Below are positions 1 to 64,000 of a stretch of 64,000 bases of DNA, in pieces. The translations under genes and the position numbers were made by a program. This stretch comes from Actinomycetota bacterium (GTDB taxonomy: Bacteria > Actinomycetota > Acidimicrobiia > Acidimicrobiales > JAMCPL01), in the NCBI GenBank assembly GCA_023379675.1, contig JAMCPL010000016.1, forward strand, positions 34,407 through 98,406, written 5' to 3'. How positions within the stretch are numbered: position 1 is the first letter of the stretch; the number at the start of each line of letters is the position of its first letter. Under the pieces are notes generated by a model. That model ran no database searches. It saw only the letters and a program-made list of their open reading frames with translations, and was not told the DNA's origin.

Positions 1-275
1 ATCGGCACCAGGTCACGCCGGTAGTGGTTCTGTCAAGCAGCAACTGCCGGCGGATGGTTTTCAGGGGTATCTGGTGGGCCTGATTCATTACTGTAATGAT
101 AGATCAGCCGTGCTGGCGCCGGGCCGGGACCGCAACTGGTGTAAATTAATCAGATCGCGATCATTGTTTCCGGTGCATGTCGGGTAAAGCCACCGTCTCG
201 GTAATGACGAGTGGGTATACGCGATGCAGCTTTTCCACGGTAAATGCCATGCTGATGCTTGCCGATGGCTGCTCC

Positions 276-914
276 TCACTTGTGAGATGTTGTATGGGTT
301 GCCGCACTGTGGGATGTGCAGGCGGTGGGTCCCGAGATTGATGACGGGTTGGCATCCAGCACCTGCCATCCATGCGTACCGGCTGGGGTCATCGTGACAG
401 TGGTGGAGAAGTAGCCGGCAGGCGCAACCTGGACATTGCCCTTGACCGCGCTCCATCCGCTGAAAAAGCAGATATTCACCAGGTACCGTGTGGCAGTGCC
501 TGGCTTGGCTGCCTGTTCGGTTATACCTACGTGCTTTGATCGTCGTATTCCGATATAAGTGGGATTCTGTAGCTTGGCTCCCTTGAGATTGGCAAGCTCC
601 TGCTTGACGACGTTTTGGGCGCTTGCCACTAATTCAGGCGCCAGGTAGGCGTTGGAAAGCGACGACATGGGGATGGCTCCTTCTTCGGCTCGGTTTGCCA
701 GGTACAGCGCGTCTTTGGCGTCGAAAACCATATTCGGATGCACCATTCCCACATATACGCCCTTTACCCATCCAGGTCCCGATCTTTGCTTTGGGTTGAA
801 GGCGGCTGGTACTGTCCCAGACAGGGCGAGCTCTCCAGGCGGCCTGGCACATCCCGACAGGGCTATAGTCAGGGTAGCAATGACCGGCCATAAGATGAGC
901 TTGCGTGACATCAC
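276..914 (-). CDS. Hypothetical lipoprotein
   Basis: N-terminal basic residues, hydrophobic stretch and lipobox (IALSG|C); no recognisable domain; co-oriented downstream of lexA. Confidence 0.7.
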   Translation of the reverse strand: MMSRKLILWPVIATLTIALSGCARPPGELALSGTVPAAFNPKQRSGPGWVKGVYVGMVHPNMVFDAKDALYLANRAEEGAIPMSSLSNAYLAPELVASAQNVVKQELANLKGAKLQNPTYIGIRRSKHVGITEQAAKPGTATRYLVNICFFSGWSAVKGNVQVAPAGYFSTTVTMTPAGTHGWQVLDANPSSISGPTACTSHSAATHTTSHK

Positions 915-997
915 CGGAAATCGTGCTAACCGGCTTGCGGATCATAGCCTGGAGCGGCGGTCTTCATTGTTGTACGTTGTCCATTGCCAGTGTAGAA

Positions 998-1702
998 TTA
1001 TTGCAGGCGCCGGAAGACAGCAGTTACTTTACCAAAGATCGTAACATCATCGGGTTTGAGTACGATCGGATACATGGCGGGATTAGCGGGAGATAACGTT
1101 ACGGTACCGCTTTTCAGCGAGTACGTCTTTACGGTGGCTTCCTCACCAGGGATCCCCGCTACCACTACTTCACCATTTTCCGCCGTCTTCTGGCTCCGCA
1201 CGACGACATAATCGCCGTCGAGTATGCCGGCCTCGATCATGGAGTCGCCACGCACCTTGAGCATGAACAACTTTCCGTTGCCAACTAGGCTTGTGGGCAA
1301 CGGAATCGTATCTTCGACTGTTTCTATGGCGAGCACCCCCAGTCCGGCTGCGACGTCACCCACTACGGGAATATTTTGGATTTGCGGTGGATATGCGTCG
1401 GCTGCGGATGTGTCTACTGCAGGCAGAGTGCCGGATCCTCCGTGCTTGTTCCGTAACTGCTTATTGTTGCTGTAGCTGCCGGCCAGATTGTCATGTATCT
1501 TTAAGGCGCGAGGCTTGGTGGGGTCTCGCTCGATGACCCCACCCCGCTGCAACACTTTCAAATGTGCCAGCACCGTGGATGGAGAGTTCAAACTGACGGC
1601 TTCGCCTATCTCACGTATAGAGGGCGGGTAGCCATGACTTTGCAAGTATTCACGGATGAACTCCACTATCTCTGTGCGCTTGGGCGTCATGGGCTGTGCC
1701 AT
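998..1702 (-). CDS. lexA: SOS repressor LexA
   Basis: wHTH (GYPPSIREIGEAV...PRAL), VAAG cleavage site, GDSM catalytic Ser, ATVK catalytic Lys; ATG at 1702 preceded by GGAGG (ORF track start 1834 is probably too far upstream). Confidence 0.96.
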   Translation of the reverse strand: MAQPMTPKRTEIVEFIREYLQSHGYPPSIREIGEAVSLNSPSTVLAHLKVLQRGGVIERDPTKPRALKIHDNLAGSYSNNKQLRNKHGGSGTLPAVDTSAADAYPPQIQNIPVVGDVAAGLGVLAIETVEDTIPLPTSLVGNGKLFMLKVRGDSMIEAGILDGDYVVVRSQKTAENGEVVVAGIPGEEATVKTYSLKSGTVTLSPANPAMYPIVLKPDDVTIFGKVTAVFRRLQ

Positions 1703-1831
1703 TTGGTTGCCTCCTGTTCCAGTCTGCGCCCGACTTCCAGGCGAGCGATCTTCCACCAGGCGGCCCAATGCATCCTGCCAAGGAGCAATTACCACCTCTA
1801 CGGATACATTATCACATGGCACGGCAAGATG

Positions 1832-1870
1832 CAAACATTAGTTCGTTGACATAATCGAACATATGTACTA
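1832..1870. promoter_or_regulatory. Two tandem LexA (SOS) boxes
   Basis: CAAAC-ATTA-GTTCG (1832-1845) and TCGAAC-ATAT-GTACTA (1855-1870) resemble the actinobacterial/Firmicutes CGAAC-N4-GTTCG consensus; located between lexA and the LysM gene. Confidence 0.8.
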
Positions 1871-1874
1871 TAAT
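1846..1874 (+). promoter_or_regulatory. Consensus sigma-70/SigA promoter for the LysM gene
   Basis: Perfect TTGACA (1846-1851), 17 bp spacer, TATAAT (1869-1874), overlapping the second SOS box. Confidence 0.85.
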
Positions 1875-2032
1875 AGTGCATGAGGTAAGAGGAGTCTATG
1901 GGGCTGGCGTGGATAGGACGGGTAGTGGGTTGGTGATACAGGTGTTCGGTATTACTGGTGATGACATGCCATGCATGATTGCTGCAGTGTGGAAATGATA
2001 CACGGGAAGATGGCGAGACAGAAGGAGAAGAG

Positions 2033-2539
2033 ATGGCATTGATGCTGATGGATGCGGGATATGCAGGGTTGGCAAAGCATGAGGATTGCAGGGTCCACAG
2101 GCAGTACGCAGGAGATGGCAACATGACGACATCATATTATGACATGATCTTACAAAGGCCACGGTGGCTGCTGTCGGCCTTGGCGGCCATGGCCCTTACC
2201 GCTGTCGCCATTCTTGTGTTGTCTGCATCGGGCAGTCATCGTCCTCCGGAGCTGAGCCAGGCATGGGTGAGTGGAAGCAATTCGGCTATCTATTTACAGA
2301 AGAGTTCGTCAGAACACGGGCAATACGTTGACGGTGGAGCAACTGCCAGCAACCGTCCCGTCCCGCTGCGTCCAGGGCAGATCTACCAAGTCAAGCGTGG
2401 GGACACTGTATGGGGTATCGCTGTCTCTCTAGATCGAGGGTCGATGTCAAAGGCAAGCAAGATCGCTTCTGAGCTGGAGAAGGAGGCTGGTGGTAACACA
2501 TTGTTCCCTGGCGAGAGCATACGAATACCCAGCGGATAG
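2033..2539 (+). CDS. Membrane-anchored LysM protein, YneA/ChiZ-like SOS cell-division inhibitor
   Basis: TM helix followed by C-terminal LysM (YQVKRGDTVWGIA...LFPGESIRIP); divergent from lexA; start uncertain (2033 or 2123, both with AGGAG). Confidence 0.78.
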   Translation: MALMLMDAGYAGLAKHEDCRVHRQYAGDGNMTTSYYDMILQRPRWLLSALAAMALTAVAILVLSASGSHRPPELSQAWVSGSNSAIYLQKSSSEHGQYVDGGATASNRPVPLRPGQIYQVKRGDTVWGIAVSLDRGSMSKASKIASELEKEAGGNTLFPGESIRIPSG

Positions 2540-2566
2540 TTGGCGAAAATCGTGGTGATTCCCCGG

Positions 2567-2944
2567 TCAGTTGTCTTCCTGCCTGAAGCGATTCTTGAAT
2601 TTGTCTCTCAGATTCGTAATCTTCTTGTTCTCGACTTCTCCGCGGAGAGCCTGGCTTATATCCCTGATCCCTGCTTTACCCATCCTGCGAAGATTCGCCT
2701 CTATAGACACTGCTGATCCGAGCATCACCACAAAACCAAAGAAAGCCAGCGGAACGGAAAACGTGAAAGTGCCGATCACGATACCAAGTCCCAGCAGGAA
2801 AAGTACGATGGACCACTTCAGGTATCTTCCGGCATGGCTATATACCGTCTCCGATTGGACACGGTCGGCAAACTGCGGGTCCTCATTGAAGAGGGCCTGT
2901 TCCAATTCATGAAGTATCCGTTGCTCATGCTCAGAGAGCGGCAT
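2567..2944 (-). CDS. DUF3040 family membrane protein
   Basis: Typical MPLSEHEQRILxELEQAL..EDP.F N-terminus followed by two TM helices. Confidence 0.85.
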   Translation of the reverse strand: MPLSEHEQRILHELEQALFNEDPQFADRVQSETVYSHAGRYLKWSIVLFLLGLGIVIGTFTFSVPLAFFGFVVMLGSAVSIEANLRRMGKAGIRDISQALRGEVENKKITNLRDKFKNRFRQEDN

Positions 2945-3439
2945 GACTACCCCTTTACGACCAATCCTGTTTTCTGTCCATTACCTAATCCCAACTATTA
3001 TTATCGCGCAACCTTCACTAGTTTACAACAGGCCGGTACCTGTTAAAATGGCATCACGAAAGATTTTTTACGGCGTAACTGCCGGGTGACTCGCGCCGGG
3101 TAGCGTAATGGCCAGGCAGCTTACCCATCCGATGGATGGCAACGGACCAGGGATGGCGCAAGTTTGCCGGCATGCACAACAGCGGCATAAGCATTCCAGT
3201 CCAGACTCCCATGAGCGCATAATGGCGAAGCGTGATGCGCGACACAATATATGAGCGGTTGAGCGCAGGCAACAGCGCCGGGTGGCCGGCGAGTGGCTTG
3301 CGTGCCACGAATTTGCTATTATTAGTGTTCGGTCGCCATCAGCGGCGGAACCTTTGAAGGAATGCCTGACCAAGTACCGTCAGTTCTATTCTTTGGGGGT
3401 TTCTATATTCCATCAAGTAACTAGATAGTAGAGAGGTAC

Positions 3440-4981
3440 ATGTCTGTAGAATTGGCCGGATTGCCCGGATTGCATGAAGAAAATGGCTATTCAAGTGGCG
3501 CTTTTGAAGAGCCCTTTACCGGAACGGTTACCGTTCCCGGCATTCCTTTGGGGATTACCGATGAACAGGGCAGGTATGTGCCTAGAAAGATCGCGATGGA
3601 TGATCTTGGTGACGAACAGATCAGCGCCGCCATAGATTCCAGCTTTGTCGAGGTGGAAGAGGGCAACCTTGTGGAGGGAACTGTTGTCAAAGTCGACAGG
3701 GAAGAAGTCCTTGTCGACATCGGTTTCAAATCCGAAGGGGTTATACCGTTACGCGAATTGTCCATACGCAATGACGTATTGCCAGAAGACGTGGTCAAGG
3801 TGGGAGAGAAGATAGAAGCGCTGGTCCTGCAGAAGGAGGACAAGGATGGCAGGCTTGTCCTTTCCAAGAAACGTGCCCAGTACGAGAGAGCATGGTCAAG
3901 GATCGAGGGCATCAAGGCCAGAGACGGTCGTGTCCACGGCATGGTCATAGAAATCGTCAAAGGAGGGCTGATAGTAGACATCGGCTTACGAGGGTTTCTT
4001 CCGGCATCTTTGGTCGATATCCGCCGTATCCGGGAGTTGCATCCCTACTTGGGTCAGGAGATGGAAGCCAAGATCATAGAGCTTGACAGGAACCGGAACA
4101 ACGTGGTTCTTTCCAGGAGAGCACTTATGGAACAGGATCAGCGCGAGCAACGGGTCCATTTTCTGGCTGACCTCAAACCGGGAGATCGGGTGAGAGGCGT
4201 TGTGTCATCAATCGTTCACTTCGGAGTGTTTGTGGATATAGGTGGAATGGACGGCCTCATACACGTTTCAGAACTCTCCTGGAAACACGTAGATCATCCG
4301 TCTGCGATATTGTCCGCCGGCGACGAGATTGAAGTGGAGATACTTGAAGTGGACCCGGACAAGGAACGCATCAGCCTTTCCTTGAAAGCCACCCAGACCG
4401 ATCCGTGGCATGATTTTGGGCTAACGCATCAGGCAGGAGAGCTAGTGTACGGGCGTATTACCAAGCTGGTGCCTTTTGGGGCTTTTGTGCAGGTTGGTGA
4501 TGGCATCGAGGGACTTGTGCATATCTCCGAGATGGCATCCCATCGTGTCGATACGCCAGATCAGGTGGTCAGCGTAGGTGAGGAATTGTGGGTAAAGATC
4601 ACCGATATCGACCCGCAGAAACACCGGATCAGCCTTTCCATCAAGCAGGCTGCCGAAGGCGGTGAAGTGTCCGAGGAGTATCGAGAGGCGTTCGGGGAGC
4701 ACGCCTTCGATGATGAGGGCAATTACATTGGCTACGACTTCACGGAGTTTACCCCCGAAACCGAAGCGCAGGCTGCATGGGCGGATGTGGAGTTTGAAGC
4801 AGGCGACAAGAGCGGAGGCGTCATTCCTACGCCGTCGTTGCCTGTGGGCGAGAACGACATAGAGCACCCTGGGCCGGAAGTAGTGGGAGTATCTGGTGGG
4901 ATACATTTCGCTGGTGAGGATATCCCCGAAGACACGGCCAATATTGATGAGTCGGAGGATCATTCCCCGGCGGGAGAGTGA
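3440..4981 (+). CDS. rpsA: 30S ribosomal protein S1
   Basis: Four S1 repeats (VDIGFKSEGVIP, GFLPASLVD, GLIHVSELSW, GLVHISEM) and an acidic tail. Confidence 0.96.
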   Translation: MSVELAGLPGLHEENGYSSGAFEEPFTGTVTVPGIPLGITDEQGRYVPRKIAMDDLGDEQISAAIDSSFVEVEEGNLVEGTVVKVDREEVLVDIGFKSEGVIPLRELSIRNDVLPEDVVKVGEKIEALVLQKEDKDGRLVLSKKRAQYERAWSRIEGIKARDGRVHGMVIEIVKGGLIVDIGLRGFLPASLVDIRRIRELHPYLGQEMEAKIIELDRNRNNVVLSRRALMEQDQREQRVHFLADLKPGDRVRGVVSSIVHFGVFVDIGGMDGLIHVSELSWKHVDHPSAILSAGDEIEVEILEVDPDKERISLSLKATQTDPWHDFGLTHQAGELVYGRITKLVPFGAFVQVGDGIEGLVHISEMASHRVDTPDQVVSVGEELWVKITDIDPQKHRISLSIKQAAEGGEVSEEYREAFGEHAFDDEGNYIGYDFTEFTPETEAQAAWADVEFEAGDKSGGVIPTPSLPVGENDIEHPGPEVVGVSGGIHFAGEDIPEDTANIDESEDHSPAGE

Positions 4982-5137
4982 ACGGGTGAGAAAGGCTCCA
5001 AAGGTAGCCTTGGATTATCGGCATTTGGAGAGCTGCGTCGAGCATGCGCAACAGTCCGGTGAACTGTTGCGAGCAGGAAAGGCGCAAGCACGTCAACCCG
5101 CCAGGGACGTCATCTGGTCGATGGGAGCGCGTGTCAT

Positions 5138-6934
5138 TTGCGGGATGGGCCGCCAGTGAGCGATACGGCAATTGAGAGCAGTGGCATGGAGGTTGGAACC
5201 GCCGACTTGGCTGCGGATGGTGCGCATGGCCCGGTTGCCGATGACTCCAGCCATGGTAGGAGTGCTGCGATCACCCTGAAGGTTCTGATTGGCTTGGTGG
5301 TTGCCTTTGCAATCCTGTTGCGATTCTGGACGAAGTCCGATCTCTGGCTTGACGAAGCACTGACTGTCAATATCTCCCATCTACCGGTGTCGCAGATTCC
5401 TGCAGCGTTGAAGCGGGATGGTGCTCCTCCATTTTATTACGTGCTTCTCCATTACTGGATGGTGCTATTTGGTACATCCGATCTGGCTGTGCGCTCGTTG
5501 GCAGGTGTTTTCGGCGTTGCCGCACTTCCTGTTGCTTGGGCATGCGGAAAGCGTATAGGGGGCAGGGCGGTGGCATGGGGAGCGCTACTGCTGCTGTCAG
5601 TGTCACCGTTTGCCATCTATTACGATACGGAGGCAAGGATGTACTCGCTGGTGGTGCTACTGACTGGGTTAGGGTTCCTTTCGCTGGACCGCAGCTTGAG
5701 AAGGCCATCTGCCATCAATCTATCCGCTGTAACTTTGATAACTGCTGCACTTCTCTATACGCAATACTGGGCGCTGTACCTGGTTGGAGTGGTAGGGCTG
5801 TGGCTGCTGTACCACGCATTTGCCACTGGCTGGGTTGCAGGCAGGATGGCAAGGCGTAATGGCCGGAATGGCCCTGCCGATGATCGCGATGCCAGAGGGA
5901 TTCTCGCCCGTACAATGGCCAAGCGCTTTCACCGGAATGCTGCGATCGATGCTACAGATTTGGATACGCCGGGGTCCATAAGGCATTTTGCAGCCATGAG
6001 ATATGCACGCCCAAATGTTCTGGCCACCTTTGGCGCCATGGCTGCAGGATCGCTTGCTTTCCTACCCTGGCTGCCCATATTCATTTTCCAGGCTCACCAT
6101 ACGGGAACTCCCTGGATCCGGCCAGCGGGACCTGAGATCATTATCCATGTGCTTGCAGAGATGGGAGGCGGGGTCAGCTTCGGGGGGCGCCTGCTCTTCC
6201 TCATTGTTGTGGCACTTGGCGTGCTGGGACTGTTCGGTACCGCCAAAGGAAGGTTGCACATCGATCTGGACCTTCGCACTAAACCGAGAGGGAGGGCACT
6301 TGCGGCCATCATTGCAGGAACGTTGCTAACTGGGCTTATCGGTGGCTATATAAGTCACAGCGCGTTTGTGAGTAGATACGCGTCGGTGGTCTTTCTACCC
6401 ATCATCCTGCTGAGTGCGGTGGGTCTTCTTGCAATTGCTGATCCGAAGATACGAAATGGGGTACTGGCGATTGCTGTGGCAGGCGGGTTTGCGGCCAGCT
6501 TGCCAAATGTGACCACCAATCGTACCCAGGCAGGAGAGATAGCGGCCACTCTTGCCAAATATGGCAAACCGGGAGACGTAGTAGCCTACTGTCCCGATCA
6601 GCTCGGCCCAGCAGTTGACCGGCTACTGCCGGCTGGGCGCTACTTGCAGACCACTTTTCCGAGGGGTACGGGTCCTGCTTTTGTGAATTGGATTGACTAC
6701 AGAGAAGTGGCAAGCAGAGCTAATCCGGTATCGTTTGCCAACCGCCTCGAATTGATGAGGCACGGTAACAATCAGATATGGGTAGTCTGGGCGCCAGGGT
6801 ATCTTGGGTTTGGAGACAAGTGCCAGCAGATCATACAGCACCTCCAAGACACTCCAACCCTCAGATGGCAGCAGATGGTGGTTACGGGGCCGTACTTCGA
6901 GGGCATGGGTATGTTCAGGTTTGTCCCAAGGTAA
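5138..6934 (+). CDS. GT-C membrane glycosyltransferase (PMT_2/GT39-GT83-like)
   Basis: LWLDEA, D..PP.YY..LH.W and EARMYSL motifs; about 11 TM helices. Confidence 0.8.
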   Translation: MRDGPPVSDTAIESSGMEVGTADLAADGAHGPVADDSSHGRSAAITLKVLIGLVVAFAILLRFWTKSDLWLDEALTVNISHLPVSQIPAALKRDGAPPFYYVLLHYWMVLFGTSDLAVRSLAGVFGVAALPVAWACGKRIGGRAVAWGALLLLSVSPFAIYYDTEARMYSLVVLLTGLGFLSLDRSLRRPSAINLSAVTLITAALLYTQYWALYLVGVVGLWLLYHAFATGWVAGRMARRNGRNGPADDRDARGILARTMAKRFHRNAAIDATDLDTPGSIRHFAAMRYARPNVLATFGAMAAGSLAFLPWLPIFIFQAHHTGTPWIRPAGPEIIIHVLAEMGGGVSFGGRLLFLIVVALGVLGLFGTAKGRLHIDLDLRTKPRGRALAAIIAGTLLTGLIGGYISHSAFVSRYASVVFLPIILLSAVGLLAIADPKIRNGVLAIAVAGGFAASLPNVTTNRTQAGEIAATLAKYGKPGDVVAYCPDQLGPAVDRLLPAGRYLQTTFPRGTGPAFVNWIDYREVASRANPVSFANRLELMRHGNNQIWVVWAPGYLGFGDKCQQIIQHLQDTPTLRWQQMVVTGPYFEGMGMFRFVPR

Positions 6935-7047
6935 ACGACCAACACAGCCGGATTGCCACCGGACCGGTGTAGCAACAGATGATAAGCACCTGACTGGCTT
7001 CCACCTGCGGTATGCTGGGATAGCATGGAAGTGAATATGGGTGGTTT

Positions 7048-8595
7048 GTGGCCACAACCTTGAATAGCGCTCAAGGCCGGGACCCGTTGGATGTGCCGAA
7101 ACTTGTGGTGGCCATTGGCGCTGGACCAGCCGGATTGACTGCAGCATACAGACTACTGCAAGGTGGTGCGAATGTGCTGGTTCTCGAGGCGGACAGCGTC
7201 GTCGGTGGGATCAGCAGGACTGTCCAGCGGGATGGCTGGCGTTTCGATATCGGAGGGCATCGGTTCTTCACCAAGGTGACGGAAGTGGAATCATTCTGGC
7301 ACGAGATTCTTTTAGATAAAGAGTTTCTGGTGCGGCCGCGGATGAGTCGCATATTCTACGACGGAAAGTTCTTCGACTATCCGATCCGACCTGTCAATGC
7401 GCTCAAGAATCTGGGCATGCTTGAAGCCGCCCTCTGTGTGGGGTCGTATGCCTGGGCCCGCATAAAGCCCCCATCTGATCAGGACACTTTTGAGGGATGG
7501 ACAGCATCGCGCTTTGGCTGGAGGCTCTACCGCAAATTCTTCAAGTCGTACACCGAGAAGGTGTGGGGCATGCCCGCAACTGAGATCAGAGCAGACTGGG
7601 CAGCGCAACGGATCAAGAATCTGTCCCTGAGCAAGGCTCTGCTCCAGGCAATTTTCAAGAGGTCTGGCAGGGAAACGGTTACGAGTTTGATAGAGGAGTT
7701 CCAATATCCCAAGTACGGTCCCGGAATGATGTGGGAACGCTGCTGCGAACTTGTAAGGAGCGGCGGTGGTACTGTATTGCTGGACAGTCCCGTGGTCTCC
7801 GTGAGGCATTCCGATGGCTTGGCCACCCATGTCACTTACCGCAGTGATGCCGGCCATATTGACATAGCGCCTGCGCACGAGCCGGAGATGGCCCCTGCAG
7901 ACCGGCCACTTCATACCCGCCCCACTGGTGGCAGCGATTCCCTACGTGAGGTTCAGGTATCGGCGGTCATCTCGTCCATGCCCTTAACGGATCTGGCCAC
8001 TGCCCTCGACCCTTCTCCTCCAGAGGAGGTACTGGCCGCTGCAAGTCGCTTGTCATACAGGGATTTCTTGACGGTGGCTCTCGTAGTGCCCGAATCATGC
8101 GGCTTCCCGGACAACTGGATCTATATCCATGATCCTAATGTGTATGCCGGTCGTATACAGAACTTCGGATCGTGGTCGCCCTGGATGGTAAAGGACGGCC
8201 AAACATGTCTTGGTATGGAATACTTCGTCTCTGAAGGGGATACACTGTGGGAGATGCCGGATGGGGCACTCGTGGAATTGGCAAAGCGCGAGTTGGACAG
8301 CATCGGGCTTGTAAGTGCAGACGTCGTCGAAAACGGGTATGTGGTTCGGATGCCAAAGGCCTACCCCGTATATGACGAGGGATACCAAGAAGCAGTCGAA
8401 ATCATACGGAAGTGGCTGGACATCAATGTCGCAAATGTGTATCCGGTAGGCAGGAACGGGATGCATCGATACAACAACCAGGACCACTCTATGTACACCG
8501 CCATGCTTGCTGTCGAGAACATACTCCAGGGCGCCTCTCATGATGTATGGTCGGTCAATGTCGAGGCTGATTACCACGAAGAGCACAGCAGATGA
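7048..8595 (+). CDS. FAD-dependent oxidoreductase, UDP-galactopyranose mutase/HemY-like superfamily
   Basis: GAGPAG FAD motif, FDIGGHRFFTK, AYPVY, GRNGMHRYNNQDHSM. Confidence 0.8.
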   Translation: MATTLNSAQGRDPLDVPKLVVAIGAGPAGLTAAYRLLQGGANVLVLEADSVVGGISRTVQRDGWRFDIGGHRFFTKVTEVESFWHEILLDKEFLVRPRMSRIFYDGKFFDYPIRPVNALKNLGMLEAALCVGSYAWARIKPPSDQDTFEGWTASRFGWRLYRKFFKSYTEKVWGMPATEIRADWAAQRIKNLSLSKALLQAIFKRSGRETVTSLIEEFQYPKYGPGMMWERCCELVRSGGGTVLLDSPVVSVRHSDGLATHVTYRSDAGHIDIAPAHEPEMAPADRPLHTRPTGGSDSLREVQVSAVISSMPLTDLATALDPSPPEEVLAAASRLSYRDFLTVALVVPESCGFPDNWIYIHDPNVYAGRIQNFGSWSPWMVKDGQTCLGMEYFVSEGDTLWEMPDGALVELAKRELDSIGLVSADVVENGYVVRMPKAYPVYDEGYQEAVEIIRKWLDINVANVYPVGRNGMHRYNNQDHSMYTAMLAVENILQGASHDVWSVNVEADYHEEHSR

Positions 8596-8687
8596 CTATG
8601 GTTACGCAGGCACACCACACGCTGCGTTATGCGCACATTCGGCAACGACATCAGTGTAGCTTGGCATAGAGACCTCGTGCCGACGGA

Positions 8688-9206
8688 TCACCTTGGGCGA
8701 GAGTGGCCCTGCATGTTTACGACTGGGCCATCAAGCTGGAGGATCAGCGATGGTGTCGCTGTAACGATGATGACAAACAGCAAGAACGTCATGATATGTA
8801 CAGACGTACACCATAGGCAGATTGCCCCGACGTCGAACAGTTCGACATAAATGAGGTAGATCACAAAGCACATTCCCACGACAGAAAGCGCCAACCTGGC
8901 CAGGTGTATGTTACGCACAGGAGTGCGCCAAGCGGCTGGAATGCTCAACACCATCATGGAAAGGAAGAAGGGAAGCCCCAGCACCGCCACAGGGATACCG
9001 AAGATGACCGACTGCGGGCTGGTGGTCACCTTCGCACAGTTGATCAGAGACGTGGTGGAACAGACCAGTGGTACCGCTCCCCTGTCATAGTGAGTGAGGG
9101 TCAGGTAGGTGGAGACTCCCGTGCCGATGGCAGCCAGTACAAGACAGGCCATCTGGCGCCACGCCAACCGTATAGGCCTCAGATCATTGGTTGACATGGG
9201 ACTCAC
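8688..9206 (-). CDS. Vitamin K epoxide reductase (VKOR) family disulfide-forming membrane protein
   Basis: Loop Cys pair (C-x7-C..V..S..S.IFGIP) and CLWC active site; 4 TM helices. Confidence 0.92.
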   Translation of the reverse strand: MSPMSTNDLRPIRLAWRQMACLVLAAIGTGVSTYLTLTHYDRGAVPLVCSTTSLINCAKVTTSPQSVIFGIPVAVLGLPFFLSMMVLSIPAAWRTPVRNIHLARLALSVVGMCFVIYLIYVELFDVGAICLWCTSVHIMTFLLFVIIVTATPSLILQLDGPVVNMQGHSRPR

Positions 9207-9260
9207 CTCCTACTTGCATGCAGCGGTGAAGCCAGCGTGCGTAGTACGGGCACCGGATGA

Positions 9261-10460
9261 TCAGCCAAGACCCATACTGCTCTGGGCTGCCTTGACCGGA
9301 GCGCTGGTGCATACCGATGAGGGCTGATCCTTGGTAATCGAGCAGATCGCACCCGTAATGTAGTTAGCGACTCCGATGACAGCCTTGCCAAGCGTAGTAT
9401 TGCCACCCTTCACCTGACTTGCAATCTGGTACCAGTTGAGCCCGGACAAGAGCGCAGGATTATAGCTTGCGCCAGAGATAATTACCTTGTTCCCGATATC
9501 CACAAACGGAAACGGTATAGCACCAGAAGAGGAAGTAGATGTCGCCGGCCCCGTATAGGGTGGACCATCATATTTAGCCACAAGCGCGCTCTCCGTCTTT
9601 GTAGGAGTCATAAGAGTCGTGTAGCCACCACCTGATGCAAGTGGCTTGTTGGTCTCGTACTCCACTGGCACGAAGGACAGGTACGGGCTGGCAAAGCTGG
9701 ACTTGTAGAAGCTGAATGTATTGGTCTGCGGGTAGACATCAATCGCCGACGATGTGGTGATCCGAAGGTGGCTGAATGTCCCGAATCGGCTCAGGGCAAC
9801 CACCATCGGCCAGCGCTCGGTTGCGCAGAAAGGACAGTACTCTGCACCGAAGTAGAACACCTCGGGCTTGCCATTGTCCACAAGCGGAGGCTGGCTCTTA
9901 GTGATCTTTATCGGAGGATTGAAACTTATGGTACTTGACAACGACTTGCTCGGAACCCCAACCGAGTCGAACTCTGACAATGGTATCGTAGTCACATCCT
10001 TCACCACCGATGTAGGTGCAGGTTGCGACGAGGCCGCCTTGGATGAGCTGGAGGATGACCCGCTGAGCTTGACGGCCACCACCACCGCCACGATGACGAT
10101 GACCAAGAACACCGCACCCCACGCCATGAACGCAGTGGACCTCCCGGCACCCCGCCCCTGACCAGACCCACCTGCGACCTGGCGGTTCCTGCCTGCCTTG
10201 GCATCCTGATCCCGGTGCGGCCGGCCACCACTTGACGCATGTCCACCTTCTCGGTAAGTGCCGACACCTCCACCCAAGCGACCAGCTGGCTTGGATGCCT
10301 GCGATGCACGACCCGCACTAGGAGAACCCGATCGAGACGTTGGCTTCCCCCTGGAAGACCCCGATCCGCCAGACCCTATACCGCCCTGCCTGCCACCGGC
10401 TGGCTGGCGGTTGCCCTGGGTGCCCGCGCTCCTTTTCTCTTGCTTGTTCTCATCAGCCAT
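9261..10460 (-). CDS. DUF929 family membrane-anchored thioredoxin-like protein
   Basis: [33 protein letters not shown] signature, later IPFP (cis-Pro), single TM after a basic disordered N-terminus. Confidence 0.85.
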
Positions 10461-10596
10461 GGTCCAAGGTTACCACTCTTTCAGAATCCGCAACAGTGCG
10501 CCTGCATATGCCTGCGTACAGATCAAGGTGACGGCGGTGATGCAGGGGCGGCAGTAGAACAACGGTAGGATGTGGCAATTTGCGGCTACATCCAGT

Positions 10597-11784
10597 TCAA
10601 GTGCTTGCACTGTTCGTGGATCGCGTGCCAGAACTGCGTGGAAGTAAAGCCCTACGCTTCATGACCTCTCCTGTGAAGGCTCTCCCCCTGGCGAGCCGGG
10701 TCAAAATATCCAACTGCCCATTCGGTCTTGCCAGCATCCACGAGTGCCCCCCGGGTACCCAGAGCACCTTTTCCCCACTTGCTACCTCGAACTCCTCCGC
10801 TGTGGCGGCATGGGCTATCCTGTCAAAGCAGCCCCAGACCGGAAGCAGGGGTATCTCGCCCTTCTCCGCAAGATTACGGATATCAGCCGTCATGTCTATT
10901 GTGAACAGCATTGCTCCCACCGGGATCGTACGTCCGAGCGATCTAACGTTGCGCCTGAAATCAGGTAAAACCGCCCTTATGGTCTCCGCCCTGCGCCTGC
11001 CTACAAGCATGTCGGGCAGATCGAACACCAGCGCTGCAACAAGATCAGCCACATTGGCTACATCAGGGGCAAACGGCTTTATCGCATCCACTATCAGCCC
11101 GTTACGCTGCCGCCATCCCGGCGTAGCGGCGCCATCTCTGTAGATGATTCCAAGAGTTCTTTCAGGATACTGCTCGGCAAATGCCACCGCAATCGCCCCA
11201 CCCATTGAATGACCCATCAGGAGCGCCCTGTCTATGCCAAGATGGTCCATGAGAATGGCAACCTGTCCGGCCATCTCGTACACGTTCACTTGTCGCCACG
11301 GCAACGGATCGCTACCACCAAAACCAGGCAGGCTGGGCGCGAGCACCCTCCATCCAAGCCCTTCCGCCAAGTAACGCGACTCTTCCCAGTACATGCCGCC
11401 ACCCGCAAAGAACCCGTGCAGGCTGACCACCCACATCGGTTCCGGTATGCCTGCAGGATCAATGGGGATGTCATCATAGTTGTCACTTACGGCGTAGCGT
11501 AGCCGACGACCTTCCACCAGTAATACGTTGTGTATCATGTGCACTGCATGCTTGATGCGCCTGCCGCCCGTATCGAAGGATGCGGTCGAACGATCCGCCT
11601 GTCTCCCGCGCTGCTCCGGAACCACCTGCTTTCTGTGCTGCTCGGACGTACTCGATCTCCCGACAGGCCTCCTAGAAAATTGAGAAACCGTACGCGTCCC
11701 TTCGACAGGATACAACTTGGTGTTCCTCCAAGTAGGCAGGAGGTCCGAAAGGTCTCTCAACGGCCCTATAAATGGCGTGTTCAT
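10597..11784 (-). CDS. Alpha/beta-fold hydrolase
   Basis: HGF oxyanion loop, GHSMGG nucleophile elbow, C-terminal D and GGH catalytic residues; start uncertain. Confidence 0.85.
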   Translation of the reverse strand: MNTPFIGPLRDLSDLLPTWRNTKLYPVEGTRTVSQFSRRPVGRSSTSEQHRKQVVPEQRGRQADRSTASFDTGGRRIKHAVHMIHNVLLVEGRRLRYAVSDNYDDIPIDPAGIPEPMWVVSLHGFFAGGGMYWEESRYLAEGLGWRVLAPSLPGFGGSDPLPWRQVNVYEMAGQVAILMDHLGIDRALLMGHSMGGAIAVAFAEQYPERTLGIIYRDGAATPGWRQRNGLIVDAIKPFAPDVANVADLVAALVFDLPDMLVGRRRAETIRAVLPDFRRNVRSLGRTIPVGAMLFTIDMTADIRNLAEKGEIPLLPVWGCFDRIAHAATAEEFEVASGEKVLWVPGGHSWMLARPNGQLDILTRLARGRAFTGEVMKRRALLPRSSGTRSTNSAST

Positions 11785-11836
11785 GGTGTTTGACCAAGGA
11801 TAGCGCTAAGCCGCTCGCATGTGGTGGACACCTCGC

Positions 11837-13273
11837 TCATTCCGTGGCTCGAGACTGAGGCCTCAGCGTAGGAAAGGCGATCACGTCCCTAATGCTCGGC
11901 TGATCGGTCAGCAGCATGACAAGACGATCCATGCCCATTCCCAGACCGGCAGTGGGAGGCAGTCCATGCTCGAGCGCGTGTATGTAGTCCTCGTCCACCG
12001 TCATCGCTTCCTCGTCACCATTGGCATGCCGGAGCGCTTGCATCTCGAACCTCGACCTCTGATCATCGGGGTCAACCAGCTCCGAGAAGGCATTGGCAAG
12101 TTCCCTACCTGCTATCACCACCTCGAACCTCTCCACCAACGCCTGGTTGTCCCTGTGGCGCCGGGCAAGAGGAGAAACCTCTACGGGAAAGTCTTTCACG
12201 ATCACAGGACCCCAAAGATGCGCTTCGCATGCCTTCTCATATATCTCCATCAAGAGTTTCCCGCTACCCCAACCACTCTCAGGAACAGTCCCCAGATCTC
12301 TCAGGAATTCGGTCATCACTGTAACAGGGGTATCCACTGTAAAGGCGCAACCAGTACTCTCCTCCACCAGCTCCTCCAAGGTGGCCCTCCTCCAAGGTGG
12401 CTCGAGATCCACCTCCTTGCCTTGGTAAATGATCCTGGTGGTACCCAGTAATTTCCTGGCGAGAGTACTGACGAGCGACTCCATGGACACCATGAGATCC
12501 TCGTAATCTGCATACGCTTGGTAAAGCTCCAGGATGGTGAACTCAGGGTTATGCCTGGGCGATATTCCCTCGTTCCGGAAGACCCGGCCAATCTCGAACA
12601 CCTTTTCGAAACCTCCGACCACCAGGCGTTTCAGGTAGAGCTCCGGCGCTATACGGAGGTAGAGATCCATGTCCAGCGCATTATGGTGAGTTACGAAGGG
12701 TCTAGCCAGCGCGCCGCCTGCAATAGGATGTAGCATGGGTGTCTCCACCTCGACGAACCCTTCCTCCTCCAACATCCTCCTGGTCTCACTTATTATGGTA
12801 GAACGCGACTGGAGTATCTCACGAGAGCGTGCGTTGGCCCACAGATCCACCTCCCGTTGCCTGTAACGGATCTCCACGTCGGTGATGCCGCGCCACTTGT
12901 CTCCGAACGGCAGCCTGGCCTCGGCCAGCATCACCCAGTCCTCCACCAGTATCGACAACTCGCCCCGCTTTGTCTTCACCACCTTGCCATTGGCCCCTAT
13001 CCAATCGCCGAGAGAAAGCCTGGTGAACTCCTTGAACTTTGCCGTGGTAGCTGCACGGGCAAATAGCTGTACCTGCCCGGAGGAATCCACCAGGGTCACA
13101 AAAGCGATCTTCCCCTGGCTTCTGACGAGCATCGCCCTGCCGGCCACGCTGTGACGCACTTCGGTCTCTTCTTCGGCAGCCAGGTCCGAGAACTGGTCAT
13201 GCAGCAAAGCGGCGGTCGTGGTTCTCTCGTAACGGTACGGTATGCAAGATGATGGGTCTTCAGCCATGTCCAC
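11837..13273 (-). CDS. lysS: Lysyl-tRNA synthetase (class II)
   Basis: OB domain, GGALARPF, LRIAPELYLKRL, FRNEG, HNPEFT, PPTAGLGMG.DRLVM. Confidence 0.97.
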   Translation of the reverse strand: MDMAEDPSSCIPYRYERTTTAALLHDQFSDLAAEEETEVRHSVAGRAMLVRSQGKIAFVTLVDSSGQVQLFARAATTAKFKEFTRLSLGDWIGANGKVVKTKRGELSILVEDWVMLAEARLPFGDKWRGITDVEIRYRQREVDLWANARSREILQSRSTIISETRRMLEEEGFVEVETPMLHPIAGGALARPFVTHHNALDMDLYLRIAPELYLKRLVVGGFEKVFEIGRVFRNEGISPRHNPEFTILELYQAYADYEDLMVSMESLVSTLARKLLGTTRIIYQGKEVDLEPPWRRATLEELVEESTGCAFTVDTPVTVMTEFLRDLGTVPESGWGSGKLLMEIYEKACEAHLWGPVIVKDFPVEVSPLARRHRDNQALVERFEVVIAGRELANAFSELVDPDDQRSRFEMQALRHANGDEEAMTVDEDYIHALEHGLPPTAGLGMGMDRLVMLLTDQPSIRDVIAFPTLRPQSRATE

Positions 13274-14129
13274 TCATACTACGGCGATACACCAGCCTGA
13301 GGCCATATAGTGTAAGCCAGGGATCGAGATGCTCCACAGCCTTGCAGTATGGAACCACCAATTCAGCAAGCCCACCCGTGGCCACCACCGTCGCGTGCCC
13401 TCCGAGTTCCTCGCGGAACAACCCACACATGGTATCCAGTTGCCCTGCAAACCCGTAGAGTACCCCGGACCGGATGGATTCCGCCGTCGATCTTCCGATC
13501 ACCGACTTTGGCTGAGTGAGCACGACCTGGCTGAGAGCGGCAGCATGAGCAAAGAGGGCATCCATGCTGATAGACACTCCCGGCATTATCGCTCCTCCGA
13601 GGTACTCCCCGCCCGCGGATATGCCGTCCAGAGTGGTGGCGGTGCCCAGATCAGCCACTATGCAGGGACCTCCGTAAAGATTGTACGCGCCGATGGCGTT
13701 GGCAATCCTATCAGGCCCTACCTCTCTCGGGTCCTCGTACAGTATAGGCATGCCGGAACGGAATCCCGGTTCCAGCACCACCAGTCTCACGCCGGGCAGC
13801 CACTTAGCGGCCATCGCACGCAAGGAGGCAGCGGCATTCGGAACAGATGAGGTGACCGCTATGCCATCCACGACATCCTTGATGTCCATCCCTGCAAGCC
13901 TGAGCAGGTTTGAGAAACTCATCGCGTACTCGTCCGCGGTATGTTCGGGAACAGTAGAGATACGCCAATGATGCACAAGGGTATCCGGGATCGGGCCGGT
14001 ACCTCGAAAACTTATATCACTCGCTGAGTTTATATCGTCTCGCGGGTCATTCTCACCCGGCAGGCTCTCCTCGAGGTGGAACAGGCCGATCACCGTCTCG
14101 GTGTTCCCGATATCTACAGCCAGCAGCAC
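13260..14129 (-). CDS. coaX: Type III pantothenate kinase
   Basis: LAVDIGNT, VGPDR, DLGTATT, GGAIMPG, VATGG. Confidence 0.95.
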   Translation of the reverse strand: MLLAVDIGNTETVIGLFHLEESLPGENDPRDDINSASDISFRGTGPIPDTLVHHWRISTVPEHTADEYAMSFSNLLRLAGMDIKDVVDGIAVTSSVPNAAASLRAMAAKWLPGVRLVVLEPGFRSGMPILYEDPREVGPDRIANAIGAYNLYGGPCIVADLGTATTLDGISAGGEYLGGAIMPGVSISMDALFAHAAALSQVVLTQPKSVIGRSTAESIRSGVLYGFAGQLDTMCGLFREELGGHATVVATGGLAELVVPYCKAVEHLDPWLTLYGLRLVYRRSMSGHG

Positions 14130-14174
14130 CTTACAGTCCTGACCTTACGATAACCTTGCAACGACCTTGCAATC

Positions 14175-15077
14175 CTATCCCGCCGGCGCGACCGGAATAT
14201 CCAGCCCCAGATCGACCGCCGGTGACGAATGCGTAAGGGCGCCTACCGATATGAAGTCGGTGCCTGCAGCGGCGTAAAGTGGCGCTGCCTCCAAGGTGAC
14301 GCCACCTGATACCTCCACCAGTACGCGCTTCCCGCCGGCTCGCGAGCGCAACTCCACTACGCAGGCAGCCACCTCGTCAGGAGTCATATTGTCGAGTAAC
14401 ACCATCGTTGCGCCGGCATCTTGAGCTTTGATCGCTTGTTCAATCGTATCGCACTCCACCTCCACCAGCTTGAATGGCCACAGTTCACGTGCCCTGGCAA
14501 CCACTTCGGTAATGGACGACCCGACCAAATGATTGTCCTTCACGAGCACGGCTTCTGAAAGATTACCCCTGTGGTTCTTGCCACCGCCGGCCCGGACAGC
14601 CGCTTTCTCCAGTGCCCTCAGCCCTGGAGTGGTCTTGCGCGTGTCGAGCACTGCCGTAATCTGGCTGGCCCGCGATACCGCCTCAACAAACCTGCCTGCC
14701 AGCGTAGCCACCCCTGAGAGATGGCACAGAAAATTGAGCGCCGTCCTCTCCGCTGTAAGGATGGATCGTAAAGGACCGGCCACTTCCGCAACCACTGATC
14801 CCCTGGTTATCCTGCCTCCGTCGGGAATCTTCCAATCGACCGCTATCGAGCTGTCGACCTGATGAAATGACTCTACAGCGCAGACACCGCCAGCCACTAT
14901 ACCATCCTCGCGGGATACTATATGTAGCTGTGCGCTGCGATCGCCAGGCACCAGCTTCGCAGTAGCATCGCCGAGTGGGAGAAGATCCTCCGCCAGCGCA
15001 AGCGCAACCGCTTGGCGGACGGCCAATATCGGGGGGTCGTATCCGCTACTCGTCATCTCTCCGTCCTGATCACCCAT
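14175..15077 (-). CDS. nadC: Quinolinate phosphoribosyltransferase
   Basis: ERTALN, DTRKTTPGLR..EK, NHR, KDNH, EVE, LLDN, SGG, SVGALTHS. Confidence 0.96.
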   Translation of the reverse strand: MGDQDGEMTSSGYDPPILAVRQAVALALAEDLLPLGDATAKLVPGDRSAQLHIVSREDGIVAGGVCAVESFHQVDSSIAVDWKIPDGGRITRGSVVAEVAGPLRSILTAERTALNFLCHLSGVATLAGRFVEAVSRASQITAVLDTRKTTPGLRALEKAAVRAGGGKNHRGNLSEAVLVKDNHLVGSSITEVVARARELWPFKLVEVECDTIEQAIKAQDAGATMVLLDNMTPDEVAACVVELRSRAGGKRVLVEVSGGVTLEAAPLYAAAGTDFISVGALTHSSPAVDLGLDIPVAPAG

Positions 15078-15080
15078 GCT

Positions 15081-16955
15081 CTATGTCCTCTCTCCATGCA
15101 CTATCCTTGTGATCCCTGAATCGGCTGCGAATGGATACTCTACCCGAGCATGAGCCCCTCTGGTCTCCCTGCGATAGAAGGCGGAACGGGTCAGGGCGCC
15201 GGCGACAGTGCACAGATTGCACAGCTCGGCATAATCACGCATCGCCGCATGGTCGCGCCTGATCACCTGCGCAGTGCCACTACGTCCCGTGCTGGCACGG
15301 TCCCCGTCGCTATAGCCGCCATGCAACATGGCCCCAACAGCAGAAGAAGGTGCAGCAGGAACAGTAGTGCCAGAATTTGAACCCATCTCGGCGCCAGATA
15401 CGGTGCCGGCACTTGCACGAAGTGTATCGACAATCACATGGGCAGTCTCCTCCAGGCTCTCTGCAGAACGCAATACGCCTGCACCACGTGTCATGGCATC
15501 CTGAAAGTGCGAGCGTATCTTTGCGATGTCATTACTTTCCACCCCCTCCAGCCCGCTCCCAGTACCAGCGCCCAGAGCAGTATCTGTACCGTAAGCGCCC
15601 CTGTGATATACGCTCCCATACATAGACATATCCGGTATGGGAATATCAATACCGAGCAGTTCCGCCTGCTCCTCCTCCAACTCTGCTATCGTCTTGCAGC
15701 CAACCCTGCTCGGCACGCCCATCCAGCCTCTCATGGCTCCAGTGGCTTCAGCGCGGTCTTTGCCAGCGACAATAGCTCGAGCTGCTCTGAGGCCATACAC
15801 TAGACCTTCCAACAGCGAGTTCGACGCCAAGCGGTTAGCACCGTGCACGCCGGTACAGGAAACCTCACCTGCCGCGAAAAGCCCTGCACAAGCAGTAGCA
15901 CCATCAAGATCGGTAAGCAACCCACCTGAAATATAGTGCGCTGCCGGGGCAACGGGAAGCCAATCCGTCGCCGGATCGAGTCGAGCGGCACCGAGCGCCT
16001 CCGCTATCGTAGGGAAACGTATCGCAAAGTCCGAGAGCTGCGTAGCATCCAACCACAGATGAAACACTCCCTGCTCGATCATCTTATGAGCCATTGCCCT
16101 GCTCACCTGGTCACGAGGCAGCAGCTCGTCGACCCACCTATTCCCATCCCTGTCGCGCAGCACGGCGCCATGGCCACGCAGCGCTTCCGACAGCAGCGGG
16201 CGGGGTATCCCGGGATAGTACAGTGCAGTGGGATGGAACTGGAAGAACTCCAGATCGGCAACGGGAACACCTGCCCTCAACGCCATAGCCACACCGTCTC
16301 CCGTAGCCTCCAGCGGGTTGGTGGTGACCGAGTAAAGCTGCCCAGCTCCCCCGGTAGCCAGAAGAACCACTCCTGCCCTTACCTCGCGCTGATTCTCTGA
16401 AGCATCCACGCAATGGACTCCCTTGCAGCGCCCATCCTCGATGATCAGATCCAAGCTGAACCAACCCTCCATGATGGCTAGATCGCTATCACGCACCGCC
16501 TCGACAAGCGCACGCTCCACCTCGGCTCCCGTCGCCACACCACCGGCATGGAGCACCCTGGCGGTGGAATGGCCTCCCTCCCTGGCTCTAAGGTAATTAC
16601 CAATCGTGTCGCGATCAAACATCATGCCTGCACCGATGAGTTTCACGATAGCATCGGGCCCTTCTTCCACAAGTACCCTGACAGCATCCAGGTCACACAG
16701 ATCGTGTCCGGCGGCAAGAGTATCTGCAATGTGGAGATCTGCGCTGTCCTCATCACCAGGCAGCACCGCAGCAATACCGCCCTGGGCCCAGCGGGTCGCC
16801 GACTGGCTCAATTCACCCTTGGTGAGTACGCCGGCTCGTAACCCTTCCACCCTGCTCAACCCGAGAGCGGCAAACAGACCAGCCACCCCACTGCCCACCA
16901 CCAGTACGTCGAAGGATACCGCTCCCTGGTCGCCGGCATGTGGCATGCCACTCAT
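15081..16955 (-). CDS. nadB: L-aspartate oxidase
   Basis: [54 protein letters not shown]. Confidence 0.94.
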
Positions 16956-17350
16956 TCCCAGCTACGCGAAGCGGGTTCGAGCACCGCTGAGATTGCTGGA
17001 AGCGGGCCGTTCGATGCATCGACATGTACCACTATCGGGTGGTATCCCTCCAATTCGGCCTGTTCGTAGTCTGCATAAGCCAAGATTATCACCTTGTCGC
17101 CCGGATGGACCAACCTGGCTGCCGCACCATTCAGGCAGATCTGAGCGGCGGCACCCTTGATAGCGTATGTCTCGAAACGAGCACCATTATCGATATCAAG
17201 CACCGCGACCTGTTCATTCTCCAGTATGTCCGCCAGCTCCATCAGCACGGGATCTATACTGACGGATCCCACGTAATCAAGGTTGGCTCCCGTTACGGTA
17301 GCCCTGTGTATCTTCGATTTGAGCATACGCCTTCTCATGATTCGCGGCAA
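16952..17350 (-). CDS. panD: Aspartate 1-decarboxylase
   Basis: [19 protein letters not shown] self-cleavage site, [14 protein letters not shown]. Confidence 0.96.
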
Positions 17351-17356
17351 CCTCCG

Positions 17357-19159
17357 TTACGCAACATCCACCATACCTGCCGTACCTACCGCTCCTACTG
17401 CCTGCGCCACCGGTATCTTCACGCCGATATTATCGATCAGACGTACGCTGCCGACCCGGGCCGCCACAAGCAGGCGCAACTCGCCGGCCACTGCCATTTC
17501 CATGCCAGGGGGTGTAGGCGTGAGAAAGCGTGGGGGGGCGTGAGTATGAATGGATACCAGGGGGTGCGAGGGATGCAGCAAATCGAAAGTATCCGACCGT
17601 ACCACCTCGGCATAATCCAGCGACACCCCATCCTCCTTGCTCATCTCACCGATCATGGCATCTCTTATGGAGATAATCAGATCGGGCGCCGTCCATGGCG
17701 ATCCCATGCTTACAGCTGTTCTCTCGCCCGCCTTCAGCGCACGGTACAGGCAGCGAGCAACCTTCCTCATCTCCGGCGACAGGCGCTTGTTCCGACTTGA
17801 AAGAGCAATGCCATCGTAGTCCCTCACCGTCGGGCAGGCCACCACATCCACCGGGAAGCACAGATCCCTCACCATCTGGCGCACCACCATGACCTGCTGG
17901 TAGTCCTTCTCGCCGAAGTAGGCCCTGCATCTACCTGCGAGGGCAAACAGCTTTGCCACAACGGTTGCCACCCCGTCAAAATGTCCCGGCCTTGAAGCTC
18001 CTTCGAGCACTTCGCTTATCCCGCTCACATGCACCACCCCTGCAGGATTGGCCGGGTAACCTGGATACATCTGGCCCACGCTTGGCGCGAATACAATACC
18101 GGCCCCGTGACTACGGGCAATCTCGATGTCTGCGTCGAGATCACGGGGGTAGCTGTCAAGATCGGAAGGATCATCGAATTGCAGAGGATTGACAAATATC
18201 GTAACAACCGCTACGTCACATTCCCTGCTGGCACGATCTATCAATGAAGCATGGCCTGCATGCAGTGCACCCATGGTCGGCACCAGCCCGATGGAAAGCC
18301 CCTCATTGCGTAACCGGTCCAGAGTGGGCTGCAACTCCTGAGCGCTTTTGATCACTTGCACCTGCCCTGCCACGGGGTGGCGACCACGATAACGGGAGGC
18401 GGGGGCACGGGAAGAAAGTGCTGCACCTGGCAACTCCAGCGTGTGTCCGAGTAGTCCATCCACAAGGCGCAATCCAGCCATGTACAGATCCTTCTCGCCA
18501 GGTTCGAGTGCGGCGAGATGCCTTACCAGCGTTTCAGCGTCACCCCTTGCCGCAGGTCCAGTGAGCGCACCAGCCGGTCCTAGATGTCTCACATCATCAA
18601 GAGCAAAGCCGGCTAGGTCAAGGAAAGGCGCCAGATCAAGGCCTGCAGCAGTGGCGATCCTCTCCACCTGGCTCATCAGGGCAACCAGATGGTTTGCCGC
18701 TACGCATCCAGCGGCATGATACAAGACTCTCGAAGCATCATCCACATGGATGGCCCTCCCACGGAGATTGCCAACCATCTCCGCCACTTCAACCACCCGA
18801 GGATCTCCTGCAACCGCAAAGGTGATGCCACCCAGCAATCGCTCCCTACCGGTATCCGGGTCGGGCAACGACGCCAGAGGATGGAGCGACGCTCTATTGG
18901 GATGAGGATAGAGCACATCCAGGCCAGTGGCCCCTGAAAGATGCACCACAATTGCACCCTCATCAGGTTCAATTGCACCAGCAACAGATTCAATCGCCCT
19001 ATCGGGAACTGCCAGCAACAGGACATCGGTATTACGAGCCATCCCGCTGAGAGCCATATCGCGGCCGAACGGTCCCTCGACCGGATAACCCACTTCTTTC
19101 AATGCTGATGCAAACGACAATCCGGCCCTGCCCGCACCAACTATTCGGACACTTTTCAT
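17357..19159 (-). CDS. panC: Fusion of Rossmann-like/DUF2520 (PanG-type ketopantoate reductase) and pantoate--beta-alanine ligase
   Basis: N-terminal GAGRAG..AVPD..HLSG..LHP..YHAA...N..LTGPAARGD; C-terminal VPTMGALHAGH, FVNPLQF, SRPGHFDGV, FGEKDYQQ, SSRN, RLIDN. Confidence 0.92.
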   Translation of the reverse strand: MKSVRIVGAGRAGLSFASALKEVGYPVEGPFGRDMALSGMARNTDVLLLAVPDRAIESVAGAIEPDEGAIVVHLSGATGLDVLYPHPNRASLHPLASLPDPDTGRERLLGGITFAVAGDPRVVEVAEMVGNLRGRAIHVDDASRVLYHAAGCVAANHLVALMSQVERIATAAGLDLAPFLDLAGFALDDVRHLGPAGALTGPAARGDAETLVRHLAALEPGEKDLYMAGLRLVDGLLGHTLELPGAALSSRAPASRYRGRHPVAGQVQVIKSAQELQPTLDRLRNEGLSIGLVPTMGALHAGHASLIDRASRECDVAVVTIFVNPLQFDDPSDLDSYPRDLDADIEIARSHGAGIVFAPSVGQMYPGYPANPAGVVHVSGISEVLEGASRPGHFDGVATVVAKLFALAGRCRAYFGEKDYQQVMVVRQMVRDLCFPVDVVACPTVRDYDGIALSSRNKRLSPEMRKVARCLYRALKAGERTAVSMGSPWTAPDLIISIRDAMIGEMSKEDGVSLDYAEVVRSDTFDLLHPSHPLVSIHTHAPPRFLTPTPPGMEMAVAGELRLLVAARVGSVRLIDNIGVKIPVAQAVGAVGTAGMVDVA

Positions 19160-19256
19160 CCAGTTCCTTTCTGCGCTACAGTCCTCTTCAAGGTACCGGT
19201 CGCGTCAAGTCATCCTTCAACCAGTCCACGGCCGACCGACCATACGACCGACCATG

Positions 19257-19784
19257 TCATGCCATGGAACTCCTGCCATTCATCGTATCACCACGGCCAC
19301 CCGACCGCCAGCCGCTCGCTGGCACGGTGCCAAACTTCCATACTCGCCCTGTCGCCCTCTGGAACACATCCTCCGGAACGAGGCCGGGCTCCAGATCCCT
19401 GAGAGGCGCCAGTACAAACTTTCGCTCCCACATACGCGGATGCGGTACCACCAGATCCCCCGTTGCAACCGTCTCTCCCTCCACCAGCAGGATGTCCACA
19501 TCCAAAGTACGTGCACCATGATGCTCCCCGCGTACCCTGCCCGCCCTGGTCTCCAACTCGTGACAGAGCATGAGCAACCCCCTTGCAGGTAGGTCCGTCA
19601 CCAATCGGACAACCATGTTCAGATACGGACCCTGACCTGATGGTCCTCCCAGCGGCTCCGTCTCGTAGACAGGCGACAGAGATGTCTCTCCCTGCTCTCC
19701 CTGGATGGCCTGAACCGCTTCCCGGAGGTAGCCCAGGCGATCCCCCAGGTTGGACCCGAGCCCCAGGAATACATTCCTCACCAT
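19257..19784 (-). CDS. folK: 2-amino-4-hydroxy-6-hydroxymethyldihydropteridine pyrophosphokinase
   Basis: LGLGSNLGD, YET.P, YLN, RTLDVDIL, VPHPR..R.FVL.PL. Confidence 0.95.
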   Translation of the reverse strand: MVRNVFLGLGSNLGDRLGYLREAVQAIQGEQGETSLSPVYETEPLGGPSGQGPYLNMVVRLVTDLPARGLLMLCHELETRAGRVRGEHHGARTLDVDILLVEGETVATGDLVVPHPRMWERKFVLAPLRDLEPGLVPEDVFQRATGRVWKFGTVPASGWRSGGRGDTMNGRSSMA

Positions 19785-19797
19785 CGCCCGCCAAGAT

Positions 19798-20298
19798 TCA
19801 CCGCCGCTCCCCGGGCATCTCCACGGTTACTCCGACGCCACCTACGTGGTACTCGATCGGAGGGTGGAGTTTACGCACTGTGACCGCCACGTATCCCACT
19901 TTATCCCCATACTCGTTTCTTATACGCTTCACAATGGAGCCGGCAAGCAACTCCAGCAGCTTATGAGGTGGGCCTTCCAGCACCTCTACAGCCAATGCCA
20001 CGATAGCGCCGTAATCCAAAGTATCGGAAATATCATCTGTGGAATATGCATTACTGCCACTTAGCTCCACCAGCATATCAATCTCGAAAGGTTGCGCACG
20101 CTCCCGCTCCTCCGGGGTAAGGCCATGCCTTCCCAGGACACGTATGCCGTCAATGGCAATGGTGGTTCCCGTTACGGCTAGGCGCGACGCTGTATGAGCA
20201 GGAGGACCTACGAGAACAGGAGCGCTTCCGGAGGTTGCTGCCAGGGAACGATCAGCTGGCGGGCTGGTGGTCGGCGGGCCGTCAGCTGGGCGCATCAT
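19798..20298 (-). CDS. folB: Dihydroneopterin aldolase
   Basis: GRHG...ER..AQ.F.ID, TLDY, LLE.LA, V.K..PPI; upstream of folK. Confidence 0.9.
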   Translation of the reverse strand: MMRPADGPPTTSPPADRSLAATSGSAPVLVGPPAHTASRLAVTGTTIAIDGIRVLGRHGLTPEERERAQPFEIDMLVELSGSNAYSTDDISDTLDYGAIVALAVEVLEGPPHKLLELLAGSIVKRIRNEYGDKVGYVAVTVRKLHPPIEYHVGGVGVTVEMPGERR

Positions 20299-20806
20299 GC
20301 AAACCGATGATGGATGCCACGGCGATGATCTTCCTGCCCTCCGAGGAGAGATGCACCTTGGTAAGCTTCTCCATGACTTCGATCACCTGGATATTGGTGG
20401 CCAATCGCTTCGACCACAAAAGGTACCCACCCATAGCTCCCACCAGCCTGTCATCCACCCCGTCTGCATGCAGGAGTATCTTCTCTCCGGCAGATATCAA
20501 GCGATCCATGCTCGAGTAGAGTACCTTCAACGACACGGCGCCGTTACTGCCATAATAGAGCGGTATATGCGAATACGGCATACCGCCCTCTTCATATGCA
20601 GCCAAGTTGTGAGGGGACTGCAGTAGGGAGACTATCCTGGTAAAACCATTCACCCGTAGCCATATGATCTCCTCCTCACGCCTCACCTTACGGTGCGCTG
20701 ACCCGGAACCGCCCGGTCTCTCGCTTATAGCCACTTGGTCGAGCAGCACCCACTTGAAGTTTCTTGGCTCTATGCCATCCGCCCATTTTCCCCGCAACGT
20801 CGTCAT
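20282..20806 (-). CDS. Protein-tyrosine/dual-specificity phosphatase-fold protein lacking the catalytic Cys
   Basis: NF.WV...AISERPG, IVSLL, HIP, and KILLHADGVDDR in place of the HCx5R P-loop; overlaps folB start. Confidence 0.6.
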   Translation of the reverse strand: MTTLRGKWADGIEPRNFKWVLLDQVAISERPGGSGSAHRKVRREEEIIWLRVNGFTRIVSLLQSPHNLAAYEEGGMPYSHIPLYYGSNGAVSLKVLYSSMDRLISAGEKILLHADGVDDRLVGAMGGYLLWSKRLATNIQVIEVMEKLTKVHLSSEGRKIIAVASIIGLHDAPS

Positions 20807-20898
20807 ACAATCCTCATCCAACAAGTTTAGCAGGCGGCACCTATACTGTCTATGGGGCCGCTGGCAGGCAACGTCGTGCCGGGCGGTACTATATCTGT

Positions 20899-21816
20899 AT
20901 GCATCCTGTAAGTGAACATGCCGTCCATGGCAGTGCCGTATGTAGACGGTACGCCAATTCCCTGCTGGAGCGTTGTACGATGCCTCCTGCAGGTTCCCAT
21001 ATCGACTGTGCGGTGTCTGGAGGGCCGGATTCCGTAGCCCTGATGATACTGGCCGTCCATGCGGGGTGTGAAGTGACCGCTATTCATGTAGATCACGGCT
21101 TGAGGGAAGGATCAGGTAGAGAGGCGGGTGTCGTGGCGAGCATAGCGTCGAGATTTGGGGCAGGCTTCGAGGCGGCACAAGTAGACATTACCAACGGAGC
21201 CAATCTGGAGGCCAGGGCCAGGGATGCACGTATGAAAGCTCTGCCGGCTGGGGTGTCCACCGGACACACCATGGATGACCAGGCGGAGACGGTTCTCATG
21301 TCGTTGCTGCGCGGCTCGGGCCTGGATGGCGTGTCCGCCATGAAGCCCGGTGTGCGTCACCCAATATTGAATTTACGCAGGGCGGAGACGATCCAGCTTT
21401 GCAAGATGCTAGGCGTGGAGACCGTGGACGATCCGACCAACACCGACAACCGATTCCTGCGCAACAGGGTAAGACATCAGCTTATCCCGCTCTGTTGCGA
21501 GATTGCCAGTAGGGATGTGGTGCCGTTGCTGGCACGCCACGCCTTGCTTGCACGAGAGGAATCGGATTTCCTGGATGATTTGGCGAAGGACATAGATCCT
21601 TGCGATGTAAACGCCTTGAATGGCGCCGGCAAGGTTATTGCCCGGCGGGCAATCAGGGAATGGTTGCGTTCCGGAGAATATCGCTATCCTCCTGACCTGG
21701 CCGGAGTGGAGCGGGTGTTGTCGGTGGCTGCTGGCGAATGCGAGGGGACTGATGTCGTGCCGGGCATCCATGTGAGCCGTTCCAGAGGCATGCTGACCAA
21801 GACCCGCTACGAGTAA
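20899..21816 (+). CDS. tilS: tRNA(Ile)-lysidine synthase
   Basis: AVSGGPDS PP-loop, HVDHGLR, EARAR..R, GHTMDDQAETVL, DPTN....RNRVR; start uncertain. Confidence 0.94.
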   Translation: MHPVSEHAVHGSAVCRRYANSLLERCTMPPAGSHIDCAVSGGPDSVALMILAVHAGCEVTAIHVDHGLREGSGREAGVVASIASRFGAGFEAAQVDITNGANLEARARDARMKALPAGVSTGHTMDDQAETVLMSLLRGSGLDGVSAMKPGVRHPILNLRRAETIQLCKMLGVETVDDPTNTDNRFLRNRVRHQLIPLCCEIASRDVVPLLARHALLAREESDFLDDLAKDIDPCDVNALNGAGKVIARRAIREWLRSGEYRYPPDLAGVERVLSVAAGECEGTDVVPGIHVSRSRGMLTKTRYE

Positions 21817-21955
21817 GTGCACAACGGCGGTATCTTGTGTAGGATGATCCGCGGTGGTGATGTCGCCCGTGGAAGCATGGAGTCATGGATGCCTCGAGCG
21901 TTGGAGCCGTGTCATCACTTGTATCTGGATAGCGGAGATAGCGGAGGTAATTGCC

Positions 21956-22489
21956 ATGTATGAAGGCTATGGACATCTCGGTGAGATAGTGGTATCCGAG
22001 GAGGCCATACGGAAGCGCACTTCCGAGCTGGCATCCGAACTGATAGCAGATTACGCCGGACGAGTTCCGCTGCTTGTCGGGGTATTGAAAGGTGCATTGA
22101 TTTTTATGGGGGATCTGATCAGGGAATTGGATATCCCTCTGGAAATAGATATGATGGCGATCTCATCCTATGGTTCGGCCACCTCCACCAGCGGGGTGGT
22201 AAGAATCATTAAGGACCTGGACACGGATCTCACCGACCGGCATGTACTCATTGTGGAGGACATAGTGGACAGCGGGCTTACCCTTTCCTACCTGAAGCGT
22301 AGCCTGCTTGCTCGCAATCCTGCTAGCCTGGAAGTATGTGCATTGCTGGTGAAAGATGGCGTGCGGCGAGCAGATCAGGAGGTGCGCTACGCAGGTTTTC
22401 ATATCCCTCCGCGTTTTGTAGTCGGGTACGGGTTGGATATGAATGAGCGCTACCGCAATCTCCGAGACATATACATTTACACTCCATAA
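21956..22489 (+). CDS. hpt: Hypoxanthine phosphoribosyltransferase
   Basis: VLKGA, SSYG, VLIVEDIVDSGLTL, FVVGYGLD..E.YRNL; GGAGGT RBS before ATG 21956. Confidence 0.96.
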   Translation: MYEGYGHLGEIVVSEEAIRKRTSELASELIADYAGRVPLLVGVLKGALIFMGDLIRELDIPLEIDMMAISSYGSATSTSGVVRIIKDLDTDLTDRHVLIVEDIVDSGLTLSYLKRSLLARNPASLEVCALLVKDGVRRADQEVRYAGFHIPPRFVVGYGLDMNERYRNLRDIYIYTP

Positions 22490-22633
22490 CCATCCGGTGA
22501 ATGGAAATGGACAGGAACGGCGTAACCTCTATTTCGACTCGCAGCGCGGCACCCTGCAGAAGGGTTACCTGGTCCGGCTACCTGCTGAGCCTCTTAAGTG
22601 TCCTGATATGCAGTATGCAGCTGGTGTGCCGCA

Positions 22634-23209
22634 ATGAGCGTGGATATGGCTAGGGCCGAGAGTGCGGTCAGGGAGTTACTCCTTGCGATAGGGGAGGACC
22701 CTGATCGTGACGGGCTGCAGGCGACTCCCAGGAGGGTGGCTGTGATGTGCGAGGAAATATTTGCCGGCATCGGGCTGGACCCATCCCAGCACCTAATGGT
22801 GACTTTCGATGCCGCCCATGAGGAGATGGTCATGGTGAAGGACATCCCGTTTGCGTCGATGTGCGAACATCACTTGGTTCCGTTCCTTGGCAAGGTGCAT
22901 GTTGCCTACATCCCTGGCAAGGAGGGGAGGATCACCGGGTTGTCCAAGCTGGCCAGACTCGTGGAAGGATACGCGCGCAGGCTTCAGGTGCAGGAGCGGA
23001 TGACCACTCAGATAGCCGATGCCATGGAAGCGGTGCTGTCGCCACGGGGAGTGCTGGTGGTGGTGCAGGCGGAGCATCTTTGTATGGCCATGCGGGGTGT
23101 CAGGAAGCCGGGGACCACGACTGTCACGTCTGCGGTGAGAGGAGTGTTCCGGGATGATCCACGAACGCGCCTTGAAGCCATGTCTTTTGTGCATGGATCC
23201 AATGGGTAG
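22634..23209 (+). CDS. folE: GTP cyclohydrolase I
   Basis: [45 protein letters not shown]. Confidence 0.97.
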
Positions 23210-23320
23210 CGGCTCCGGTGGGCCCATACCGGAGTCTGATTGCCTACCCTCTGATATCCGGCTGTATGTTGGTTTGCTCTCCACGCACGTAAACGTACCG
23301 GTACTTCCGGCATCACTGTA

Positions 23321-24166
23321 ATGGGTGCCGCAGAGCCTGCTAAGGTAAGTCCTGCAAGTGACCTGCCTTCCCGTTTGATAATGGGCATAATCAATGTCAC
23401 GCCCGATTCCTTCTTTCCCGACAGCAGGTATCCCGATCCTGCTGTAGCCATCGAAAGAGGCATGGAGATGATCGCCGAAGGAGCGGACATCCTTGACATT
23501 GGAGGAGAATCCACAAGACCAGGTGCTTCGCCAGTCGGCGAGCAGGAGGAGATGGCCAGAGTGTTGCCGGTTGTCCGTGAACTCGCCAAGTATGTCCGGG
23601 TTTCCATTGATACCCGCAAGCATGCCGTGGCACTTGAAGCAGTACAGGCCGGCGCATCCATCATCAATGATATTTCCGGTTCCCTCTATCCTGTGGCGGC
23701 GGATTATCATGTGGCGTGGATAGCTATGCATATGAAAGGTGACCCGCAGCATATGCAGGAATCCCCCACCTATGGAGACGTGGTGGCCGAAGTGGAAAGC
23801 TTTCTGCTGGATGTAGCATCCAAGGCCGTAGATGCGGGTGTGGAGGAGGTGTGGATAGATCCCGGGATCGGGTTCGGGAAAACCCTGGCGCACAACGTGG
23901 AATTGCTCCGGACGCTTCCAAGGCTCGCGTCGCACGGCTTTCCTGTCCTTGCGGGAACCAGCCGCAAGAGTTTTCTTGGTGCTCTAGGTTCACGGCATGC
24001 AGGCGAAACACTGGATCCGCACCTGCGCCTTCCAGGTTCACTGGCCACCGCCATATGGTCCTTTATGGCAGGTGCGTCTGCGGTGAGGGTGCATGACGTG
24101 CGCGCCACCAGAGAGGCGCTCATGCTGCTGGAGGCGATAGGAGAGCGTCCGCGGCTAAAACGGTAA
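23321..24166 (+). CDS. folP: Dihydropteroate synthase
   Basis: MGIINVTPDSF, DIGGESTRPG, SIDT, INDISG, DPGIGFGK, SRKSF, RVHDV. Confidence 0.97.
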   Translation: MGAAEPAKVSPASDLPSRLIMGIINVTPDSFFPDSRYPDPAVAIERGMEMIAEGADILDIGGESTRPGASPVGEQEEMARVLPVVRELAKYVRVSIDTRKHAVALEAVQAGASIINDISGSLYPVAADYHVAWIAMHMKGDPQHMQESPTYGDVVAEVESFLLDVASKAVDAGVEEVWIDPGIGFGKTLAHNVELLRTLPRLASHGFPVLAGTSRKSFLGALGSRHAGETLDPHLRLPGSLATAIWSFMAGASAVRVHDVRATREALMLLEAIGERPRLKR

Positions 24167-24280
24167 GATTGCAATGTCTTCAATTGCCGCTAAGCAGGTG
24201 TAGGTAGCTGTGGCCATGTTTTGTATGGCCATGTTTTGTATGGCTAATGCCTGCAGCGGCGCAGGTGGTAAGATATTTAT

Positions 24281-25084
24281 ATGTCCATTGCCTACGAAGT
24301 GAGGTCAGATCATAAGGCGCTTTACAATGGACGGACGCTAAAAGAATGGATACCTGATATTGTCACCGCACTGGTAGCCGAGGTTGACCCCGTTCAGATA
24401 TACGTATTCGGTTCTGTTGTCCGTGACGAAGACGGTCCTGACAGCGACTTGGATATTTTAGTCGTGTTCGACAGGATAGAGAACGATCAGCTATGGTCCA
24501 TGAAGAGCAAGGCAGGGGTGGCTACCGCCGGCTACGTTCCCCGCGATGTGCTTGTCACCGACTTGGCCCGCTTCGAGTTCAACAAGCAGAGACTCTGGCA
24601 TATAGAACACGAGGTTGCGGAATCAGGTCAGCTGGTATACAGCCGTGAACCTCGGATACCAAAGGAGATGTACATGAATCCACCACCGGTAGACAATGAT
24701 GCAGATGCCGGCTATTGGCTGGAAAGAGCAAAGAGGGATTCAAAGGCAAGTAACCATCACCAAGTAAACGACCAACCTCTTGCACTCTACCTTGCCCAGC
24801 AGGCTGCTGAAAAGGCACTCAAGGCGCTGATAATCTCTGACGGGATAGGTTGCCCAAAGACTCATGACCTAAGCGAGTTGGCAAAGGCACTTCCTGCCGG
24901 CCATAGTGATCGTTTTAATACGGATCTTTTCAACTTGAAGAATCTCAATGATCTCACCAAATGGGAGGTTGAGGGACGTTACCCCGCCATAGTGGACAAT
25001 TTCAGCGATGATGATGCAGAGCGACTGTTTGCCACATCTGGCCATATATTGGAAACAGTGGAAAGTATAATCGGCAAGAGCTAA
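24281..25084 (+). CDS. Fused minimal nucleotidyltransferase (MNT) plus HEPN domain protein
   Basis: FGS..R.....DSDLD(I)LVV MNT motif; C-terminal WLERAKRD..A...AQQAAEKALKA....KTHDL..L...RYP HEPN motif; visibly more AT-rich than its flanks. Confidence 0.85.
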   Translation: MSIAYEVRSDHKALYNGRTLKEWIPDIVTALVAEVDPVQIYVFGSVVRDEDGPDSDLDILVVFDRIENDQLWSMKSKAGVATAGYVPRDVLVTDLARFEFNKQRLWHIEHEVAESGQLVYSREPRIPKEMYMNPPPVDNDADAGYWLERAKRDSKASNHHQVNDQPLALYLAQQAAEKALKALIISDGIGCPKTHDLSELAKALPAGHSDRFNTDLFNLKNLNDLTKWEVEGRYPAIVDNFSDDDAERLFATSGHILETVESIIGKS

Positions 25085-25089
25085 GAGGC

Positions 25090-25992
25090 TCAGCGGACGC
25101 GAATTACCTGAGTGTTGCCGACGGAATCATGCCAGGCCCTCCACGATTTGCTCCAGAGGGGTGAAAGGGCATTCAGCACCCCCGGCAGGATAAAGGCCAG
25201 GAAGAGCACGACGAAGACAGCCCTGCGTACCAACGCCCTTGCAGCACCCGCCTGCCCGCCCGTAACGGCGTCGCGAGTGGCGATCCCGAGGGCCATCTTG
25301 CCCACGGTCTGGCCACGTGTGCTACCGTCCATCAGCGCAAAGTATCCCAGCAAGATGACCAGTTCGAGCACGTAGACCTCCATAAGGTGCGTATTGAACA
25401 CCGGCAATCCATTCTTGCCCGTAGAGATCTTACCGGGTAGGACTACGCTCACGATCACGGAGCCAACAATGTTGATCAGGAGGATGTCCAGTATGTACGC
25501 CAAGGCGCGCTTCCACCATGGAGCGCATGGACGGCCCAAGCAATCGACCGGCCCAGGATGCTGTAGCGCCTGACCGGGAAACTGGCCATATCCACTGGCT
25601 CCATATGCGCCCGGCATGCCGGCACTTCCAGGATGTCCCCATCGAGGGGGAGCACTCTGGTACGGATTCTCCGGAAACATCCCATCCTGTGGCTGGCCGT
25701 TGCCATTCGAGGCATCTTGCGGGTAGCGGCTGCCATTTTGACGGGCCTGGCTGGAGGTTTCTCCGTACCGCTTGCCGTTCACACGACCATATGTACGTAC
25801 ACCGGTATCATCACTGTCACTGTGTTGGCGGCTGGAATCCTCCGACCCGCCTACCTCCTCCGACCCGTAAAAAGGCGCCTTGCCGTAAGCAGGCTTGGGT
25901 AGGGTAGGTTCGGATTGGCTGGGTTCGGGTAAGGCCGACTCGGGCCGACTCGGGCCATGGTCATTCTCTTGCTCGTCATCTGCCATATACAT
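25090..25992 (-). CDS. RDD family membrane protein
   Basis: A.WWKRALAYILD, GQTVGKMALGI, R.WHD; Pro/Gly-rich N-terminus. Confidence 0.88.
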   Translation of the reverse strand: MYMADDEQENDHGPSRPESALPEPSQSEPTLPKPAYGKAPFYGSEEVGGSEDSSRQHSDSDDTGVRTYGRVNGKRYGETSSQARQNGSRYPQDASNGNGQPQDGMFPENPYQSAPPRWGHPGSAGMPGAYGASGYGQFPGQALQHPGPVDCLGRPCAPWWKRALAYILDILLINIVGSVIVSVVLPGKISTGKNGLPVFNTHLMEVYVLELVILLGYFALMDGSTRGQTVGKMALGIATRDAVTGGQAGAARALVRRAVFVVLFLAFILPGVLNALSPLWSKSWRAWHDSVGNTQVIRVR

Positions 25993-26032
25993 TCATCCTA
26001 ACATACCGCCCGGTGAATGTGGATCGGGCACG

Positions 26033-26170
26033 CAGTAAGGACTGGAAAGAAGAGTGGGAGTGGAGGGGGAAAGAATAGTGGGAGTGGAGGGGGAAAGAAT
26101 AGTGGGAGTGGGAGTGGGTGGGAAAATGGGTAAGAGGGGGAACAGTAAGGACTGGAGGGAGAGGGAGGGA
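26033..26170 (+). repeat. Purine-rich tandem repeat tract containing a G-quadruplex motif
   Basis: 24-bp unit AGTGGGAGTGGAGGGGGAAAGAAT x2 (26053-26100), G3N3G3N3G3N1G3 (26104-26122), flanked by direct repeat CAGTAAGGACTGGA (26033-26046 and 26143-26156). Confidence 0.85.
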
Positions 26171-26227
26171 ATGGAAGCGAGAACGGGAAGCAGCCAGGGC
26201 GAGTAGCGTTGCCCCGGATTTTCGGTA

Positions 26228-27415
26228 ATGATATACATAGATATGACCTGGGTGGATCTTGTGATACTGGTACTGGTCGGGCTGGCCGCCGTGAGGGGGC
26301 TCAGGCTCGGCGCCGTCCAGCAGATTCTGTCGTTCGGCGGCTTCTGGCTGGGGCTGTTCCTGGGCGCCCTCATCGCGCCCTTTTTCGCGCATACAGTCTC
26401 GTCATCGCTGGCCAAGGGGGTAATAGTAATCGTTGCCGTGCTGGGATCCGCCATCGTACTCGGTGGCCTGGGCAGGGTCGTGGGATCATTCTTCTCCACT
26501 GCGATCAGGCGCATCCATCTTGGAGGGGTGGACACAGTGCTCGGAGTGGGGGTGGCGGTAGTAGCCACTCTCCTCGCCTGCTGGCTGGTGGCAAGCTTCA
26601 TGGTCAATTCCAGATGGCCCGCCCTGGACAGCGCCATAGGCGGTTCAAGGATAATCACCGCGATGGATCGGATACTGCCTGCGCCGCCGGCTCTATTCTC
26701 CAAAGTGGAGAGCTTCCTCACTCAAGAGGGGTTCCCGGTTGCTTTTGCAGGTATCCCGCCACAAGTGTCCGGTAAGGTCACCCTGCCGGACAATGTCCAG
26801 GTACGAGCCGCTCTCACTGCTGATGCATCGTCCACCGTAGAAATTGAAGGCCGTGCCTGCGGGCTCATACTGGAGGGAAGCGGGTTTGTGGTGGCACCAG
26901 GATACGTTGTCACCAATGCTCATGTGGTGGCAGGCGAGCGGAGCACATACATACTGGAAAACGGGCGTCAGTTTCCCGCCACCCCGGTGCTCTACGATCC
27001 CAAGCTCGACATATCGGTGCTACGGGCCCCCACCTTCTCCAAGCCTCCTCTGAAGCTCGATCCACACCTGGTGCCGACCGGAACCCCAGGCGTGGTGATG
27101 GGCTACCCCGAAGACGGCCCGTTCACCTACGGAACTGCCGGCATAATGGCTTTATACGATGCAAGGGGGCTCGACATATACGGCAACGCCTACGTAACCA
27201 GGCAGATATACGGCCTCCGGGCCATCGTGCGACCTGGAAACTCGGGTGGCCCCCTCGCAGAGCCGGATGGCACAGTCATTGGCGTAGTGTTCGCCCGTTC
27301 CACCACCAATTCGCAGGTGGGCTATGCAATCGCATCACCAGCAGTGCTGGCTGAAGTGCATCCTGCGCTCCGCAGCACCACCAGGGTATCGACTATGGAA
27401 TGTTCCAGCGCCTGA
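26228..27415 (+). CDS. marP: MarP family membrane serine protease (CvpA-like TM domain plus trypsin domain)
   Basis: Four TM helices, C...EGSGF, VTNAHVVAG, D...L, VRPGNSGGPL, C-terminal Cys. Confidence 0.88.
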   Translation: MIYIDMTWVDLVILVLVGLAAVRGLRLGAVQQILSFGGFWLGLFLGALIAPFFAHTVSSSLAKGVIVIVAVLGSAIVLGGLGRVVGSFFSTAIRRIHLGGVDTVLGVGVAVVATLLACWLVASFMVNSRWPALDSAIGGSRIITAMDRILPAPPALFSKVESFLTQEGFPVAFAGIPPQVSGKVTLPDNVQVRAALTADASSTVEIEGRACGLILEGSGFVVAPGYVVTNAHVVAGERSTYILENGRQFPATPVLYDPKLDISVLRAPTFSKPPLKLDPHLVPTGTPGVVMGYPEDGPFTYGTAGIMALYDARGLDIYGNAYVTRQIYGLRAIVRPGNSGGPLAEPDGTVIGVVFARSTTNSQVGYAIASPAVLAEVHPALRSTTRVSTMECSSA

Positions 27416-27567
27416 GCGACAGGGCCGGTGATGGCAAGGCAACTTGAAAACTGGGCAAGAGCCGGTAGCAGGAACATTTGGGTGGACGGGCAAGCGGTGT
27501 GGAGAGAGGATTACCGGCGGCGGAATATTCAGGAAAACACGACCAGGATAAGGATAAGGATAGGTAG

Positions 27568-29526
27568 ATGGCACTTCCCATAGAGGACTACGGCATAATA
27601 GGAGATACTCACACTGTGGCCCTGGTGGGCAGGAACGGCTCGATAGACTGGCTCTGCCTGCCTAGATTCGATTCGGAGGCGTGCTTCGCAGCCCTGCTCG
27701 GCGACGACTCCAATGGCTGCTGGAAGATAGCACCGGTCGGCGGGGGCATGGCGACCCGCAGGCACTACATGGGGAACACTCTTGTACTGGTGAGCGAGTT
27801 CGACACCATTCAGGGTACCGCCAGAGTGATCGACACCATGCCCATAAGAGAGGAGCATCCGTGGGTCATCCGCGTCGTGGAAGGAGTCTCCGGTAAGGTC
27901 GATATGCGCATGGACCTTACCATCAGGTTTGGATACGGTAGCACCATTCCCTGGGTACACCGATCAGATGGCCTACTGGTGGCTGTTGCCGGCCCTGACA
28001 CGCTGGCACTGTGGACACCGGTCGAGACAAGGGGCATCGACCGTTCCACCGTAGCTGAGTTCTCCATCTCCCAAGGTCAGCGGGTACCGTTCACTCTCTC
28101 TTGGAGCCAGTCTCATCAGAATCCCCCGCGGCCCATAGATGCCTGGTACTCGATCGAGGATACCCGCACCTGCTGGGAGGAGTGGGTATCCCACTGCACA
28201 TTTGACGGGGAATGGGGAGAGGCCGTCGTACGGTCACTGATCACCCTGAAGGCGCTCACCTACGAGCCTACTGGCGGGATAGTGGCGGCAGCGACCGCAG
28301 CGCTACCAGAGACCCTGGGGGGGATGCGCAACTGGGATTACCGGTACTGCTGGCTCAGGGATGCCACCCTCACCCTTGGGGCGCTGATGAGGAGCGGTTA
28401 CCATGAAGAGGCGCTCGCATGGAGAGATTGGCTGCTGAGAGCCGTAGCCGGTGACCCCTCCGAACTTCAGATAATGTACGGTCCCGCCGGAGAGAGGCGG
28501 CTTGCCGAATGGGACGCTGACTGGCTGCCCGGCTACGAGGGCTCCAGGCCCGTACGGATCGGTAACGCCGCATCGGAGCAGTACCAGCTGGATGTATATG
28601 GCGAAGTGCTCTCCACGCTGTGCGAAGCGGCAAGGGTGGGAGATGTCCCGACACCTGCCACATGGGGATTGGCAAGCACGCTCATGGAGTTCCTCGAATC
28701 GAACTGGTCACGACCGGACGACGGGATATGGGAGGTACGCGGCCCGCAACGGCACTTTACCCATTCAAAGGTGATGGCGTGGGCAGGGGTGGACAAGATA
28801 ATCAAGATGGCGGAGGCTTTCCCCCCGGATGCCGTTACCGCGCCTGCACGGAACACGGGCACAAGAGGCATGTCCCGCGCGATCGGCAAAGGAGATTCCA
28901 GGAACGGGCCTGGACCTCTGCCGATCGACAGATGGCGCCAGTTGCGCAGCAAGATCCACAAGGAAGTACTCGTTGCGGGTTACAACCCGAAAGTAGGTGC
29001 ATTCACCCAGTTCTACGGATCTGATGCCCTTGACGCGAGCGTACTCATGATACCTATGGTCGGCTTCCTGCCCGCCACCGACGAGCGCATGATTTCCACC
29101 ATTGAAGCCATCGAACGTGACCTGACCGAGGATGGGTACGTACTGCGTTATAGAGCTGAGGATGCCCACGACGTGGACGGCTTGAGCGGGCGGGAGGGGG
29201 CCTTCCTGGCGTGTTCGTTCTGGATGGCCGACTGCCTTGCGCTGATAGGCAGGGAATCCGATGCAAGGGCCCTCTTCGAGAAGTTGCTGGGGCTGAGAAA
29301 CGATCTGGGGCTCCTGTCCGAGGAGTATGACATGGTGGCAAAGCGACTGGTGGGTAACTTCCCGCAGGCGTTCTCCCATGTGTCTCTCGTCAATGCCGCA
29401 TACAACCTGTCGGGGCATTCGATGGATACGAGTAGGTCGATACCACCCAGCCAACTCCTGCGCAAGGTCAGGCAAGGTTCCCGGCGGAAGAAGTCATCGC
29501 TGCACCGCCGCCACAGCATCTCGTAG
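27568..29526 (+). CDS. Glycoside hydrolase family 15 (trehalase/glucoamylase-like)
   Basis: IEDY..IGD, GSIDWLC.PRFDS, RNWDYRYCWLRD, QLDVYGE, GIWEVRG, GLLSEEYD, GNFPQAFSH. Confidence 0.93.
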   Translation: MALPIEDYGIIGDTHTVALVGRNGSIDWLCLPRFDSEACFAALLGDDSNGCWKIAPVGGGMATRRHYMGNTLVLVSEFDTIQGTARVIDTMPIREEHPWVIRVVEGVSGKVDMRMDLTIRFGYGSTIPWVHRSDGLLVAVAGPDTLALWTPVETRGIDRSTVAEFSISQGQRVPFTLSWSQSHQNPPRPIDAWYSIEDTRTCWEEWVSHCTFDGEWGEAVVRSLITLKALTYEPTGGIVAAATAALPETLGGMRNWDYRYCWLRDATLTLGALMRSGYHEEALAWRDWLLRAVAGDPSELQIMYGPAGERRLAEWDADWLPGYEGSRPVRIGNAASEQYQLDVYGEVLSTLCEAARVGDVPTPATWGLASTLMEFLESNWSRPDDGIWEVRGPQRHFTHSKVMAWAGVDKIIKMAEAFPPDAVTAPARNTGTRGMSRAIGKGDSRNGPGPLPIDRWRQLRSKIHKEVLVAGYNPKVGAFTQFYGSDALDASVLMIPMVGFLPATDERMISTIEAIERDLTEDGYVLRYRAEDAHDVDGLSGREGAFLACSFWMADCLALIGRESDARALFEKLLGLRNDLGLLSEEYDMVAKRLVGNFPQAFSHVSLVNAAYNLSGHSMDTSRSIPPSQLLRKVRQGSRRKKSSLHRRHSIS

Positions 29527-29716
29527 ACAACTGACTCAGAACCATATCACGATATAGAAAAGCCACAATATATCGTGGCCTATATTTACCTATACCGCAC
29601 GATATATGAAGCGCTGATCTGTCTTTCGACGGTTCCGATCCCGCTGGTCTCTCGACCCACCCTTCTGACGGCAACGATCCAACTTGACAATAGAGTGGCT
29701 TAAACCAGATGCCGGC

Positions 29717-32155
29717 TCAGGATGCTGGAGATGCAACGGTAAGCGCCGCCTCACGTACCTCCGTTGCAAAGTCGATTGCCCTGGCCTCCATGTTGGAGTG
29801 CGCAAGCTGAGCGGTGGCGACCACCTTAGCACCCTTGCTCTCGAACGCCTTCGCCACCACCCTGGACACGTTCTTCGGAGACACGCCGTAGGTGCAGAAC
29901 ACGGCCACCCTCTTGCCCCCAAGTCTCGGGAGCCCTTCCATCCAGGCTCGCGTAGTCTTGGCCGGCTTCACTCCGGCGAAGACAAACCCCTCCACCCATG
30001 TTCCGAGCACGATAAGATCCGCCCATGCCATCTCCGCCAAGCCCACCCTGGAGATCGGCAGGAACTTCACGGAGGCGCCCCTACCCCTCAATGATCCCGC
30101 TACGATAGACGCTGCCTTCTCGGTGTGGCCGGTGAGCGAATCATAGACAACCAGCACCCGTCTGGCGCTACCGCCAGTACTACCACCTGTACCACCTGTA
30201 TCGCCTGTGTAAGTGGCCCCTGATCCAGCCCCAGCCGATCCTGTGCTCAAGTGACTCCTCCTTGCAGGGATCGATGGGCGGGAGCGCAGTATGGCCTCTG
30301 CAGCCCTCTTGCCCTGGGACATCGACTCCACAACCGTCGATGGACCGATCAAGGCATCCCCGGCTACCCAGGTCCTGTCACGCACCGCAAGTGACGCTGA
30401 CATCAGACCCATCTCGCGGTTGACCGAAAGAGTGCCTACCGGATTGGAGTTGCAGAACTTCGATGCATCGTTGTGCAGTATGCCACTCGCCACCCAGCGC
30501 CTATCGGGCATACCTTTGGCCACCTTGCGGATGGGCGTTCCCGGGAGGTACTTGGCAAGCTCGGCATCGACCCTGTACCCCATGGCCATCACCACAAGAT
30601 CAATCTCGACAGTGCGCACCTTGTCCTTCAGCACTTTCGGAAGTTTTGACCTGTCGTTCTGTACCGTAGATGCGAGCACGGCCCTCTTTACACGGCCGTT
30701 TTCCCCTTGGAACTCAATCAAGGTGCTGGAGAAGTTGGCTTCGACGCCCTCCGCTTCGGCCTCGGCGAGTTCGTCCGGCCTCACCAGTGCAAAACGCCTA
30801 TCCAGCCAGTCGACGCAGATCGCCTGTGAAGCCCCAAGACGAAGAGCCGAACGGGCCACGTCCATTGCGGTATTACCTGCGCCAAGGACGAGAACCCTCG
30901 GCCCTTTGGCAGGATGGGAAGTGCCGGTTAGACTGGTTCCGGCCGCCTCGCCGGAGCCGGTACCGGCCAACTCAAAGCCACTGCCAGCCGACTTGTTGCC
31001 CAACCGAACCCTGTTGAAAACCTCCTCGACATCTACCGCCTCGCCGGAGCCGGTACCGATTGCACCTGGAAGGCCGACCTCCTCTATACCCTCCCTCGTA
31101 TCGAGAGCATCCTTCGCCCTCTTCAGGAACCAGGTGGCATCGGTGATACCGTCGAGGTCGGCGCCCGGAACCGGAAGCCTGATCGGCTTGCTCGCACCAT
31201 GACACAGTACGACTGCATCCATCTCCGCAAGGAGCCTATCAATGTCGCCGTCCTGCACTTCCACGCCTAAACGAAGATCGACCCCTGCCTGCTGCAATGT
31301 GTCCCACGGGCGCTTCGCCACGGCATCGGGCAGGGTAAAGTCGGGTATACCCCACCTCAGCAACCCTCCCAGATCCCCGTCCTTCTCGAACACCGTGACG
31401 GATGCACCTGCCTGGACAAGGGTGGAAGCCGCCCCGATACCTGCTGGCCCTGCACCGACTACGGCGACGGACATCCCCTCACCATCATCAGAGAGCCGCT
31501 CGAGCGGTGGCACCGGCTCGTTGTCGGTGATAAAGCGTTCGATCAGGCCAATTGCAACCGGCTTCTCACCAGCCAGCGACCATGAGCAGGAACCCTCACA
31601 CTGGGCTGACTGGTCGCATACACGTGAACACACATCCGGAAGGAATGACGTGTTCCGCAAGATCGAGTGGGCACGGGAAAGATCGCCCTCCCTAACCGCC
31701 CGTATGAATCCCGGAATGTCGTTGTGCGCCGGGCAGCCTCTCACGCAGGTGGGGTCAGGGCAGTCGAGGCAGCGCATCGCTTCCTGCCGGGCAGCATCGA
31801 CCGATGGGATACCCTTACGCATCTCTTGGTTGTCACCGAGCACCGGATCGAGATGCAACACTTCCCGCTCCACCCGCTCTCCTGCAAGCGCAGGTCCTTC
31901 AATGACGATGGCACTGAACGGGCAGGTTCTCTCACACTGCCTGCAACCCACACACAAGGTGTCATCGCCCTGTGCGATCCATAGGTCAGTGTGCATCGTA
32001 AGTGCGCCTTTCGGACACCGTATTACGCACTCCTGGCAGCCTGCGCAGCGCTCAGCATTTACGTGGATGGACGGCATCGTGAGGGTGCCTCTCGGTGACC
32101 CTGTAGCACCTTCACCTCGGCCTGCAGCGCCGTGCCTCTCTTCCGTAATAGTCAT
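29717..32155 (-). CDS. 2[4Fe-4S] ferredoxin - GltD/NfnB-like flavoprotein - flavodoxin triple fusion
   Basis: CAGCQECVIRCP and CVGCRQCERTCP; CLDCPDPTCVRGCP, CSRVC..QCEGSC, IGLIERF; GAGPAG; GAGNTAMD; AGD...GPSTVV; C-terminal VVYDSLTGHTEKAA...LGTW...AVFCTYG flavodoxin. Confidence 0.85.
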   Translation of the reverse strand: MTITEERHGAAGRGEGATGSPRGTLTMPSIHVNAERCAGCQECVIRCPKGALTMHTDLWIAQGDDTLCVGCRQCERTCPFSAIVIEGPALAGERVEREVLHLDPVLGDNQEMRKGIPSVDAARQEAMRCLDCPDPTCVRGCPAHNDIPGFIRAVREGDLSRAHSILRNTSFLPDVCSRVCDQSAQCEGSCSWSLAGEKPVAIGLIERFITDNEPVPPLERLSDDGEGMSVAVVGAGPAGIGAASTLVQAGASVTVFEKDGDLGGLLRWGIPDFTLPDAVAKRPWDTLQQAGVDLRLGVEVQDGDIDRLLAEMDAVVLCHGASKPIRLPVPGADLDGITDATWFLKRAKDALDTREGIEEVGLPGAIGTGSGEAVDVEEVFNRVRLGNKSAGSGFELAGTGSGEAAGTSLTGTSHPAKGPRVLVLGAGNTAMDVARSALRLGASQAICVDWLDRRFALVRPDELAEAEAEGVEANFSSTLIEFQGENGRVKRAVLASTVQNDRSKLPKVLKDKVRTVEIDLVVMAMGYRVDAELAKYLPGTPIRKVAKGMPDRRWVASGILHNDASKFCNSNPVGTLSVNREMGLMSASLAVRDRTWVAGDALIGPSTVVESMSQGKRAAEAILRSRPSIPARRSHLSTGSAGAGSGATYTGDTGGTGGSTGGSARRVLVVYDSLTGHTEKAASIVAGSLRGRGASVKFLPISRVGLAEMAWADLIVLGTWVEGFVFAGVKPAKTTRAWMEGLPRLGGKRVAVFCTYGVSPKNVSRVVAKAFESKGAKVVATAQLAHSNMEARAIDFATEVREAALTVASPAS

Positions 32156-32347
32156 GATGCAAAATCTCCTTTCCGGCGCTCGTAGCTGTTATGCTTACGA
32201 CCAAGCCTGTTACCGTTCCTTGCCATTCCTTACAATTCCTTGTTGTTCCTTACCGCTCTCTGCTATTTCCCGTGCCGGCTACCCGTCATCTGTCTCCCTG
32301 CCTGCCTTTGCCTACCACTTGCCTGCTCACGCCTGTAATTCTACTCA

Positions 32348-34300
32348 TCACGACGCAGCATGCATGGGGATGTAGAGCAACAGCATGCTCATCCCTATGG
32401 CCACCACCATGAAGATGGACATTGCCTTTGCCAACGCGGGACGGCTTGCCAATGAAGCCATATCCCTCTTGAATATCCTCTTCATCACCCAGAGCGATAG
32501 GAGCAGGCCGGCCGCCATAACGGCAAGCTGTATGCCTACGATCTGCCACCCGATATACGATGGCAGGTTGTCAAAGCTCTTCACGTGCTGAGCAAAAATA
32601 GTCATGTTGTACCATCCGGTATGCACGCCGAGTTCTCCAAGGACGGAACTGACCACTCTGGGCGTATGCTTGATGAACCTGGGTAGCTGCCGGGCAAGGT
32701 AGTCGGCCGCTGTCACCGGTATGAGGGCGTAGGCGAATGGTACATACCATTGCTTCCACGAGGAAGCGATTCTCTTCTTAGTAGTCTGTTTGGCGGTCTG
32801 TGGATGCAACCCGATGCTGCCAGACACGGCGCCGGTACCATCACTGCCACTATCGCCATACTGCGCTGAGCGAAGCTGTCCGTCACCACTTGAGCCATCG
32901 CGCACCAGCGTGCTGACACCTCCAGCTTCTCCTGTCATGCTACCGTGACCCAGACTACTCTCCGACCTTGCTCCAGCACCAGCATAGGATAATTTGCCTG
33001 ATGATGCAGCCGATGAAGTGTTTATCAGGAGTCCTTCGCTCACCTCGCCATATGCCGTAGTGCGCCCATCTATGGAGCTATCATAAGCCATACTCACGCT
33101 CTGCCTGCGTGCTGCCACGGCCCGTATAGCCAGCCCCGCACCGACTACCACCAGTGCAAAGACCGCTATGAGCCCAAGGTAATCTATAGGATTGGGATAG
33201 GGGATACCTGTGTACTTGGTAAGCCAGGCATCTGCAGTGGCGTAGATGTTCAATGCGTTCACCTGCTGGAACACGACCAGGCCGAGCAGGAGTGACACTC
33301 CAAGAGCGATGTCCACCCGGCGCTTGCTCGGAGCCACGACCGAGGTAAGGGGCTTCTGCACAAAGAGACCTATATTGCCGTACGGGCATGCCTTGTAACA
33401 TTCGCTGCATAGCCCGCAGAGCAGGTTCGAGTCCGCGCTGCCCGGCCAGGTGTACCACGGGCAACCAAAGCCCTTCTCGTTGCCTCTCATGCAGTCCTTG
33501 GTCGGGCACGATATGCATTTCTCGCGATCTCTGGTGCGGAAGCCGGCCACCGACCCCATTGCTCCGACAGTGCCGATCAGGGAGGATAGCGGGCAGATGT
33601 AGCGGCAGAAGGTCCTGCGCTCGAAGAGTAGGAAGACTATGAGAGCAGAGCCGACAATGCCCATTACCATGAAGCTGGTGTCATATGCAGGACCCGGACC
33701 GGCTATATTGAAGAACTCCTCTATCCAAGTAAGAATTATGAATGTAGTTACGGATATAAGTAGCCCATATCCTGCCCACTTTTCAGGAAGCTTCCAACCC
33801 AGACCCAGTGCCTTCTGGGTACGCTTGAAGAATGCCTTGCGCTGTATCCACTCACCGAACCCACCAAACGGGCACATCGAACACCACGCCCTCCCCACGA
33901 CCACCATCATCACAAATACGAGGCAGAACCACACATACCAGGTAATGGCGGCACCGAAACTGCGACCCGGGGCCAGACTCGGAAAGACCAGACCAAGCAC
34001 AATCACAGCCCAGAAGATCACCTGATTGGGGAGTATAAGAAAGAACTGGAACTTCCTCGACTGCATAGCTCTAGCCAGCAGCTTGCCCAGCACCGGGATG
34101 CGCGTCACATCGATAGGCGGGTCGGTCTCGGCAAATCTGGTCCTAGCCGCCCTGCGCTCCGGTGGGCGCAAACGCACCTTGATTGGCGCCGGTCCGGGCG
34201 GGGGCTGCACCGAAGCATTGTCCTCCGGTGACCACGGATCCGCGAGTCCGGTATCCTCCGCCGCTCTCGTCGCTTGCATCTCTTCTGTTACCGTCACCAT
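32348..34300 (-). CDS. Multi-TM polyferredoxin (NapH/RdxA/FixG/FtrD-like 4Fe-4S membrane protein)
   Basis: GRAWCSMCPFG, RTFCRYICP, CISC...DC..GCP, CGLCSECYKACP; about 9-10 TM helices; start near 34297-34300 after AAGGAG. Confidence 0.82.
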   Translation of the reverse strand: MVTVTEEMQATRAAEDTGLADPWSPEDNASVQPPPGPAPIKVRLRPPERRAARTRFAETDPPIDVTRIPVLGKLLARAMQSRKFQFFLILPNQVIFWAVIVLGLVFPSLAPGRSFGAAITWYVWFCLVFVMMVVVGRAWCSMCPFGGFGEWIQRKAFFKRTQKALGLGWKLPEKWAGYGLLISVTTFIILTWIEEFFNIAGPGPAYDTSFMVMGIVGSALIVFLLFERRTFCRYICPLSSLIGTVGAMGSVAGFRTRDREKCISCPTKDCMRGNEKGFGCPWYTWPGSADSNLLCGLCSECYKACPYGNIGLFVQKPLTSVVAPSKRRVDIALGVSLLLGLVVFQQVNALNIYATADAWLTKYTGIPYPNPIDYLGLIAVFALVVVGAGLAIRAVAARRQSVSMAYDSSIDGRTTAYGEVSEGLLINTSSAASSGKLSYAGAGARSESSLGHGSMTGEAGGVSTLVRDGSSGDGQLRSAQYGDSGSDGTGAVSGSIGLHPQTAKQTTKKRIASSWKQWYVPFAYALIPVTAADYLARQLPRFIKHTPRVVSSVLGELGVHTGWYNMTIFAQHVKSFDNLPSYIGWQIVGIQLAVMAAGLLLSLWVMKRIFKRDMASLASRPALAKAMSIFMVVAIGMSMLLLYIPMHAAS

Positions 34301-34604
34301 TACTCCTTTCAAGGGTAAGGGGCCTCTCCGCAACACGTTCCCAACATGTACATCGTGCCCAGATCGATCACTCCCGCGATTATCGCCTTCATGACGCCGC
34401 TCGGACACATATGGACAGGTCCCTGAACCCGTACCCAACTGCGTAGCACCCCATCGGAAATGCTCCGCAGTCACCTGCTGGGCTCTCTCGACAGGACTCC
34501 CGCATATATGCTTGCATGCTCTACCTATAGGGTGCGCTTTTTTGGAAGGGGCGACCAGGGTACAAAAGCACCTACGTAGTGACCAATTACGTAGGGGACT
34601 ACCC

Positions 34605-35717
34605 CTATACGTACGGTACGTGTGCCCGTACGGTACTTCCTCTACCGGGCGCGGATTGTACGTAGAGATTCCCGCCTACGAGTTGGGCGCGCTCGTACAT
34701 GCCCAACATGCCGAAGTGCTCACCGTGATAGAACCCGTCGGGCCCAATAAAGCCCAATCCGCCCGATCCGGTGGAACCTCCGGATAGGAAGTCGTCCGAT
34801 ACCCGGAATCCGATCCCGTCATCGACTATCTCCAATTCTACGGCATCCTCTCCGAAGTGGAGAGTCATACTGCCATGACGGGCACCCGCATGCCGGGCCA
34901 CGTTGGAGAGTGCTTCTTGCGCGATTCGGTATAGTGCGAGTTCCGTGGAGTCATCAAGGATGCGTGATGGCGCCTTTCCCAACACCTCGAACTCTACATC
35001 AAGTGAATCGGTGGCTGCATCCTCCGCCAACCTCGCCAAGGCCACTTCGAGACCAAGATCTTCCAGCGCGGGCGGCCTCAGCCCCCTTACCACCTCCCGG
35101 AGACCCTTTACCGACTCGTCGACAAGCTGGCGTGCCTGGGCCATGGCGTCCCTCGCACTGCCAGGCAGATCGGGGGCTTTGCTGACCGCGGATACCTTCC
35201 TTCCAAGCTGGATCAGAGTCTGCAGCGTCTCGTCATGCAACTCGCGAGCAATGCGGCTGCGCTCCTCCTCCAGCCCGGAGAGCACGGCCTGAGCATATGC
35301 CTCCACCTTGGACCTTGCGGCCTTGTAGGCATCATTGAGGTCATGCTCCCGCTGCATGCGCCAGCCGGCAAACACTCCCACCACGATGACAATAGCCACC
35401 ATGATGATATCGCCCGTCATGTCCAGCGTCTCCCCGTGAATGCCATCAATCACAATGTCGGGAATCCACAAGATGACCACCCATGCTGTCAGGGCGACCG
35501 ATCCACTCAGCCCGAAGCGCAACGCCCCGTAGAGTATGGGAAGTATGAGAAGCGCAGGTACATCACTGTCCGGGAATATATTGAAGGCATGGCTATCAAG
35601 CAACATCTGCCCACCAACAATGCCCGCGCAAAGCGCCACGGCCACCCAGAATCTCCAATCCCTGAAAGGACCCGTGCCCGTAGATACTGGTACCCGGTAG
35701 GGAACGCTCGACGGCAT
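34605..35717 (-). CDS. Membrane sensor histidine kinase (HisKA_3/NarX-DesK type)
   Basis: Four TM helices, ERSRIARELHD, YRIAQEALSNV.RHA, DDG.GF, G..GM.ERA..VGG. Confidence 0.92.
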   Translation of the reverse strand: MPSSVPYRVPVSTGTGPFRDWRFWVAVALCAGIVGGQMLLDSHAFNIFPDSDVPALLILPILYGALRFGLSGSVALTAWVVILWIPDIVIDGIHGETLDMTGDIIMVAIVIVVGVFAGWRMQREHDLNDAYKAARSKVEAYAQAVLSGLEEERSRIARELHDETLQTLIQLGRKVSAVSKAPDLPGSARDAMAQARQLVDESVKGLREVVRGLRPPALEDLGLEVALARLAEDAATDSLDVEFEVLGKAPSRILDDSTELALYRIAQEALSNVARHAGARHGSMTLHFGEDAVELEIVDDGIGFRVSDDFLSGGSTGSGGLGFIGPDGFYHGEHFGMLGMYERAQLVGGNLYVQSAPGRGSTVRAHVPYV

Positions 35718-35728
35718 CGCCGGTCGAC

Positions 35729-36493
35729 CTAGGAAGTCGATGGCATGGTTCCGGACCCGTATCCGGGCATGGTTCCGGGCAGCTTGCCGTCAGTACTCGT
35801 GGCCGCAGCACTGGTATTAGCACCACTGGCGGTGGCAGCCGTGCTTACAAGGCCCTTTTCCATGGCAAATACCGAGAGCCTGGTCCTCGAATTGACCCCG
35901 AGCTTGTCGAAGATATGTCGAATATGAGTCTCAACCGTGCGTCTGGATATGTCAAGCCTGTCCGCAATGGCCTTGTTGGAGAGGCCCTCCACCACCATCT
36001 TCACCACCTCGAGTTCCCGGTCCGAAAGCGTGGATGGCGGGCCTGACTCTGCCGGCAGGTCGTCGGCTCCCTCCCTCAGCCCCATCGCCAAGGACCTGTC
36101 GACCACCACCGCCCCTGATCGCAGGGCATATATGGCATTGATGATCTCCTCGTCAGGAGCACTCTTCAGAAGGTAACCAGAGACCCCCGCCGCCAGCGCC
36201 GAGCGCAGGTAATCGCTGTCACCGTAGGCTGACAGTACGAGCAATTTCATCTGCGGAAACTCTTTGGACAGCCGCTTGGCAAACTCTATACCGCTCTCAC
36301 CAGGAAGCCGCACATCGAGGACGATGATATCCGGAATGCGCTCCTTGATCAATATGTACGCATCCTTGGAGTTGCCGGCCTCCCCCACCACCAGCACATC
36401 CCCGTGTTCCTCCAGTATCTCCTTCGTACCCTGGCGCACGACCGGATGATCGTCGACCAGCACCACACTCAACTGATGATTTTCCACCAACAT
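35729..36493 (-). CDS. NarL/LuxR family response regulator
   Basis: VDDH, LDV phospho-Asp, GYLLK, LSDRELEV..G.SNK.IA..L.IS.RTVE.H. Confidence 0.94.
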   Translation of the reverse strand: MLVENHQLSVVLVDDHPVVRQGTKEILEEHGDVLVVGEAGNSKDAYILIKERIPDIIVLDVRLPGESGIEFAKRLSKEFPQMKLLVLSAYGDSDYLRSALAAGVSGYLLKSAPDEEIINAIYALRSGAVVVDRSLAMGLREGADDLPAESGPPSTLSDRELEVVKMVVEGLSNKAIADRLDISRRTVETHIRHIFDKLGVNSRTRLSVFAMEKGLVSTAATASGANTSAAATSTDGKLPGTMPGYGSGTMPSTS

Positions 36494-36878
36494 ACCCCAT
36501 AACCTACTTTCACGAGACCAATCGACCGAGAACTATACAAACTTTACCTGGGCACCTTCAGCACCTATACTAGCCATTCTGCACTGTGGCGACGGGAATA
36601 CCAACGGTGGGTGCACGGATAACGACGCCGTATTTACCCCGACCCTCCATACGTATTTACCGCACCATACGCACAATCAATGCGTGCCAGCCCACCGTGG
36701 TTCTTCGCATAAATGTGCTGACGGACCTCACCGTACCATGCGAAGCCATGAGAATTACCCAGCGTACCTATCACCATGCGGCACCTAGCCACTCTTTCCT
36801 GCCCAAATCCACTCCGATTGACTTCTTAGCGCACGCGCCAACCGCCCTGTCCATCCCCTCGGCACCCAACTGATAAGA

Positions 36879-37550
36879 TTGACCTCAGTGGAAGGCACTC
36901 CTATCACAATACTGCTCGCTGACGATCACGCCGTCGTAAGGGAAGGGATACGCCAGATAATCGAACGCAGCGCCGACATGCAAGTGATCGGGGAGGCGGG
37001 TGACGGTGAAACAGCCATCGAACTGGCTCGCCGCTCGCTGCCCCAGGTGGCGTTACTCGACATCCGCCTCCCTGGAATCACCGGGATAGAGGCGGCACAG
37101 CAGATATCTAAAGTGTCACCAGAGACGAAAGTCCTCATCTTGAGCGCATACGCCGAGCAGGCGTACATAGAAGCGGCCATGGAGGCCGGGGTGCATGGAT
37201 ACCTGTTGAAAAGCGCACCGGGCCGGGTGCTCCTGGACTCGATCCGAGCAGTACGCTCCGGAGCTATGGTGCTGGATAGCTCGCTGCCAAGAGGTCCTAT
37301 CGGCCACCCCGTCGATCACCCACCGGATGACGGTGAAACTCCGGTACTCACTCCACGGGAACTGGAGATAGTTGCTCTGGTCACCAAGGGATATCGCAAC
37401 AAGCAGATCGCAATGGAGCTGGGAGTGTCCCTAAGGACCGTAGAGAGCCACTTGGAGCACATCTTCGACAAGGTGGGCAGCACCTCCCGTACAGAGCTCT
37501 CCATGTTCGCAGTGGCCCACGGCTGGGTCGATCCAAACCGGGACGACTAG
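36879..37550 (+). CDS. NarL/LuxR family response regulator (second copy, divergent)
   Basis: ADDH, LDI, GYLLK, LTPRELEI..G..NKQIA..L.VS.RTVE.H. Confidence 0.93.
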   Translation: MTSVEGTPITILLADDHAVVREGIRQIIERSADMQVIGEAGDGETAIELARRSLPQVALLDIRLPGITGIEAAQQISKVSPETKVLILSAYAEQAYIEAAMEAGVHGYLLKSAPGRVLLDSIRAVRSGAMVLDSSLPRGPIGHPVDHPPDDGETPVLTPRELEIVALVTKGYRNKQIAMELGVSLRTVESHLEHIFDKVGSTSRTELSMFAVAHGWVDPNRDD

Positions 37551-37604
37551 GACTTATCCGCTACAGTGGTGGTTGACAGCCTGGGAACGCTCCCCTGAAC
37601 AGAG

Positions 37605-37634
37605 AGAAGCGCCAGGCAAACGCCTGGCGCTTCT
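37605..37634. terminator. Probable bidirectional intrinsic terminator
   Basis: Perfect 13-bp stem AGAAGCGCCAGGC-AAAC-GCCTGGCGCTTCT between convergent genes. Confidence 0.75.
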
Positions 37635-37684
37635 TCATTCGGAACGCCCGTAGTGAGCGCAGGATACCCGAGATTTCTGTAGTA

Positions 37685-40600
37685 CTACGACGTAGCCGCC
37701 GTAAACCATCCCGACACATCGACAAGCACGTTGACACTGCCACTTCCACCGCCATTGGCAATATTCACCGTACCACTCGAAGTGAGCCCGCCAATCACCA
37801 TGTTCGCACTAGTGGTGCCAACCCCAAAGTTGACGTCTGAAGTCGTCGGAGCAGTACTGCCTGAATATACCGTCAGGTAACCTCCACCGGTTCCACCGGT
37901 TGCAGTGACATTGCCAACAAACGCAGTTGCGCTGCTCGGTATACTATCAATACCTGTCACCTGAGCGGTGATCGACTTGCCTGCCGATACCGCCCCCAGC
38001 GTCGCATTGGCACTGGGCAGGTTTTCAGAAGCACAGAAGCTCGGCGCTGACGACACGCTGCACCTGGTATCCACAATCCTTGCCGGTGTGACCGGGTTGA
38101 ATAGCGAACCAGTCTGGCTGGTGGATGACCCATCGGTGTAGTAGCCGCTCACGTCCACTATGAAGTTGGCGGTGCCGGAATTGTTATAGAGCGTGATTGC
38201 CCCATTGGCACCGACTTCTACGATCACCCTGTTCGGTACGGTCTGGCCGGCAATCCAGTTGACGGTTGACACCGTAGCCTTGCTGGCGCCTGCAGGGTAG
38301 GCGGTGAAGTAACCGCTACTGGATGTGTTAACTGCAGTGAGATTCAACACCACTGCAGATACTCCACTTGATGGGACCGGACCAACACCAGTTACCGTGA
38401 CGTTCTCAGTCTTGCCTGCACCGAGGGTAACGAGCTTACCATTGGCACTCGGAATGGCCGAGCAGTAGCTGCTTGTTATACCAGTAGGCAACGGCGACTC
38501 GCTGCACCTGCTGTCCGCCAATCTTGTCGGAGTGACGGCATTGTAAAGACCAGCGGGTGTACTACCCGGAGGTGCGTAGTAGCCCTCTATGTCCACTATG
38601 TAGTTCACAGCGCCACTCGTGCCGCCATTGGCCACGCTAATCTCACCATTCGAGGTGTTTACAGGCACCGTCACCAGGTTGGTAACCACCTTAGTGGTAG
38701 ATGTCCAGTTGAGACTGGAAACCACCGCAGGGGTCGAGCCCTCAGGATAGATGCTCAAGTAACCGCCACCAGTCATATTGACTGCAGTCACATTAACCAC
38801 AACGGCTGTAGCGGTCAACGGAATGGCATCCACGCCGGTTACGGCCACATTCTCGGACTTACCTGCCGCCAGGGTACCAAGAGATGCATTTGCACTCGGC
38901 AGGTTCTCACCAGCACAGTAGCTTGGCGCCGGTGAAGCGCTGCAACGCGTGTCGGCCAGCCTCATCGGGTTCACTGGCGTATATGCATCACCGCTAATCG
39001 CCACCACATATGTGAACTGATCGGCAGATGAGGTCGCTGACGTGCCTCCAGCGGTGGTGACTGTCACATTGACCGTGCCTGCAGACTCCGCAGGAGAGGT
39101 GGCGACAATCGACGTTGACGAGCTGACCGTTGCGGCGGTCGCAGTCACCGCACCGAACATCACCGTAGCACCAGAGGCAAAATTGGTACCTGTGATAGTA
39201 ACTGCGGTACCGCCAGAAGTCGGGCCGGATACTGGGCTGATGCCACTTACCGTAGGCAGCGCAATTATGGTGTAACTCGATGTATTGACAGGCACAATGT
39301 CAGTCGAAGTGTTGACACCGAGTGTGTAGCTGCCCATCGCTGGGTTGGTCACCCCACTTACAGCAACTGTGACAGCGGTCGAATCAGCAACCGCAACCGG
39401 ACTGGTAATAGTAACCGTATCGGTACCACCACCCGAAACGGTAGCAGCAGCGGTAGCATTGACCGTGTAATCACCAGCACTGGTCGGGAACACTGTACCG
39501 CTTGGGGCAGTGAAGGTAATAGTACCACTGTTGGCGGCAAGCGCACCACTGGAGCTGGTTGTAAAGCCAACCGTGTACGTTGCACTTACACCGGCCAGAT
39601 TGCTGCTTGGACTTGGACCCGTAACGCTTGAGACGGACGAACCAATAGCATAAGAGGCTGTGTCCACAGGTACCGTATCCGACGACGTGTTCACCGCCAT
39701 GGTATAGCTACCACTGGATGGATTAGTGACACCCGATATGGCAACCTTCACTACCGACGAATTGCCTATCGCAATCGGCGTGGTGATCGTAACCGCACTC
39801 GTGCCACCACCACTCAGTGTCGTTACTGCAGTACCACCTACCGTGTAATCCGATGCAGCAGAGGGAAATATCGTACCGCTCGGAGACGTGGTTAGAGTAA
39901 TCGTACCGCTACCCGCCGCCAGTGCGCCAGTTGTGCTGGTCGTGAAGCCAACAGTGTAGGTGGCACTAGTAGCCGGTGTCGCCGGACTTGGCGATGGCCC
40001 CGTTAGGCTTGACACCGCACCTGTGATTTGATAGCTACCGGTGGAACTGGGAGCCAGATCAGCCGAAGTATTTACATTCAACATGTAAGTTCCTGCGGGT
40101 GGATTGACAACACCCACGATAACAATGCTAACCGGCATAGTGACACCCACCGCCGTGGGAGTGGTGATGGTAGCCGTCGAGTCCGAGTTACTAAGTGCAA
40201 CCGTAGATGCCGCTACAGCAGCACCGCTATTCACACTGACCGTATATGCCGACGCCGCAGACGGGAACACGGTACCCGCAGGCGCTGCGAGGGTGATCGT
40301 ACCCGTTCCAGCCGAAAGCGCACCGCTGGAACTGGTTGAGAAGCCCACAGTATACTGCGCAGACTCGCCAGAACCCTTCAGCGTCATCGAAACACTAGGA
40401 CTACTGACTGCACTCTCGATCGTGTAGCTCGAGGTAGGCACGACAGCTTGATCCGCCGAAGTACTTAGATACTCGCTGTAGGTGCCGGGCGAAGGATTGG
40501 TAACACCGTTGATCACAAGTGTTCCTGCGGCGGAATCAGCAATACTCTGCAGCGGCTGTAACTCCACTTGGGCACAACTCCATCCACTTAGTGCGGCTGG

Positions 40601-43600
40601 AAGAGCTGATGGGCATGTTGCCGCAGCACTATGAGCAGCTATACCGTCAACCACAAAATCCGATGCACTTGACGTAGGCAGCCCCGTCGCTGTGCCACCA
40701 GTTGCCGCAGGCGGTACCACAACATAAACATAGTTGAGGATACTACTGGTAGTGGTGTCAACTAGCCCGCCAGTCGCACTGGTAGTGAAGCCATACACGT
40801 ACTGCGCCGTTGTCGGATCAGCAGCCAAATTGCTAACCATGGGGCCGGTAACCTTGCTGAGACCGGTATACACAGAAATAGATGGCTCCAAAGGCGATGT
40901 ACCATAGGCACAGGTAACACCACCAAGTGGGCAACTGTCCGACGAGGTGGTGATATCCATAGAGTATGTAGTAGACGGAGCCATCACTACCGGCCCATTT
41001 GTTACACCATTTATCACTACGGCAACTGAAGCACCGCCAGCCACATCCGTCGGCGTAGTGATCGTGACGGTCGCATCGGAATTACTGAGAGCCACTGTCG
41101 ATGCAACGACTCCGTTCACCGTATACGCAGTTGCAGATGACGGGAAAACGGTACCGCTCGGGGACGTAGCAAGAGTAATCGTACCTGTCCCTGCCGCTAA
41201 TGAACCACCGGTGGAACTCGTAGTGAAGCCAACCGTATAAAGTGCAGACTGGCCTGCAGCATTATTACTGGACTTCAAACCAGGACTAACAACCGACCCT
41301 GGGAGGGCAACAATTGTGTAACTCGGCCCAGGAACAAGACCCTTTGAATCGATGCTCGACTTCACTGAAAATGCGTATGAACCCGCAGCCGGATTTGTCA
41401 CACCACTTATTACAATAGTAACAGTAGCTGACGCGCCCACCGAAACCGGCAGATCAATGACCGGGACATCCGTAGTTGACGATGCTGCAAGGCTCACCGC
41501 AGCAACACCATTGACAACATAGTCCGAAGCAATGGTTGGCAATGCAGAGCCCGCGGTAGATGTAAGCGTTATGGTGTCATCAATGTTCAATCCGCCAGTA
41601 CTGCTTGTATTGAAAGACAGCACATACTGGTTACCAGGGGTAGTAGCAAAACTATTGGGTGATATACTCGGTCCCGTAACACCAGTTACAAATTGTGGCG
41701 ACGACAACGGCGACGACGGCACGTCATACCAATTACTGTTCACCGGCGTAGTGTCCGACGAGGTATCCACACTGAGCTGGTAGCGACCCGTTGCCGCATC
41801 AGTAGTGACGCTAACAGACACACTCACAACATCCGTGGCAGGCACCGCCGTTCCAATATCCAACGTTACCGAGTTCGATCCTGATACCGGAACGCTGCTG
41901 ACGGTAACCGAAGAGGTTGCCGTCGTGTTCGTAACGGTGTAGCTCCCGGTGGCACTTGGAAACTCAACTCCGCTCGGGGCCACGATGCTGATGCTACCGC
42001 CTGACTTTATACCACTTGTCGAGGTGAAGCTGATGCTGTAGGTGCCCGAGCTATCGGACGCACTAACGTCGCTAACTGCCGTTGCTGAAGTGATCGTATA
42101 TGAGGACGACGGAGACGGGTAGTCATTCGCCGACGTAAGTACCGCACCAAGCTCCGCAGTGTTGGAGGACACGGTCGGGTTGGTCACGCCAGCCACCACT
42201 ACGGTTACGCTAGAGGAGTCAGCCACCGATACCGGCGTAGTAATAGTTGCCATAACTATAGGACCAGAGGTCACCGGAGTAACTGTACCTGACGCAGCTA
42301 CTCCATTCACGGTGTAGTCCGTTCCAGAAGTCGGGAAGGCCGTACCTGCGGTGGCATTGGTACTCGACGCACTCGGAGCAACGAGCGTAATGGTATCCGT
42401 TCCGGCAGTAAGTGCACCGGTGCTGCCGGTAGTAAAGCTATAGGTGTAATTTGCGATTGCTCCCGATGCCAGACTGGTGGGATTGGGCCCGCTAACACTT
42501 GTCACCTCCGTAGCCACGTTAAACGCTACTTTTGCTGGAGCCTGATCTGTTGAATCACTCACATAAAGATCAGTTGAACCAGCAGTTGTTGTATTGGTAA
42601 CGCCAATCACATTGACCGTGACAGTCGTACCTGACGAAATAGTTCCTACCGGGTTGGATATGGTGACGCTGTCAGTTCCCCCACCCGTGATGGTGGTAGC
42701 GGCGACACCACCGGTGCCGGAATTCACCGTATACGAGCTTGGAGCTGTCGGGAACGCAGTTCCGGTCGGCCCCGTCAGCGTAATGGAGCCATTGGAAGCA
42801 ATCCCGCTTGTGGCAGAAAATGTAATTAGGTCATTGGAACCGCCACCTGCAAGTACCGCACTTGGGTCAGGACTTGTTGTAAGGGTTACCGAGCCAACCT
42901 CAGTAGGAGCCGTCACGATCGAGTAGCTGGAGGTAGCTACCGGTGCCGCATCCGAGGAGGTGGATACATCAAGGGTATAACTACCTGCAGATGTGGGATT
43001 GGTCACATCATACACGACCACGGTTACACTGGCAGAGTCAGGTATGGTTGTGGTCAGTGGATTGGTAATGACAGCACAGGTTGCGCCAGTCACAGTTCCG
43101 GATGGGCACGATGAACTCACACCAGTAGCGGCAACATTGTTCACTGTAAAATAGGATGGCGTCGCCGGCCATGTGGTTTTACCCGTTGGGTCAATCAAGG
43201 TAATGGTTCCCGGCGTCGTAGCCGTTGAAGCGGCAATTGCGCCAGTCGAGGAGGTTTTGAAGCCAATTGTGTAAATTGACGGATCACCTGCGTAGTTACT
43301 GTTTGGTCCACTTGGAGACGGACCTGTCACATTCGTAACTGAGGTGGCTACTGCCGAAATGGTGTAGCCGGAGGTGTTGACCGGAGCCGTGTCTGCGGAG
43401 GTGCTAACCGCCATGGTGTATGTCCCTGCAGGAGGATTGGTCACGCCGTTTGCCACGACAGTAACTGAAGTACCGTCAGCCACAGCCGTCGGAGTGGTGA
43501 TGGTCGCCGTCGCATTGGAGTTGCTCAGGCTGGGCGTTGCCGATACCGCTATGCCATTGACCGTGTACGCACTTGCAGAAGATGGGAAGACCGTGCCGGT

Positions 43601-43888
43601 CGGTCCGGCAAGCGTGATGGTTCCTGATCCGGACGCAAGCGCGCCACTGCCACTCGTGGTGAATCCGACCGTGTACAGCGATGACGCACCAGCCGTCGCC
43701 GGACTCGGGCTTGGCCCGCTATTGATTGTGACCGAGGTGGCCGCGAACGCGGTACTGCCCAGAAATGGCAACATACCGAGTCCCGCCATCAGCGCAATGC
43801 TCACGCTCGCTATCGCCCTACTGAAATAGCGCAACTTGGCGGACCGGACGGTCCCTGTTTGGCTGCTAATGGTTTCTTGCTCGTCCAC
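37685..43888 (-). CDS. Large secreted Ser/Thr-rich repeat surface protein (S-layer/adhesin candidate)
   Basis: Sec signal ending AFA|A; 11 repeats of about 125-145 aa (YTVGFTTS..GAL....TITL..P.GT.FP....YTVN...GVTNP..G.Y...V.TS.D); one IPT/TIG domain; three C-terminal P.R..D.R...VD..G[YW] repeats; likely GTG start at 43888 after AGAGGAGGT (ORF is open to 44113). Confidence 0.85.
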   Translation of the reverse strand: MDEQETISSQTGTVRSAKLRYFSRAIASVSIALMAGLGMLPFLGSTAFAATSVTINSGPSPSPATAGASSLYTVGFTTSGSGALASGSGTITLAGPTGTVFPSSASAYTVNGIAVSATPSLSNSNATATITTPTAVADGTSVTVVANGVTNPPAGTYTMAVSTSADTAPVNTSGYTISAVATSVTNVTGPSPSGPNSNYAGDPSIYTIGFKTSSTGAIAASTATTPGTITLIDPTGKTTWPATPSYFTVNNVAATGVSSSCPSGTVTGATCAVITNPLTTTIPDSASVTVVVYDVTNPTSAGSYTLDVSTSSDAAPVATSSYSIVTAPTEVGSVTLTTSPDPSAVLAGGGSNDLITFSATSGIASNGSITLTGPTGTAFPTAPSSYTVNSGTGGVAATTITGGGTDSVTISNPVGTISSGTTVTVNVIGVTNTTTAGSTDLYVSDSTDQAPAKVAFNVATEVTSVSGPNPTSLASGAIANYTYSFTTGSTGALTAGTDTITLVAPSASSTNATAGTAFPTSGTDYTVNGVAASGTVTPVTSGPIVMATITTPVSVADSSSVTVVVAGVTNPTVSSNTAELGAVLTSANDYPSPSSSYTITSATAVSDVSASDSSGTYSISFTSTSGIKSGGSISIVAPSGVEFPSATGSYTVTNTTATSSVTVSSVPVSGSNSVTLDIGTAVPATDVVSVSVSVTTDAATGRYQLSVDTSSDTTPVNSNWYDVPSSPLSSPQFVTGVTGPSISPNSFATTPGNQYVLSFNTSSTGGLNIDDTITLTSTAGSALPTIASDYVVNGVAAVSLAASSTTDVPVIDLPVSVGASATVTIVISGVTNPAAGSYAFSVKSSIDSKGLVPGPSYTIVALPGSVVSPGLKSSNNAAGQSALYTVGFTTSSTGGSLAAGTGTITLATSPSGTVFPSSATAYTVNGVVASTVALSNSDATVTITTPTDVAGGASVAVVINGVTNGPVVMAPSTTYSMDITTSSDSCPLGGVTCAYGTSPLEPSISVYTGLSKVTGPMVSNLAADPTTAQYVYGFTTSATGGLVDTTTSSILNYVYVVVPPAATGGTATGLPTSSASDFVVDGIAAHSAAATCPSALPAALSGWSCAQVELQPLQSIADSAAGTLVINGVTNPSPGTYSEYLSTSADQAVVPTSSYTIESAVSSPSVSMTLKGSGESAQYTVGFSTSSSGALSAGTGTITLAAPAGTVFPSAASAYTVSVNSGAAVAASTVALSNSDSTATITTPTAVGVTMPVSIVIVGVVNPPAGTYMLNVNTSADLAPSSTGSYQITGAVSSLTGPSPSPATPATSATYTVGFTTSTTGALAAGSGTITLTTSPSGTIFPSAASDYTVGGTAVTTLSGGGTSAVTITTPIAIGNSSVVKVAISGVTNPSSGSYTMAVNTSSDTVPVDTASYAIGSSVSSVTGPSPSSNLAGVSATYTVGFTTSSSGALAANSGTITFTAPSGTVFPTSAGDYTVNATAAATVSGGGTDTVTITSPVAVADSTAVTVAVSGVTNPAMGSYTLGVNTSTDIVPVNTSSYTIIALPTVSGISPVSGPTSGGTAVTITGTNFASGATVMFGAVTATAATVSSSTSIVATSPAESAGTVNVTVTTAGGTSATSSADQFTYVVAISGDAYTPVNPMRLADTRCSASPAPSYCAGENLPSANASLGTLAAGKSENVAVTGVDAIPLTATAVVVNVTAVNMTGGGYLSIYPEGSTPAVVSSLNWTSTTKVVTNLVTVPVNTSNGEISVANGGTSGAVNYIVDIEGYYAPPGSTPAGLYNAVTPTRLADSRCSESPLPTGITSSYCSAIPSANGKLVTLGAGKTENVTVTGVGPVPSSGVSAVVLNLTAVNTSSSGYFTAYPAGASKATVSTVNWIAGQTVPNRVIVEVGANGAITLYNNSGTANFIVDVSGYYTDGSSTSQTGSLFNPVTPARIVDTRCSVSSAPSFCASENLPSANATLGAVSAGKSITAQVTGIDSIPSSATAFVGNVTATGGTGGGYLTVYSGSTAPTTSDVNFGVGTTSANMVIGGLTSSGTVNIANGGGSGSVNVLVDVSGWFTAATS

Positions 43889-44270
43889 GGCTTTGTGACC
43901 TCCTCTGTCGTATTCCATGAATGGACCTTTGTTCGACTCTTGCACTTTGTCGCTCCACCTTTCGTATGCGCTCATGTACTTACCACCAAAATCTACACTC
44001 ATCCGATCTCCCGATGCAAATCCACCCGATCTCCGGGCCCGTCCCGAGCTTCTACTCTTACGGTTATCCATGTTTTCACCATTCATATTGCTGTCCGTAT
44101 GACTGTTTATCATACTTCAACGTATCTTGTCAAACTCATATCCATACTTGGCATTCATATTTTTGCGTGACACAGATGTGATCTTAACAGTAAAATGTCC
44201 TACTGCGCAAGTACTTGGCACAATATCCTACCTGACCAGGTATTTCCCCGGCTGTATCGCATGGTGTCAT

Positions 44271-44299
44271 AGATTAGCCGGTTTTCGCAATCCTGTCAA
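44271..44299 (-). promoter_or_regulatory. Candidate SigA promoter of the surface-protein gene
   Basis: On the minus strand TTGACA (44299-44294), 17 bp spacer, TAATCT (44276-44271). Confidence 0.55.
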
Positions 44300-44365
44300 G
44301 TCTTTCGGAGAAATTTTCGTAGCGGTTTCCCCAGGGCCCTTGCGGTTGATGGTATTGGTGGTAGA

Positions 44366-45007
44366 GTGAGTGTTATGACCGTAACGGTTGCAGCATCGAA
44401 GGATCAGAATCCCAACGCGAAGCCGGACCCAAGTCTAGGCTCAGGCTCAGGTCTAGGCCCCATGGCCAGCGCCAAGGCTCCACCCAGAGCGTTTACCGCC
44501 TCCGATCTCGACACCATGGGAGACGATGGGTACCGCCGCGAGGTGATTGAAGGGAGATTGATCGTGACACCGTCCCCGATAAGCAGGCATCAGGATGCTG
44601 TAGGCTCTCTCTTTTTGCTACTCGGGCACCACCGCCCTGACGGCTTCAGGGTCATGATAGCCCCTCTCGACTGGCGTACCTCTGGCGGAAACAGCCTGCA
44701 GCCCGATCTCATGGTCATAGGTGAAGAGGACTACAATCCTGACGGCTTCCAACTCGCCACCCCGCTACTCGTGGTCGAGGTGCTCTCTCCGTCCACAATG
44801 ATCTACGACAAAGGAGACAAGCTCAGGATCTACGAGACACTGGGTGTCCAATCCTACTGGATAGTGGACCCCGCCACCCCAAGTCTTATCGCATTGCAGT
44901 TGCGTGACGGGAGCTATGTGGAGGTTGCGCAAGTTACGGGTTCTCAGACCTACGAGGCCGATCTTCCCTATCCCGTGCCGGTGGCACCTGCCGATCTCAT
45001 CCGCTGA
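44366..45007 (+). CDS. Uma2 family (PD-(D/E)xK) endonuclease-like protein
   Basis: E.IEG.L.V.PSP...HQ, QPDL.V, P.LVVEVLSPST...D...K...Y...GV..YWIVDP. Confidence 0.88.
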   Translation: MSVMTVTVAASKDQNPNAKPDPSLGSGSGLGPMASAKAPPRAFTASDLDTMGDDGYRREVIEGRLIVTPSPISRHQDAVGSLFLLLGHHRPDGFRVMIAPLDWRTSGGNSLQPDLMVIGEEDYNPDGFQLATPLLVVEVLSPSTMIYDKGDKLRIYETLGVQSYWIVDPATPSLIALQLRDGSYVEVAQVTGSQTYEADLPYPVPVAPADLIR

Positions 45008-45069
45008 GGAGGCGCCAAACACGGTGGGCATAGGCCAGCGGCAGGTAGTCCGACAGACGAGCCAACATC

Positions 45070-47943
45070 ATGGTGATAGGCTCGACAGGCATGGCTCAGA
45101 AAGCTCGAAACCAGAACCGGCAGGACCGAGAAAACCAAAGCCGGGCGGCAAGGCGATCTTCGACAGCTAGGACGTCTCAAGGCAACCAGAACCGGGACAA
45201 TGCGAGCCGTTCCCCCCGTTCCGGCCAGAGAAGCCAGGCTGCCCAGTCATCGCTGGCGCACGGGAGTGATACCAGTAAATCAGGACAGGCTCGACCGGCA
45301 CGGAGGACACCGGAACGGGCATCGGCCAGAACGGGCACGGCTGGCAAGAGAACAGCCGGCGGGGAAGATAGGAGCCCTAGTCGCTCGCAGATCCGCCCGG
45401 TAAGTCATACGAACCTGCCGGAACCGTTGGGCGCCGTAGCTGTGCATGCACAAAAGATATTGCCCGCTTCAGTACCGCTTCCTATAGCGGGACTAGTCAT
45501 CCTGGCATGGGCACTTCTCGGCCTGTTCTGGGGCACGGGGGTGATCAGTTCGTGGGCGTTTACCCTGTTCCTCGCAACCATGGTACCTGCAATACTCGGG
45601 ACCGGAGTGATCGCCGCCATGGTCTCCCGAGGCAAAGAGCCCCTGCGAGCCGCCCGGGCATGCGTGCTGCTGGCACTCCTGCTGGTGGTTCCGCTCGTAT
45701 TCGACCCTCACAGCACCCATGTGTTCAACCTGCCCAAGTATACTGTCATCGTCTGGGGAGCTCTCGTGCTTGGTGCACTGTGGATCGTCGAAACCATGGC
45801 CAAGCGCAGGGTAGTGCGATGGCGTAACGGCATGCACTGGCTGCTGATCGCATCTACCGTATGGGTGCTCATCACGGCCATAGCTAGTGTCGATCCGAGC
45901 ATGTCGGTCCTCGGAGCACCCGGATCATACGACGGGCTCTACTCGTCACTTGCCTTCATGGTGATCGCATTCTCTGCCGCTGAAGCCTTCGATCCTCGCG
46001 ATCTGTTGAAAGTCATGGGCGTACTCGGCTTCGCAGCCTGCAGCGTGGCTTCCATATACGGTCTCGTACAGATACATGACCTCATCACCCACGGACCTCA
46101 CTGGGATTTCGTACACTGGGCAAGGCTTCCGTTTCACAACGTCTTTTCCACCATGGGCAACCCCAACTTCCTATCCGGCCTCTACGTCATTGTCCTGCCT
46201 GCATGCGTACTAATCGTGTTGCGGGCCACCAAGCGGTGGGTCAGGGCGGTTGGAGCCATAGCCTGCCTCATACTGCTCGCCGAGATACTTCAGAGTGCCA
46301 CCAGGGGCGCCTGGGTTGCAGCAATCGCCGCTCTCTTCGTCCTAGCCATAGTACTGTGGCCTGAAATAAGGCGCAAGCCCCTGCTGATTGCCGGAGGAAC
46401 CGGCGCCGTGGTGATCGTCGTAGGCACAGGGCTCGCACTTGGAGGCGCTAAGTATATAGGGGCCAAGCTCACAGCCCTATTCAACGCCGGTCCCGCCAGT
46501 TCGATCCAGCAGAGGTTCGATCTGTGGACAGCCGCCCTGCACATCGGAGGGCTGCATCCGCTGCTTGGTACTGGTCCTGATACCTTCGAGATCGTATATC
46601 CTCGTTACGAGAGTGCCCAGTGGGTGCATTACCTGGGACAGATCTTCGTCGCCAATGGGGCCCATGACGTGTGGATGAACACGCTTGCGGACAAAGGTTG
46701 GGTAGGCGTTGCGATACTTGTTGCGATACTGGGGTACGTGGGTTTGCGAGCGCTCGGAACGCTCATCCGGTACCGCAGGGCTGAAAGTTCGAGTTTCAGC
46801 ACGGGTGGAGCCCGCGCTGAGGGTGCTGGTGTGGGCAGTGCTGCGGGTGGCATGAGCACGGGTACTGGTGGCGGCGGAAGTACCGGCAAATTGGGAAGTG
46901 GCATCGGTGGCGCCACTCAACGCAGGTACGTGTTCGGCGTGCTGGCAGCCGGGCTGGTGGCGTACTGTGTACAGGACATCTTCAACGTCCAGGAGGTCGC
47001 CCTTTCCATGGTATTCTGGATGATGCTCGGGCTTCTTTGCGTGGCTGCACGCGACGCGGGCGTACCCAGCACCTGGTCGGCCAGAAGGCTACTCGGCATC
47101 GGAGTAGGTAGGCTAGATACAGTTGCCATCGGCAATGTTGGCAGCCTCACCTTTGGTAATGGCGATGACAACGATGCCCTGGGTAGTAATGGCGGTGGCT
47201 CTAGGGGCAGGGTAAGCAGCCGTAGGGGAGGACTGCGTGCATGGATGAATACAGAAGTCGGCGGCGGCGCCAGGAGCCGCGGTGGAGGTGGCGCCAGGAG
47301 CGCCACCAACAAGGGTACGCAACCTCGCCAGGCTCAGCGGGCTCGGCAGGGACACCGGAACCGTAACGCAACCACCAACCCCCTTCCCACCCTGCTTACC
47401 GCAATCGTCGCTATTGTGGTCGTGGCCATACTCGCCTTTGGTGCAGACGGACCGTGGCGTGCAGCACATGACTACTGGGCTGCGCTCATCGCTCAGAAGC
47501 AGTATCAGGGTGTCGCGAAGACATACGGCGCCACTTCGACACAGGCAAAGACCATCGGAAACTCTTACTTCACCGATCTGCACAACGCTATGTCACTCAA
47601 TCCATGGGATGCCGGCTATCCAGCCGCAGTCGGTATCGACTACGGTGAAGCAGCGGTACACGCTTCATCTGGACAAGCACGTACAGCAGATCTTGCGAAG
47701 GCCCACACGTACATGGCCAGGGCAGCAGCTATATCACCCCTGGAATCGAAATATCGTGACGAGTATGCCCAGGTGCTCGTGGATCAGGCCAAGGTGGCGC
47801 AAGCCGGCAAGGCCGGCGCGCAGGCAAGGCATGACTACGCTCAAGCGATAGCACAGCTACGCAAGGCCATTCGCTACGACCCACGAGATGAGACATTCCG
47901 AGCCTTCCTCTCGCAGACCGTTGCCGCAGCCAAAAAACTGTAA
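45070..47943 (+). CDS. O-antigen ligase (Wzy_C) family protein with C-terminal TPR-like helices; candidate O-oligosaccharyltransferase
   Basis: About 13 TM helices, STMGNPN, TRGAW, R..LW..A......PLLGTGP..F, AH..W......G..G, helical C-terminal repeats (A..L.P). Confidence 0.8.
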   Translation: MVIGSTGMAQKARNQNRQDRENQSRAARRSSTARTSQGNQNRDNASRSPRSGQRSQAAQSSLAHGSDTSKSGQARPARRTPERASARTGTAGKRTAGGEDRSPSRSQIRPVSHTNLPEPLGAVAVHAQKILPASVPLPIAGLVILAWALLGLFWGTGVISSWAFTLFLATMVPAILGTGVIAAMVSRGKEPLRAARACVLLALLLVVPLVFDPHSTHVFNLPKYTVIVWGALVLGALWIVETMAKRRVVRWRNGMHWLLIASTVWVLITAIASVDPSMSVLGAPGSYDGLYSSLAFMVIAFSAAEAFDPRDLLKVMGVLGFAACSVASIYGLVQIHDLITHGPHWDFVHWARLPFHNVFSTMGNPNFLSGLYVIVLPACVLIVLRATKRWVRAVGAIACLILLAEILQSATRGAWVAAIAALFVLAIVLWPEIRRKPLLIAGGTGAVVIVVGTGLALGGAKYIGAKLTALFNAGPASSIQQRFDLWTAALHIGGLHPLLGTGPDTFEIVYPRYESAQWVHYLGQIFVANGAHDVWMNTLADKGWVGVAILVAILGYVGLRALGTLIRYRRAESSSFSTGGARAEGAGVGSAAGGMSTGTGGGGSTGKLGSGIGGATQRRYVFGVLAAGLVAYCVQDIFNVQEVALSMVFWMMLGLLCVAARDAGVPSTWSARRLLGIGVGRLDTVAIGNVGSLTFGNGDDNDALGSNGGGSRGRVSSRRGGLRAWMNTEVGGGARSRGGGGARSATNKGTQPRQAQRARQGHRNRNATTNPLPTLLTAIVAIVVVAILAFGADGPWRAAHDYWAALIAQKQYQGVAKTYGATSTQAKTIGNSYFTDLHNAMSLNPWDAGYPAAVGIDYGEAAVHASSGQARTADLAKAHTYMARAAAISPLESKYRDEYAQVLVDQAKVAQAGKAGAQARHDYAQAIAQLRKAIRYDPRDETFRAFLSQTVAAAKKL

Positions 47944-48040
47944 CCGTAGTATGTGTGTAGCCGGCTCGAGTTCGTTGGTATAGCTGACCAGTTCAGGTAA
48001 ACGCAGTATGTATGTATGTAGTATGTAGTATGCTGGACAC

Positions 48041-48361
48041 ATGAGCAGTACTTCAATGGTTGTGACCCTGCTTATTGCCATAATTGCAACATTCGTCGCA
48101 ACTGTGGGGATCATCCTTCAGCAAACCAGCGCCCTGCGTAAAGAGCTGAAGTCGGATATGGCCGAGCTGAAGTCGGAGCTGAAGTCGGATATGGCCGCAA
48201 TGGAACAACGTCTCAACGACCGGATAGCCGGTATAGAAACACGAATGAGCAGCATGGAAACTACGCAAATAGCCCAAGCCGAACTCTTGGGTCGTATCGA
48301 TGAAAAGCTCAGCATACACATTGCCGGCGGACATACCCACATGGCGACAGCATCGGCCTGA
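48041..48361 (+). CDS. Small TM-anchored coiled-coil protein
   Basis: N-terminal TM helix followed by heptad repeats ELKSDMA-ELKS-ELKSDMA. Confidence 0.65.
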   Translation: MSSTSMVVTLLIAIIATFVATVGIILQQTSALRKELKSDMAELKSELKSDMAAMEQRLNDRIAGIETRMSSMETTQIAQAELLGRIDEKLSIHIAGGHTHMATASA

Positions 48362-48409
48362 GAATAAGTCGCAGCTACAGCTGGTGACCTGCCTCGGACA
48401 GTCTCACTC

Positions 48410-50170
48410 GTGCTACGGATGCTCATGAGCGCCACACCGCTATTTGATCGCTCGGGGAATGGCGCAGCCAGCACAATCGTATGGCCGCCCCCTATCGGGA
48501 AAGCTCGGTTCTGGATCATCCAGGGCCTCGTATTCCTTGTCGTGATTGTTCAGGAGCTGCTCTGGTTGCCAGGTATAAGGGGTTGGGGACTAGGGATACC
48601 GCCGTTTGTAGCGATCGGGCTGTTCGGAATACCTGTACTCTACGCTGCACTGGACTTCGGCTTTGCTGCGTCTGTGGCAACCGCCACAATAGCCACTGGC
48701 GCTACAGTGGTGACTATCGCTGCAAACGCCATCTTCGGCCACGTGCCCGCCCTGTACTCATGGGCTTATGCAGTGGAACTTGCATCGTTGCTCGTGGTGG
48801 CGGCGGCGGTAGGATCGCGCTTTGAGCGCGAGACCCGGGCTAGAATAGAGGTGGAACATGCCGCGTTGGCGGCCAGTGCAGCCGAGGAACGCTACCACTC
48901 GCTTTTCGAGGCAAGTGCAGCCCCAGTGTTGCTGGTGGACCGCACAGGAGTCGTGCGTGAAGCAAATGCATCCGCCCGCAGGACATTCTCCCATCCAAGC
49001 CTCTTTGGCCGGACGCTCAGGGAGATAATCGGCGGGGATGCAGCCAGGATATTGCTGGCGGGGCCCAAACAAAAGGGCACCCCGGTACATGTCATCACGC
49101 CCAACGGTATTGACTACATGCTAATGGCAAGTGCGGCTCCCACGGTTGCGGTAGGTGCAGATGCACAGACTGCAGATGCACAGACTGCAGATAGCAAGGC
49201 CGCCAATACAAAAGACGCCAGTAGAAGGACCGCTGGCGAAACAGCCAGCAGGGCCGGTGTCGCCGCTGTTGCCGGTGCTGGAGACGCGCGCAGGCCGCGT
49301 AAGCGACGCCCGACGGGTGCTGCCGCTGTTGCCGATGAAAGAACCAATAATGCAGCGGATCATATCTCCAGTGGCGCATCCTGGCCTGACGGGATACTCC
49401 AGGTGGTATTCCAGGACGTGACCGAAGAGATCCAGCGCCAGCGCCAGACCGAAGCATATGCAGAACACGTAATGAGAGCGCAGGAGGAGGAACGGCGCCG
49501 TATAGCTCGTGAGCTACATGACGAACCTGTACAATCCCTCGTGCATCTCTGTCACAGGATAGATACGGCGATGGAGATTGCCGGATTGCCTGAAAGAGCC
49601 TTCAGGGAACTGGGGGATACTCGCACGATGACAGAAGGCATCATAACAGAACTTCGCAACATCGCTACAGGATTGCGCCCTCCTGCGCTGGATGACCTTG
49701 GACTGGTTGCATCACTACGCAACCTTGTATCAGAATACAATAGTCGGACGGATGCCCAAGTTACGCTTCGTATCATCGGCACAATGCAGCGCATGGATCA
49801 ATGGCGGGAACTCACCATTTACAGAATTACCCAGGAAGCACTATCCAACGTAGAACGCCACTCGGAAGCTACAGAGGTACTCGTTTCGCTCAAGACTACT
49901 GGCAACATGCTGAGGCTGGCAGTGGTGGACAACGGCCAAGGTTTCGACAGCAGCACCAGAACGCTCGGCGGCGGTACGGGAGGTACCGACGGCGTGAGCG
50001 GCTTGGGCAGTACGGGAAGTATGAGCGGTACGGGAAGTACGGGAAGCATACACCTTGGCCTGCTGGGCATGAGAGAACGAGCACAACTGGCCGGGGGCAG
50101 CCTCCGGGTGGATTCACGGCCTGGAAAGGGAACGCTGGTAAGCCTGCGTATCAGGTATTGCCGGCAATAG
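48410..50170 (+). CDS. PAS-domain membrane histidine kinase (HisKA_3), orphan
   Basis: Four TM helices, PAS (YHSLFE....VLLVD..G....AN), ERRRIARELHD, YRITQEALSNV.RHS, DNGQGF, GL.GMRERA...GG. Confidence 0.9.
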   Translation: MLRMLMSATPLFDRSGNGAASTIVWPPPIGKARFWIIQGLVFLVVIVQELLWLPGIRGWGLGIPPFVAIGLFGIPVLYAALDFGFAASVATATIATGATVVTIAANAIFGHVPALYSWAYAVELASLLVVAAAVGSRFERETRARIEVEHAALAASAAEERYHSLFEASAAPVLLVDRTGVVREANASARRTFSHPSLFGRTLREIIGGDAARILLAGPKQKGTPVHVITPNGIDYMLMASAAPTVAVGADAQTADAQTADSKAANTKDASRRTAGETASRAGVAAVAGAGDARRPRKRRPTGAAAVADERTNNAADHISSGASWPDGILQVVFQDVTEEIQRQRQTEAYAEHVMRAQEEERRRIARELHDEPVQSLVHLCHRIDTAMEIAGLPERAFRELGDTRTMTEGIITELRNIATGLRPPALDDLGLVASLRNLVSEYNSRTDAQVTLRIIGTMQRMDQWRELTIYRITQEALSNVERHSEATEVLVSLKTTGNMLRLAVVDNGQGFDSSTRTLGGGTGGTDGVSGLGSTGSMSGTGSTGSIHLGLLGMRERAQLAGGSLRVDSRPGKGTLVSLRIRYCRQ

Positions 50171-50216
50171 CTAAACGCATCGCCTCCCTGAGATTCAATG
50201 AGGTAATGTGGCTTAG

Positions 50217-51389
50217 ATGGATGCACTTATCACTGGAGGAGCCGGCTTCATAGGGTCGCACCTGGCTGGATACCTCCTTCAGCAGGGTCACAGCGTTACA
50301 GTCCTTGATGATCTCTCAACAGGATGTTACGATAATATCGCACATTTGGCAGGTAACCCACAATTCCGCTTCGAGCAAGGCAGCATACTGGATGCCGATG
50401 CCGTCGAAAGAGCGTTTACCGGCACACGCTCGGGCGAAACCGGCCAGATAGACACACCCACACCCACACCCGATACAAATTTTCGACTTGTACCAGCAAC
50501 CCCCACACCCACACCCACACCCACACCCACGCCCACACCCACGCCCACACCCACTGACGGACATGTAAATCACGTAGATACGGTATTTCACCTCGCTGCC
50601 GCAGTTGGAGTGGAGCTTGCGGTCTCCCATCCGGTGGAAGGTCTCATGGTCCACGTCATGGGCACTAAGCTGATCATGGAGGCTGCCCACCGTTACAGGT
50701 GCAGGGTAATGGTAGCTTCCAGCAGCGAAATCTACGGCAAGAGCACCTCGGACAATATGTCAGAGGACGATGATCGGGTACTCGGCTCGCCTCTCAAATC
50801 ACGATGGTCGTACTCCGAGGGAAAAGCCATAGAGGAGACAATGGCATACACTTACTGGCGAGAAACGGGCCTGCGAACCGTAATAGTGCGCCTGTTCAAC
50901 ATGGTCGGGCCGCGGCAGCACGGCCGTTACGGGATGGTACTTCCCCGATTCGTGCATCAGGCCGTCACGGGCCAACCGCTCACTGTCTACGGCGACGGGC
51001 GCCAGAGCCGGTGCTTCTGCTACATAGGCGATGCCATCCCGGTACTGGTCGATCTGGTACAACGCTCAGATGCACACGGAAAGGCGTTCAACCTGGGCAG
51101 CAGGGAGGAGACAACCATCGAAGCGCTCGCCCAGAAGGTGATCGATCTGGCTGGCTCCAAAAGTACAATACACTACATACCTTACGGCAAAGCATACAAA
51201 GATGGATTCGAGGACATGCCTAGAAGGGTGCCCGACATCACCAAGGTACGGCAGCTTACCGGCTTTGTTCCTCGCACCACGCTAGACGAGATCATCCAGA
51301 TGCTGGTAAGCCTTGAACGCGGCGTTGGCGAAGGCCGGTTCCCGCCAGGGCGGAATGAGACATTGTACAGCGCAACTTCAGAAACATGA
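50217..51389 (+). CDS. NAD-dependent nucleotide-sugar epimerase/dehydratase
   Basis: TGGAGFIGSH, HLAAAVG, ASSSEIYG, YSEGK, RLFN.VGPRQ, GDG.QSRCF. Confidence 0.92.
   Translation: MDALITGGAGFIGSHLAGYLLQQGHSVTVLDDLSTGCYDNIAHLAGNPQFRFEQGSILDADAVERAFTGTRSGETGQIDTPTPTPDTNFRLVPATPTPTPTPTPTPTPTPTPTDGHVNHVDTVFHLAAAVGVELAVSHPVEGLMVHVMGTKLIMEAAHRYRCRVMVASSSEIYGKSTSDNMSEDDDRVLGSPLKSRWSYSEGKAIEETMAYTYWRETGLRTVIVRLFNMVGPRQHGRYGMVLPRFVHQAVTGQPLTVYGDGRQSRCFCYIGDAIPVLVDLVQRSDAHGKAFNLGSREETTIEALAQKVIDLAGSKSTIHYIPYGKAYKDGFEDMPRRVPDITKVRQLTGFVPRTTLDEIIQMLVSLERGVGEGRFPPGRNETLYSATSET
50499..50555 (+). repeat. In-frame (ACACCC)n microsatellite encoding a (Thr-Pro)n insertion
   Basis: About nine ACRCCC units directly visible, plus a shorter run at about 50453-50471. 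Confidence 0.9.
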
Positions 51390-51394
51390 GGTAG

Positions 51395-52432
51395 ATGAGC
51401 GCCCTGCCCCTCTGGGCCTACCCGCTGATACTGCTGGCATCCGTAGCGCTTTCCATGGTGCTTACCCCTCTAGCTCTGCACATTGCCTTGCGCCACGGGA
51501 TTCTCGACCATCCTGGTCCTGCCAAGGCTCATGCCGAAGCTGTGCCGTACCTGGGGGGCGCAGCCATAGCGCTGGCTTTCGCCGTTGCAGTACTTGTCGC
51601 CACTGTAGCTCACCCTCCTGGTCAAGGGCTTGGCCAGCTTGCTGCGATCATGGCTCTCGCTCTTATGCTGGCGGCACTGGGGCTGCTCGACGACCTGCGA
51701 GGAACGCCAATCTGGTTGCGCCTTGCTCTCGAAGCTGGTGCGGGTGCTGCACTGTGGGCAATGAGGGTGTCCACGCACCTGGCAGGGTTCTCTCACCCAG
51801 CAAACGCTGTCACTACAATTGCGTTTGTGATCATAGTAACCAACGCCTTCAATCTTCTGGACAACATGGACGGCCTTTCCGCTGGTGTGGCTGCCATTAC
51901 CCTGCTTGGCATCTTCGGAGTGGCTGCCTATCACGGCGAGTTCCTTGTTGCCGCTCTGGCCGTTGCCCTGGCGGGATGTGCTATGGGATTTCTACGTCAT
52001 AATTTCCATCCTGCCTCTATCTATATGGGTGATGCCGGAAGCCTGTTTCTCGGCTTTCTTATAGCCACACTCGCTCTCAAACTACGCGACGCTCCATACA
52101 CCAGGGTGGACATGGCGGTGCTGGTGGCCGTGCTCTGGGTTGCGCTACTGGATACCGGCCTGGTGGCAGTAACGAGAGCATTACGCAAGACAAGCCCCTT
52201 CAAGGGTGGACAGGACCACACCAGCCACCGGCTCGTACGCTTGGGCTTTTCCGTGAGGGTTGCCGTTGCACTCATCTACGCTATAGCTTCGGTGATGGCG
52301 GGCTTGGGGGTGTGGCTCTCGTCGAGCAGCCCGGCTACAGACACCATAGCTCTTGCGAGCGAACTAGGGGCCGGAATGGCAGCCATCGCCCTTCTGGCAG
52401 TATTCGCACGACCTGAACTACCTGCAAGATAA
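51395..52432 (+). CDS. WecA/TagO-type polyprenyl-phosphate HexNAc-1-phosphate transferase (MraY family)
   Basis: D.P...K.H...VP.LGG, G.LDD, NAFNLLDNMDGL, NF.PA.IYMGDAGS, D+H..HRL. Confidence 0.9.
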   Translation: MSALPLWAYPLILLASVALSMVLTPLALHIALRHGILDHPGPAKAHAEAVPYLGGAAIALAFAVAVLVATVAHPPGQGLGQLAAIMALALMLAALGLLDDLRGTPIWLRLALEAGAGAALWAMRVSTHLAGFSHPANAVTTIAFVIIVTNAFNLLDNMDGLSAGVAAITLLGIFGVAAYHGEFLVAALAVALAGCAMGFLRHNFHPASIYMGDAGSLFLGFLIATLALKLRDAPYTRVDMAVLVAVLWVALLDTGLVAVTRALRKTSPFKGGQDHTSHRLVRLGFSVRVAVALIYAIASVMAGLGVWLSSSSPATDTIALASELGAGMAAIALLAVFARPELPAR

Positions 52433-52444
52433 GACTTAGGACAG

Positions 52445-53515
52445 GTGAGACAGGTACAGGTGAGGCAGGCAGTGCGAGAGCAAACGGGACAGGTACAGGT
52501 GAGGCAGGCAAACCAAGCAGGGCAGCCGGAGCAAGTGGAGATCCTCATGGCGACCTACAACGGCGAGAAATTCGTAGCAGCCCAGATCGAGAGCATCCTG
52601 GCTCAGGATTACCGGCACATCCTGCTCACGATATTCGATGACGGTTCCACCGACGGTACGCTCCGGCAAATTGAGCAGTACCTATCCAACTCGCAGGTCC
52701 GCATAGTCGGAAGCGAAAGGGTTGGACTTCCACGAGTATACTTTCGGCTGTTGGGTTTCCTCTCTCCAGCCTCCCAGTACGCCGGCTATGCAGACCAGGA
52801 CGATGTATGGCTGCCCGGGAAGGTGTCCAGATCCCTCAGGCTTTTACGCGCTGTGAGGGAAACCGTAACAGATCCCTTGCCTATGCTTTACTGCAGCAGA
52901 TCGTGCATAGCAGACGAGCAGCTACGCGTCACCGGTACCACCATGCTGCCCAGATACCCTCCTTCCTTCCCCAACGCGCTGGTGCAAGGCATTGCGGCAG
53001 GAAGCACTATGCTCTTCAATAAAGGAGCAGCCGGACTGCTGGCCTCCTGGACCCCTCAGTTCGCCCCCATGCACGATTGGTGGACCTATCTGGTCATCTC
53101 GGCAACAGGTAGGGTCGTCTACGACCCGTTGCCCACCCTCCTCTACCGCCAGCACGGCGCCAATGCCCGGGGGATCATGCAGAACGGCAGGTGGTCATGG
53201 CGGAAACGTGCCCTATGGCATTTTCAGGAAGGCGCACGTAGCAGCACCCGGCAAGCAACCGAGTTGCGCGAATGGCTTGGAGACGGGAAGCACCTTCAGA
53301 GTAACGGCGCGCATTCAGACGCACTTGGGCCGAGAACGGCGCCTACTCCCTTAAGCATCTTAAGCCCTGCCGTTTCAGCAGAACTGGACAGCTTTCTGGA
53401 CTCGCAACACGACCTACCGGCACGGATGCGCTACGCCCTCTCCGGTACCGCCCATCGCCAGCGCAAGGTGGACGACATAGTATACCGGGCCCTCTACCTC
53501 CTTGGCCGGATCTGA
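52445..53515 (+). CDS. Family 2 glycosyltransferase (RgpB-like rhamnosyltransferase)
   Basis: ILMATYNGEKF...QI.SIL.Q, DDGSTD.T, DQDDVW.P.K, HDWW, YRQH..N. Confidence 0.88.
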   Translation: MRQVQVRQAVREQTGQVQVRQANQAGQPEQVEILMATYNGEKFVAAQIESILAQDYRHILLTIFDDGSTDGTLRQIEQYLSNSQVRIVGSERVGLPRVYFRLLGFLSPASQYAGYADQDDVWLPGKVSRSLRLLRAVRETVTDPLPMLYCSRSCIADEQLRVTGTTMLPRYPPSFPNALVQGIAAGSTMLFNKGAAGLLASWTPQFAPMHDWWTYLVISATGRVVYDPLPTLLYRQHGANARGIMQNGRWSWRKRALWHFQEGARSSTRQATELREWLGDGKHLQSNGAHSDALGPRTAPTPLSILSPAVSAELDSFLDSQHDLPARMRYALSGTAHRQRKVDDIVYRALYLLGRI

Positions 53516-53596
53516 TCACGAATACGCAACCTCCACCTTGATCACCTACAATAGGCATCTCGACGATGATCGATGTGGAATTTCAGCAATACCCTT

Positions 53597-54601
53597 TCAG
53601 CGAGAGCCTTTCCGAATTGGCATCTGAGCATCGAATACAGTCCTGGTGAGTATCTTGGCCACCGCCTCGGAAACCTGGGTAAACATGAGGCGAAGTGCCT
53701 TGCGATCTGACTGCACCACCTTTGCCGGAATCCAAACTCCACCACCGGAAGCAAATGGGCTGCACGCAGGGGGGGGACCAGCGGAAGAGGAACCAGCGGA
53801 AGAGGAACCAGCGGAAGAGGAACCAGCGGAAGAGGAACCGGCGGATGTAGCTACACCTCCGGCTCCAACCACCCCTCTTGCGGATGCCAACCGCGATCGG
53901 GACGCAGGTACACGTGCCAGGGCGGACCGGGACAAGGGTGAGGACGGCGGCAAATGCCGGGAGGCAGGCTGAAACGCTGCTCCGCGTGCCGGCGAACCAG
54001 GTGATAACGCGACCAGGTCTATGGCCACCATCACCCGATCTCCCTTCGCCACCACAGGAACCTTTCCTTCATCTAGGATCGGGCGGAGACGCACCCCGCC
54101 AGCCGAGATGTCCACTGTCCTGGTAGCATAGATATTCGCCATCGCCAGCCCCTCTGGTGCCCCTGACCCTGCCGTCTCGCCAACCCCAACGCTGGCTACA
54201 GCACCAGCTGCACCAGCAGTCGCAGCCCCAACCCCAGCTCCCTCGCTCACAACCTCCACCACCGCGTCAACCTCCAAGGCCGCCCGCACCCAATTGCGTC
54301 GCTGGATTTCCACCGGCTCGCTCATGTTGCCCAGTACGAAGACAAAGTAAGCCGGGCCGGCCACCTTGACTTCGAGGATGCCGTCCAGGCTCAGGTATAC
54401 GCCGTCATTGAAGAACTCCATGCTCACCTTGCAGCCGTCCAGGCTCAGTATATCAGGGTCGGGGGTTTCCATCCTGATCACGCTGCCAGCATCACCAGTG
54501 ATCACCGCTTCGACACGTAGCATCTCGCCCACCGCGGAACCTCGAGACCCCGCGAACGTGACCAGAGTCACCCTGCGATCTTCGAGATCCGTCAGCACCA
54601 C
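53597..54601 (-). CDS. PilZ-domain c-di-GMP receptor (YcgR/MotI-like flagellar brake)
   Basis: IQRRNWVR (RxxxR) and DISAGG (DxSxxG); probable GTG start immediately after the flhB stop. Confidence 0.75.
   Translation of the reverse strand: MVLTDLEDRRVTLVTFAGSRGSAVGEMLRVEAVITGDAGSVIRMETPDPDILSLDGCKVSMEFFNDGVYLSLDGILEVKVAGPAYFVFVLGNMSEPVEIQRRNWVRAALEVDAVVEVVSEGAGVGAATAGAAGAVASVGVGETAGSGAPEGLAMANIYATRTVDISAGGVRLRPILDEGKVPVVAKGDRVMVAIDLVALSPGSPARGAAFQPASRHLPPSSPLSRSALARVPASRSRLASARGVVGAGGVATSAGSSSAGSSSAGSSSAGSSSAGPPPACSPFASGGGVWIPAKVVQSDRKALRLMFTQVSEAVAKILTRTVFDAQMPIRKGSR
53777..53836 (+). repeat. 15-bp tandem repeat x4 (encodes SSSAG in the PilZ protein)
   Basis: ACCAGCGGAAGAGGA x4, preceded by a G8 run (53769-53776). 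Confidence 0.9.
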
Positions 54602-54602
54602 A

Positions 54603-55709
54603 TCACGCCACCATTGTACTGGTAGGCCGCTTGTGCACAGTGCCGGATCTTCTCTGCATGTCGGGCAGCGTGAGTACGAAGGCAAGCAGGCGGGCAACGG
54701 CCACGTAGAGTTCCACTGGAATCTCGTCATCCAGCTCGCAGGCTCCATAAAGAGCACGCGCCAGAGGCGGATCCTCCACCACGGGAACCCCGTGGCGAGA
54801 TGCCTCTTCCCGTATGCGTAACGCCACCCAGCCGGACCCCTTGGCCACCACCTTCGGCGCACCCTTGGCTTTGGGGTTGTACTGCAGGGCTACCGCGAGG
54901 TGAGTAGGGTTGGTTATCACGGCATCCGCCGTAGCCACCCTCGCCATCATCCTGCCACGTGCTATACGGATCTGACGCTTCCGCACCGCCTGGCGCATCT
55001 CAGGTGGCGCCTCATACCTGCGGTTCTCCTCCTTCACCTCCTGCTTGGACATCTTCATGCTCTTCATGGTCTGCCACCGCTGAAAAGCATAGTCGACCAC
55101 GCCAAGCGCTATCCCTATCAGCGACACATACCTGACCAGTAATAGCAACTCAGAACCGAGGTAATCAAGCATGGGACCGAGAGCTGTTGGCCTCGTACCG
55201 ACAAGAGTGTGTATGACCTGGGTGATTATAGACAGCGCAACCCCAGAGATCGCCACCAGCACAAGAGTCTGCTCGATCAGGCTCCACAGAGTCTTGAAGG
55301 AAAAAAACCTCTTGATACCGTTAAGCGGGCTGATCCTGGAGAAGGTCGGCTTCATGGCCTCTGTGGCGACAACAAATCGCACCTGCATAAACGTGACAAA
55401 CAAGCTCACCAGTGCAACGGCTCCTATGATGGGCAGGGATATATAGAGAACGTCCTCCAATCCCAGACCAAATAAACCTATATCCCTTGGCAGGCTGGGA
55501 TGGCTCATTGCCGATACGCAATACGACACCAGGAGCATCAGTCTCTTCTCCCCGGCCCCGAACAGCGAGGGCAGGATGAGGGATGCAAATAGCATGGACA
55601 CCCAGCCGGATAGATGGCTGGAACGAGCTATCTGACCTTTCTTCCGGTTCTCCTTGATCCTGCGCGGAGTCGGTTTTTCGGTCTTGTCCTGTTTGTCACC
55701 GTAGGCCAT
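54603..55709 (-). CDS. flhB: Flagellar export substrate-specificity switch FlhB
   Basis: KTEKPT.RR....R.KGQ, four TM helices, MSKQEVKEE, NPTH autocleavage motif, AP.VVAKG, LARALY. Confidence 0.96.
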   Translation of the reverse strand: MAYGDKQDKTEKPTPRRIKENRKKGQIARSSHLSGWVSMLFASLILPSLFGAGEKRLMLLVSYCVSAMSHPSLPRDIGLFGLGLEDVLYISLPIIGAVALVSLFVTFMQVRFVVATEAMKPTFSRISPLNGIKRFFSFKTLWSLIEQTLVLVAISGVALSIITQVIHTLVGTRPTALGPMLDYLGSELLLLVRYVSLIGIALGVVDYAFQRWQTMKSMKMSKQEVKEENRRYEAPPEMRQAVRKRQIRIARGRMMARVATADAVITNPTHLAVALQYNPKAKGAPKVVAKGSGWVALRIREEASRHGVPVVEDPPLARALYGACELDDEIPVELYVAVARLLAFVLTLPDMQRRSGTVHKRPTSTMVA

Positions 55710-55861
55710 ATGACATCCTCAATCCACTGTACAGCCCACCGTTCAACCCGCTGCCCACATGGTGCCTATACTTCCAGTGTACAGTCACGACATGCCCACC
55801 ACTCAAGCCACCATACAGTCCACCGCTCAGCCCGCAGTACATCTTCGGCCAGGCTATCCTC

Positions 55862-56626
55862 TCACCTCAGTAGCGACGCCATCCCCGACAGGGAGCGCTC
55901 CACGATCTGAGCCAGGTAGGCGGGCATGGTCCTTATTCCTACGGCCACCAACATCAACGACAGCATAACCTGCAGTGGCAACCCTAACCACCACGCGTTG
56001 ACCTGAGGCGCAGCCTTGGCCATCAGGGCAATCACGACCTGGGCGACAAACAGCACCGCCAGTATAGGTGCGGCTATTTCGAGCGAAGCAACAAAGAACG
56101 TCGCCACCTCGCTTGTGGCAACCGCAGCCATCTGCCCCGATGCCGAGAGGCCAAGGCCGGGAGCGTTGAACGAAGTCATAAAGCCTTTCACCAGCAGCAT
56201 CTCCCCATTGGAGGCAAACAAGAGCAATATTGCAATCATCTCGTAGAACTGGCCGAAGAGTAGAGTCTGGGTATTCTCCAGCACATTCATGGATGGCGGT
56301 AGAGCGAGCCCGCCGAAAAGGCTTGCAAAGGAGCCCGCCGCGCTGATGGCGGATATGAGTGTCCTTACCACGAAACCGAGTGCCACGCCGGTAAGCACCT
56401 GTATGACCACCGCCCCTATGAACGACGCAGTGTCCATGGGCATCCCTCCCGCAGCCACCAGCCTTGGCGCTTCCAGGAAAGCAAGCCCCGCCGCTATACC
56501 GACGACCCCTTGGGGCGGGAGCACCGCCGACACCGAGAACGGCGGCACCATCATCAGCCATGCTGAAGCTCGCACCAGCGCAAGAAAGAACGCTATGAGC
56601 CATGGCGCATCAAGGCTGATCTGCAT
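55862..56626 (-). CDS. fliR: Flagellar export protein FliR
   Basis: Hydrophobic, R......PPF, IAAP, K.APQVN; position between fliQ and flhB. Confidence 0.9.
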   Translation of the reverse strand: MQISLDAPWLIAFFLALVRASAWLMMVPPFSVSAVLPPQGVVGIAAGLAFLEAPRLVAAGGMPMDTASFIGAVVIQVLTGVALGFVVRTLISAISAAGSFASLFGGLALPPSMNVLENTQTLLFGQFYEMIAILLLFASNGEMLLVKGFMTSFNAPGLGLSASGQMAAVATSEVATFFVASLEIAAPILAVLFVAQVVIALMAKAAPQVNAWWLGLPLQVMLSLMLVAVGIRTMPAYLAQIVERSLSGMASLLR

Positions 56627-56662
56627 CAGCTCGCCCCTCTGTCCCTACCGGTAGGCGCCAGC

Positions 56663-56938
56663 TCATGCAACGGTAATGATGTGCTGCACCTGCCCGAGCA
56701 GGTTCTGCACGTAAGCTACGAAGACGCCCAGCATCCAGTGACCCGCTATCAAAAGCACCAGTGCTATGCCAATCAGCTTCGGAACGAATGTGAGAGTGAA
56801 ATCCTGCAACTGGGTAACCGACTGGAAGAGAGATACGGTCAAGCCCACCACGAGAGCCACTATAAGGATGGGACCCGCCAGCTTTGCAGCTACCACCATT
56901 GCCTGTGTCGCTATGTGCATCACTTCCGCATCAGTCAC
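56663..56938 (-). CDS. fliQ: Flagellar export protein FliQ
   Basis: P.L..ALVVGL.VSLFQ.VTQLQD.TL.FVPK. Confidence 0.95.
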   Translation of the reverse strand: MTDAEVMHIATQAMVVAAKLAGPILIVALVVGLTVSLFQSVTQLQDFTLTFVPKLIGIALVLLIAGHWMLGVFVAYVQNLLGQVQHIITVA

Positions 56939-57043
56939 AACGCTGTACCTCCTTCACTCCTCCATGCCGGCCCCCACCCACGTCAATGCCAACTCCACTA
57001 TATGTCGTATTACGATGTATTTTCATAGGCTACTCCCCTCTGG

Positions 57044-57730
57044 TCATCTGAAGCTCACTACAAGGGCATGGGTAAGCAACACCCATCCATCCACCATTAC
57101 AAAGAGCAGCAGCTTGAACGGTAGCGATACAAGGGTAGGCGGGAGCATGACTATGCCCATGGACATCAAGGTGGATGCCACCACCAGGTCAATTATGAGA
57201 AATGGCAGCAAAAGCACGAAGCCGATGATGAAGCCGATCTTGAGCTGCGTTAGCAGGAACGCGGGAATGATGTCCATCATCGAAGCATCCTTCAGGGATG
57301 CTGGATGGCTGCCGGATGCTGAGGTGGTCAGAGCCAGCTCGTTCTTCCCTGTCTGCTTGAGCATCCAGGTACGCAATGGGACCTCCCCCGCATGGTAAGC
57401 CTGGCTAAAGCTCTCTTTCCCGTGAAGGTAGGGCTGCAGCGCCACAGTGTTCATCTGGTTCAGTGTAGGCGCCATGATGAAAAGCGACAGGAACAGAGCG
57501 AGCCCGACAAGCACCTGGTTCGGGGGTACGAATTGCAAACCGAGGGCGTTACGGGTGAGCCCGAGTACGATCACGATCCGGGTGAATCCAGTCAGCATGA
57601 TGAGAAGCGACGGTGCCAGCGCCAGCAGGGTGATCCCCAGTATTACGAGGATGGATGTGGAAGGCTTGGTGAGCGACTTACCGAAATTGATGTTGATGGA
57701 AGAGGCGGCAAGCAGTATACCGACAAGCAT
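57044..57730 (-). CDS. fliP: Flagellar export protein FliP
   Basis: LAPS...M.T.FTRI.IVL...RNALG....PPNQVL, PAF...L..GF, PFL.IDLVVAS.LMSMG..MLPP..SLPFKL.LFV.VDGW. Confidence 0.96.
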   Translation of the reverse strand: MLVGILLAASSININFGKSLTKPSTSILVILGITLLALAPSLLIMLTGFTRIVIVLGLTRNALGLQFVPPNQVLVGLALFLSLFIMAPTLNQMNTVALQPYLHGKESFSQAYHAGEVPLRTWMLKQTGKNELALTTSASGSHPASLKDASMMDIIPAFLLTQLKIGFIIGFVLLLPFLIIDLVVASTLMSMGIVMLPPTLVSLPFKLLLFVMVDGWVLLTHALVVSFR

Positions 57731-57743
57731 GTTCGGTACCTCC

Positions 57744-58523
57744 CTACCGGATGCCCGAACGCCTGACGGTCATCTCTCTCAAGTACTCGATGGGACTGGT
57801 GGAGCCCGCCACTGGCGAGCTGCCCGCCGTCCTGCCCGGCACGGTGCGGGTGCCTCTTCTTGTAAAACCTTGCCGTCCTGCGAGATTTTGAGACCCTGCA
57901 GTGTCATGAATCTCCGCAGGGTCTCGAGAACCTACACCAGTTTGAAACCCTGCAATATCTTGTAGCTCCGTAACATCCTGTGGCCCTGCAAGGTCAGCAA
58001 GCACAGAGACATTGTGCTGGGTGACCCCCAGCAAGAGCAACCTGCCTTCCACCTGTACAATGATCAGCGAGATACCCTTGCCGAGCATCTGCCTGGATAC
58101 TACGTCGATCGGAGCCTGGCGCTTCCCACCAGCGCCACCAAACAGACCGCTCACGGAAGCGCCCCCGAGCAGCATCCTCCCGGCACGCGATCGAGCCACC
58201 TTGGAGACCACCCACACAAAGAGGACTATCACGCCCAGAGCCATTACCACCTGCAATATCAAACCAGGCAACGACACGGTGACCGGCGCTCCGGCATGTT
58301 GCGCTGCATGCGTGGCAGCTGCAGCATGATGTACCAGATGGCCGGCGGCATGAATGACCCCATGGCGAGCCGGATGCGATGATGTCACCGTACCACCCGC
58401 ACCATGCTTGGAGGAAGAGGCGGTAGTCGAGGAAGGGGATGTCGAGGAGGAGGATGCGGTCGAAGCCGTAGACGAGGGAGCTACAGTAGAAGGTACCGTG
58501 GAAGCCACTAAGGAGGCAATCAT
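57744..58523 (-). CDS. fliO: Flagellar protein FliO
   Basis: TM helix followed by I.VVSRQ.LG....L.IV.V....LLLGVT...VS.L; lies between fliN and fliP. Confidence 0.85.
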   Translation of the reverse strand: MIASLVASTVPSTVAPSSTASTASSSSTSPSSTTASSSKHGAGGTVTSSHPARHGVIHAAGHLVHHAAAATHAAQHAGAPVTVSLPGLILQVVMALGVIVLFVWVVSKVARSRAGRMLLGGASVSGLFGGAGGKRQAPIDVVSRQMLGKGISLIIVQVEGRLLLLGVTQHNVSVLADLAGPQDVTELQDIAGFQTGVGSRDPAEIHDTAGSQNLAGRQGFTRRGTRTVPGRTAGSSPVAGSTSPIEYLREMTVRRSGIR

Positions 58524-59098
58524 CTTTCCTCGTACACCATGTCCCGGCGCGCTATGTCTGTGATACGTACGCCCATCTCGTCATCGACTACGACAACTTC
58601 ACCCTTGGCGAGAAGGGTGCCATTCACCAGAATGTCAACATTACTTCCCACCTGCCTGTCAAGCTCGATGATGGAGCCGACTCGTAGCCCGAGCAGATCC
58701 CTTACCATCATCCTGGTATGGCCCAGCTCGACGGTAACCGCCATCTCCACTCCCTGCAGGATCTCTATCGGCCGAGCTACTTGACTCCCCGATGCCTCGT
58801 CACGCGAGCGCTCCGGCCCATAGCCATCATGACCACCGCCCGCGCTTCCGTCAAATGATAAGTCCGATCCTTGATCCGATCCCGAGCCTGGGCCTGGCGC
58901 CATGCCTGGAACGGCGCCCGATCCCGCAGGATCGCCTCCCGGGCCACCAGCCGCCACACCACCAGCGGCAGGGACACCGGCCACTGCGGCGCCACCGGTC
59001 GGCGCCCCACCGGCAATACCACCGGTACCCGTGCTGGCACCGCCAGCATCAGCGCCCTCTTGAGTTCTCGCCACTTCCACTACATCCTCGTTACTCAT
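58520..59098 (-). CDS. fliN: Flagellar motor switch protein FliN
   Basis: V.M.VTVELG.T.M...DLL.L..GSIIELDR..G..VDILVNG.L.AKGEVVVVD...GVRIT.I. Confidence 0.94.
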   Translation of the reverse strand: MSNEDVVEVARTQEGADAGGASTGTGGIAGGAPTGGAAVAGVPAAGGVAAGGPGGDPAGSGAVPGMAPGPGSGSDQGSDLSFDGSAGGGHDGYGPERSRDEASGSQVARPIEILQGVEMAVTVELGHTRMMVRDLLGLRVGSIIELDRQVGSNVDILVNGTLLAKGEVVVVDDEMGVRITDIARRDMVYEER

Positions 59099-59200
59099 CT
59101 CGTATCCTTTTACCCTTTTGTGATACCGGGAATAAATATCGTTACCCGATACTCTTATTCTGATTCAATGCGTCCTTTCCCGGTCTTGCCACATCCGCCA

Positions 59201-60208
59201 TCACAAGATCAGTCCCCTACCCTCCTGCGATTCGACCACGATACAGGCCAGCCTCCTGCCCTTGGATGCGGGAAGCACGTGGCAGATAGTCATATCTCCA
59301 GCCTGCAACCTGAGTGGCTCCCCCTGCTCGCGATGGAGGGGGATCACGTTGCCTGGCCGCAGCCCGAGAATTTGATCGGAACTGAGCGTGATCTCCGGAA
59401 AACTCACCGCAATGTCCACCGGGACCTCCTGGAGAACGCTCTCGACCTCCTTGCGCGAGTCTCCCTGATCCTCCGTCATCTCCTTGACCTCCAAGCGGTC
59501 CAGCGCCTCGAGAATGGGAAGCATCACATTAAGGGGGAATGTCAGGCTGAAGGCACCTGTCTGTCCCTCGCCTGCCTCCAAGGAGAAGGGAACCACCAGA
59601 CATATCTCACTCGGCTTGGCTATCTGGAGAAACATTGCACTGGCCGCCTGGGTAAGAGCGCCAACCTGGACGGGGATGACCGGTGAGAGGGATGGGCCTA
59701 TCTCGCTCAACGCCATCGCCACCACGTCACTCACGACCTTCTGCTCTATCTCGGTAAGAGGCCGCGCGGGGAACTGGCCCCAGCCGTTACCTCCCAGCCG
59801 GAAGTCCACCAGCAGCATCGCCAGATCCAACGGCACATGCAGCATCACCCTGCCCCCAAGCGGTATGAGGGTTGCACTGGCCAGGAAGGTCGGCTCAGGA
59901 AGGGAGCCGGAGAACTCATCCCACCTGTACTGTTCCTGCTCACCGATCTCTATGTGTACCGGAACCCGAAGGTTGGTAGTCAGGTTGGCCGCCATCCTGT
60001 GACCGAGGGTCTCCAAGAGCGGGTAAAACCTTCTAAGGCGTGCCCTGTCGAGGGCATCCTGGTGGTGGAAGTCATAGAGACGCACCTCGCCACGGACGTT
60101 CTCGCCGTCATGCTGCCCGCCGGGAGCGCCAGGCAACCCATCGACTTCGCCACCATGGGCAACGCCCACCTGCTCTGCCGACCCAAGGACACCGGCCACC
60201 ACGGTCAA
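59201..60208 (-). CDS. fliM: Flagellar motor switch protein FliM
   Basis: VRLYDF, LGG.G.....R.LTEIE, C-terminal SpoA domain. Confidence 0.88.
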   Translation of the reverse strand: MTVVAGVLGSAEQVGVAHGGEVDGLPGAPGGQHDGENVRGEVRLYDFHHQDALDRARLRRFYPLLETLGHRMAANLTTNLRVPVHIEIGEQEQYRWDEFSGSLPEPTFLASATLIPLGGRVMLHVPLDLAMLLVDFRLGGNGWGQFPARPLTEIEQKVVSDVVAMALSEIGPSLSPVIPVQVGALTQAASAMFLQIAKPSEICLVVPFSLEAGEGQTGAFSLTFPLNVMLPILEALDRLEVKEMTEDQGDSRKEVESVLQEVPVDIAVSFPEITLSSDQILGLRPGNVIPLHREQGEPLRLQAGDMTICHVLPASKGRRLACIVVESQEGRGLIL

Positions 60209-60250
60209 CCGATCACCTCTATATCCTCACCGCATACAGCGTGGAAAGCC

Positions 60251-61570
60251 TCATGGCATGTTGATAATGGATTGCAGGTCGGTGGCAGTGGTCGTCACGA
60301 CCTTGGTATTTGCCTGGTAGTCCGTCTGGGCAATGATGAGGTCGGTGAGCTGGCTTGCCAGGTTCACATTGGACATCTCCAGGCTCCCGCCGACAAGGTT
60401 GCCCCTCCCACCACTCTGGGGGGTACCTACCAGCGGCTGGCCCGAGTTGGCGGACTGCCCGTAGGCATTGTTGCCTATCTCTGTCAAGCCCCCTGGGTTG
60501 GGGAACTCCGCGAGGGCAACCTGAGCAACCGGCATAGATCGTCCGTTGGAGAACGACCCGGTGATCACCCCATTCTGGCCTATCGTGAACGTCTGCAATA
60601 CTCCCGCCGAGTTGCCGTCCTGGCTTACTGCGGCGATGGTCTGCTGGTTGGCGTACTGGGTCACATCGTTTACAGTACCAGGAGCGGCAAAGTTCACCGT
60701 CCAGGTATCTCCGGTGGTGAAATAGTAAGGGGGACTTGGTGGCATGGTATTGACAGAGACCTGCCAACCCGTGGTGGAGTTGCCCGCAACTCCACCACCG
60801 CCCGCAATACCAGATACCTGACCTGTGGTTGGATCGAACGTGATGGTTGCCGGTGTACTGAACAGCTGGGAAGGAGTGGCCGTGCCGTTCGGCACCGTGG
60901 CCGTCATGTTCCACTCGTTCGGCGTGCCCGATACCCCCGTGTAGGTGAAGGTAACCGGTACCACATTGCCAAGAGCGTCGTAGGAATCTATGGTCGTGGT
61001 AATGGTAGGAGGAGTTCCCGTGCCATCCCAGGCCGGCAGGTTCCCCGCCATGTCCATGTGAGTGGTCTCCGAGGCCAGCATCACCTCTCCGGTCGGTATC
61101 CTGATGCTGCTCACCGGAGCGGTCGTATTGAGCGTTCCGGTATTGGTCGCCTGCCAGCCCTGTACCAGCCCGCCTTCAGGGGTAACAAGGTTACCGTTGG
61201 CATCCAGGGTGAACTGCCCCGCGCGGGTATACACCTGGGTACCACCCTGGATGATCGAGAAGTATCCCGAACCATTGATAGCTACATCAGTGGGCTGGTT
61301 GGTCTGCTCCATCGACCCTTGCGTGAGGTTATGGAGCACGGCAGCCACTCTAACCCCTGACCCTATGGCTACGGGGTTGATACCGCCGCCGATGGTAGGT
61401 CCTCCTGGAGCGCTTGCCCCTGATATCTGCTCGGCCAGCAGATCGCCGAAGACCGGCTGCTCCGACTCGTAACCGACGGTATCGACGTTTGCTATGTTGT
61501 TACCGATCACGTCCACGTAATCCTGATTGGCCGCTATGCCTGACACTGCTGCCAGTAGTGATCTTTCCAT
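60251..61570 (-). CDS. flgE: Flagellar hook protein FlgE
   Basis: RSL..AVSGI......DVIGNNIANV.T.GY, DVAI.G.GYF, YTRAG.F..D..G.LV, LEMSNV.LA......I.AQ..YQAN.KV.TT. Confidence 0.95.
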   Translation of the reverse strand: MERSLLAAVSGIAANQDYVDVIGNNIANVDTVGYESEQPVFGDLLAEQISGASAPGGPTIGGGINPVAIGSGVRVAAVLHNLTQGSMEQTNQPTDVAINGSGYFSIIQGGTQVYTRAGQFTLDANGNLVTPEGGLVQGWQATNTGTLNTTAPVSSIRIPTGEVMLASETTHMDMAGNLPAWDGTGTPPTITTTIDSYDALGNVVPVTFTYTGVSGTPNEWNMTATVPNGTATPSQLFSTPATITFDPTTGQVSGIAGGGGVAGNSTTGWQVSVNTMPPSPPYYFTTGDTWTVNFAAPGTVNDVTQYANQQTIAAVSQDGNSAGVLQTFTIGQNGVITGSFSNGRSMPVAQVALAEFPNPGGLTEIGNNAYGQSANSGQPLVGTPQSGGRGNLVGGSLEMSNVNLASQLTDLIIAQTDYQANTKVVTTTATDLQSIINMP

Positions 61571-61664
61571 TTTTATCCTTTCCTCCTCAACTTTCCTTTT
61601 CTATTTTCCATTTCTATTCGTGATTCCTGTATTGCCTTGGGTATTTTGTCCTGCATGTTCTTCA

Positions 61665-62078
61665 TTAGGTCACTTTGGTCACCGAGCTCAGCGGCACCGC
61701 AGTACCACTGACCGTCAACGTGGGCACCCCGGTACTGGACAGCTCCACAGACGATACGCTTCCCGTAAGCGTCTGCCCCGATGAAAGGCTTGCCGTGACG
61801 GTCTTTCCTATCAGGCTGGTGGCTGTGGCAGTCTGCACCGCTGACTGTTCAGCAGCCATCTCGGTTGACATCTGCTGTACCATCTCCACCTCGGAAAGTT
61901 GCGCCGTCTGGGAAATGAACTGGGTACCGCTCACCGGATTGAGCGGGTTCTGATACTTGAGCTGTGCTACCAGCAACTGCAGGAAGGAATTGCTGCTGGC
62001 AAGCTGCTGTATGGGATTGAGCGAATTGGTGGATTGGCTGCTGGATGCCACTCCACTCGTTCCTGGTATAAATGTCAT
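61665..62078 (-). CDS. flgD: Flagellar hook capping protein FlgD
   Basis: FLQLLVAQLKYQNPLNP....FISQTAQLS.VE, SLIGKTV. Confidence 0.94.
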   Translation of the reverse strand: MTFIPGTSGVASSSQSTNSLNPIQQLASSNSFLQLLVAQLKYQNPLNPVSGTQFISQTAQLSEVEMVQQMSTEMAAEQSAVQTATATSLIGKTVTASLSSGQTLTGSVSSVELSSTGVPTLTVSGTAVPLSSVTKVT

Positions 62079-62217
62079 ATCATATTACCTCCTCTGTATT
62101 ATTGTATCGTTATATAATGTATTATTATATCGTATCATTGTATTGTCATTACATCCTGTATCTTCGTGTCCTGCCCCGTTGCCCACTCTGTTACGATCCG
62201 TCATGGATGACCCAGCC

Positions 62218-63999
62218 TCATATCCTCAGGTCCACCAGCCTTGCCGCCCCCCTCGTTCCCGTGCCAGCCAGATTACCTGCCTGGACGCCGGCCAGCATGT
62301 CATTCGCACCGGCCTCAGTGGATGCCTCTGTGGATATCCGGCTCGCACCCTGGCCGGTACCGTGCCCTGTACCCTGGCCCGTACCCTGACCGGTTGCGCC
62401 TCCCCATGAAAGAGTGACCGTGGTGGATCGAGATGACCCGGAAGCAAGATGATCCTTGATGTCCTGGAGAAGCTGGGCAAGCAATTCGTGCGCCCGTGCA
62501 TTGTCGGTCTGAAAATGGACAGTCAAACCGGATGCACTAGCCTGCACCATCGCACGGATGGCACCCAAACCGGGCGGCTCCAGCCTGATAGTGACCGAGC
62601 CGGCGCCCTCGCCCGACGACTGGAGAGGGATCAGCACATCGACTATCTCGGCTGCAACCTGAGCTGGCGTGGCCCCTGGCGACACCGTAACCACCGCGTC
62701 TCCAATGTACCCAGAAGACTCCGCCAGAGAAGAAAGTAGGGCATCAAGCGCTGCTGCCGTCGATTGCACCCCCCCTTGCTCCGCACCGCCGGGCCCGCCG
62801 GTGTTTGAAAGATGGGAGCGTGACGAGGCTACGGATGTACCTGTACCTGCCCATCCCGATCCCGCGCCACCTGCGGCCGCGCCTTGCGATCCGGAACCCT
62901 CCGCACCTGCACCTTCACGACCCGCTGTCCCGTACTGACCCGTAGCGAGACCTGAGTTGGATGTCGAATTGGCCAGCGAGGCGGCTTCCTCCTGGTACAT
63001 GGTATCTTGTTGCGATAGATTTGACTTGCTCCCTGATGGAATGCCCGTGCTGGCGGCAGCTCGGGCCATAGTGGTAGACGCGTCCGAGGCGGCGGCATAG
63101 GAAGAGGAGGGGTGAGGAGAAGAGCGATCGGAAAAAGGCGCTGAAGTGCGGGGTAAAGGGGAATCGGGACGAGCGGAACCAGATGAAGATGAGTCGTGGG
63201 CAGGGGCAGAGGCGGCGGCATCGGAAGAAGGAGGGCGGGAACGGGAAGCGGGATTGGCTGATGACGATGAGTCATGGAGTGCGGATGGTTCCGGCGTTTC
63301 CGCGGAAACATCACCATGGCCAGAAGCACCCGCGGGATCACCGGCTGGCGCATGGACGGAACCACCTGCGGGGCCACTGGACGGAGACTCTGCTGTGCCA
63401 CCGGCGACAGCACGCGTGGAAGCATCGCCGGAACCACCTGCGGGGACCGGAGCACCGTCGGGTGCGTTATGGGCGGAACCACCTGCGGGGACCGGAGCAC
63501 CGTCGGGTGCGTTATGGGCGGAACCACCTGCGGGGCCGTGGCGGCCAGAAGCACCCGCAGAAGCACCCGCCGCCGAGACTCCATCCCCTACGGCCAGCCC
63601 TGCCTGCTGCTCCCTGCCTGCTGCTCCCTGCCTGCTGCTCCCTGCCTGCATCCCTTGCCCATTGCCGCCGCCCTTCCCCGCACCGCTTCCGCTACCATCT
63701 CCTGCCACCGATCCCGTCTGGCCTCCCCTGTCACCCCCATTACGAGAGTCACTACCCTTTACTATCTCCTCCTTGCTGATATTTCCCGTTACCCGTCCCA
63801 CCCCGCCGCTCTTTCCAGCGTCTCTTCCGCCACCATCTCCCTTCACTTGGTTCGGTGCATCCAGCCTGGAAGCGCCGGAAAAAGCACCATCAGCCGTTCT
63901 CTGTGCAGAACGCCCTGGCATAGGATCCTTCTGCGATGCCACAAGCTCTGGTACCGGTCTCTGTACGCCTGGTTCCGCAGCGGGGAAGTGTGCATGCAC
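62218..63999 (-). CDS. fliK: Flagellar hook-length control protein FliK (5' end runs off the window)
   Basis: Long disordered G/S/A/P-rich region with C-terminal I.LEP..LG.I.......L.V.F domain; directly upstream of flgD. Confidence 0.8.
   Translation of the reverse strand: MHAHFPAAEPGVQRPVPELVASQKDPMPGRSAQRTADGAFSGASRLDAPNQVKGDGGGRDAGKSGGVGRVTGNISKEEIVKGSDSRNGGDRGGQTGSVAGDGSGSGAGKGGGNGQGMQAGSSRQGAAGREQQAGLAVGDGVSAAGASAGASGRHGPAGGSAHNAPDGAPVPAGGSAHNAPDGAPVPAGGSGDASTRAVAGGTAESPSSGPAGGSVHAPAGDPAGASGHGDVSAETPEPSALHDSSSSANPASRSRPPSSDAAASAPAHDSSSSGSARPDSPLPRTSAPFSDRSSPHPSSSYAAASDASTTMARAAASTGIPSGSKSNLSQQDTMYQEEAASLANSTSNSGLATGQYGTAGREGAGAEGSGSQGAAAGGAGSGWAGTGTSVASSRSHLSNTGGPGGAEQGGVQSTAAALDALLSSLAESSGYIGDAVVTVSPGATPAQVAAEIVDVLIPLQSSGEGAGSVTIRLEPPGLGAIRAMVQASASGLTVHFQTDNARAHELLAQLLQDIKDHLASGSSRSTTVTLSWGGATGQGTGQGTGHGTGQGASRISTEASTEAGANDMLAGVQAGNLAGTGTRGAARLVDLRI
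63431..63535 (+). repeat. 45-bp tandem duplication inside fliK
   Basis: GAACCACCTGCGGGGACCGGAGCACCGTCGGGTGCGTTATGGGCG x2 plus a partial copy (PAGGSAHNAPDGAPV). Confidence 0.85.
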
Positions 64000-64000
64000 A

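Follow-up and report, generated by a model that had tools for sequence, protein, structure and literature searches.

A conserved gene pair of Acidimicrobiia-type actinobacteria encodes a NapH-like membrane Fe-S protein and a ferredoxin-NfnB/GltD-flavodoxin fusion, a candidate link between NADH and the membrane

Two neighbouring genes in the window (the whole 64,000-nucleotide stretch of DNA that we analysed) encode a NapH-like membrane Fe-S protein, Mem, and a cytoplasmic fusion protein, Fus, and this pair is a strictly conserved module in Acidimicrobiia-type actinobacteria. Our preferred reading, to which we give a probability of roughly 0.5, is that Mem and Fus form a membrane-anchored Fe-S flavoprotein complex serving as a regulated wire from NADH to the membrane (menaquinone), with the flavodoxin of Fus as an optional side port. 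This would probably be an unstudied complex moving electrons between NADH and the membrane. The earlier note knew of no description of the architecture of Fus, and indeed no published description of the pair was found in a literature search, but the architecture is not rare: over 1,500 proteins in databases have it, under no other names than 'FAD-dependent oxidoreductase' or 'glutamate synthase small chain'. The features of the locus are listed in Table 1.

Table 1. Features of the module and its surroundings (positions are those of the window)
Feature	Residues	Positions	Strand	Description and basis
Response regulator gene		35729..36493	(-)	Receiver + LuxR/GerE HTH; Pfam Response_reg 3.3e-26, GerE 4.5e-21
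Membrane sensor histidine kinase (HK) gene		34605..35717	(-)	HisKA_3 + HATPase_c; Pfam HisKA_3 1.2e-15, HATPase_c 1.8e-13
Conserved non-coding element		34560..34604	(-)	Directly 3' of HK stop; hairpin GGGGTAGTCCCC, then ACGTAATTGGTC...CGTA
Mem gene	650 aa	32348-34300	(-)	NapH-like polytopic membrane Fe-S protein, from ATG 34300
Mem low-complexity insert	about 400-500	32801-33103	(-)	Lineage-specific
Mem-Fus intergenic spacer		32156..32347	(-)	Extra A/G-rich segment of ~165 nt with 10-nt periodic repeats
Fus gene	812 aa	29717-32155	(-)	Cytoplasmic fusion; ORF check, Pfam, NCBIfam, alignment of homologues
Fus ferredoxin, 2[4Fe-4S]	31-83	31907-32065	(-)	Fer4 dicluster; Pfam
Fus Fer4_20 two-cluster domain	119-213	31517-31801	(-)	Pfam 1.4e-32
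Fus FAD/NAD(H) domains	228-625	30281-31474	(-)	Pyr_redox_2 aa 228-534, 2.5e-17
Fus low-complexity insert	364-416			Within FAD/NAD(H) domains
Fus linker				Gly/Ser/Thr; between FAD/NAD(H) domains and flavodoxin
Fus flavodoxin	666-805	29741-30160	(-)	Flavodoxin_3, Flavodoxin_1 over aa 668-781
Terminator-like hairpin		29560..29581	(-)	136 nt past Fus stop, between Fus and convergent GH15 gene; consensus scan only

The open reading frame and the Pfam matches bore out the fusion of ferredoxin, NfnB/GltD-type core and flavodoxin described in the earlier note, and the cofactor motifs were invariant in all 15 aligned homologues. This applied to the ferredoxin cysteines (C37/40/43/47 and C68/71/74/78), the first Fer4_20 cluster (C129/132/137/141), C176, C180, C186 and C190 together with E206 of IGLIERF, the Rossmann glycines (G234-x-G236 and G425-A-G427) and S673/G676/T678 in YDSLTGHT. 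The best solved relatives of Fus were NfnB (4ylf_B, 2.9e-86), NfnI (5jca_L, 1.5e-81) and GltD (6s6s_G, 2.6e-66). The flavodoxin domain scored 29.0 bits with Flavodoxin_3 (cut-off 27.5) and 27.6 bits with Flavodoxin_1 (cut-off 25), its best solved relative being the flavodoxin 1fln_A (7e-11).

In every one of the 77 assessable loci (3 of the 80 public loci, with less than 320 nt upstream, were not assessable), a co-oriented Mem homologue lay directly upstream of Fus, and the same held for all 10 genomes that encode a full-length Fus among 41 related ones. This neighbourhood conservation, proposed earlier as a check, indicated that the genes are a functional pair. The Mem stop lies 29-164 nt ahead of the point where the Fus alignment begins (about residue 20-30); hence the two genes mostly abut or overlap. 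Across loci, the core of Mem shares 63-78% identity where Fus shares about 50%. A second, diverged pair is present in this genome, on contig C27, and in the related genome G003. Apart from regulators, the pair had no other recurrent neighbours in the 80 loci. One cultured species carries it, Aciditerrimonas ferrireducens JCM 15389, the species name of which means iron-reducing.

The upstream gene had been described as encoding a NapH-like membrane Fe-S protein, and its product indeed matched Fer4_5 (1.4e-11) in two stretches and, weakly, the NapH/MauN model TIGR02163 (31.8 bits, cut-off 213). The longest open reading frame spans 32348-34474 (-); the start at ATG 34300, with AAAGGAG five bases upstream, agrees with the homologues. 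Eight or nine hydrophobic helices are predicted. The region at about 33386-33883 encodes the pairs CxxCP (C140/C143) and CxxxCP (C232/C236) and two [4Fe-4S] motifs (C262/265/270/280 and C295/298/301/305). In an alignment of 37 Mem sequences, 153 positions were kept in at least 97%, including all 12 of these Cys and no His. NapH clusters are reported on the cytoplasmic face in passages of PMC5449189, and the loop charges of Mem fit with this (8 and 13 Lys + Arg in the Cys-motif loops vs 0-1 in the outer loops); the Fe-S clusters of Mem are therefore most likely cytoplasmic.

We modelled the two proteins singly and together. Confidence in the AlphaFold2 models was low (pLDDT 62 for Fus and 59 for Mem). 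Prediction of the complex gave a median ipSAE of 0.55 (0.61, 0.36 and 0.55 in the individual runs), while the best of three controls gave 0.00; custom alignments and four riding 4Fe-4S clusters place these values outside the calibration of the score. In that calibration, 116 of 157 solved complexes passed the mark, as did 2 of 215 mismatched pairs, and values of 0.60 or less comprised only 18 of the 157 solved complexes, yet both passing mismatched pairs. The runs shared at least 90% of contacts, with partner pLDDT of at least 78. The prediction thus lends weak support to binding of Mem and Fus to each other, and the search for a natural Mem-Fus fusion protein, which found none, counts against a complex.

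In the wire that we propose, the FAD in the GltD/NfnB-like core of Fus would oxidise NADH. At the site of the NADPH-type Y-R-R that follows the second Rossmann strand of NfnB, Fus reads D449-W450-L, with D449 and W450 invariant. As a rule, an acidic residue at that Rossmann position selects NADH, and D-W-L suggests that Fus prefers NADH. Sections of PMC12018979 apply this reasoning to another site and also describe NfnL/GltD-like FAD modules in other complexes as simple entry points for NAD(P)H. Electrons would leave the FAD singly, pass to the two Fer4_20 clusters and then to the pair of clusters in the N-terminal ferredoxin domain (this order is a guess), and from the ferredoxin domain to the cytoplasmic clusters of Mem. 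These would hand them to an acceptor in the membrane. Menaquinone is the most likely one, since neither a conserved His nor another transmembrane cofactor site is present in Mem. The quinone link is plausible; no quinone site was identified in Mem. It counts against the wire that the genome already carries complex I-type NuoH genes, so that respiration as such does not require another NADH:quinone enzyme.

The C-terminal flavodoxin, with its FMN, would be a side port to soluble partners, outside the obligatory path. It is absent from 8 of 75 complete Fus genes, which end after the core and fall in at least four separate places of the tree; two of these placements lie inside well-supported clades, where their sisters have the flavodoxin. 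All eight loci retain Mem; the flavodoxin is therefore dispensable to the module and appears accessory. The C27 paralogue of Fus also lacks it.

Expression would be set by dedicated redox-type regulators. Of the 57 loci in which 2 kb or more of upstream sequence was available, 56 had an adjacent Rrf2 regulator (38 loci), a response regulator with histidine kinase (33) or both (15). The orthologous response regulator was found within 2.5 kb upstream of the Mem gene in 33 of these 57 loci, and histidine kinase homologues adjoined the module in 33 of 57, with matches that included N-terminal residues 17-85 of the kinase. In the window the regulator is a HisKA_3/LuxR two-component system, and the co-oriented genes run from the response regulator through the kinase and Mem to Fus. 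The Rrf2 proteins found at the module in other lineages are of the Fe-S type (C-x6-C-x5-C-x2-H). The non-coding element behind the kinase gene is conserved in the window and in loci L006, L007 and L009; a 12-mer of it has a single copy in the window (34581-34592) and is found elsewhere only in these three of 92 loci. We consider it a candidate kinase terminator plus operator. In L006 and L007, AAAGGAGATTTTG and the Fus ATG lie within ~30 nt of the Mem stop. Close relatives lack the A/G-rich insert, which in the window sits ahead of the same ribosome-binding site and is identical in contigs of runs X2, X3 and X5. No RNA run was found to contain the locus. The hairpin behind Fus is a weak indication of a terminator, the region having 4 such sites vs a shuffle mean of 4.4, i.e. 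no excess.

The predicted outer face of Mem has many invariant polar residues (E194, E195, N198, Q345, Q346, N348, D357, Y368 and Y374). A simple quinone reductase acting on the cytoplasmic side does not explain them, and this counts against the NADH wire. Such strong conservation would suit a second reading, doubtful in our view, in which Mem and a bound quinone pass NADH electrons to an extracytoplasmic acceptor or an enzyme encoded elsewhere, much as has been proposed for NosR, PceC and other NapH-like proteins, or in which the pair acts as a metal reductase. NapH-like proteins serve extracytosolic oxidoreductases modularly according to passages of PMC8238504, redox/Fe-S-type regulators flank the module, and the carriers include a cultured strain named iron-reducing, A. 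ferrireducens. However, no recurrent extracytoplasmic partner, FMN-binding domain or ApbE was found beside the module in 80 loci, the helices of Mem lack conserved His or extra Cys for transmembrane electron transfer, and its outer loops are short, none exceeding about 50 residues.

The earlier note had suggested that Mem may stand in for NfnA, possibly in a bifurcating system. The FAD of Fus would then act as in NfnB, sending NAD(P)H electrons both to a high-potential branch (Mem and menaquinone) and to a low-potential one (the built-in ferredoxin and flavodoxin), or would confurcate. The core of Fus is closer to NfnB than to GltD (E-values above), it retains the NfnB cluster motifs with Gx2ER (motifs as given in parts of PMC6405883), low-potential carrier domains are fused to it, and the outer-face residues of Mem would suit an energy-coupled quinone site. 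We nevertheless regard bifurcation as unlikely. Arg187 of T. maritima NfnB makes a hydrogen bond to N5 of the bifurcating FAD and is called 'conserved in all Nfn homologs' in sections of PMC6405883, but it aligns with Thr274 of Fus, an invariant residue that all 15 aligned homologues have (GltD has Lys there, the C27 paralogue Ala). The change from YRR to D-W-L and the repeated loss of the flavodoxin with Mem kept also speak against it, as does the lack of any match to PF10418 (NfnA Fe-S) in the genome, which is 91% complete. Moreover, parts of PMC12018979 describe NfnL-like FAD domains as non-bifurcating in NfnABC.

Equally improbable is reverse flow, in which proton-motive force or quinol would push NADH or quinol electrons uphill to the ferredoxin and flavodoxin of Fus in an Rnf- or FixABCX-like role and so supply low-potential electrons in an aerobe. 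It would account for the built-in carriers and for the five helices past the NapH core of Mem, which bear invariant polar or charged residues (D533, R537, Q538, Q591 and R612). Against it, Mem had no detected homology to known ion-translocating subunits in a PDB profile search (best E 0.02), a fold search returned generic helix bundles only, and the flavodoxin is dispensable.

As noted before, no gltB, nfnA or preA lies nearby: gltB domain matches are on contigs C7, C26 and C14 and not on that of the window (C16), and PF01180 (DHO_dh; PreA-type) had no match in the 91% complete genome. In a further reading, Fus would serve glutamate synthase, or an enzyme resembling dihydropyrimidine dehydrogenase, as an alternative small subunit, with Mem adjacent by accident. 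This is suggested by the database name 'glutamate synthase small chain' and by gltD-type NCBIfam matches to the core, but these fall far under their cut-offs (e.g. TIGR01317, 183.5 vs 447.7), gltB on C7 forms a canonical pair with its own gltD, no DHO_dh domain was found in the genome and Mem adjacency is invariant, and we rejected this reading as scarcely credible.

Compared with known systems, the core of Fus is most like the large subunit NfnB/NfnL of NADH-dependent ferredoxin:NADP+ oxidoreductase (4ylf_B, 5jca_L), with two [4Fe-4S] motifs including the Gx2ER Glu and with FAD and pyridine-nucleotide Rossmann domains. It differs from it by the invariant Thr for the N5 Arg, by D-W-L for YRR, by the lack of a detected NfnA, by the additional ferredoxin, flavodoxin and family-specific insert of ~50 residues (aa 543-595), and by a partner gene that encodes a membrane protein. 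GltD of NADPH-glutamate synthase (6s6s_G, 2vdc_G, 7mfm_I) has the same Fer4_20 + Pyr_redox_2 core, an NAD(P)H entry feeding an Fe-S wire, but Fus is far under the family cut-offs, is not beside gltB and has Thr where GltD has Lys. Dihydropyrimidine dehydrogenase carries FAD, an NAD(P)H site, four [4Fe-4S] clusters and one FMN in one chain. This cofactor inventory and the Fer4_20 + FAD core recur in Fus (1gt8_A, 4.4e-43), where, however, the FMN would sit in a dispensable flavodoxin fold rather than a DHO_dh barrel and the domain order is different. AegA and YgfT of E. coli also join an N-terminal ferredoxin to a GltD-like core, but are not known to have a flavodoxin or a NapH-like partner; their models (NF009408, NF009451) match the core of Fus far under cut-off (201.7 vs 1003). 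Finally, Mem shares with NapH, which with NapG forms the quinol-dehydrogenase module of periplasmic nitrate reductase, and with the Fer4_5 proteins NosR and PceC, a core of four helices carrying two Cys-x-x(-x)-Cys-Pro pairs and, on the cytoplasmic side, two [4Fe-4S] motifs (for NapH, passages of PMC5449189 and PMC8238504). It differs by four or five extra helices and its low TIGR02163 score, and in place of a NapG-like, FMN-binding or reductase partner nearby it has a cytoplasmic, putatively NADH-dependent flavoprotein.

Fus, the 812-aa fusion of a ferredoxin, an NfnB/GltD-type core and a flavodoxin, and Mem, the NapH-like membrane Fe-S protein encoded just upstream of it, are one module. A Fus relative was encoded at 281 loci of the GTDB set (one genome per species), from which the best 80 loci were retrieved. 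A Mem homologue was found directly upstream and on the same strand in 77 of the 80, while in the remaining three the sequence upstream is shorter than 320 nt, too little for a judgement. In addition, 41 genomes were sampled around the window's own; 10 encoded a full-length Fus, each time with Mem adjoining. The functional pair proposed in the earlier note is thus borne out in 77 of 77 assessable loci and in 10 of 10 related genomes with a full-length Fus. The Mem stop codon lies 29-164 nt ahead of the first aligned Fus residue (about residue 20-30), indicating that the genes abut or overlap. Identity across loci was 63-78% for the Mem core versus about 50% for Fus. Unbiased clustering of the neighbouring ORFs in the 80 loci, performed on filtered ORFs and disregarding antisense ORF clusters from a naive ORF caller, revealed no other recurrent structural gene.

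Table. Coordinates of the module, its surroundings and related genes of the same genome (window positions unless a contig is named)
Feature	Position	Strand	Remarks
Fused NTase-HEPN protein	24281-25084	+	nucleotidyltransferase and HEPN domains in a single protein
Fus	29717-32155	-	812 aa
Fus 2[4Fe-4S] ferredoxin	residues 31-83		Pfam
Fus Fer4_20	residues 119-213		Pfam, 1.4e-32
Fus Pyr_redox_2	residues 228-534		Pfam
Fus insert	30907-31065 (residues 364-416)		low-complexity, Gly/Ser/Thr/Ala-rich
Fus linker	residues 632-663		low-complexity
Fus flavodoxin	residues 668-781		Pfam
Mem-Fus spacer	32156-32347		192 nt, of which about 165 nt are an A/G-rich insert whose repeats (GGAAnnnnAA-like) have a 10-nt period
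Mem	32348-34474 (longest ORF); ATG at 34300	-	membrane Fe-S protein
Mem insert	32801-33103 (residues ~400-500)		low-complexity, Gly/Ser/Thr/Ala-rich
Conserved non-coding block	34560-34604		after the kinase stop, before Mem; hairpin GGGGTAGTCCCC, then ACGTAATTGGTC...CGTA
Histidine kinase, HisKA_3	34605-35717	-	membrane protein; co-oriented, between response regulator and Mem
Response regulator, LuxR-type	35729-36493	-	first of four co-oriented genes
Second response regulator, LuxR-type	36879-37550	+	divergent from the first, 47% identical
2142-aa ORF	37685-44113	-	matches limited to DUF2808 and one IPT/TIG domain
Second Mem/Fus pair (L089)	contig C27, 5728-9631		Mem-like gene, then 672-aa Fus-like gene
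NosD/beta-helix protein	contig C27, 10680-12650		1 kb downstream of the second pair
NuoH-like gene, second and divergent	contig C24, 36450-37358		8.8e-32; about 4 kb from the flavodoxin
Stand-alone flavodoxin	contig C24, 41654-42064		148 aa; 41% identity with the flavodoxin domain in Fus
gltB	contig C7, 45287-46381		PF01645, 3.2e-149
Fer4_20 gene beside gltB	contig C7, 43882-44208		

The motifs that the earlier note had named in Fus were all present, and were invariant in a 15-sequence alignment. The Fus flavodoxin domain scored narrowly above both Pfam cut-offs (Flavodoxin_3, 29.0 for a cut-off of 27.5; Flavodoxin_1, 27.6 for a cut-off of 25) and gave a profile match to the flavodoxin 1fln_A at 7e-11, and S673, G676 and T678 of its phosphate-binding loop (S/T-x-T-G-x-T type) were invariant in this alignment. 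With a fold model above cut-off and this loop, the C-terminal domain is classed as a flavodoxin with a putative FMN site. For Mem, the ATG at 34300 is preceded by AAAGGAG 5 bases upstream and gives a 650-aa protein, the conserved part of which is collinear with the homologues. Pfam recognised two Fer4_5 stretches, and among 37 sequences 153 positions, including all 12 Cys and no His, were conserved at 97% or more. The low-complexity inserts of both proteins and the Fus linker are lineage-specific, most homologues being devoid of the inserts. The AlphaFold2 models (Fus, pLDDT 62.3 and pTM 0.59; Mem, 58.9 and 0.58) were too poor for inter-domain geometry. A fold search of 48,161 chains with the Mem model found only generic helix bundles (best Z 7.5, 7znu_A, rmsd 5.8 over 147 residues), and a profile search of the PDB with Mem gave no match better than E 0.02. 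The 3' end of Fus converges with a GH15/trehalase-like gene. Elsewhere in the window are a fused NTase-HEPN protein and a 2142-aa ORF, which probably encodes a giant surface protein.

The earlier note had also supposed that Mem and Fus interact. An interface was predicted, with the verdict 'weak support', when residues 25-640 of Fus and 60-400 of Mem were submitted with four 4Fe-4S clusters. The median ipSAE was 0.55 (runs 0.61, 0.36 and 0.55) versus 0.00 for the best control, in a setting (custom alignments and riding ligands) that falls outside the tool's calibration. The runs agreed in at least 90% of the contacts, and the partner pLDDT was at least 78. Of 157 solved complexes, 116 reach the ipSAE mark, as do 2 of 215 mismatched pairs; values of 0.60 or less include just 18 of the 157 solved complexes, yet both passing mismatches. 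A search for longer Mem-related proteins gave two, neither of them a Mem-Fus fusion, which is weak evidence either way. In these two (P0245 and P0246), the membrane domain is distantly NapH-like and shares the chain with cNMP-binding, GAF and sigma-54 activator domains, an architecture suggesting that some Fer4_5 proteins are redox-sensing regulators. Among the 19 runs listed for the locus, none was an RNA run.

The module is common in Acidimicrobiia of soils, peat, lakes and mine waste, as indicated by the 281 loci and the 10 carriers among 41 relatives. It is rare elsewhere in the phylum, where an even sample of 301 genomes contained a close Mem in 2, the window's genome and the closed genome G264. 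This distribution suggests that it may be a lineage-typical, regulated branch of electron transport. Four further genomes of the 301 encoded distant Mem relatives (28-34% identity); these had no Fus-like neighbour, and their neighbours (aldehyde dehydrogenase, FtsX/MacB permease, unknowns) were uninformative. Nearly all retrieved loci come from MAGs labelled Actinomycetes or Acidimicrobiales, and a few are labelled Streptosporangiaceae, Pseudonocardiales, Nanopelagicaceae or Chloroflexi. Among protein clusters, more than 1,500 are Fus-like and more than 600 Mem-like, under generic names only, and a protein atlas returned just Fer4_5 clusters with uninformative automatic names. Full-text searches of papers outside subscription journals yielded no account of the pair. 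Among cultured strains, Aciditerrimonas ferrireducens JCM 15389 carries the module, with a divergent Rrf2-family gene, Mem and Fus (the latter cut by the contig end) on one short contig; this strain and the closed genome G264 make experiments feasible.

A regulator adjoins the module in 56 of the 57 loci with at least 2 kb of sequence upstream of Mem, and the single exception has no downstream sequence. Of the 57, 38 have an Rrf2-family gene (divergent just upstream, or just downstream), 33 have a LuxR-type regulator together with a HisKA_3 kinase, and 15 have both types. The Rrf2 proteins contain C-x6-C-x5-C-x2-H, the cluster-ligand pattern of Fe-S-sensing members, their match reaching the superfamily model only, and the kinase has a PAS domain in some loci. 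The window's lineage has the two-component genes upstream, in the same orientation, and no Rrf2 at the module. The association suggests that expression responds to redox, oxygen, NO or Fe-S status. A second LuxR-type response regulator lies beyond the first. The hairpin and ACGTAATTGGTC element of the non-coding block, a candidate terminator plus operator ahead of Mem, is common to the window and the loci L006, L007 and L009 only. The A/G-rich insert, located after the Mem stop and ahead of the conserved ribosome-binding site of Fus, is missing from the closest relatives (L006 and L007) and was intact and unchanged in contigs of three sequencing runs (X2, X3 and X5) from two studies. In a promoter and terminator scan, counts did not exceed those of shuffles.

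Further evidence on the constant part of the module came from the 75 complete Fus genes among the best 80 of the 281 loci. The flavodoxin was present in 67 of them, and 8 ended right after the core (with a tail no longer than 43 residues, or 567-582 aa in all). In a maximum-likelihood tree of 79 core sequences, from which L024, L043 and L034 were dropped as truncated or partial, the flavodoxin-less proteins occupied four separate places: L010 alone; L077 with L085; L075, in a 99% clade; and L020, L021, L026 and L039, in a 96% clade, the sisters having a flavodoxin in the last two cases. Mem was retained in all 8 of these loci. Since the flavodoxin was lost repeatedly and Mem always kept, the constant unit is Mem plus the ferredoxin and the GltD-like core. 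By this comparison the flavodoxin resembles a side port, at odds with a model that makes it the built-in low-potential output.

In the window's genome (2.34 Mb, 33 contigs, 91% complete, four Fer4_20 genes), contig C27 carries another such pair, which is deeply diverged. Its Fus-like protein is 36% identical to Fus, is devoid of flavodoxin and has V-R-R (NADPH type) where Fus has D-W-L, so that two copies in one genome, one with NADH-type motif and flavodoxin and one with neither, offer a natural comparison. A gene for a NosD/beta-helix protein lies downstream of this pair. Contig C24 encodes a second, divergent NuoH-like protein and, nearby, a stand-alone flavodoxin.

Hydropathy and loop charges predicted an N-in topology for Mem. 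The loops with the Cys-Pro pairs and the two-cluster domain contain 8 and 13 K+R, while the alternate loops are nearly free of these residues. The cluster loops are therefore predicted to be cytoplasmic, as reported for the NapH clusters in PMC5449189, and the cytoplasmic Fus could dock there. No conserved His or additional Cys was found in the Mem helices of the 37 sequences, meaning that electrons cannot cross the membrane via protein cofactors, and the likeliest acceptor or donor for Mem would be a quinone.

Our preferred reading, to which we give a probability of about 0.5, is that the module is an Fe-S path from NADH to menaquinone with side exchange through the flavodoxin. Of this scheme, only the component parts and the pairing of the genes are observed; cofactor order, flow direction and acceptor are inferred. 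NADH would reduce the FAD of Fus, and electrons would then pass through the two Fer4_20 clusters and the two clusters of the ferredoxin domain to those of Mem and finally to menaquinone. Where present, the FMN of the flavodoxin would exchange electrons with soluble partners. This mechanism leaves without explanation the invariant polar residues on the predicted outer face of Mem (E194, E195, N198, Q345, Q346, N348, D357, Y368 and Y374), where the 537-586 loop is probably also located, the topology of the last three helices being uncertain.

An export of electrons to an outside acceptor, with which the polar outer face may be set and against which stands the helices' lack of conserved cofactor ligands, is unlikely, even as the best of the alternatives. 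A Tat-dependent outward Fe-S domain, modelled on the NapH-NapG fusion described in PMC5449189, was rejected because the RR before C232 belongs to the Fer4_5 motif and because no globular domain follows helix 5. Quite improbable, in our opinion, is a new energy-coupled respiratory module, in which the Fe-S wire of Fus would be coupled by Mem (NapH core, five extra helices and an outer face with invariant polar residues) to quinone chemistry or to the membrane potential, and NADH could either drive the low-potential carriers, the ferredoxin and flavodoxin domains, or be driven by them. Were this the case, aerobic actinobacteria would have a third way, besides Rnf and FixABCX, of making low-potential electrons, and the enigmatic clusters that NapH/NosR-type proteins carry on the cytoplasmic side would for the first time have a defined electron partner in the cytoplasm. 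We give little credence to an energy-driven reverse flow.

The same slight chance is left to electron bifurcation by Fus with Mem replacing NfnA, as the earlier note had suggested, a proposal that fared poorly in the comparison with NfnB. The Fus core is nearest by sequence to NfnB (4ylf_B, 2.9e-86, versus 2.6e-66 for the GltD 6s6s_G). It keeps both cluster motifs of NfnB (RCx2Cx4Cx3CP, and RVCxQxxQCx3C then Gx2ER, in PMC6405883), as R128-C129..C141-P142 and as R178-V-C180..C186..C190..G203-x2-E206-R207, the latter with one residue fewer before the Gly. However, Arg187 of T. maritima NfnB is replaced; according to PMC6405883, this residue hydrogen-bonds the bifurcating FAD at N5 and is shared by all Nfn homologues. 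The Arg of GIPEFRLP in 4ylf_B, 5jca_L and 5vj7_A aligns with Thr274 of GIPDFTLP in Fus, invariant in 15 of 15 aligned homologues; GltD has Lys there, and the second Fus copy has Ala. Furthermore, VYRRTE of 4ylf_B aligns with VDWLDR of Fus, in which D449 and W450 are invariant in the 15-sequence alignment. We take Y-R-R after the second Rossmann strand to be an NADPH site and D-W-L, by the classical rule, to indicate NADH, so that this motif points to NADH rather than NADPH for Fus. The repeated absence of the flavodoxin also argues against bifurcation, as does the finding, in PMC12018979, that in other complexes NfnL-like FAD modules merely let in electrons from NADPH, without bifurcation. PF10418, the FNR-like, [2Fe-2S] NfnA partner, had no match in the window's genome at its 91% completeness (control search positive in 6 of 14 named genomes), and no PF10418-type gene was recurrent beside the module in the 80 loci.

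A role in glutamate synthesis or as a dihydropyrimidine dehydrogenase is very improbable, since gltB on contig C7 has its own Fer4_20 neighbour and does not rely on Fus as its sole small subunit, Fus is far under the curated gltD-type cut-offs (TIGR01317, 183.5 versus 447.7; TIGR01318, 226.2 versus 482.95; TIGR01316, 250.9 versus 471.75), and, unlike PreT/PreA, it has no DHO_dh barrel (PF01180 had no match in Fus or in the genome; control search positive in 14 of 14 named genomes). No gltB is present on the window's contig, and the earlier statement that gltB, nfnA and preA partners are missing nearby was correct. Judged from its sequence, Fus is neither a glutamate synthase nor an Nfn.

Mem resembles NapH/MauN in having Fer4_5 Cys-Pro pairs and two [4Fe-4S] motifs on a four-helix core, but differs in scoring below the cut-offs of TIGR02163 (31.8 bits versus 213) and PRK09477 (18.9 versus 234), and no NapG-like or reductase gene was recurrent beside the module in the 80 loci. 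In NapH/NosR-type proteins the electron partner of the cytoplasmic Fe-S clusters is not established; the Mem subfamily, locked to a cytoplasmic NADH-type flavoprotein, makes this question testable.
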